Positions 1-20,000 of a DNA stretch of 20,000 nt are shown one piece after another. The stretch is from an uncultured virus (IMG/VR IMGVR_UViG_3300032605_001371) (lineage: Duplodnaviria; Heunggongvirae; Uroviricota; Caudoviricetes): IMG/VR virus record IMGVR_UViG_3300032605_001371. The stretch is one strand, 5' to 3'. The notes beneath the pieces were generated by a model. The model was given only the letters and a program-made list of their open reading frames with translations, was not told the DNA's origin and did no database searches. Every line of letters begins with the position of its first letter. The stretch's first letter is position 1. The position numbers and the translations under genes are program-made.

Positions 1-1
1 A

Positions 2-346
2 AAAACTGGAGGAAATGGTGCTAGATATCTTGGTATTGGACCAAACACGCAGTATATCCAAGATCAAGTAACAATTAATATGAGATTGGTGTCTGTACAG
101 ACTGGAGAAGTACTTACTTCAGTATCTGTAGAAAAGAATCTATTGTCTACTTCTGAAGGCATTAGCGCATTTACTTTCTTTAATCAGGGAACTAATGCTT
201 TTGAAATAGATTCACAACAAACTAAGAATGAGCCGGAAAATTATGCTATTCGATCTGCCATAGAAACAGGTGTTGTTGAATTAATAAAGAGTGGTGAAAA
301 AATAGGGCTATGGCATTATAAAACCACACAGGAGAAACACAAATGA
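2..346 (+). CDS. csgG: Curli production/secretion outer-membrane lipoprotein CsgG-like, 5'-truncated by window edge
   Basis: Frame is open from base 2: KTGGNGARYLGIGPNTQYIQDQVTINMRLVSVQTGEVLTSVSVEKNLLS...NEPENYAIRSAIETGVVELIKSGEKIGLW. This matches the CsgG C-terminal pattern (GARYLGIG...DxVTxxLRxVSVxTGEVL...EP...AIExAV...G...W). The ORF-track start at 80 is an internal Met. Confidence 0.85.
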   Translation, partial: KTGGNGARYLGIGPNTQYIQDQVTINMRLVSVQTGEVLTSVSVEKNLLSTSEGISAFTFFNQGTNAFEIDSQQTKNEPENYAIRSAIETGVVELIKSGEKIGLWHYKTTQEKHK

Positions 347-1149
347 AACTATTAAAAACACTAGCAATAATGGCGATGCTATTTACTACACCAGCATTAG
401 CTCAAACTGCATCGCCAACTGGTCCCGCAACTCCAGCAACTGCGGCATTACCTGGTGCGCCATCAGCACCATCTATTATAGCAACTTCACCAAATCAAAA
501 TAATGCTGATAGTATGTCAACGACAAATGATGTTTATATTAATCAATCTGGTGATAATGTTAATATTAATATTAAACAAACTGGCCAGACAAATATCTTT
601 GGTACTTTTACAGATCCTGTATATTTGAGAGGAGCTAACCAATCTATTATTGGTATTCAAACTGGTAATAATAATGAAGCCCTAATCTCAGTTGTATCTG
701 GTACTGCTGGAACAGATAATGCTTCATTATCTCTTCAACAAATTGGAAATAGCAACTATGCTCTAATTCGTTGTGGAAGTAGTTTAGGCGACGCGAGTTG
801 TACCGGTCTAAACTTTAATGCTAGATTTACAGGTGATAGTAATTCTCTAAATTATCATGGTGCAGGTGCTAATATTACAACTACCCTTGATATTACTGGT
901 GGAAATAACTCATTAACAATGTCTGCAATTTCACCAAATGCTTCTCAAACAATCTTAGTATCTGGTGATTACAATACTTTAAATACTACACAAACAGACC
1001 TTGGTGGCACATATGGGCACAGTCTATATGTAAATCTAACAGGAACTGGAAATGCTATTACTACACAACAATATGGAGCTACTGAAACTGTTATTAATGT
1101 GACAAGTGTTGGAAATAATGGTAACATTAACATTAAGACTGGCCACTAG
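343..1149 (+). CDS. Secreted curlin-repeat (CsgA/CsgB-like) beta-solenoid protein
   Basis: Signal peptide (…TTPALA|Q), a Pro/Ala/Thr-rich linker, then repeated (Q/x)xGxxN units (INQSGDN, IKQTGQTN, IQTGNNN, QQIGNSN, FTGDSN, ITGGNN, VSGDYN, LTGTGN). Directly follows csgG, with GGAG RBS upstream. Confidence 0.7.
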   Translation: MKLLKTLAIMAMLFTTPALAQTASPTGPATPATAALPGAPSAPSIIATSPNQNNADSMSTTNDVYINQSGDNVNINIKQTGQTNIFGTFTDPVYLRGANQSIIGIQTGNNNEALISVVSGTAGTDNASLSLQQIGNSNYALIRCGSSLGDASCTGLNFNARFTGDSNSLNYHGAGANITTTLDITGGNNSLTMSAISPNASQTILVSGDYNTLNTTQTDLGGTYGHSLYVNLTGTGNAITTQQYGATETVINVTSVGNNGNINIKTGH

Positions 1150-2257
1150 TTTTTTTCTTCTGTTAGCTACTCCAGCTTTTGCTAGTATTGGTGCAATAAC
1201 AGATTTTAAAGGCGGCGGACAAATAAAACGTTCATCTTCTACTATACCGGCAAATAAAAGTTCAGGTATAGAGAAGATGGACACCATCATAACTAATAGT
1301 CAGGGTAAGTTTGGAATTACATTTAATGATCAGACTAAAGTTAACATTACTGAAAATAGTAAATTAGTCATTGATGATTTTGTATATGATGATAATGAGA
1401 AATCTAAAGGAAAACTTGGACTTAAAGTAGCTTTAGGAACAGTACGATATACCTCCGGAGCAATTGCTCACAACAATCCAAATTCAGTAGATATTAGAAC
1501 TCCAACTGCCACCATAGCTGTTCGTGGAACAGATTTCCTTATGTCTGTAGATGAAGTAGGAAGAACTACAGTAATTTTAGTTCCAGAATGCTTTATGAAT
1601 AATGGTGAGATTAGAATGGATAAAGAATGTGAAACTGGAGCTATTGAAGTAGCTACTGCTGCTGGAGTAGTTAAAATGGATAAACCATTCCAGGCTACAG
1701 TCGTAGAAACATCTTCTGGTCCCCCAAGCACTCCATCAGTAATTAGTATGGAAGGAAGATCGGCAGATAATAATATTCAACTTTCAACTCCTTCTCTTGA
1801 AGGAGGAGCTAATCTATTAACACAAGCTAGAAAAGATATTAAGAATAAAGTAAATCCAGCTGGGGCGGCCGCAGACAATAACCAAGATCCTAATACTGGA
1901 ACGGATGATTTAAATCAAGTGTTTGCTGCTCTTCAAAGAACTCCAACTCCGTCAGAATTATTACAAGTATATGAAGAATATAATTCTGATGCTCCATTAA
2001 AACAGACTTTATATACAGATATTTCTCCACTTTTGAAAAAACAAATTCAAATTGGTTGGGCATATTCTTTATTATCTCAAGCTAAACTAGAAGTTGTTAC
2101 TGTGGTTTTACCAAAAGCAACTGGTGTAGATATTACAACAATACAAGACGGATCTTATGATTATTATAACTTCTCTGAGCAGAAATGGCCAACATCAGGA
2201 ACCGGTAGACCAAATGGTCATATAACTATAATTCAAACTAATATAGCAAATAAATAA
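1118..2257 (+). CDS. Periplasmic FecR-domain protein with C-terminal extension
   Basis: Signal peptide (…LATPAFA|S); FecR motifs D-x-I-x-T…ITFNDQTKVNITENSKLVID…GTVRYTSG…IRTPTATIAVRGTDF. Start moved from the 1106 GTG to ATG 1118 (GGAA upstream). Confidence 0.8.
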   Translation: MVTLTLRLATSFFLLLATPAFASIGAITDFKGGGQIKRSSSTIPANKSSGIEKMDTIITNSQGKFGITFNDQTKVNITENSKLVIDDFVYDDNEKSKGKLGLKVALGTVRYTSGAIAHNNPNSVDIRTPTATIAVRGTDFLMSVDEVGRTTVILVPECFMNNGEIRMDKECETGAIEVATAAGVVKMDKPFQATVVETSSGPPSTPSVISMEGRSADNNIQLSTPSLEGGANLLTQARKDIKNKVNPAGAAADNNQDPNTGTDDLNQVFAALQRTPTPSELLQVYEEYNSDAPLKQTLYTDISPLLKKQIQIGWAYSLLSQAKLEVVTVVLPKATGVDITTIQDGSYDYYNFSEQKWPTSGTGRPNGHITIIQTNIANK

Positions 2258-2276
2258 TTAAAACGGGGATTATACT

Positions 2277-4313
2277 ATGAAAAAGATTCTTCTATCGCCT
2301 TGGCTTGCGATTATTACTTTTGCTCTATTACTTACTATTAAAATATCCAATCCATTTTTGGTAGATGCAATCAAATTAAAATACTATGATTATCTTATGC
2401 GTGGTCCAGCAAAACAGTCTGAACAGATTGTAATTGCAAATATATCAGATAAGACTATAGAGAAATATGGACAATATCCTTTTCCAAGAGAAACTTATTC
2501 TAAAATAATCAACGATTTGTATTTACATCGTGTTGGTGTAATTGGAAATACAATAATCTTTTCTGAACCAGATAGATTTAATACAGACAAAAATCTTACT
2601 GCTACTTTAAAACAGCATCCAATAATTTTATCTCAGACACTATCGACGCAATCTAAGCCAAATCAAAATATTCGTAAAACTGGTGTGGCTATAATTGGAG
2701 ATGGTAAAACTACACAGTTTTTGCCAAATTATCCTTCAGTTCTTAATAATATTTCAGAATTTCAAGATGCTGCTGTTGGTATTGGTGTAACTTCTACTTT
2801 ACCGGAATCTGATGGTGTTGTTCGCCGTGTACCTTTATTATCAATGTCTCAAGGTGAATACTATCCATCTTTTTCTATGGAAATGTTAAGAGCAATTTCC
2901 GGTGATCCATCTTATCAAGCTAAGATTAACGAGACTGGTGTGGAAGCTTTAAGAATTCCATCATTCAATACTATTAAAACAGATGAGTACTCTAGAGTAT
3001 TTGTGAACTGGAACTATAAGTTTACTCAATTTGATATTGGAGACAAAACTCCAGATTTGCTTAATAAAATTGTAATTCTTGGTGTAACTGCTTCAGGTGT
3101 GGCCAATCCAGTAGCTACTCCAGTTGGTGCACAATTTCCACAAGCAGTTCAAGCTAGTCTTCTTCAAACTCTAATTAATGGAGATACAGTTTCTATTCCA
3201 AACTGGGCTGGAATATTGGATTATGCACTTTTAGTAGTATTGGCTCTCGGAATCATTTTGTTATCTAAAGTAAGATTCTCTGTAGTTTGGATTATAGCTC
3301 TTATTGGTGTTTATCTTTACTTCCCCGTTTATATGTTTAATCATAATCATATTCTAATAGATGTAACATTTAATGCACTTATTGCAATGATACTTTATTT
3401 GCACATTTATACAATCAAGTTTATCTCAGAATTCTTACAGAAGCAACAAATCAAAAAGCAATTTGGAACTTATCTATCTCCAGCTATGGTTGAAAAATTA
3501 CAAAAGAATCCAGAACTATTACAACTTGGAGGTGATTCTAGAGAACTTTCTATTATGTTTACAGATGTTCGTGGATTTACTACTATTTCTGAACATTACG
3601 GCAAAGATGTTCAAGGTCTTACAAAGATCATGAATCGCTATATGACTGCGATGACAAAAGCAATTCTAGAGAACAACGGCACCCTCGATAAGTACATAGG
3701 TGATGCTCAGATGGCATTTTGGAATGCACCTCTTAGTAATCAACAACACGCTAAGGATGCTGTCAAGACGGCGTTTGAGATGATGAAGGCATTAGAGAGA
3801 TTTAACGATGAGATTACACTGGAAGGAGTCCCGGCTTTTGGAATGGGCCTCGGTATTAATACTGATACTGTGGTTGTTGGTAATATGGGTAGCACTCAGC
3901 GGTTTGACTATACTTGTCTTGGGGACGGCGTCAATCTTGCATCTCGCCTCGAAGGTCAATCTAAACCGTACGGGGTCAAAATCATCATCGGACCAAAAAC
4001 TGCCGAATACGTGAGAGATGAATATCAGGTAGTAGAACTTGATCTTATTGCAGTCAAAGGAAAAACTGAACCGGCTCGCATCTATACTGTCCTATCTTCA
4101 TATGATGCATCGGGAGAAAAACAACACTTGAGATTCTTGGATAGCTATCGTAAGGGTGAATGGGACTCTGCTAGAACATATGCTTCTAATATGAAGAAGT
4201 TCTGGAGCGGAGAGCTAAACAAGTACTACACGGAAATGATTGACCGTATAGAGGAATATGCTAAGAATCCACCAGTTAACTGGGATGGAGTGTATAGGGC
4301 AACTTCAAAGTAA
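2277..4313 (+). CDS. CHASE2-domain membrane adenylate cyclase (class III)
   Basis: N-terminal TM, CHASE2 motifs (YGQYPFPR, FSEPDR, DGVVRRVPL), three TM helices, then the cyclase domain FTDVRGFT, LDKYIGDAQMAFWNAP, GINTDTVVVGNMGS, DYTCLGDGVNLASRLEG. The Lys/Thr specificity pair indicates ATP as substrate (class IIIb). Confidence 0.93.
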   Translation: MKKILLSPWLAIITFALLLTIKISNPFLVDAIKLKYYDYLMRGPAKQSEQIVIANISDKTIEKYGQYPFPRETYSKIINDLYLHRVGVIGNTIIFSEPDRFNTDKNLTATLKQHPIILSQTLSTQSKPNQNIRKTGVAIIGDGKTTQFLPNYPSVLNNISEFQDAAVGIGVTSTLPESDGVVRRVPLLSMSQGEYYPSFSMEMLRAISGDPSYQAKINETGVEALRIPSFNTIKTDEYSRVFVNWNYKFTQFDIGDKTPDLLNKIVILGVTASGVANPVATPVGAQFPQAVQASLLQTLINGDTVSIPNWAGILDYALLVVLALGIILLSKVRFSVVWIIALIGVYLYFPVYMFNHNHILIDVTFNALIAMILYLHIYTIKFISEFLQKQQIKKQFGTYLSPAMVEKLQKNPELLQLGGDSRELSIMFTDVRGFTTISEHYGKDVQGLTKIMNRYMTAMTKAILENNGTLDKYIGDAQMAFWNAPLSNQQHAKDAVKTAFEMMKALERFNDEITLEGVPAFGMGLGINTDTVVVGNMGSTQRFDYTCLGDGVNLASRLEGQSKPYGVKIIIGPKTAEYVRDEYQVVELDLIAVKGKTEPARIYTVLSSYDASGEKQHLRFLDSYRKGEWDSARTYASNMKKFWSGELNKYYTEMIDRIEEYAKNPPVNWDGVYRATSK

Positions 4314-4352
4314 CTTACAATATGTTATATGTTTATAGTAGTGTTATACATA

Positions 4353-4359
4353 CTAAATA
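4353..4359 (+). promoter_or_regulatory. Putative T4-like late promoter (CTAAATA)
   Basis: Intergenic TAAATA core resembling the T4 late consensus TATAAATA; the same core recurs at 5088, 11300, 17030 and on the minus strand at 9978-9986 and 15405-15413. Confidence 0.45.
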
Positions 4360-4465
4360 TATATCTCAAGCTCCTTAATAGGTTCTTGTGGGTACCAATA
4401 TAAGACTTACACAGGTACCAATACACTGGCCTTAAAAGCCAGATTAACAAAAGGAAATACAATCT

Positions 4466-5026
4466 ATGAATAAGTTATTCTTGATCGCAGCACTTGCGGC
4501 GGCTGTTGCTACTCCGGCTCTTGCTGAATCTATCACCGGTGAAGTTCGTACTATTGATCCGCAACCTGCTAAGATAGCAAACTCAACTGAATATCGTCTA
4601 ACCTATAGTGAAACTGTTGCCAATATTGCTAATGTCGGCGCCGAGTTCACCGGGTCTCAACCGTATCATAACGGTACTCTAAACAGCAAGATCGTGCTGC
4701 AAGGCGGCCCTGCACTTCCCACAGTTGCAGGATTTACTCCTGCTGCTTATGGTGAGTATGGCCGTTCACTGAACACTAATAAGGACTTTAACTTCTGGGG
4801 ATACGGTGCTTCTGTTTCGCATGAAGTATACGGCCCGGTATCAGTAAACGTTGGTTATCGTCATCGTCAAGGACCTAACACTCCTACCTTTACAGAAGAT
4901 CGTCTTAACGGCGGTGTCGCTTTTGCTATCACCGAAGATAATATTGTAGGTGTAAATTACTATCGCACTCGTAGCAATAGTGTCACCTCTGACATCTTGG
5001 GTGTTAACTATACTCGCAACTTTTAA
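4466..5026 (+). CDS. Outer-membrane beta-barrel / porin-like protein
   Basis: Signal peptide (…ATPALA|E), alternating amphipathic beta strands, C-terminal Y-x-x-x-F (GVNYTRNF) BAM-type signal; AAGGA RBS. Confidence 0.7.
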   Translation: MNKLFLIAALAAAVATPALAESITGEVRTIDPQPAKIANSTEYRLTYSETVANIANVGAEFTGSQPYHNGTLNSKIVLQGGPALPTVAGFTPAAYGEYGRSLNTNKDFNFWGYGASVSHEVYGPVSVNVGYRHRQGPNTPTFTEDRLNGGVAFAITEDNIVGVNYYRTRSNSVTSDILGVNYTRNF

Positions 5027-5047
5027 TAAAACTTGAACTGATTAAAG

Positions 5048-5075
5048 TAACGGCGGGGAGCAATCTCCGCCGTTA
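5048..5075 (+). terminator. Hairpin, probable intrinsic terminator
   Basis: TAACGGCGGGGA-GCAA-TCTCCGCCGTTA: 12-bp stem (one G-U) with GCAA tetraloop just after the beta-barrel stop; the U-tract is weak. Confidence 0.65.
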
Positions 5076-5087
5076 TTCATATGTAAG

Positions 5088-5094
5088 ATAAATA
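5088..5094 (+). promoter_or_regulatory. Putative late promoter ATAAATA, possibly producing a leaderless mRNA
   Basis: ATAAATA ends 5 nt before ATG 5100, and no Shine-Dalgarno sequence is visible. Confidence 0.5.
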
Positions 5095-5099
5095 TATTC

Positions 5100-5675
5100 A
5101 TGATCGGAAATGAAATCATTCTAGAGTCTGCTGCTAGTGAGTTAGCCAAAAAGCTACCATCTTTAGAAAAGCACGACTATAACACTATTGACCAACTAAT
5201 GCGAAAGATTGCTGCTAAGCATCACATTACTGGTAAGGCCCTGCACGACCTTTTTGTGAAGCGATATAGCTCTACACCTGACAGTTGGATCAAAAATAAG
5301 TTAGATGAAACCGATGAAGAATTAAATATTCCCGAAGAAGTACAAAAGTTTGCAGAATGGGCTTCACGTAGAGTTCATCTAAAGAATCCCATTAAAGTAG
5401 ACCTCAGCTACGACACCGAAGAAGCTCAGCATAATCATCATACTGGCAGGCACACTGAAGGTGATCCCACGATCTGGGTTTATGCTAAGAACAGAAACCT
5501 AGTAGATATTCTTAGAACGGTATTCCATGAAATCGTACACTGTCGTCAAAGTGAACTAGGTATGATTAAGCCTGGTGACAGCTATCCTGGTAGCCCAATC
5601 GAAGCGATGGCCGACCTCTTAGCTGGCAAATACATTAAAATTTATGGTGAACGTCATCATTATATATTCCAATAA
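5100..5675 (+). CDS. Hypothetical phage protein with HExxH zinc-metallopeptidase-like motif
   Basis: 191-aa ORF; DILRTVFHEIVHCRQ followed by a downstream E (SPIEAMA), as in zincin-like domains. Confidence 0.6.
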   Translation: MIGNEIILESAASELAKKLPSLEKHDYNTIDQLMRKIAAKHHITGKALHDLFVKRYSSTPDSWIKNKLDETDEELNIPEEVQKFAEWASRRVHLKNPIKVDLSYDTEEAQHNHHTGRHTEGDPTIWVYAKNRNLVDILRTVFHEIVHCRQSELGMIKPGDSYPGSPIEAMADLLAGKYIKIYGERHHYIFQ

Positions 5676-5686
5676 TTGGTGTATAC

Positions 5687-6700
5687 ATGCGAGCAAATGA
5701 ATTTCTTATTGAATATGACAGAACAAAGACCGCCGCTACTTTGGGTGATAAGCTCATTCATGTTGCGTACGAAGATAACACCTATAGGACCTATAGGTCC
5801 GGAATAACACCATCTGATATTTTAGAAAAGATAGAGACTAAGGATCCAACTCCAAATAAAGAATATACTCAGTGGTTGGCTCGTATGTATGCCAAAGGCG
5901 GAGTACCGTTCGAAGACCTAAACAGAATGGATGTTTTAAGTTCATATAATATAGGCAAGAAGAGAAGACAAATTCAACCAGAAGACGCTGACATCAACAA
6001 ATTTAAAACATATAAAGAATTTGAAGATACCATGATGTCAAAGTATTCACAATTGAATACTGATCCGAAGGAGGTCAACAAAGGAAAATCTACTCTTTAT
6101 TTTGAAGATGATAATGTAAGAATAATCATACCAGAAGATGAGGCAGCAGCATGTTATTATGGTAGAGGCACGCGGTGGTGTACAGCAGCCACAAAGGGTG
6201 AAAATTATTTCAATCATTATAATACAAAAGGCAAGATATATATAATTCTATTCAAGAAATTTCCGAACAAGTGGCAGTTTCATTTTGAAACTGCCCAGTT
6301 TATGGATGAGGCTGATAATGAACTCGGTATAGAACAAGTAAGATCAGTCTCGCATTATTTTTCTAAAAAGATATGGAATGATGCGTTTATCAATCGTCCA
6401 GCTGAGATGTTAAAATACATAAAAAACCCAACTGAGAAACAAAAAATAGCAGCAGTTACGGATTCGGCATTGCTAGCTCTAGAATATATAAAAAATCCAA
6501 GTAATGCAGTTAAATTAGCAGCAATAACATCCGATCCTGAGATAATTCAATACATAGAAAACCCAACTGAACAAATGCAACTAGTTGCAGTTGAGTCTGA
6601 TGGATACCTTATTCGTTATATAAAAAATCCAAGTAATGCGGTTATGATGGCCGCGGTTAAAACTAATCCGATGTCTATGAAACGCTACATATATAGATAA
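5687..6700 (+). CDS. Hypothetical phage protein with YGxGTxWC domain and ~23-aa helical repeats, truncated by a frameshift
   Basis: AACYYGRGTRWCTAA motif, then tandem YI(K/E)NP(T/S)xxxxxAAV repeats that continue in another frame past the stop. Confidence 0.7.
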   Translation: MRANEFLIEYDRTKTAATLGDKLIHVAYEDNTYRTYRSGITPSDILEKIETKDPTPNKEYTQWLARMYAKGGVPFEDLNRMDVLSSYNIGKKRRQIQPEDADINKFKTYKEFEDTMMSKYSQLNTDPKEVNKGKSTLYFEDDNVRIIIPEDEAAACYYGRGTRWCTAATKGENYFNHYNTKGKIYIILFKKFPNKWQFHFETAQFMDEADNELGIEQVRSVSHYFSKKIWNDAFINRPAEMLKYIKNPTEKQKIAAVTDSALLALEYIKNPSNAVKLAAITSDPEIIQYIENPTEQMQLVAVESDGYLIRYIKNPSNAVMMAAVKTNPMSMKRYIYR

Positions 6701-7040
6701 TCCACCAGAAGAGGTTCAACTGGCTGCGGTCCGAAGAGACATACGTGCATTTATATATATAAAAAATCCTACCGAAAAAGTACAATTTGAAACAGTTTCT
6801 AAAAATGGATTCCTTATAAGGGATATCACAAATCCTTCAGCCCAAATACAACTTGCGGCGGTAACTGATGCGGCGTCCGCAATACGATTTATACAAAACC
6901 CAACCGAACAAGCACAAATTATTAACTCTGAAACGTACCATATTCAGAATATAAAAAACCCCACCGAAAAAGTACAATTGGCTGCTGTTCGAAGAGACAT
7001 GCGTGCATTTGACCTTATAAAAAACCCAACAGACAAAGTT
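6415..7040 (+). repeat. Degenerate coding tandem repeat (~69 bp unit; ATAAAAAA(T/C)CC core)
   Basis: About 10 units encoding (Y/F/N/L)I(K/E/D/T/Q)NP; near-identical pairs such as ATAAAAAATCCAAGTAATGC (twice) and CGAAGAGACAT-CGTGCATTT (twice). Confidence 0.75.
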
Positions 7041-7073
7041 AAAGCTTTGGTTGCTAAACTAAAAGCAAAGTAA
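6690..7073 (+). pseudogene. Out-of-frame continuation of the repeat protein (about 127 codons, no start codon of its own)
   Basis: Translated by hand: YIDNPPEEVQLAAVRRDIRAFIYIKNPTEKVQFETVSKNGFLIRDITNPSAQIQLAAVTDAASAIRFIQNPTEQAQ…IKNPTEKVQLAAVRRDMRAFDLIKNPTDKVKALVAKLKAK*, stop TAA 7071-7073. Confidence 0.8.
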
Positions 7074-7098
7074 TATACAGTACATCCTCCCAAAACAA

Positions 7099-7127
7099 TT
7101 GAACTATACTTGTAAGTACTATATACT
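7099..7127 (+). promoter_or_regulatory. Sigma70-like promoter for the replication operon
   Basis: TTGAAC-17 bp-TATACT, followed by AAGGAG RBS and ATG 7152. Confidence 0.65.
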
Positions 7128-7151
7128 TCACAAGACATAGAAGGAGTATAC

Positions 7152-7409
7152 ATGTCTAGAGTATTCAACACTGACGCAAAGATTAAGTTGACCCAACTGG
7201 TTAACGAGGGCTTAGGTGTCCTACAAGAAATTGAAACTCTTAATGAAGGTCTAAACGACACCATTAAGGCAATCGCAGAAGAACTAGAAATAAAGCCAGC
7301 CATTCTTAAGAAGGCTATCAAGGTTGCACAGAAGCAGCGCCTCGCACAAACTAACGAGGAAAATGAGGAACTCAATACCATTTTGGAGACTGTTGGTCGA
7401 GCTAATTAA
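7152..7409 (+). CDS. Small dsDNA-binding protein (T4 DsbA / GapR-DUF2312-like)
   Basis: 85-aa helical protein (EIETLNEGLNDTIKAIAEELEIKPAILKKAIKVA) with strong RBS; stop overlaps the polB start (TAATG). Family call from recalled pattern only. Confidence 0.55.
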   Translation: MSRVFNTDAKIKLTQLVNEGLGVLQEIETLNEGLNDTIKAIAEELEIKPAILKKAIKVAQKQRLAQTNEENEELNTILETVGRAN

Positions 7410-9088
7410 TGGCATATGTCGATGCAGTATTAGATTCCAACGCAGATCGAATCCACGTTGTAGAACGTACTCCTGAAGGTAAACGTGCATACAAAGAGTT
7501 CCCTACGAACTACGTAATGTACTATGCTGATCCTAAAGGAAAGTATCGTTCTATTTACGGTGATCCGCTGTCTCGGTTCTCTACTCGTAAACGTAGCGAA
7601 TTCGAGAAGGAACGCAGAATACATAGTAACAAAAAACTATTTGAGAGCGACGTTAACGTAGTATTTAGGTGTTTGGCTGATAACTACCTTAATGCTGAAC
7701 CACCAAAGCTTCATACTTGCTTTTTCGACATTGAAGTGGACTTTGATCCTGAGCGAGGATTTAGTCCTACTAGTGATCCGTTCAATCCAGTAACTGCAAT
7801 CTCAATGTATCTAGATTGGCTTGATCAACTGATTACGTTGGTCATGCCACCTAAGCACATGACAGATGAAACTGCGCAAGAGTTAACTAAAGATTTTCCA
7901 AACTGCTTTCTGTTTCGTTCTGAAATAGAGATGTTTGAAACCTTCTTTGAGTTGATCGAAGATGCTGACATTCTAACTGGCTGGAACTCAGAGGGATACG
8001 ACATTCCGTATACGGTTAATCGCGTTACTAGAATCATGTCTAAAAACGATACTCGTAAGTTTTGTCTGCTGGGGAAACTCCCTAAGACTCGTACCTATGA
8101 ACGTTTCGGCAAGGAAGAAGAAACATACGATCTAGTTGGTAGAATTCATATGGACTACCTTCAACTGTATAAGAAGTACAACTACGAGTCTCGTCATAGT
8201 TATTCTCTTGATGCTATCGGTGAGATGGAAGTAGGTGAACGTAAAACTCAGTACGAAGGCAGTTTGGATCAGTTATACAATCAGGACTTTAAAACGTTCG
8301 TGGAGTATAACAGACAAGACACGATGCTTATGGTTAAAATTCACAATAAGCTAAAGTTCCTTGATCTTGCTAACGCACTAGCACACGAGAATAGCGTACT
8401 TCTTCCGACAGTTATGGGTTCGGTGCAGATGATCGAAATGGCTATCTTCAATGAAGCTCACGCACGTGGAATGATCGTACCTAACAAGAAGCCCAAAGAA
8501 GATACTGGGTTTCCGGCAGCTGGTGCGTTTGTTGCTATTCCTAAACAAGGAATGCACGAATATCCTGGTGCAGTTGACATCAACTCTCTGTATCCGTCTG
8601 ACATTCGAGCGCTGAACATGTCTCCGGAAACCATCATAGGTCAAGTTCGTCAAACACTGACTGACCAATACATGCACGAAAAGAGCATGAGATTGGCTTC
8701 TGAAAAGAAGAACAAGAAGAAGAAAAAGTTCGGAGATGACAGCGAGGAAGAAGGCGTCATTGGTGCAATTCTGTGGGAAGGATTGTTTGGCTCAATTGAG
8801 TATACAGCAATCATGAATCAAGAACGCGGAACTACCCTTTGGATAGACTATGAAGATGGTAGAAGTGTACAAATGTCTGCTGCTGAAATTTGGAAGATGA
8901 TCTTCGACAGTAACAGACCATGGATCCTTTCAGCAAATGGTACCATCTTTACTTACGAAAAAGAAGGAGTGATTCCAGGACTACTTTCTCGGTGGTATAC
9001 TGAACGTAAAAAACTTCAGAAAAAACAATACGCAGTTAGAGAAATACTCTATGGTAAATCTTTACCTGATGATTTTTTTACCGATTGA
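7409..9088 (+). CDS. polB: Family B DNA polymerase, N-terminal part (3'-5' exonuclease, palm motif A, first fingers helix)
   Basis: ExoI FFDIEVD, ExoII GWNSEGYDIPY, ExoIII YNRQD, motif A VDINSLYPS…NMSPET, GVIPGLLSRWYTERKKLQK; ends before motif B. Confidence 0.93.
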   Translation: MAYVDAVLDSNADRIHVVERTPEGKRAYKEFPTNYVMYYADPKGKYRSIYGDPLSRFSTRKRSEFEKERRIHSNKKLFESDVNVVFRCLADNYLNAEPPKLHTCFFDIEVDFDPERGFSPTSDPFNPVTAISMYLDWLDQLITLVMPPKHMTDETAQELTKDFPNCFLFRSEIEMFETFFELIEDADILTGWNSEGYDIPYTVNRVTRIMSKNDTRKFCLLGKLPKTRTYERFGKEEETYDLVGRIHMDYLQLYKKYNYESRHSYSLDAIGEMEVGERKTQYEGSLDQLYNQDFKTFVEYNRQDTMLMVKIHNKLKFLDLANALAHENSVLLPTVMGSVQMIEMAIFNEAHARGMIVPNKKPKEDTGFPAAGAFVAIPKQGMHEYPGAVDINSLYPSDIRALNMSPETIIGQVRQTLTDQYMHEKSMRLASEKKNKKKKKFGDDSEEEGVIGAILWEGLFGSIEYTAIMNQERGTTLWIDYEDGRSVQMSAAEIWKMIFDSNRPWILSANGTIFTYEKEGVIPGLLSRWYTERKKLQKKQYAVREILYGKSLPDDFFTD

Positions 9089-9948
9089 ATCCTACTTTCC
9101 ATTATGCCATTAGTATGCGAAATGATTGCATCCTTGCTGCCGAAGATAAAGGAGAAATCAAGGTTAGTGTCTGATAAGCGCAATATTGTATGTCCGCTTG
9201 CCAATGCCACGTTATTTTTTATTAAATCTCGATTTATTTGTCTTTTAGATGTGTGCCAATATTCACCATCAACTTCTACTAGTAAATTTAGATTTGGTAA
9301 TAAGAAATCAAATAACCAACTACCCTTTTCAGTATGTATAGGATGCTGATGAATGTACAATATATCATTATTCTTGCAAAATTCAATAAACGACAATTCA
9401 ATAGAAGTATGTTTTTTAGGAGTATCGTTCTTAGACATGAATTCTACTCGTTTTTTACTCCTATTGCGTCGTTGGTTATCTGATAGATCAAGCTTTTTAC
9501 CCTTATTTCCGGAGCCGCCTAACCCAATGGTATTTCCTATCATTTTAGTAGACTGTTTGGCTCTTCTCTCCGCAGTCCACGGTTTCTGTTTCCATCCATT
9601 GGCTATTCTCTCTTCCATATTAATCTTGCTGACAACCTTCATGTATTCTTTATGTTCAGGTGTGTGGGTTCCCCAAGATACTCCGGTTCGTGCGGTTGAT
9701 AATTTTTGTTTATGTTCCTCTGTTTTTCGTTTACCAGTTAATGCGTTTCTTACTTTTTCTACACTAACTGGATCATGCATTGGGTTGTTATCTCTCGCGT
9801 GTTTTCCGTATGCATGCCTTAGCTCATCAGAAAATAAAACAGATCCTGGAAATTGCGCTAAGTATTCAGCCGTAGTTATATTGTGAGTTTTTAAATGACT
9901 ACTAGTCACTCGTTTCATTTCTTTGTTACAAATAGCACAATCCACCAT
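9049..9948 (-). CDS. Putative homing endonuclease: C2H2 zinc finger + NUMOD3-like repeats + DUF559/Vsr-like (EDxHD) nuclease
   Basis: CAIC…HLKTH finger; GKRKTEEHKQKLS, HTPEHKEYMK and WTAERRAKQS repeats; FDFLLPNLNLLVEVDGEYWH…RD nuclease motif; AAGGAG RBS on the minus strand (around 9957-9962). Confidence 0.85.
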   Translation of the reverse strand: MVDCAICNKEMKRVTSSHLKTHNITTAEYLAQFPGSVLFSDELRHAYGKHARDNNPMHDPVSVEKVRNALTGKRKTEEHKQKLSTARTGVSWGTHTPEHKEYMKVVSKINMEERIANGWKQKPWTAERRAKQSTKMIGNTIGLGGSGNKGKKLDLSDNQRRNRSKKRVEFMSKNDTPKKHTSIELSFIEFCKNNDILYIHQHPIHTEKGSWLFDFLLPNLNLLVEVDGEYWHTSKRQINRDLIKNNVALASGHTILRLSDTNLDFSFIFGSKDAIISHTNGIMESRIQSVKKSSGKDLP

Positions 9949-9977
9949 ATACGACTCTCCTTTAAAAAAGCACCATA

Positions 9978-9986
9978 TGTATTTAT
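9978..9986 (-). promoter_or_regulatory. Putative late promoter (ATAAATACA) driving endonuclease 1
   Basis: + strand reads TGTATTTAT, about 30 nt upstream of the minus-strand ATG; an identical 9-mer lies upstream of endonuclease 2. Confidence 0.6.
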
Positions 9987-10002
9987 CTTATAGAGCAAAA
10001 AT

Positions 10003-11247
10003 ATGAATCTAACGAAAATTATATTGGAATACGATACTAATAAAGTGAATGATTTTATTCAAAACAAAGACAAAATTGGTCTTGTTGAATACATAACTGG
10101 TTTCGGATTAGAAATACGAGACCGCTCCATTCATCCAATGGAAGCATATAAATCAGTTTGGGGGTTAGCAATGGAGTATTGGGACAAACGACAGTTAGTA
10201 AAAAAAATTCTCTTGAACTCTACATATGGATCCATTTTGAACGAATATTGCAGGTTTTATGATAAGCGGATCGGACAGTCAGTTACTTTGTCTGGTCGTC
10301 AAATTGTTAGGCACATGATGAGCCAGATCAATGAAATCATTGCAGGTGAATACACTCACGAAGGTGAGGCGATCATCTACGGTGATACTGACTCCTGCTA
10401 CTTCACTGCATATTCTATATTAAAAGATAGAATCGAACAAGGTGAAATAGAATGGAACAAGGAAGTTTGCATCGAACTGTACGACAACATCGCAGAGCAA
10501 ACTAACGCTAGCTTTCCTGCTTTCATGGAGAAAGCGTTCCATTGTCCCCGCAAGAACGGTGAGGTCATCAAAGCTGGTAGAGAATTGATCGGTGATCGTT
10601 CTATCTTTATTACAAAGAAGCGTTACGCAATCAACATCTTCGACAAAGAAGGTAAACGCAAGGATAAGGAAGGTAAATTAGGTGAAATCAAAGCTATGGG
10701 TCTAGACCTAAAGCGTGCAGATACACCTAAGTACGTTCAGGAATTTCTTATGGAAATTCTTTGTATGGTAATTCAAGAGGGTAAGGGCCGAGACGAAGTG
10801 ATCGAAAAGATCAAAGAGTTTAAAAGAAAGCTTTCAGAACAAGACAGTTGGACTAAGGGTTCACCTAAATCAGTTAATAATTTGACAAATCATACCATTA
10901 AGTATGAGAGAACCGGTAAGTGCAGTGTTGGTCATGCTAAGGCCGCCATTCACTACAATCAACTGCGTAAGATGAATAGCGACCAGTACAGCCAAAAAAT
11001 TGTCGACGGCATGAAGGTTGTGGTGTGTACACTAAAATCAAATCCCTTAGGTATTACTTCAATCGCATATCCCACCGATGAATTACGACTTCCAAAATGG
11101 TTCCTAGAACTACCATTCGATGATCTTGATATGGAACGTAAACTAGTGGATGAAAAGATAGACAACCTGTTAGGTGTGTTAGATTGGAAAATCAGATATG
11201 ACACCAATACTAATAGTACATTTAGTTCGTTGTTTACTTTCGGCTAA
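10003..11247 (+). CDS. polB: Family B DNA polymerase, C-terminal part (second fingers helix/motif B, motif C, thumb)
   Basis: WDKRQLVKKILLNSTYG (motif B KxxxNSxYG), IYGDTDS (motif C), KKRYA, KAMGLDLKRADTP; preceded by about 55 aa not recognisable as core polymerase. Confidence 0.93.
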   Translation: MNLTKIILEYDTNKVNDFIQNKDKIGLVEYITGFGLEIRDRSIHPMEAYKSVWGLAMEYWDKRQLVKKILLNSTYGSILNEYCRFYDKRIGQSVTLSGRQIVRHMMSQINEIIAGEYTHEGEAIIYGDTDSCYFTAYSILKDRIEQGEIEWNKEVCIELYDNIAEQTNASFPAFMEKAFHCPRKNGEVIKAGRELIGDRSIFITKKRYAINIFDKEGKRKDKEGKLGEIKAMGLDLKRADTPKYVQEFLMEILCMVIQEGKGRDEVIEKIKEFKRKLSEQDSWTKGSPKSVNNLTNHTIKYERTGKCSVGHAKAAIHYNQLRKMNSDQYSQKIVDGMKVVVCTLKSNPLGITSIAYPTDELRLPKWFLELPFDDLDMERKLVDEKIDNLLGVLDWKIRYDTNTNSTFSSLFTFG

Positions 11248-11255
11248 CAGTATAG

Positions 11256-11284
11256 TTGACTTTCGTAAAGAATTCCACTATTAT
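11256..11284 (+). promoter_or_regulatory. Sigma70-like promoter, followed by a CTAAATA late-type motif at 11300-11306
   Basis: TTGACT-17 bp-TATTAT in the intergenic gap; AAAGGA RBS before ATG 11323. Confidence 0.6.
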
Positions 11285-11322
11285 AAACAAAATAAAGACC
11301 TAAATACATTAAAGGAAAACAC

Positions 11323-12054
11323 ATGAAAGATTACTTAGTTGATCTGATCCAACACACGCAAGGACTCGGTGTAGTCGAGCTTATAAAGGTTGTGGGTACA
11401 GACACAGAAACAAAAATTGCAGGATTGGCGACTGACAGATCGCTTATTCTGTTTGGTGATTTCAAGAATCCGATCCCAGAATTCAAAGGCACGTTTGGTA
11501 TGCCTAACTTGTCTAAGCTAAAGACTATTTTAGGATTCGAGGATTATGATGACACTTCAACTATAAACCTTGTACGCGAAACATACGATGGACAAGATCA
11601 TCCTGCATCAATTCACTTTGAAACTAGTAATGGTGACTTTGTTAATGACTACCGACTGATGGCTAAGTCTGTCATAGAAGCTACTGTTGCTCCAGTTAAG
11701 TTCAACGGAGCAACTTGGGATATCACGTTTGAGCCTACAAACGCCGGCATTCAACGTCTTAAGAAGCAAGCACAGGCTAACAGTGAAGAAGTAAACTTCT
11801 CAACGAAGGTCGAAAACAACGAACTCAAGTTTTTCTTTGGTGACAAGTCGTCTCACTCTGGTAACTTTGTGTTCCAAACTAACATTACCGGAAAGCTAAC
11901 AAAAGTTTGGAATTTGCCGGTAAAGGTGTTCTTGTCCGTATTAGACTTAGACGGTGACAAGACCATCAGAATGTCTGATCAGGGCGTTGCAGAGATTGTC
12001 GTTGATAGTGGTCTGGCAGTATATCGCTATATGATTCCTTGTCAGGGAAAGTAA
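11323..12054 (+). CDS. Probable DNA polymerase sliding clamp (gp45/PCNA-like)
   Basis: 243 aa, directly after polB, with a two-domain beta-alpha-beta pattern; ends …IRMSDQGVAEIVVDSGLAVYRYMIP like clamp C-termini. Inferred from size, context and pattern. Confidence 0.55.
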   Translation: MKDYLVDLIQHTQGLGVVELIKVVGTDTETKIAGLATDRSLILFGDFKNPIPEFKGTFGMPNLSKLKTILGFEDYDDTSTINLVRETYDGQDHPASIHFETSNGDFVNDYRLMAKSVIEATVAPVKFNGATWDITFEPTNAGIQRLKKQAQANSEEVNFSTKVENNELKFFFGDKSSHSGNFVFQTNITGKLTKVWNLPVKVFLSVLDLDGDKTIRMSDQGVAEIVVDSGLAVYRYMIPCQGK

Positions 12055-12423
12055 ATGATTAAGAGCATCTACGGAGGACAGGGAATTATTGTTAATGGAG
12101 GGATGCCTTCGGTACCCTACATCAACATGAGCAACCAGAGTGCTGGCATGGTAAGATTTAACGGCACCATCCAATCATTGGAAGTAGATGACGGTTCTAC
12201 TTGGTATGGTATTAATAATACTGCGAGCATGGAACTTTCTCCGGAAGTTGTATCGATCTTAGCTTGGGCAAGAAATAAACAGCAGGAAGAAAAAGACCTG
12301 CTTAATCTTTCTGAAACGAATGCTACTATCCGTGATCTGGTTGATCAAATTAAAGAAAAACAAAAACAAATTGAAGTCGTTAAGATATTGATTAAAGAAG
12401 AAGCTAAACTTGGAACAAATTAA
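12055..12423 (+). CDS. Hypothetical phage protein
   Basis: 122-aa ORF, translationally coupled on both sides; GMVRFNG…LEVDDGSTW motif and a C-terminal coiled coil. Confidence 0.65.
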   Translation: MIKSIYGGQGIIVNGGMPSVPYINMSNQSAGMVRFNGTIQSLEVDDGSTWYGINNTASMELSPEVVSILAWARNKQQEEKDLLNLSETNATIRDLVDQIKEKQKQIEVVKILIKEEAKLGTN

Positions 12424-13960
12424 CTTATCAAACGCACACCAGTCAGACTGGGCTTTGTTCCTGCCGGCAGTATCGTCATTTTTTATTGCTGGTTTAGGTA
12501 AACAACGTGAGGGTGAAAACTATTTTGATTCGGCTAGAATACCTGTTGGATTAAACGGTAATGTTGAAAAGCTAAATTTTCTGAACGAAAAAGAAGGACT
12601 GTACACTTACAAGTGGGGCCTGTATTCAGCTGGTCACGCTAATCTAGACATTACGAAGAATGATCACAATGAGAGCATCATTCGTAAGCGTGATCGTAAA
12701 AATACATTCATGTTAGGTGATTCTGGTGGATTCCAAATTCTAAAGTGTCAATGGCCCGCTGACTGGAAAGATCCTAACTGCCCGAAGGCCATGAAGAAAC
12801 GCACTGAGGTTTTGAAGTGGATGGACGAGTACATGGACTACGGTATGTGTCTCGACATTCCTTCACAGTCGCTTACTACATATCATATCAAAGACCCCAA
12901 AACGGGTAAGTCCGTGCACGGCATTCGAACCATTGAGGACGCTATTGCTGCTACTCATATTAACAATGAGTATTTCATTGCTAATCGTGATGGCCGTTGT
13001 AAGTTTCTAAACGTTCTACAAGGACGTAATCATAAACAGTCTGATGATTGGTATGAAGAAATGAAGAAGTATTGCGATCCTAATATTTACCCAGACAATC
13101 ATTTCAACGGATGGGCGTTTGGTGGTCAAACAAAGATCGACGTGCATCTGATGCTAAAGCGTATGGTTAACATCATTCATGATGGTCTGCTTGAGCCAGG
13201 CAAACATGATCTTATTCACTGTTTGGGTACTTCTATTCTAGAATACGCTATTTTGTTCACCGATATTCAAAGAGCAATACGCAAGTATCACAATCCAAAT
13301 TTGCAAATCACGTTTGATTGTGCGTCTCCATTCTACGCGGCCGCAAAGGGGCTTGCGTATAACAACAATACGTTTAGACATAACACGAAGTGGACGTATT
13401 CGATGGAAAAAACTGCTGAAAACAAAAATTATGCGACTGATACTCGCAAGTTCAAAGATGCGGTTTTGGAAGACGGCATCCATAAAGTGTTTAGTGATAG
13501 CCCTGTAACTGATATAATGATGGTTAAGGATCTCTGTTACAGAGGACCAGGCTTTCTGGGGCAACACGGCAAAGAAACGAAGACCAGCTGGGACACTCTT
13601 AGTTATACATTGATGCAAGCACATAACGTATATCGGCACATTTATGCGGTACAAGAAGCCAATCGTAAATCAGACTCGGGTATTAATCCTAAAATGGTTT
13701 TGGACAAGTTTGATGGTACCACATTCGGTGATCTTATTGATAAGATTTTTTCTCTAAAGGATCGTGAGAAAAGCCTTGCAATGATTGATCAATATAATCT
13801 ATTCTGGCAGCAGATGAAGGCCGGACAAGGGTTTTCCGGAAAAAGGGCTACAAATGCTCTTTCAAAGTTTGAGGAGTGTTTTACTATAGAAGAACCTGAT
13901 CCTGAAATCGAAGAAGTTGTTGAAGATAGCGATGACGCTATGTTAGAAGTTTTAGAATAG
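12410..13960 (+). CDS. dpdA: tRNA-guanine transglycosylase-fold protein, probable DNA 7-deazaguanine transglycosylase (DpdA-like)
   Basis: TGT motifs LGDSGGFQ, CLDIP, NVLQG, GWAFGG, IHCLG, TFDCAS; TTG start; clusters with folE/queD/queE. Confidence 0.7.
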   Translation: MEQINLSNAHQSDWALFLPAVSSFFIAGLGKQREGENYFDSARIPVGLNGNVEKLNFLNEKEGLYTYKWGLYSAGHANLDITKNDHNESIIRKRDRKNTFMLGDSGGFQILKCQWPADWKDPNCPKAMKKRTEVLKWMDEYMDYGMCLDIPSQSLTTYHIKDPKTGKSVHGIRTIEDAIAATHINNEYFIANRDGRCKFLNVLQGRNHKQSDDWYEEMKKYCDPNIYPDNHFNGWAFGGQTKIDVHLMLKRMVNIIHDGLLEPGKHDLIHCLGTSILEYAILFTDIQRAIRKYHNPNLQITFDCASPFYAAAKGLAYNNNTFRHNTKWTYSMEKTAENKNYATDTRKFKDAVLEDGIHKVFSDSPVTDIMMVKDLCYRGPGFLGQHGKETKTSWDTLSYTLMQAHNVYRHIYAVQEANRKSDSGINPKMVLDKFDGTTFGDLIDKIFSLKDREKSLAMIDQYNLFWQQMKAGQGFSGKRATNALSKFEECFTIEEPDPEIEEVVEDSDDAMLEVLE

Positions 13961-13973
13961 TTATCCAAATAGG

Positions 13974-14001
13974 TTGAAATTATATACACAAACGTTAAAA
14001 T
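13974..14001 (+). promoter_or_regulatory. Possible sigma70-like promoter
   Basis: TTGAAA-16 bp-TAAAAT upstream of GGAG RBS and ATG 14027. Confidence 0.4.
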
Positions 14002-14026
14002 AAATCTTAAGCAGTGGAGTATAAAA

Positions 14027-14221
14027 ATGAACTTGACCAGCAAAATTAATCTTCTGCAAGTCGAACTGGATTTGCTAACTGAACAAATTGCCAATGAAAC
14101 AAAAGAGCCGGTGCGAAAAATTCTGGCTATGCAACGTATACATACCTTTGAAGAACTTCGGGCAGCTAAGCGCTTGCAAGAACGTCAAATGTCTGATATT
14201 ATTGAATATAATGATTACTGA
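14027..14221 (+). CDS. Small hypothetical coiled-coil protein
   Basis: 64-aa ORF with GGAG RBS. Confidence 0.6.
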   Translation: MNLTSKINLLQVELDLLTEQIANETKEPVRKILAMQRIHTFEELRAAKRLQERQMSDIIEYNDY

Positions 14222-14228
14222 AGAAATA

Positions 14229-14675
14229 ATGAATACTAATAATTTACCCGAACAAGCTATTCAGGCTCTAGCCGATCAACGAAATAGAATCTCCGCAAGG
14301 GCAAAGCGTAAAGTGTGGGTGACCTTTCAACGCGAAGGCATTCATAGGTATCCTGCTGCTGAAGACGATCCCAACCTTAAGACTGGCGATGAATATGACG
14401 TTAGTTTTCTGGCACATCCTCACCGACATATCTTTCATTTTAAGGTGGCGATTGCGGTAGAGCATTCTAACCGAGCAATTGAATTTATACAATTCAAGCG
14501 TTGGTTGGAAAGTTTATACGGTAACGGCGTTTTGCAATTAGATTATAAATCTTGCGAAATGATAGCAGAAGATTTATATGAAGTTATTGCGTCTAAATAT
14601 CCTAACAGATATATTCAAATATCAGTGAGTGAAGACGGAGAAAATGGAGCAGAACTAACTTTTACCACAGCATAA
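14229..14675 (+). CDS. dpdL: QueD-paralogous T-fold protein, DpdL-like (putative 7-carboxy-7-deazaguanine decarboxylase)
   Basis: EGIHRYP…FLAHPHRHIFHFKV…IEFIQFK…SCEMIAE…ISVSEDGENGA. It has LxxxHRHxF in place of QueD's CxxxHGH, which I recall as the DpdL signature. Start placed at ATG 14229 rather than 14088. Confidence 0.65.
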   Translation: MNTNNLPEQAIQALADQRNRISARAKRKVWVTFQREGIHRYPAAEDDPNLKTGDEYDVSFLAHPHRHIFHFKVAIAVEHSNRAIEFIQFKRWLESLYGNGVLQLDYKSCEMIAEDLYEVIASKYPNRYIQISVSEDGENGAELTFTTA

Positions 14676-15382
14676 AGTTCTTCTTTAGTGATGGAACATT
14701 TTGTCCGTTTTGATCTATTATCGCTTTTTAATAACAGTTCTAGATTGGCAGCATGGCCTATAATTTCAGGTGGAATACTTTGTTTGAATCCCTCTGTAAT
14801 GCTAAATCGGTGATCTAGTTCGTATTCATTTCCTCTTTTTAGATTGTTCGGATTAATAATATGTTCTGCATACTTCCAGCTAGTATTAGTGAAATTAGTG
14901 ACTTGCTCTCTATATAATTCCCATTCTGTCTTGAGTTCTTTCGGTATAGAAATTCCACGTTCTATTTTTGTCAGTGTAGCTTTTTGATATGACTCAGGTG
15001 ATCTGTTTGATGCCCGCGATGATTGCATCTGTTTAGTATGAGAGGTATGTTTTTTATTGAACATCGGATTGCGTTCACCGGTATGTCCACCTCGTTGCTG
15101 CAAAGCATCAGAAATTTTCTTACCCTTTTCTTCTACCCAGTTAGGATCAGTATGCAGTTGCTGAAGTTTCTTATTCCCAACCTCACTCATCTTCTTCATG
15201 TGGACTCTCCTTTCCTCAGGAGTAATGTTTTTTTTCCTAGAAGATTCTGCCTTTGCGATGAAGCCCGGACATTGAGTAATTTTTTCTACACAACGGAAAA
15301 CCTTAGAATTTACACTTATCCATTTTGCTTGATTCCCGCAGTATACGCAAGTATAATTATGTTGCTCTTGAAGTTTAGGCAT
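14615..15382 (-). CDS. Putative HNH-type homing endonuclease with N-terminal Cys cluster and NUMOD3-like motif
   Basis: CVYC…C…C; GERNPMFNKKHTSHTKQMQS (NUMOD3-like); YELDHRFS…GHAANLELLLKSDNRSK (HNH-like DH…N…N). Confidence 0.8.
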   Translation of the reverse strand: MPKLQEQHNYTCVYCGNQAKWISVNSKVFRCVEKITQCPGFIAKAESSRKKNITPEERRVHMKKMSEVGNKKLQQLHTDPNWVEEKGKKISDALQQRGGHTGERNPMFNKKHTSHTKQMQSSRASNRSPESYQKATLTKIERGISIPKELKTEWELYREQVTNFTNTSWKYAEHIINPNNLKRGNEYELDHRFSITEGFKQSIPPEIIGHAANLELLLKSDNRSKRTKCSITKEELYAVVKVSSAPFSPSSLTDI

Positions 15383-15404
15383 AGTTCAATCTTTCTTTCA
15401 TCAT

Positions 15405-15413
15405 TGTATTTAT
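15405..15413 (-). promoter_or_regulatory. Putative late promoter (ATAAATACA) driving endonuclease 2
   Basis: + strand TGTATTTAT, 22 nt upstream of the minus-strand ATG at 15382. Confidence 0.6.
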
Positions 15414-15457
15414 GCCTAAACCTTTAAAGGAGACCAGTATGAGATAAAATTTTTAAC

Positions 15458-15553
15458 CCAAATCGTGATATTGAAATTACCGTTTCAGAAGACGGTGAAA
15501 ACGGTGCCACGATTTTCTATAATACTACTCAATCTCAACAACTCACCATCTAA
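15458..15553 (+). pseudogene. Orphaned second copy of the 3' end of the DpdL-like gene
   Basis: Translates PNRDIEITVSEDGENGATIFYNTTQSQQLTI*, versus PNRYIQISVSEDGENGAELTFTTA* at 14601-14675; no in-frame start codon (TGA at 15440). Confidence 0.85.
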
Positions 15554-15563
15554 GGAACTAAAA

Positions 15564-15797
15564 ATGGCAAAGCTCGACAATAAGTCTATCGTCAATCAAA
15601 TCTTTGAAGATTTGGAGAACTACCGTATTTTCTGTAGAGACTACGGTTATCGATATGATGAGCGAGATTTATATAACAACAAGAGCTATATCTATCGGCA
15701 GTACCAAAAGACAGTTGCAAGCAAACCTGCAAAGAATCAATGGGAAATCGATGCAGAGAAGTTTAAGGAACGTGAACTTCTTAATACCCGTCGATAA
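15564..15797 (+). CDS. Small hypothetical phage protein
   Basis: MAKLDNKSIVNQIFEDLENYRIFCRDYGYRYDERDLY…; AAGGA RBS at about 15552 supports ATG 15564 rather than 15465. Confidence 0.7.
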   Translation: MAKLDNKSIVNQIFEDLENYRIFCRDYGYRYDERDLYNNKSYIYRQYQKTVASKPAKNQWEIDAEKFKERELLNTRR

Positions 15798-15811
15798 AGT
15801 ATCGACATACA

Positions 15812-15843
15812 GTAACGGGTGGTTAACCACCCGTTACCTTTTT
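15812..15843 (+). terminator. Intrinsic terminator
   Basis: Perfect palindrome GTAACGGGTGGTTAACCACCCGTTAC (15812-15837) followed by CTTTTT. Confidence 0.8.
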
Positions 15844-15857
15844 ATTAGGACAATATT

Positions 15858-17033
15858 ATGCGTAAACTATACTATATGGGATTGGAGCCTTATAAGGCTC
15901 GGTACACTCTCCAATTGACATACTGGAATACTAGAGTCTTTGATCGTAGGGGCATCGACTACATAGTGGTGCCGGGCGAAACGCTCGATAGCAGCAAGGC
16001 TATCGTAACTGGTCAAGTGCTAGACGCACATGGTCGTTCTTATTTCGGTATGAGCCAGATGATGAATTTGGTAAAGCTGATGAAGGAAGGTAAGATCACA
16101 CAAGAAGATGTTATCTACTTTGAAGATATGTTTCAGCCGGGAATTGAGTCTCTTCCGTATATCATGGATCAGATTCCATATGACATGAGACCCAAAGTAT
16201 ATGTTCGCTGTCTAGCACAAACGATTGACCCTGATGATTTTGTTCACGTATGGGGAATGGAACGCTGGATGGGGCATTACGAGAAGATGGTTAACGAATT
16301 TGTCGACGGTGTTCTTGCAACCAATGAAGAAATGGTTGCGCACATGGCCATTGCTGGTTGGACTGCTCCCATCTATAATATTTCCGGTCTTGCTTTTGGT
16401 AAGGATGAGGTGCAAAGTCGAGTTGAACGTATCAAGCCGTTCAATGACCGTCGTATGCGAGTTGTTTTCTCTGCACGCTGGGATCAGGAGAAGCAACCTG
16501 ACTTCTATCTCGATTTGATCGATGAATGGCACAAGCAACATCCGAGCAAAAATGTAGAATTCGTTATTTGTAGCGGCAGCAAGCTGAAAAGCAACAATGA
16601 CAGCTACATGCAACGCACTCGCAAGATGATCGAAGATCGAAAATTAACGCTATATGAAGATTTGGAAAAGAATCAATACTATGAGATTGTTAACGATAGC
16701 CGAGTAGTCTTCAACTGTGCATTACAAGATTGGGTATCCAACACTGTAAGCGAGGCTGATGCATTGGGTTGCAATGTGCTGTATCCCGCATATCGTTCGT
16801 TTCCTGAAACTTTTGCTAATGATCCTGAGCGTTTGTACATTCCGTGGTCTATTCAAGATGCGATCAACAAGCTAGATCCTTTGCTGCGTCGTCCACACGC
16901 AAATATGGGCAAGATCAGTGATTGGACCGATAAAACTGTGGATCGTATTTGCGATATCCTTGAAGGAAACGGGGAGAAGTGGAATCGTGATCGTACGGAT
17001 TATAGAAAATATACAAGAGAATCAAAGTACTAA
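15858..17033 (+). CDS. GT-B fold glycosyltransferase (GT4-like)
   Basis: VVFSARWDQEKQPD and ALQDWVSNTVSEADALGCNVLYP…SFPE resemble GT4 C-terminal Rossmann motifs (R…K; D/E-x7-E); AGGA RBS. Confidence 0.75.
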   Translation: MRKLYYMGLEPYKARYTLQLTYWNTRVFDRRGIDYIVVPGETLDSSKAIVTGQVLDAHGRSYFGMSQMMNLVKLMKEGKITQEDVIYFEDMFQPGIESLPYIMDQIPYDMRPKVYVRCLAQTIDPDDFVHVWGMERWMGHYEKMVNEFVDGVLATNEEMVAHMAIAGWTAPIYNISGLAFGKDEVQSRVERIKPFNDRRMRVVFSARWDQEKQPDFYLDLIDEWHKQHPSKNVEFVICSGSKLKSNNDSYMQRTRKMIEDRKLTLYEDLEKNQYYEIVNDSRVVFNCALQDWVSNTVSEADALGCNVLYPAYRSFPETFANDPERLYIPWSIQDAINKLDPLLRRPHANMGKISDWTDKTVDRICDILEGNGEKWNRDRTDYRKYTRESKY

Positions 17034-17095
17034 ATACATGTGTCACACAACGGTGACGCACTCAAAATTGACATCCGCGTAAGGAAGGATTTACT

Positions 17096-17776
17096 ATGTC
17101 ATACAACAAAACCAAAACGGACCCCGATCTGGGTCGTAGCGTCCATGAACATCTTGTTAAAGTCGGAGTAGAAACTCCGTTTAAAGATAACGGATTAGAC
17201 CGTAAAGACAAGATTGAAATCATCGAACGAGATTTCGAACATATTATGAAAACGTTAGGACTTGATCTAACAGACGACAGCTTGGCTGAAACGCCAAAGC
17301 GGGTTGCTAAAATGTACTGCAACGAAATATTTTGGGGTTTGGATTATGATGCATTCCCGAAGTGTACGACTGTAGAGAATAAGATGAAATATAACGAAAT
17401 GGTAGTAGAACGAAACGTGAACGTTCAATCTAACTGTGAGCATCATTTTGTGGTCATCGATGGAGTTGCGACGGTCGCATATGTACCTAAGGATAAGGTT
17501 CTTGGGTTGTCTAAGATCAATCGCATTGTCGAATACTTCAGTAAGCGTCCTCAAATTCAAGAGAGACTGACTGAACAGGTATTTCATACTCTGCAATTTA
17601 TTCTAGATACTGAGGATGTTGCAGTTATGATTGATGCACAGCACTATTGCGTGAAATCGCGTGGTGTTGAGGATACCGGATCTTCAACGGTAACTGTTCG
17701 TTTAGGTGGTGGATTCAAGACTGACCCTGCTGCTAGAAATGAATTCCTAAGCATTGCAAGAATGGGAAAATGCTAA
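17096..17776 (+). CDS. folE: GTP cyclohydrolase I
   Basis: ETPKRVAKMY, SNCEHHF, GLSKINRIV, RPQIQERLT, HYCVKSRGV. Confidence 0.96.
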   Translation: MSYNKTKTDPDLGRSVHEHLVKVGVETPFKDNGLDRKDKIEIIERDFEHIMKTLGLDLTDDSLAETPKRVAKMYCNEIFWGLDYDAFPKCTTVENKMKYNEMVVERNVNVQSNCEHHFVVIDGVATVAYVPKDKVLGLSKINRIVEYFSKRPQIQERLTEQVFHTLQFILDTEDVAVMIDAQHYCVKSRGVEDTGSSTVTVRLGGGFKTDPAARNEFLSIARMGKC

Positions 17777-17982
17777 ATCTAGATTTACATGGTGTACGAC
17801 ATCAAGACGTTGATGTTATGGTGGAAAACTTCATTCTGTTAAATCAGAAGGAGTTTCCGCTTACCATACTGTGTGGTAACAGTGTAAAAATGATTAAGCT
17901 AGCAGAAGCAGTCATAGAAAGAATTGGCTGTGAAGCAAAAATGTATCGTTACGGTATCATAACCGTTGAACGATTTACGTAA
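17770..17982 (+). CDS. Small Smr-like domain protein
   Basis: LDLHGV…LTILCGNS resembles the Smr LDLHG…IxTGxG pattern; 70 aa. Confidence 0.55.
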   Translation: MLNLDLHGVRHQDVDVMVENFILLNQKEFPLTILCGNSVKMIKLAEAVIERIGCEAKMYRYGIITVERFT

Positions 17983-17988
17983 GAAAGA

Positions 17989-18498
17989 ATGAAAATGACA
18001 TTACAACCAGTATCATATGCATATACTAGTACAAAGGAATACCACGATGCGTTTCCTTGTGCTTATCGGCAATGGAGAGCAGATTCTCATTGCAATTTGA
18101 TTCACGGATATAGCTTTTCTATGAAGTTCTATTTTGGAACTAACGAGCTAGACGTTCGTAATTGGGCCGCCGATTATGGCGGTCTTAAGGAGCTAAAGAA
18201 GGTACTTGAAGACCAATTTGACCATACCACATTAGTTAGTTCTGATGACCCGGAACTTGACTGGTATAAAGAAGCAGAAAAGCGTGGTCTTATGAAGTTA
18301 ACTATACTCCCGAAATTGGGATGCGAAAGCTTAGCCGACATGCTTTATAAGTATGTCAATGGAGTTTATATTCCTGAAATGTGGGGGCCTTCCGAGGCGG
18401 CCCGGCTGTGGTGCTATCGCGTCGAAGTGCGCGAGACTCAAAGCAATATGGCATTCAGAGAAGGGCACCGTGAATGGAATGAGGACCTTTTTGCGTGA
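17989..18498 (+). CDS. queD: 6-carboxy-5,6,7,8-tetrahydropterin synthase
   Basis: SHCNLIHGYS (CxxxHG), DYGGLKELKKVLEDQFDH, GCESLA, VEVRET. Confidence 0.88.
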   Translation: MKMTLQPVSYAYTSTKEYHDAFPCAYRQWRADSHCNLIHGYSFSMKFYFGTNELDVRNWAADYGGLKELKKVLEDQFDHTTLVSSDDPELDWYKEAEKRGLMKLTILPKLGCESLADMLYKYVNGVYIPEMWGPSEAARLWCYRVEVRETQSNMAFREGHREWNEDLFA

Positions 18499-18659
18499 AT
18501 AAACTTTGGGGATTATGGGCTAAGGCTTTAGGAGAAAAGGCTTCTCCTTGTGATATAGAGTCTGATCGGATCGCTTGGATTCGAACAGTCTTAATAACCC
18601 AGTCTGTGATTACCAACATTTTTATTATCGAAAACGCAATTAGACACTGGCATGGATAA
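18495..18659 (+). CDS. Small phage protein, possibly membrane-associated (54 aa; absent from the ORF track)
   Basis: GTG start overlapping the queD stop (GTGA): MNKLWGLWAKALGEKASPCDIESDRIAWIRTVLITQSVITNIFIIENAIRHWHG*. It exactly fills the gap and overlaps the next gene. Confidence 0.7.
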   Translation: MNKLWGLWAKALGEKASPCDIESDRIAWIRTVLITQSVITNIFIIENAIRHWHG

Positions 18660-19110
18660 ATCTAACAGAATGCGAGCCGACTTGATGGTGCAGCAGCAAA
18701 TAAAAGGACCATGGCAACACATGGTCGGAGTAATCATGTTGAACCAAACATCCAGGCAGCAAGTAAAGAAAGTATTACCTGAGTTTTTAACGAGTTGGGA
18801 TACACCTGAGAAGTTGCTGTTAGCTATCGAAGACGATATCAAACGTGTAGTCTCTCCTTTAGGCATGACTAATGTTCGGGTAAAAAGATTGCTTGGAATG
18901 ACCCGAGATTATTTGAATTGGGATCATGATGATGCTACAATGCTCTATGGTATTGGTAAATACGGCAGCGACAGTTATGAAATATTTTTCAAAAATAACT
19001 ATGCGGTTCAACCAACGGACAAAGAACTAATACGATACTTGTCGAGTAATCAGCATAAGTCCGAAAATGATAACTTGAAAGAAGAAAATGACAAAAATAA
19101 AGATCAGTGA
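18652..19110 (+). CDS. HhH-GPD DNA glycosylase, MBD4-like
   Basis: PWQHMVGVIMLNQT…WDTPE…PLGM…R…LYGIGKYGSDSYEIF matches the MBD4 catalytic domain pattern (LNxT; LxGIGKYGxDSY). Confidence 0.8.
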   Translation: MDKSNRMRADLMVQQQIKGPWQHMVGVIMLNQTSRQQVKKVLPEFLTSWDTPEKLLLAIEDDIKRVVSPLGMTNVRVKRLLGMTRDYLNWDHDDATMLYGIGKYGSDSYEIFFKNNYAVQPTDKELIRYLSSNQHKSENDNLKEENDKNKDQ

Positions 19111-19969
19111 GTTATTCTACTCAATTCAAGGCGAGGGAAGATATCAAGGCGTCCCGTCGGTATTTTTACGCACGTTTGGCTGTAACTTCAAATGTGCTGG
19201 TTTCGGAATGCCCAAAGGTGAGTTAAGTGACGAGGTTGATGCTATCGCCTTCGCTCATAAGAATACTCCTTATGAAAATTATGAATCTCTACCATTAGTC
19301 AGCACCGGGTGTGACAGTTATGCTAGCTGGGATCCTCGCTTCAAGGACTTGTCTCCATTCAAGACGGTCAATGAAATAGTTGATGACATTATGGTAATAC
19401 TACCGTTCAATGAATGGAGGCGAGAGCATCTTGTTATTACTGGCGGAGAACCATTGCTTACGTGGCAACGATCATATCCGTCTTTGTTGAGTCATCCCAA
19501 AATGAAGGGTCTGCGAGAAATCACCTTTGAGACAAATGGCACCCAGCCGCTTACTCATGAACTTAGACACTATCTAGAGGATTGGGTGTATGAAGGTGGA
19601 AAGTTAGGATTTGGTTCAGATGACAAGGATCGTGAGATTACGTTTTCTGTCAGTGCCAAACTAAGCTGCTCGGGCGAAGCACGCGAGAAGGCGATTCAGC
19701 CCGATATCGTATGCAGCTATGAGGAAGTTGGACACACGTATCTAAAGTTTGTTGTAGCTACAGAAAATGACATTGATGAGGCCTTAGAAACGACTCAAGT
19801 GTACCGTGATGCTGGATTTACGGGTGATGTTTATCTGATGCCAGTTGGTGGCGTAGAAAGTGTGTATCAACTGAATAACAAGAACGTGGCACTAGCAGCA
19901 ATGAAGCATGGGCTTCGTTATAGTGATAGATTGCAGGTCACGCTCTGGAAGAACCAATGGGGAACGTAA
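19088..19969 (+). CDS. queE: 7-carboxy-7-deazaguanine synthase (radical SAM)
   Basis: ISELFYSIQGEG, FLRTFGCNFKC…CDS, VITGGEPL, FETNGT, SAKL, YLKFVV, YLMP, RLQVTLW. Confidence 0.92.
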   Translation: MTKIKISELFYSIQGEGRYQGVPSVFLRTFGCNFKCAGFGMPKGELSDEVDAIAFAHKNTPYENYESLPLVSTGCDSYASWDPRFKDLSPFKTVNEIVDDIMVILPFNEWRREHLVITGGEPLLTWQRSYPSLLSHPKMKGLREITFETNGTQPLTHELRHYLEDWVYEGGKLGFGSDDKDREITFSVSAKLSCSGEAREKAIQPDIVCSYEEVGHTYLKFVVATENDIDEALETTQVYRDAGFTGDVYLMPVGGVESVYQLNNKNVALAAMKHGLRYSDRLQVTLWKNQWGT

Positions 19970-20000
19970 ATGTGGCATATGGTCAACACAGAGGCTAACC

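Follow-up and report, generated by a model that had tools for sequence, protein, structure and literature searches.

How does a phage keep conserved genes in use when selfish nuclease genes have settled at them on the opposite strand? An uncultured giant freshwater phage carries two such backwards-facing genes within the 20,000-nucleotide stretch analyzed here (the window), one at the family B DNA polymerase gene polB (cassette A) and one at dpdL (cassette B) (Table 1). The initial annotation described two endonuclease cassettes sharing one architecture. Both are indeed unspliced and free-standing, but their mechanisms differ: in cassette A the host gene truly lies in pieces and translation restarts, whereas in cassette B it is intact, with its 3' half exchanged and a relict stranded downstream, and there is no restart. 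We consider it probable that they are two separate free-standing homing endonuclease elements, expressed late from T4-type promoters of their own, one acting as a PolB module and the other as a replacement of the dpdL 3' half. An assembly artefact was ruled out for the window sequence. Positions 7239-17500 were recovered with zero mismatches on single 18.6-kb Logan contigs in three of four runs, and likewise on two abutting contigs in the fourth (runs that may themselves be the source of the window), and both nucleases were found at 100% in four IMG/VR contigs.

Table 1. Features of the two nuclease cassettes, with positions in the window.
Feature	Position	Strand	Basis
PolB-N, 559 aa; exonuclease domain, motif A; ends at fingers tip	7409..9088	+	Pfam PF03104/PF00136; phrog_262, phrog_2062; motif positions
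Extra C-terminal arm of PolB-N, 22 aa	9020..9088	+	Alignments
nucA, EDxHD (Vsr-like) homing-type endonuclease, 299 aa	9049..9948	-	3R3P match E 7e-4; alignment
nucA leader: TAAATA late-type motif (9978-9986), Shine-Dalgarno-like sequence, weak hairpin over start	9949..9986	-	z -2.65 (9940-9990)
PolB-C, 414 aa; motifs B and C	10003..11247	+	Pfam, PHROG, motif positions
Extra N-terminal arm of PolB-C, ~55 aa	10003..10167	+	Alignment and profile matches
dpdL, complete, 148 aa; QueD paralogue, proposed CDG decarboxylase	14229..14675	+	LxxxHRHxF motif at 14409; PMC10516641; homologues
Candidate nucB target block (inferred)	14463..14486	+	Codon 14475 comparison
nucB, HNH-type endonuclease with NUMOD3 motif, 255 aa; D190-H191, N213, N222	14615..15382	-	Pfam, alignment
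nucB leader: TAAATA motif (15405-15413) in 13-bp inverted repeat covering start codon	15371..15423	-	z -2.76
Junction piece: AAGGAG, ATG 15439 (Met-Arg-stop)	15424..15457	+	Sequence reading
Relict: original dpdL 3' end, 31 codons plus stop, without own start	15458..15553	+	DNA identity
Conserved 77-aa gene, directly after dpdL in most intact relatives	15564..15797	+	Comparison

Both antisense reading frames were confirmed, together with the overlaps of their 3' ends with the opposite strand, 40 bp into the PolB-N arm for nucA and 61 bp into the end of dpdL for nucB. The catalytic residues of nucA (E184/D214/H232/D241) are intact and invariant in nine orthologues, and D214, H232 and D241 align with D196/H213/D222 of I-Bth0305I; dN/dS values of 0.22 and 0.075 were obtained from two unsaturated pairs of relatives. 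The nucB residues listed in Table 1 are invariant in six orthologues, and dN/dS ranged from 0.08 to 0.16 in nine unsaturated pairs. No Pfam HNH match was obtained for nucB, and a fold search returned weak HNH matches only (best E 0.69, none under E 0.001). NUMOD3 scored 22.5 bits in nucB against a cut-off of 20.4, and 33.8 bits in the copy at locus L087; nucA itself gave no match to this motif, and its orthologue L199 a weak one (E 0.027). As initially annotated, both genes are predicted to encode free-standing homing-type endonucleases, each with its own late-type promoter motif.

Neither cassette uses splicing. That an unrecognized intron or split intein removes the interruptions is highly improbable, even though related polymerases are interrupted elsewhere, by group I introns and by intein-like inserts that keep the frame. 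The expected lack of group I intron cores was borne out, with no Rfam intron match in 8500-16000 from a library that did detect group I introns, with scores of 74-92 bits, when applied to 12 related loci (5 of them positive). There are only 54 non-coding bases, and no intein end motif was found. Moreover, the nuclease lies on the wrong strand for the same transcript, the polymerase of Atu_ph07 is split by a gap of only 18 bp with no nuclease, and dpdL needs no splicing.

At polB, Exo I and motif A lie in PolB-N and motifs B and C in PolB-C, and all catalytic motifs are thus covered by separately translated halves. Both halves match two-piece PHROG families (2062 and 1918), and the motif B variant of the window is present in none of 62 relatives. 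The plus-strand ATG at the right edge of the gap, initially proposed as a restart, is a real one, opening PolB-C. The companion proposal, that dual coding with nucA supplied PolB-N with a new C-terminus, did not hold: this tail is a conserved module kept with or without nuclease overlap, missing in single-chain short-finger relatives and conserved in carriers of sense and antisense nucleases. The PolB-C arm is homologous across split alleles and to PolB-C of Atu_ph07 (profile match 3e-10), with dN/dS of 0.24-0.32, and both arms are common to sense, antisense and nuclease-free (Atu_ph07) alleles. The window arms are near-neutral in charge (0 and -1); those of most relatives are basic/acidic. 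By sequence comparison, the two arms resemble a small insertion domain cut in two, which some jumbo-phage polymerases have in one piece. Homology to such unbroken inserts is weak: the PolB-C arm matched the contiguous fingers insert of GAP32 in a profile comparison (5e-4, for the head only), the value for Phosso was 0.09, and the tail gave nothing significant. The arm-plus-helix pair was predicted, weakly, to fold together (0.48 against 0.02 for the best control), with runs agreeing in at least 86% of contacts and partner pLDDT of at least 71. Of 157 solved complexes, 116 attained the mark used for such pairs, as did 2 of 215 mismatches, but 18 of the solved ones and both mismatches did so at 0.60 or below; the prediction took in fingers helices, which pair in solved polymerases, and may pass by likeness.

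The identical split was found with a sense nuclease at 8 of the 14 distinct nucA orthologue loci at the polymerase site, with an antisense nuclease at 6, and without nuclease in Atu_ph07; antisense orientation is thus not a requirement, and the nuclease tree fits a single orientation change (11 rows; 89/89). Empty polymerase sites exist, as had been anticipated, with 63 single-ORF polymerases against one split (L005) in loci L001-L080. Grouping of the split alleles in one clade was rejected (AU p 8e-69; 11 split among 30 rows), with split L141 sister to intact L080 (support 99) and the window PolB-N closest to intact L070/L026/L006; monophyly of the window with L135 was not rejected (p 0.15). 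Because split alleles do not form one clade, the module appears to move between polymerases. Some of the patchiness could also stem from a split ancestor whose descendants repeatedly lost module and nuclease. At the DNA level, the surroundings of the split showed no co-conversion gradient; searches for further arm-bearing polymerases gave nothing new, a weak negative. Under the preferred reading, a module of arm, stop, nuclease, start and arm would carry nucA, home into single-chain polB alleles and replace the short loop at the fingers tip of PolB. The polymerase would then consist of two chains, their non-covalent assembly aided by both arms. Within the module, nucA would have been inverted once, the inverted form making use of a stop codon that lies across from the arm on the other strand. 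The cut of nucA would probably fall at motif B, which is substituted in this phage and in many carriers holds a group I intron without an ORF.

At dpdL the supposed interruption of the host gene is not found: the gene is a complete ORF, aligns end to end with intact relatives and is not divided into two expressed parts; it has matches in ACP17 (52%) and phiST (36%). The second proposed restart fails, since AAGGAG lies 6 nt, not 7, upstream of an ATG that reads Met-Arg-stop out of frame with the stranded dpdL end. The relict is identical at 73-80 of 96 nt (76-83%) to nine intact relatives, against 40 of 75 to the nucB carrier L002, and its stop shares bases with the Shine-Dalgarno sequence of the gene that follows. 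At least the 3' half of the window dpdL looks like a foreign, nuclease-associated allele, GC3 being 0.30 in dpdL, close to 0.29 in nucB, and 0.39-0.45 in the flanks. An apparently foreign 3' end in frame, a nuclease behind it and a stranded native end, the three marks of 3'-end replacement, are all present. The junction piece probably comes from the donor, as the truncated beginning of the gene behind its dpdL, although only a weak 13-nt match to the next-gene start in L069/L253 was found (E 1.0). Relicts occur at 6 of 24 nucB loci and also at the locus of an unrelated T5orf172 nuclease, and at L375 distant-clade dpdL and nucB are joined to a local-clade relict. A common relict breakpoint at the K-Y-P codons was considered and dropped, as it fits five relicts, with that of L375 longer and that of L243 shorter. 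Empty sites, again as anticipated, are frequent: neither nuclease lies at the gene end in 76 of 80 dpdL loci.

Comparison of carriers with non-carriers points to the block around codon 14475 as a candidate nucB target. Of 72 distinct main-clade non-carriers, 70 have Asp at this codon, against none of 15 main-clade carriers. The signal is confounded by kinship, with carriers clustered on a dpdL tree of poor resolution, where starred branches force only 1 of the 5 changes. In the second clade the codon is Glu in all 7 carriers and all 47 non-carriers. The motif SCEMxxD, altered in 22 of 22 carriers, was also considered as the target; non-Asp non-carriers among 80 second-clade loci weaken it, and its presence in the L375 relict counts against it. 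From its place behind dpdL, nucB would cut sensitive dpdL alleles inside the gene, possibly in the block at 14463-14486, and repair would copy the donor's resistant 3' half together with nucB. Whenever the right-hand junction did not fall in the next gene, the old 3' end of the recipient would be left stranded as a relict.

The identical motif ATAAATACA reported at both nuclease starts does occur exactly twice in the window, both times on the minus strand at these starts, and its distances to the ATG (29 nt for nucA, 22 nt for nucB) were confirmed; the count, however, is within chance (0.49 copies expected; at least two in 22 of 200 shuffles). Nor is the motif special to nucleases. In the 69.8-kb contig, 13 of 19 ATAAATA copies lie at most 70 nt upstream of an ATG ORF of at least 60 aa, against at most 7% expected, and TAAATA is, judging from this placement, the general late-type motif of the phage. 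T4-type late promoters have a TATAAATA-like -10 element, from which late transcription starts, and each nuclease would be expressed late from such a promoter of its own. TAAATA stands 21-24 nt before the start in 22 of 23 nucB orthologues. The repeat arms of the nucB leader (15371-15383 and 15411-15423) form a strong hairpin in the window only, the stem not being conserved in most relatives. Sigma-70 and terminator scans remained at chance level.

Two further readings were weighed against these data. The initial annotation envisaged a general strategy, in which antisense late nucleases provide a new C-terminus by dual coding as well as a restart, and antisense transcripts could damp the host genes late in infection. 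Both genes are indeed antisense, with convergent overlaps and the same 9-mer, and all 24 distinct nucB loci (23 orthologues plus L375), like the unrelated T5orf172 nuclease at the dpdL site, are antisense behind dpdL. Nevertheless, we regard this strategy as quite improbable. The missing restart in cassette B, the mixed orientation of nucA, the split without nuclease and the conservation of the PolB-N arm irrespective of overlap all speak against it, and antisense placement at dpdL represents only two independent origins. Overlaps range from 8 to 64 bp or are absent, as expected if the nuclease simply runs to the first stop on the opposite strand. The contig also has two GIY-YIG-like genes at other places, both in sense orientation. 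A new antisense regulatory strategy is not supported.

Alternatively, the nucleases may no longer be mobile, a split long-finger polymerase being ancestral and repeatedly re-fused or stripped of its nuclease, and the dpdL relict a local duplication. Split or long-finger forms are basal in the sampled tree, decayed copies exist (L242, truncated; L427, a remnant), and no joint across either cassette, that is, no empty allele of this phage, was found in the four DNA runs, whose contigs drop rare variants and show presence rather than absence. We consider this account unlikely, as purifying selection acts on both nucleases and their active sites are intact, the relict is more like intact relatives than like the functional end, the reverse of what a recent local duplication predicts, and the nesting of split among short-finger alleles would imply that both arms were repeatedly and exactly lost.

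Two separate homing elements, the reading preferred here, find counterparts in published systems. Neutralization without splicing, an invader-supplied stop and start, a late promoter and overlap have all been published (PMC2677866, PMC3045599, PMC7282813, PMC3630166). Closest to cassette A is nrdA-a/mobE/nrdA-b of Aeromonas phage Aeh1 (Crona et al., PMC3045599), where a free-standing endonuclease lies unspliced between essential-gene halves and extra terminal tails were proposed as a general way to neutralize fragmentation. Here, in contrast, the target is PolB, the nuclease is of the EDxHD family in either orientation, and the arms are a conserved module in many lineages, also without nuclease. 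The split gp43 (43A/43B) of Aeromonas phages 25 and 44RR is likewise a family B polymerase in two genes with an optional nuclease in the gap, such as seg43(25); the halves of phage 25 co-purify and are active (Petrov et al., via PMC2988022, PMC2993671, PMC2677866). An ORF-less group I intron in 43B is paralleled by one in the downstream half of many carriers here, whereas the phage lineage, the nuclease family and the antisense form differ. Vsr-like (EDxHD) nucleases, the family of nucA and I-Bth0305I (PMC3239194), also occur in fractured genes (Dassa et al., PMC2677866), with a putative T4 late promoter and hairpin upstream, overlaps of 6-69 bp and a proposed model of an invader that supplies stop and start. 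Those comprise three ORFs on one strand, mostly with split inteins; cassette A has no intein and a 3'-to-3' overlap.

Cassette B resembles the WHO elements at FBA1 of Torulaspora and Lachancea (Coughlan et al., PMC7282813), in which a nuclease lies downstream of its target gene with a resistant replacement 3' end, stranded 3' fragments start slightly downstream of the cut, and several nucleases occur per locus. Membership of the WHO family proper was rejected, nucB being HNH-type at phage dpdL and not a LAGLIDADG plus zinc-finger protein targeting FBA1; by analogy, cassette B would work like a WHO element without being one. It further differs in its phage host, in HNH and T5orf172 nucleases instead of intein-derived LAGLIDADG, in antisense placement with convergent overlap, in cleavage that is here predicted, and in the 18 of 24 nucB carriers without relict. 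Fungal mitochondrial mORF hybrids (Glomus, Allomyces atp6; PMC3630166) likewise have a foreign C-terminus in frame, an endonuclease behind it and a stranded native C-terminus nearer to intact relatives; the mORF is co-transcribed with the host gene, whereas nucB lies antisense and has a promoter motif to itself. In T4 intronless homing (PMC2988022), free-standing seg and mob genes have middle or late promoters and a hairpin over the ribosome site, their cut sites lie away from the insertion site, as predicted here, and one-sided illegitimate repair is documented; in T4, segD alone is antisense and lacks its own promoter, unlike nucA and nucB. No phage account of antisense, end-replacing free-standing nucleases was found in a search largely confined to papers outside subscription. 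Cultured phages yielded no full-length nucA or nucB orthologue, and the three neighbours checked among them had no antisense cassette at a gene end. Both fixes are of known kinds, here in new settings.

A broader reading is tentative and, to our mind, possible rather than probable. dpdL would be a standing hotspot of a phage WHO-like family, in which unrelated nucleases (HNH and T5orf172), placed antisense, rewrite one half of a DNA-modification enzyme time and again and the stranded end serves as landing arm; the antisense placement would be selected as it leaves operon translation untouched and adds late counter-transcription. The PolB module would be a portable split-and-rejoin domain that makes single-chain PolBs two-chain across lineages only 50-85% alike, with the ORF-less intron hitch-hiking at the cut site. 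Trees of polB and dpdL, being mosaic, call for caution. The polymerases form a natural series, from single-chain short finger and single-chain long finger to split without nuclease and split with nuclease in either orientation, with or without intron, which bears on whether the nuclease caused the split or invaded an existing one. The dpdL comparison names a candidate target block and candidate sensitive and resistant alleles for WHO-type 3'-end replacement in phages, and the two cassettes provide two testable cases of splicing-free homing in phages.

Both minus-strand nuclease ORFs are present as described in the initial annotation, and both overlap the 3' end of the upstream gene, by 40 and 61 bp, which is most simply explained by read-through to the opposite strand's first stop. 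The two cassettes are best read as homing elements. The claim that both interrupt conserved genes holds for the polymerase, which is split around the EDxHD-type nucA, but not for dpdL, the host gene of the HNH-type nucB; it remains a complete ORF with the LxxxHRHxF motif described for DpdL in part of PMC10516641, and matches ACP17 and phiST genes. Splicing is absent, as had been proposed: Rfam searches over 8500-16000 gave three matches, all at chance level, and detected group I introns in 5/12 related loci (74-92 bits) as a positive control. The polymerase gap has 54 non-coding bases, and no intein end motif was found at the split.

The nucA product matches I-Bth0305I (E 7e-4), and its D214, H232 and D241 align with the catalytic positions named for that enzyme in the available part of PMC3239194. 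The polymerase break falls at the tip of the fingers, a position occupied in intact relatives by a loop of ~10 residues, and the two pieces carry extra arms, a C-terminal tail of 22 residues on PolB-N and an N-terminal head of ~55 residues on PolB-C. Among related loci L001-L080, chosen by dpdL, the polymerase was a single ORF in 63 and split in one (L005). A survey of 169 loci around nucA-like matches, 46 of them with polB, collapsed to 14 distinct nuclease loci, at which the antisense layout expected among relatives was not general: nucA is sense in eight (L005, L137, L140, L141, L142, L144, L146, L270) and antisense in six (window, L135, L269, L139, L143, L199). At L199:1739-4475 the antisense orthologue adjoins PolB-C, with PolB-N not within 3.5 kb; the halves may be separated in that genome.

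A new C-terminus created by dual coding had been postulated for the split gene. However, the arms are homologous among sense, antisense and Atu_ph07 split loci, and therefore represent an old module; in phage Atu_ph07 the polymerase is split in the same way, its halves 18 bp apart with no nuclease between them. The head profile matched Atu_ph07 (3e-10) and a contiguous insert of the single-chain GAP32 polymerase (5e-4), with Phosso at only 0.09, while the tail profile had no significant match outside the split set. In the PolB-N body tree (65 rows; 11 short or duplicate ones dropped), the split label required seven changes, five forced by starred branches. Monophyly of split polymerases was rejected in 30 of these rows (p-AU 8e-69), and that of the window and L135 was not (p 0.15, same rows). 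For nucA, a single orientation change suffices in a tree of 11 rows, from which three loci missed by the search pattern are absent. Values of dN/dS were 0.22 and 0.075 for nucA (two unsaturated pairs) and 0.24-0.32 for the PolB-C head. Complex prediction with two arm-plus-helix pieces scored 0.48 vs 0.02 for the best control. This hints weakly that these pieces of PolB-N and PolB-C could pair, and the score may owe to their resemblance to solved fingers.

Polymerase motif B is broken at one identical point in six nucA carriers versus 0/61 intact relatives. Five of the six hold an Rfam-confirmed, ORF-less group I intron; L005 lay outside that scan. Such introns were seen at motif B only in loci with an EDxHD nuclease, leaving three-piece polB genes. 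The window's own motif B variant occurs in 0/62 relatives. We infer that motif B may be the nucA target and that the intron may hitch-hike, possibly as collaborative homing; hitch-hiking was likewise proposed for phage 25 in part of PMC2993671. Inserts at motif C are in frame in L002, L070 and L071; that of L137 is in two parts with a gap between them.

Features by locus (unprefixed coordinates, window; L-numbers, related loci; G000:C1, the 69.8-kb contig)
Feature	Coordinates	Description
7-deazaguanine cluster	12410-19969	DpdA-like gene of 516 aa (name from context alone), dpdL, glycosyltransferase, folE, queD, queE
Bacterial-type signalling block	343-4313	secreted repeat protein, FecR-like protein, CHASE2-adenylate-cyclase-like gene; named by sequence reading
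Two GIY-YIG-like genes, sense	G000:C1:16436-17122; G000:C1:~20228-20921	one weak Pfam match, one read by eye
ORF-less group I introns at polymerase motif B (for L005, break point)	L141:3563-3782; L142:3707-3931; L144:3500-3720; L146:3685-3930; L202:2660-2872(-); L005 near 2508	
Intein-like inserts, polB motif C region	L002:1146-2577; L070 and L071:1836-3267; L137:4229-5662; L141:4003-4661	by sequence
Second-hotspot nucleases	L028:6471-7304(+); L370:3122-4042(-); L413:2665-3687(-)	

Downstream of nucB lies a second copy of dpdL's last 31 codons. This relict shares 73-80/96 nt with nine intact relatives, whereas the functional dpdL end shares only 41-48 of 70-75 nt; at the protein level, the relict is up to 84% identical to intact relatives versus 55% to the functional end. 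These matches mark the relict as dpdL's original end. The translational restart proposed at ATG 15439 proved to be Met-Arg-stop, in a frame other than that of the downstream sequence. Among 42 loci, with identical window copies and partial matches left out, 23 distinct nucB genes were found, and here the antisense layout behind dpdL was uniform (23/23): 19 with 8-61 bp overlaps, three with intervening extra DNA and one truncated. With L375 as a 24th nucB, relicts occur at 6/24 loci (window, L243 in part, L253, L254, L258, L375). L040/L263 show the same layout, with a 64-bp overlap and a relict, around an unrelated T5orf172/DUF723 nuclease. nucB dN/dS was 0.08-0.16 in 9/10 pairs, one pair being saturated. 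Decay stages were also seen: a 3' remnant behind dpdL (L427:2294-2476(-)), a truncated nucB (L242) and a nuclease-free, carrier-type dpdL allele (L059). One gene farther, before the glycosyltransferase, is a second hotspot where other nucleases lie in either orientation; these combine DUF723-like repeats with an HNH-like end.

A first candidate nucB target, the SCEMxxD motif, failed its control. The best remaining column, codon 14475, lies upstream of all relict starts and encodes Asp in 70/72 distinct main-clade non-carriers and 0/15 main-clade carriers; Asp is kept at the T5orf172 locus, and the second clade has Glu in 54/54. Because a kinship effect remains in these counts, the codon is only a lead as a putative target.

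The ATAAATACA motif is shared as described, with one copy 29 nt upstream of the nucA ATG and one 22 nt upstream of the nucB ATG; a count of two is not unusual alone (22/200 shuffles). Its ATAAATA core gives a genome-wide signal, with 13/19 copies <=70 nt from an ATG ORF versus <=7% expected; of 20 other permutations, only two reached >=40%, both overlapping the same motif. TAAATA, which resembles the T4 late promoter, lies 21-24 nt before the start in 22/23 nucB genes. It also occurs, with an inverted repeat, upstream of the second GIY-YIG-like gene. A 13-bp hairpin covers the nucB start in the window, is weak in most relatives and would fit the T4 late-control pattern.

The window comes from a large, T4-like phage, on a contig of 69.8 kb. 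It contains genes for a polymerase of family B and for 7-deazaguanine synthesis, together with a clamp-like gene; no queC was seen in the window. Given the 7-deazaguanine cluster, the nucleases would need to cut modified DNA. All 20 runs holding the stretch were DNA, 19 labelled lake or freshwater, and the cassette region assembled identically across four. Both cassettes are variant-free in these four runs, unlike a small DsbA-like gene (7157-7268) with a second allele (11 differences, ~40-60% of depth in all four). Paralogous genes with a similar M-R-x-x-E-F start motif form a run at G000:C1:22055-31205 and window 5687-6700.

In cassette A, arm-nuclease-arm would travel as a module, leaving the polymerase in two chains. 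In cassette B, a cut within dpdL would bring in a resistant 3' half, and the old end would remain if the right junction were one-sided or placed in an older relict. The available parts of the sources describe illegitimate one-sided repair in T4 (PMC2988022) and relict-assisted homing of WHO elements at yeast FBA1 (PMC7282813), as well as tails neutralising a gene split (PMC3045599), split gp43 (PMC2988022) and end replacement (PMC3630166, PMC7282813). Late promoter, overlap, stop and start supplied by the invader appear in part of PMC2677866, where all genes share one strand, whereas the nucleases here are antisense. The parts available of PMC6892783 and PMC10448857 hold nothing closer, and no phage paper on a WHO-like hotspot at dpdL was found among main texts; further layouts may be listed in the supplementary locus table of Dassa et al. 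What is new is the antisense nuclease form with its own promoter motif, the apparent mobility of a single arm module among many polymerases, and dpdL as a putative WHO-like hotspot serving two nuclease families. The cassettes are real and informative on mechanism.

Follow-up and report, generated by a model that had tools for sequence, protein, structure and literature searches.

A dpdL-like gene in a 20,000-nucleotide stretch of DNA from an uncultured virus (IMG/VR IMGVR_UViG_3300032605_001371; hereafter the window) is followed by an antisense nuclease gene and, behind it, by a second copy of its own 3′ end. We consider it likely that this locus carries a free-standing homing endonuclease cassette, composed of an immune 3′ part of dpdL, a convergent HNH-type gene, its leader and a late promoter. 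As far as sequence comparisons can tell, this reading is carried by the identity of the downstream copy as the native end, the joint travel of dpdL and nuclease among relatives, the depletion of one short motif (site A) from nuclease-bearing alleles and a copy of this motif in the nuclease leaders.

Two ends of dpdL around an antisense nuclease gene

The locus is organized as follows (coordinates of the whole window):

14229–14675, plus strand: dpdL-like gene (148 aa) with QueD fold, a proposed CDG decarboxylase; the working allele, of foreign origin from about codon 79 or earlier through to the stop
14463–14486, plus strand: site A, predicted recognition site, codons 79–86 (HNDRDIE, codons 79–85, at 14463–14483); HSNRAIEF in the window, HNDRDIEF in the native form
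14550–14573, plus strand: site B, a rival target, codons 108–115 (SCEMxxDD; SCEMIAED in the window)
14601–14675, plus strand: replacement C-terminus, reading PNRYIQISVSEDGENGAELTFTTA followed by the stop; keeps the last two predicted strands (129–135, 139–145) and is without the 7-residue tail
14615–15382, minus strand: free-standing nuclease ORF (255 aa) with a four-cysteine N-terminus, NUMOD3 and a C-terminal HNH-type motif
15383–15406, minus strand: nuclease leader, candidate operator; a near-copy of dpdL codons 78–85 across the family, degenerate here (3-nt insertion)
15407–15413, minus strand: late-promoter-like motif ATAAATA, the right edge of the element in relatives
15414–15457, plus strand: 44-nt spacer with an SD-like word, an ATG (15439) and a stop two codons later
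15458–15553, plus strand: orphaned native dpdL 3′ end, reading PNRDIEITVSEDGENGATIFYNTTQSQQLTI followed by the stop; 31 codons from P125, without a start of its own
15564–15797, plus strand: next conserved gene (77 aa, function unknown), followed by a terminator-like hairpin at 15812–15837

The nuclease ORF runs tail-to-tail into dpdL and overlaps its final 61 nt, an orientation that the original prediction does not mention. The original prediction described this layout correctly: two copies of the DpdL C-terminus in plus orientation (14601–14675 and 15458–15553) flank the nuclease gene, their codons differ (34 of 51 nt identical across 17 common codons), and the stop of the downstream copy (TAA at 15551–15553) lies within TAAGGA, overlapping the ribosome-binding site (RBS) of the next gene 5′ of its ATG at 15564. 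In 90 of 118 nuclease-free loci, an SD-like word is found no more than 7 nt from the dpdL stop. The arrangement is no assembly artifact, because four IMG/VR contigs with the identical nuclease share the layout and a single contig spans region 13900–16100 without differences in three of four sequencing runs, which are a possible source of the window. Contigs from four DNA runs, which drop rare variants, did not contain an empty-allele joint between 14600 and 15458. The identical nuclease was found on contigs of up to 314 kb, and the window belongs to a large phage genome. Metagenomes with the sequence of the window come from lake, freshwater and biocathode samples.

Relatives were collected with a DpdL query (best 80 of 599 viral loci), a query with the downstream glycosyltransferase (best 80 of 599 loci) and nuclease queries (48 loci, the best 80 of 280 and the best 80 of 120). 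This resulted in 195 distinct dpdL loci: 130 without an HNH match (“empty”), 60 with the present nuclease clade (“occupied”) and five with other HNH genes, proportions of empty to occupied that mirror the queries and not nature. After dereplication at 90%, the set comprised 96 empty and 39 occupied alleles, or 95 and 40 once L206, which has a nuclease deletion, was moved from the empty to the occupied class. L098 was excluded as a false match to the N-terminal pattern; L167, a divergent allele with no nuclease, was excluded from the matrices and from several counts (lineage changes, orphan starts, leader matches and window comparisons).

The region 12410–13960, for which no Pfam or PHROG match was obtained, can be labeled dpdA only tentatively. 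The dpdL-like gene itself sits in a modification cluster with FolE, QueD and QueE-like genes; profile searches of the 69.8 kb examined placed FolE and PTPS above and radical SAM below the cut-off. Its product matches the type DpdL, CGPG_00067 of Cellulophaga phage phiST (tblastn, E = 1e-8, 36%), and contains the LxxxHRHxF motif as LAHPHRHIF. Its structure model (pLDDT 95) matches QueD/PTPS in Foldseek (E = 7e-6), and a PDB sequence search with the DpdL alignment gave nothing significant. Motif, QueD fold, CGPG_00067 homology and FolE/QueD/QueE-like neighbors are all features in common with DpdL as described in bioRxiv 10.1101/2023.04.13.536721, where its CDG decarboxylase activity is a prediction as well. 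Since residues 129–135 and 139–145 are predicted strands, DpdL probably needs an intact C-terminus, and in the model the replacement end is predicted to supply it and complete the fold.

Which of the two ends is native was judged from the empty alleles. The nearest by flanking proteins are L203, L026 and L006 (78–82%); none above about 82% was found. The orphan agrees with these three at 22, 22 and 21 of 23 residues and at 40–45 of 51 nt, the upstream copy at 15, 15 and 14 residues and at 32–35 nt. Among 118 empty alleles, 109 are nearer the orphan, four nearer the upstream copy, and five are ties. A C-terminus HMM made from relatives gives the orphan 62 bits, and a DNA HMM trained on nuclease-free alleles recognizes it from codon 124 onward (E = 4e-17). 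Only two of 123 loci with no HNH match and at least 900 nt of downstream sequence, L040 and L360, have a second dpdL end, and both carry a different nuclease. By these comparisons the downstream copy is the recipient's native dpdL end. It had been anticipated that this copy is native, that the upstream end arrived with the nuclease element and that nuclease-free relatives would have a single copy; the data bear this out, with dpdL and nuclease traveling together in relatives (see below).

Splicing of an intron at 14601–15457 would likewise restore the native end: 14600 and 15458 join in frame, and there is one in-register U...G join (exon end 14610), attributable to chance. Nevertheless, we regard an intron as very improbable, in line with the original prediction. 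Within the window, no Rfam family is matched at the gathering score (the four hits around the locus are weak and unrelated, with E up to 10), and the insert is filled by the antisense ORF plus 75 nt, leaving no room for a ribozyme outside the ORF. Moreover, the upstream copy is modeled to complete the fold, and about two thirds of the occupied loci are without a long orphan (recognizable, at least 12 bits, in 20 of 60). Local duplication in tandem, plus the arrival of an unrelated nuclease between the two copies, would explain that PNR opens both of them, but it fits poorly with copies that differ at a third of their common nucleotides, with an orphan nearer to other phages than to its neighbor and with the finding that no nuclease-free locus has two copies; it is extremely unlikely.

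Foreign tracts in dpdL and displaced remnants

The foreign portion of dpdL extends well beyond the replacement end. The DpdL core of the window is 68–73% identical to those of L203, L026 and L006, compared with a median of 80% (5th percentile 72%) for empty pairs of similar flank identity. Over codons 79–100, the window matches the three nearest empty alleles at 14 of 22 positions, while these match each other at 20–21; occupied alleles of other lineages match the window at 18–19. Common tracts between relatives begin at codons 10–46 in most pairs and at about codon 81 in one. In the L231 cluster, L085/L088 and L205/L206, identity is 98–100% over dpdL plus nuclease and 53–87% upstream of the change point. 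These amount to about three independent transfer cases, because 33 of the 36 near-identical (at least 96%) occupied pairs belong to one cluster. As a control, 7 of 192 empty pairs with less than 90% upstream identity also reach at least 96% (96–97%), and the change points at codons 14–27 coincide with a variable N-terminal helix.

One pair, L214 and L244, is 83–84% identical until 13 nt before H79 and then 94–100% per 100 nt for about 1.2 kb, which places the switch point within a stretch from 13 nt ahead of the start of H79 to 5 nt behind it. L220 combines flanks of the standard lineage on both sides, and a 57-codon orphan of that lineage, with a working dpdL of a divergent type, about 35–40% identical to that of the window, that is also present in the L218 and L295 backgrounds. 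From these near-identical tracts of dpdL and nuclease across differing upstream DNA, together with the xenologous dpdL of L220, we infer that the mobile unit is larger than a 25-codon tail and comprises the nuclease with the immune 3′ half of dpdL or nearly all of it. An insertion near the PNR codons that brought a C-terminal duplicate only, as first proposed, does not agree with the foreign character of codons 79–100 or with tracts starting at codons 10–46. PNR marks the right-hand junction of the window, and the position of this junction in relatives varies between codon 95 and the final few codons. Through transfers of this kind, dpdL trees can decouple from phage trees.

To the right of the promoter motif, relatives retain remnants that start at codons 95–136, or only the last 4–8 codons with the RBS of the next gene, or no remnant. 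Orphan length ranges from about 4 to 57 codons, and none among the relatives compared reaches upstream of codon 95. The orphan begins at codon 95 in L220, at codon 101 in L305 and at codon 111 in L292. Junctions recur at codons 119–125 in several lineages, a recurrence for which the homing-cassette model does not account. L002, L214 and L244 have a common element and differing remnants. L296 and L302 contain two stacked orphans with gene pieces between them, as expected if copying of donor DNA ran on beyond the element before the joint with the recipient's arm was made, though the L296 double remnant could also have arisen via a later deletion. By analogy, the SD and ATG in the 44-nt spacer of the window may be left over from donor DNA whose copying went beyond the element. 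One-sided illegitimate repair has been described for T4 homing (PMC2988022), and for WHO elements the retained remnant has been proposed to act as a homology arm (PMC7282813), a role that the phage remnants could also serve. Downstream gene-end fragments would then be a record of past invasions.

The nuclease and its predicted target

NUMOD3 was detected in the nuclease above the cut-off (22.5 bits), and D190, H191, N213 and N222 as well as the four cysteines are invariant in 37 of 37 relatives. Neither LAGLIDADG nor GIY-YIG matched the nuclease, the catalytic domain gave no significant Pfam or PDB match (PDB searched with the nuclease alignment), and the full-length model (pTM 0.50) gave no significant Foldseek or VIA-align match. 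Since HNH domains are matched weakly at the level of fold (Foldseek E of 0.4 or higher; 4h9d with Z 4.5, rmsd 4.0 and 69 aligned residues), the HNH label rests on the motif; Atlas neighbors include HNH clusters at 0.87–0.91. The clade lies convergent behind the dpdL end in 54 of 57 distinct loci, the other three being short contigs that cannot be placed. It is optional beside a conserved dpdL, occurring in 60 of the 195 distinct dpdL loci, a sample biased by the queries. Records of cultured phages contained no close nuclease of full length; two distant matches, located on the same strand between genes 18 and 19 of T4-like phages, represent a different layout. States of decay are represented by L206 (internal nuclease deletion) and L244 (in-frame stop).

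The dpdL alleles beside this nuclease differ from empty ones at a short, otherwise conserved motif. HNDRDI is intact in 67 of 95 empty alleles and in none of 40 occupied ones, which show 12 variants. Site A of the window scores 12.0 bits, below the minimum of the empty alleles (17.4; median 35.8), and the 69.8 kb of its genome examined contain no intact site A. D83 is present in 92 of 96 empty vs 5 of 39 occupied alleles, being replaced by A, E, S or C, and occupied alleles that keep D83 are changed at codons 80, 81 or 84. The occupied allele of L223 reads HNDRDV, a form common to seven empty alleles. Site B is depleted as well: SCEM[IML][SA]DD is found in 76 of 95 empty but only 1 of 40 occupied alleles, with complementary escapes by C109V or D114E/T/V/S. 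Because D114 (in site B), Y145 and I143 are also changed, in 8–10 of 12 occupied lineages, common ancestry or a common protein subtype may link the occupied alleles. A DpdL tree built without the target columns requires 11 occupancy changes; the test with phylogenetically independent pairs (p 0.5) is uninformative because only three of them lie on supported branches.

The nuclease leaders point to the same motif. Our test set consisted of the 36 nt upstream of the nuclease ATG from 30 nuclease clusters, with one leader per 85% cluster. Out of 800 dpdL windows on both strands, these leaders match codons 77–84 best, with a mean of 9.2 bits; 200 shuffles give −17.6 (sd 1.1). Control leaders of three neighboring genes (60 each) score −16 to −19 bits, and the nuclease leaders themselves reach −8.5 bits at site B and −3.1 bits at the SEDGENG region. 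The leader consensus differs from the native site chiefly at codon 83, the codon changed in occupied alleles. The window's own leader is weak: it has a 3-nt insertion, its best windows lie elsewhere, and 7–30 of 300 shuffles reach its score. An ATAAATA-type motif, labeled late-promoter-like after the late promoters of T4, is kept in the nuclease leaders and lies within 70 nt upstream of 15 of 73 contig ORFs (1.8% expected per window); a Sigma-70 scan returned 5 sites vs 5.5 expected. Motif depletion, leader copies and the single transfer-tract edge at H79 together suggest that HNDRDIE at codons 79–85 is the target. A substrate in which 14600 is joined to 15458 would be predicted to stay uncut, because the immune codons 79–84 are still present. 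If correct, the target of such a nuclease is readable from its leader, and the result is a 24-bp prediction for which sensitive and immune alleles exist in nature.

A second nuclease occupies dpdL in other phages. In L040, L042 and L356–L360, which represent one element, the same antisense position is taken by a DUF723/T5orf172 nuclease, accompanied by a replacement end and by an orphan that starts at codon 122. Their dpdL keeps HNDRDIEF. The leader of L040, upstream of the second methionine, copies codons 109–115 (24 bits), a score that none of 100 shuffles reaches at a width of 18 or 21 and that 4 of 100 reach at width 24. Judged from these features, the T5orf172 element is a separate case of the same design at a second dpdL site, and its nuclease is a possible cause of the depletion of site B.

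In the original prediction, insertion took place at the PNR codons, the element carried in no more than a recoded C-terminus, and its target is the SEDGENG-coding DNA or the junction immediately upstream. The recurrence of orphan starts at codons 119–125 in several lineages would fit, and RDIE at codons 127–130 resembles site A and is depleted (19 of 94 empty vs 1 of 40 occupied alleles; RYIQ in the window). However, 31 of 40 occupied alleles retain SEDGE, E135, D136 and E138 are invariant in both classes, and the native SEDGENG codons persist intact in the orphan, in the same genome as the nuclease. The leaders do not resemble this region, the orphans of L220, L305 and L292 begin farther upstream, and foreign sequence reaches at least codon 79. 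The proposed target and insertion point are thus probably wrong, and we consider this version unlikely. The same homing cassette with a nuclease that targets site B, or has drifted elsewhere, could draw on the depletion of site B, almost as strong as that of site A, with its complementary escapes, on the L292 orphan starting at codon 111 and on the degenerate leader of the window. We give it little likelihood: the family leaders match site B poorly, L220 keeps KSCEMIADD in its orphan next to an intact nuclease, and the T5orf172 nuclease, whose leader copies site B, offers an alternative cause of the depletion. Finally, the nuclease might be a domesticated partner of a DpdL subtype, for example one cutting DNA without the deazaguanine mark, with the residue changes reflecting enzyme chemistry. 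Changes at 80, 83, 113, 114 and 145 co-occur, of seven empty alleles without D114, five carry D80 or N81, and the gene sits in the modification cluster. The patchy distribution, orphans, cross-lineage tracts, deletion and stop alleles and dpdL-copying leader instead fit a selfish site-specific enzyme, which makes domestication quite improbable.

The homing cassette would operate as follows. In a mixed infection, the nuclease would recognize the native HNDRDIE codons (79–85) of a rival phage and cut or nick there. The left broken end would invade the donor dpdL and copy the donor allele, with amino-acid changes in codons 80–84, through nuclease and promoter. The right end would be rejoined either by homology, within a remnant or within the gene that follows, or by illegitimate joining to the recipient arm after resection, leaving a native 3′ piece of variable length (31 codons in the window) with the RBS of the next gene. 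Binding to the target look-alike in its own leader would limit expression of the nuclease.

Relation to known homing elements

The closest parallels are found outside phages. WHO elements at yeast FBA1 combine a nuclease gene with a resistant 3′ part of the host gene (PMC7282813; bioRxiv 10.64898/2026.08.13.744650). As described there, they share with the phage element a nuclease with a resistant 3′ part of the host gene lying upstream of it, an old 3′ end displaced downstream, the absence of splicing and amino-acid changes at the target near the active site. They differ in encoding a LAGLIDADG-zinc finger enzyme, compared with an HNH-type (and T5orf172) enzyme in phages. In addition, the phage nuclease lies on the opposite strand and overlaps the stop of the host gene, and tandem clusters of nuclease genes were not seen in the phage loci. 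In WHO elements the displaced fragment begins close to the cut site; that of the window starts about 40 codons past the predicted cut and in relatives often consists of only a few codons; this distance from codons 79–85, which recurs with orphans from codons 95–136, hinges on the target call.

Fungal mitochondrial mORFs form gene hybrids in Allomyces atp6 and in Glomus atp6, atp9, cox2 and nad3 (PMC3630166, PMC4019555). The likeness lies in a foreign C-terminus fused to the host gene, followed by a nuclease ORF and then by the native C-terminus, which is nearer to close relatives. However, mORFs are of the LAGLIDADG or GIY-YIG type and co-transcribed with the host gene, in contrast to an antisense phage nuclease with its own promoter, and the foreign part in phages can be nearly the whole gene.

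Intronless homing by the T4 seg and mob enzymes involves cleavage hundreds of bp from the nuclease gene, in a neighboring conserved gene (PMC2988022). The distant predicted site in a conserved neighbor and the co-conversion are similar here, but an orphaned duplicate of the target-gene end is absent from this T4 account. According to the same source, a target look-alike serving as operator adjoins the late promoter of I-TevI. Likewise, the phage nuclease leaders, including that of L040, hold a target look-alike near a late-promoter-like motif, although it is weak in the window. I-TevI is an intron-encoded GIY-YIG enzyme, unlike the free-standing enzymes described here, and the candidate operator copy appears to lie between promoter and start codon. 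By analogy, the phage element probably works like WHO elements and mORFs, moved by T4-style intronless homing and equipped with an I-TevI-like operator; it is not a member of the WHO or mORF class, since enzyme family, strand and fragment start differ. A search of largely open-access literature found no paper on nuclease-borne 3′-end replacement with an orphaned end in phages. The present case would extend a third kind of homing element, which replaces a gene end and uses neither intron nor intein, from yeast and fungal mitochondria to phages and HNH enzymes.

More tentatively, we suggest that dpdL of freshwater jumbo phages could be the arena of a WHO-like arms race involving at least two unrelated nuclease families, an HNH-type at codons 79–85 and T5orf172 at codons 109–115. 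Each would have its target in its own leader, an immune dpdL allele and forced changes at near-invariant residues, with a swap of the whole gene for a xenologue (about 35–40% identical) as a further possibility. If true, a DNA-modification enzyme of phages has its sequence, and perhaps its chemistry, shaped by selfish nucleases.

Nucleases and additional DNA beside dpdL

The DNA-modification gene dpdL is also associated with other nucleases, and in several loci with additional DNA (L numbers denote dpdL or nuclease loci from other phages, with coordinates within the locus):

L040:3357-4301, a second nuclease, of the DUF723/T5orf172 type, situated at that same end of dpdL and unrelated to the HNH-type nuclease of the window
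L069:3371-4348 (also L282, L290, L294, L304 and L280), the dpdL stop set apart from the nuclease by extra DNA
L028:3704-4537 (also L168, L250, L251 and L274), HNH genes that are more distant and have N-termini of the DUF723 type, on either strand

At the L040 nuclease locus, an orphan, i.e., a displaced native dpdL 3′ end, is present, and the leader preceding the nuclease start carries a copy of dpdL codons 109-115. In the second set, 130-1293 nt separate the nuclease from the dpdL stop, and this region contains four small ORFs in L069. Because of this extra DNA, the cassette may be a carrier of cargo or a landing place for other genes. The more distant HNH genes are located at least one gene downstream of dpdL.

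Target-like sequence and a divergent dpdL type

At window 15455-15478, the beginning of the orphan (PNRDIEI) is similar to the predicted target (NDRDIEF). With 4.1 bits, it has one of the highest scores that the target matrix gives on the contig. The replacement C-terminus carries RYIQ at the corresponding position. A divergent dpdL type with the motif HLDREL occurs in L167 and L170 without a nuclease match, which may reflect either conversion without inheritance or loss.

Further genes of the window and distant nuclease relatives

Three further features were identified in the window:

7409-11247, family B DNA polymerase in two ORFs (7409-9088 and 10003-11247)
9049-9948, PD-(D/E)XK-like nuclease gene on the strand opposite to the polymerase, with weak DUF559 and PvuRts1I-like matches
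12410-13960, conserved ORF of 516 aa upstream of dpdL

The PD-(D/E)XK-like gene separates the two polymerase ORFs, overlaps the end of the first one and is preceded by the late-promoter-like motif ATAAATA 38 nt upstream. In the second part, about 55 residues precede the start of the polymerase match. The conserved ORF, without a match in Pfam or PHROG, is presumably the DpdA transglycosylase, as judged by its position.

Distant relatives of the catalytic part of the HNH-type nuclease, annotated as hypothetical, are located between genes 18 and 19 of the cultured T4-like phages IME540 (L368:1423-2106) and CHI14 (L369:1309-1992).
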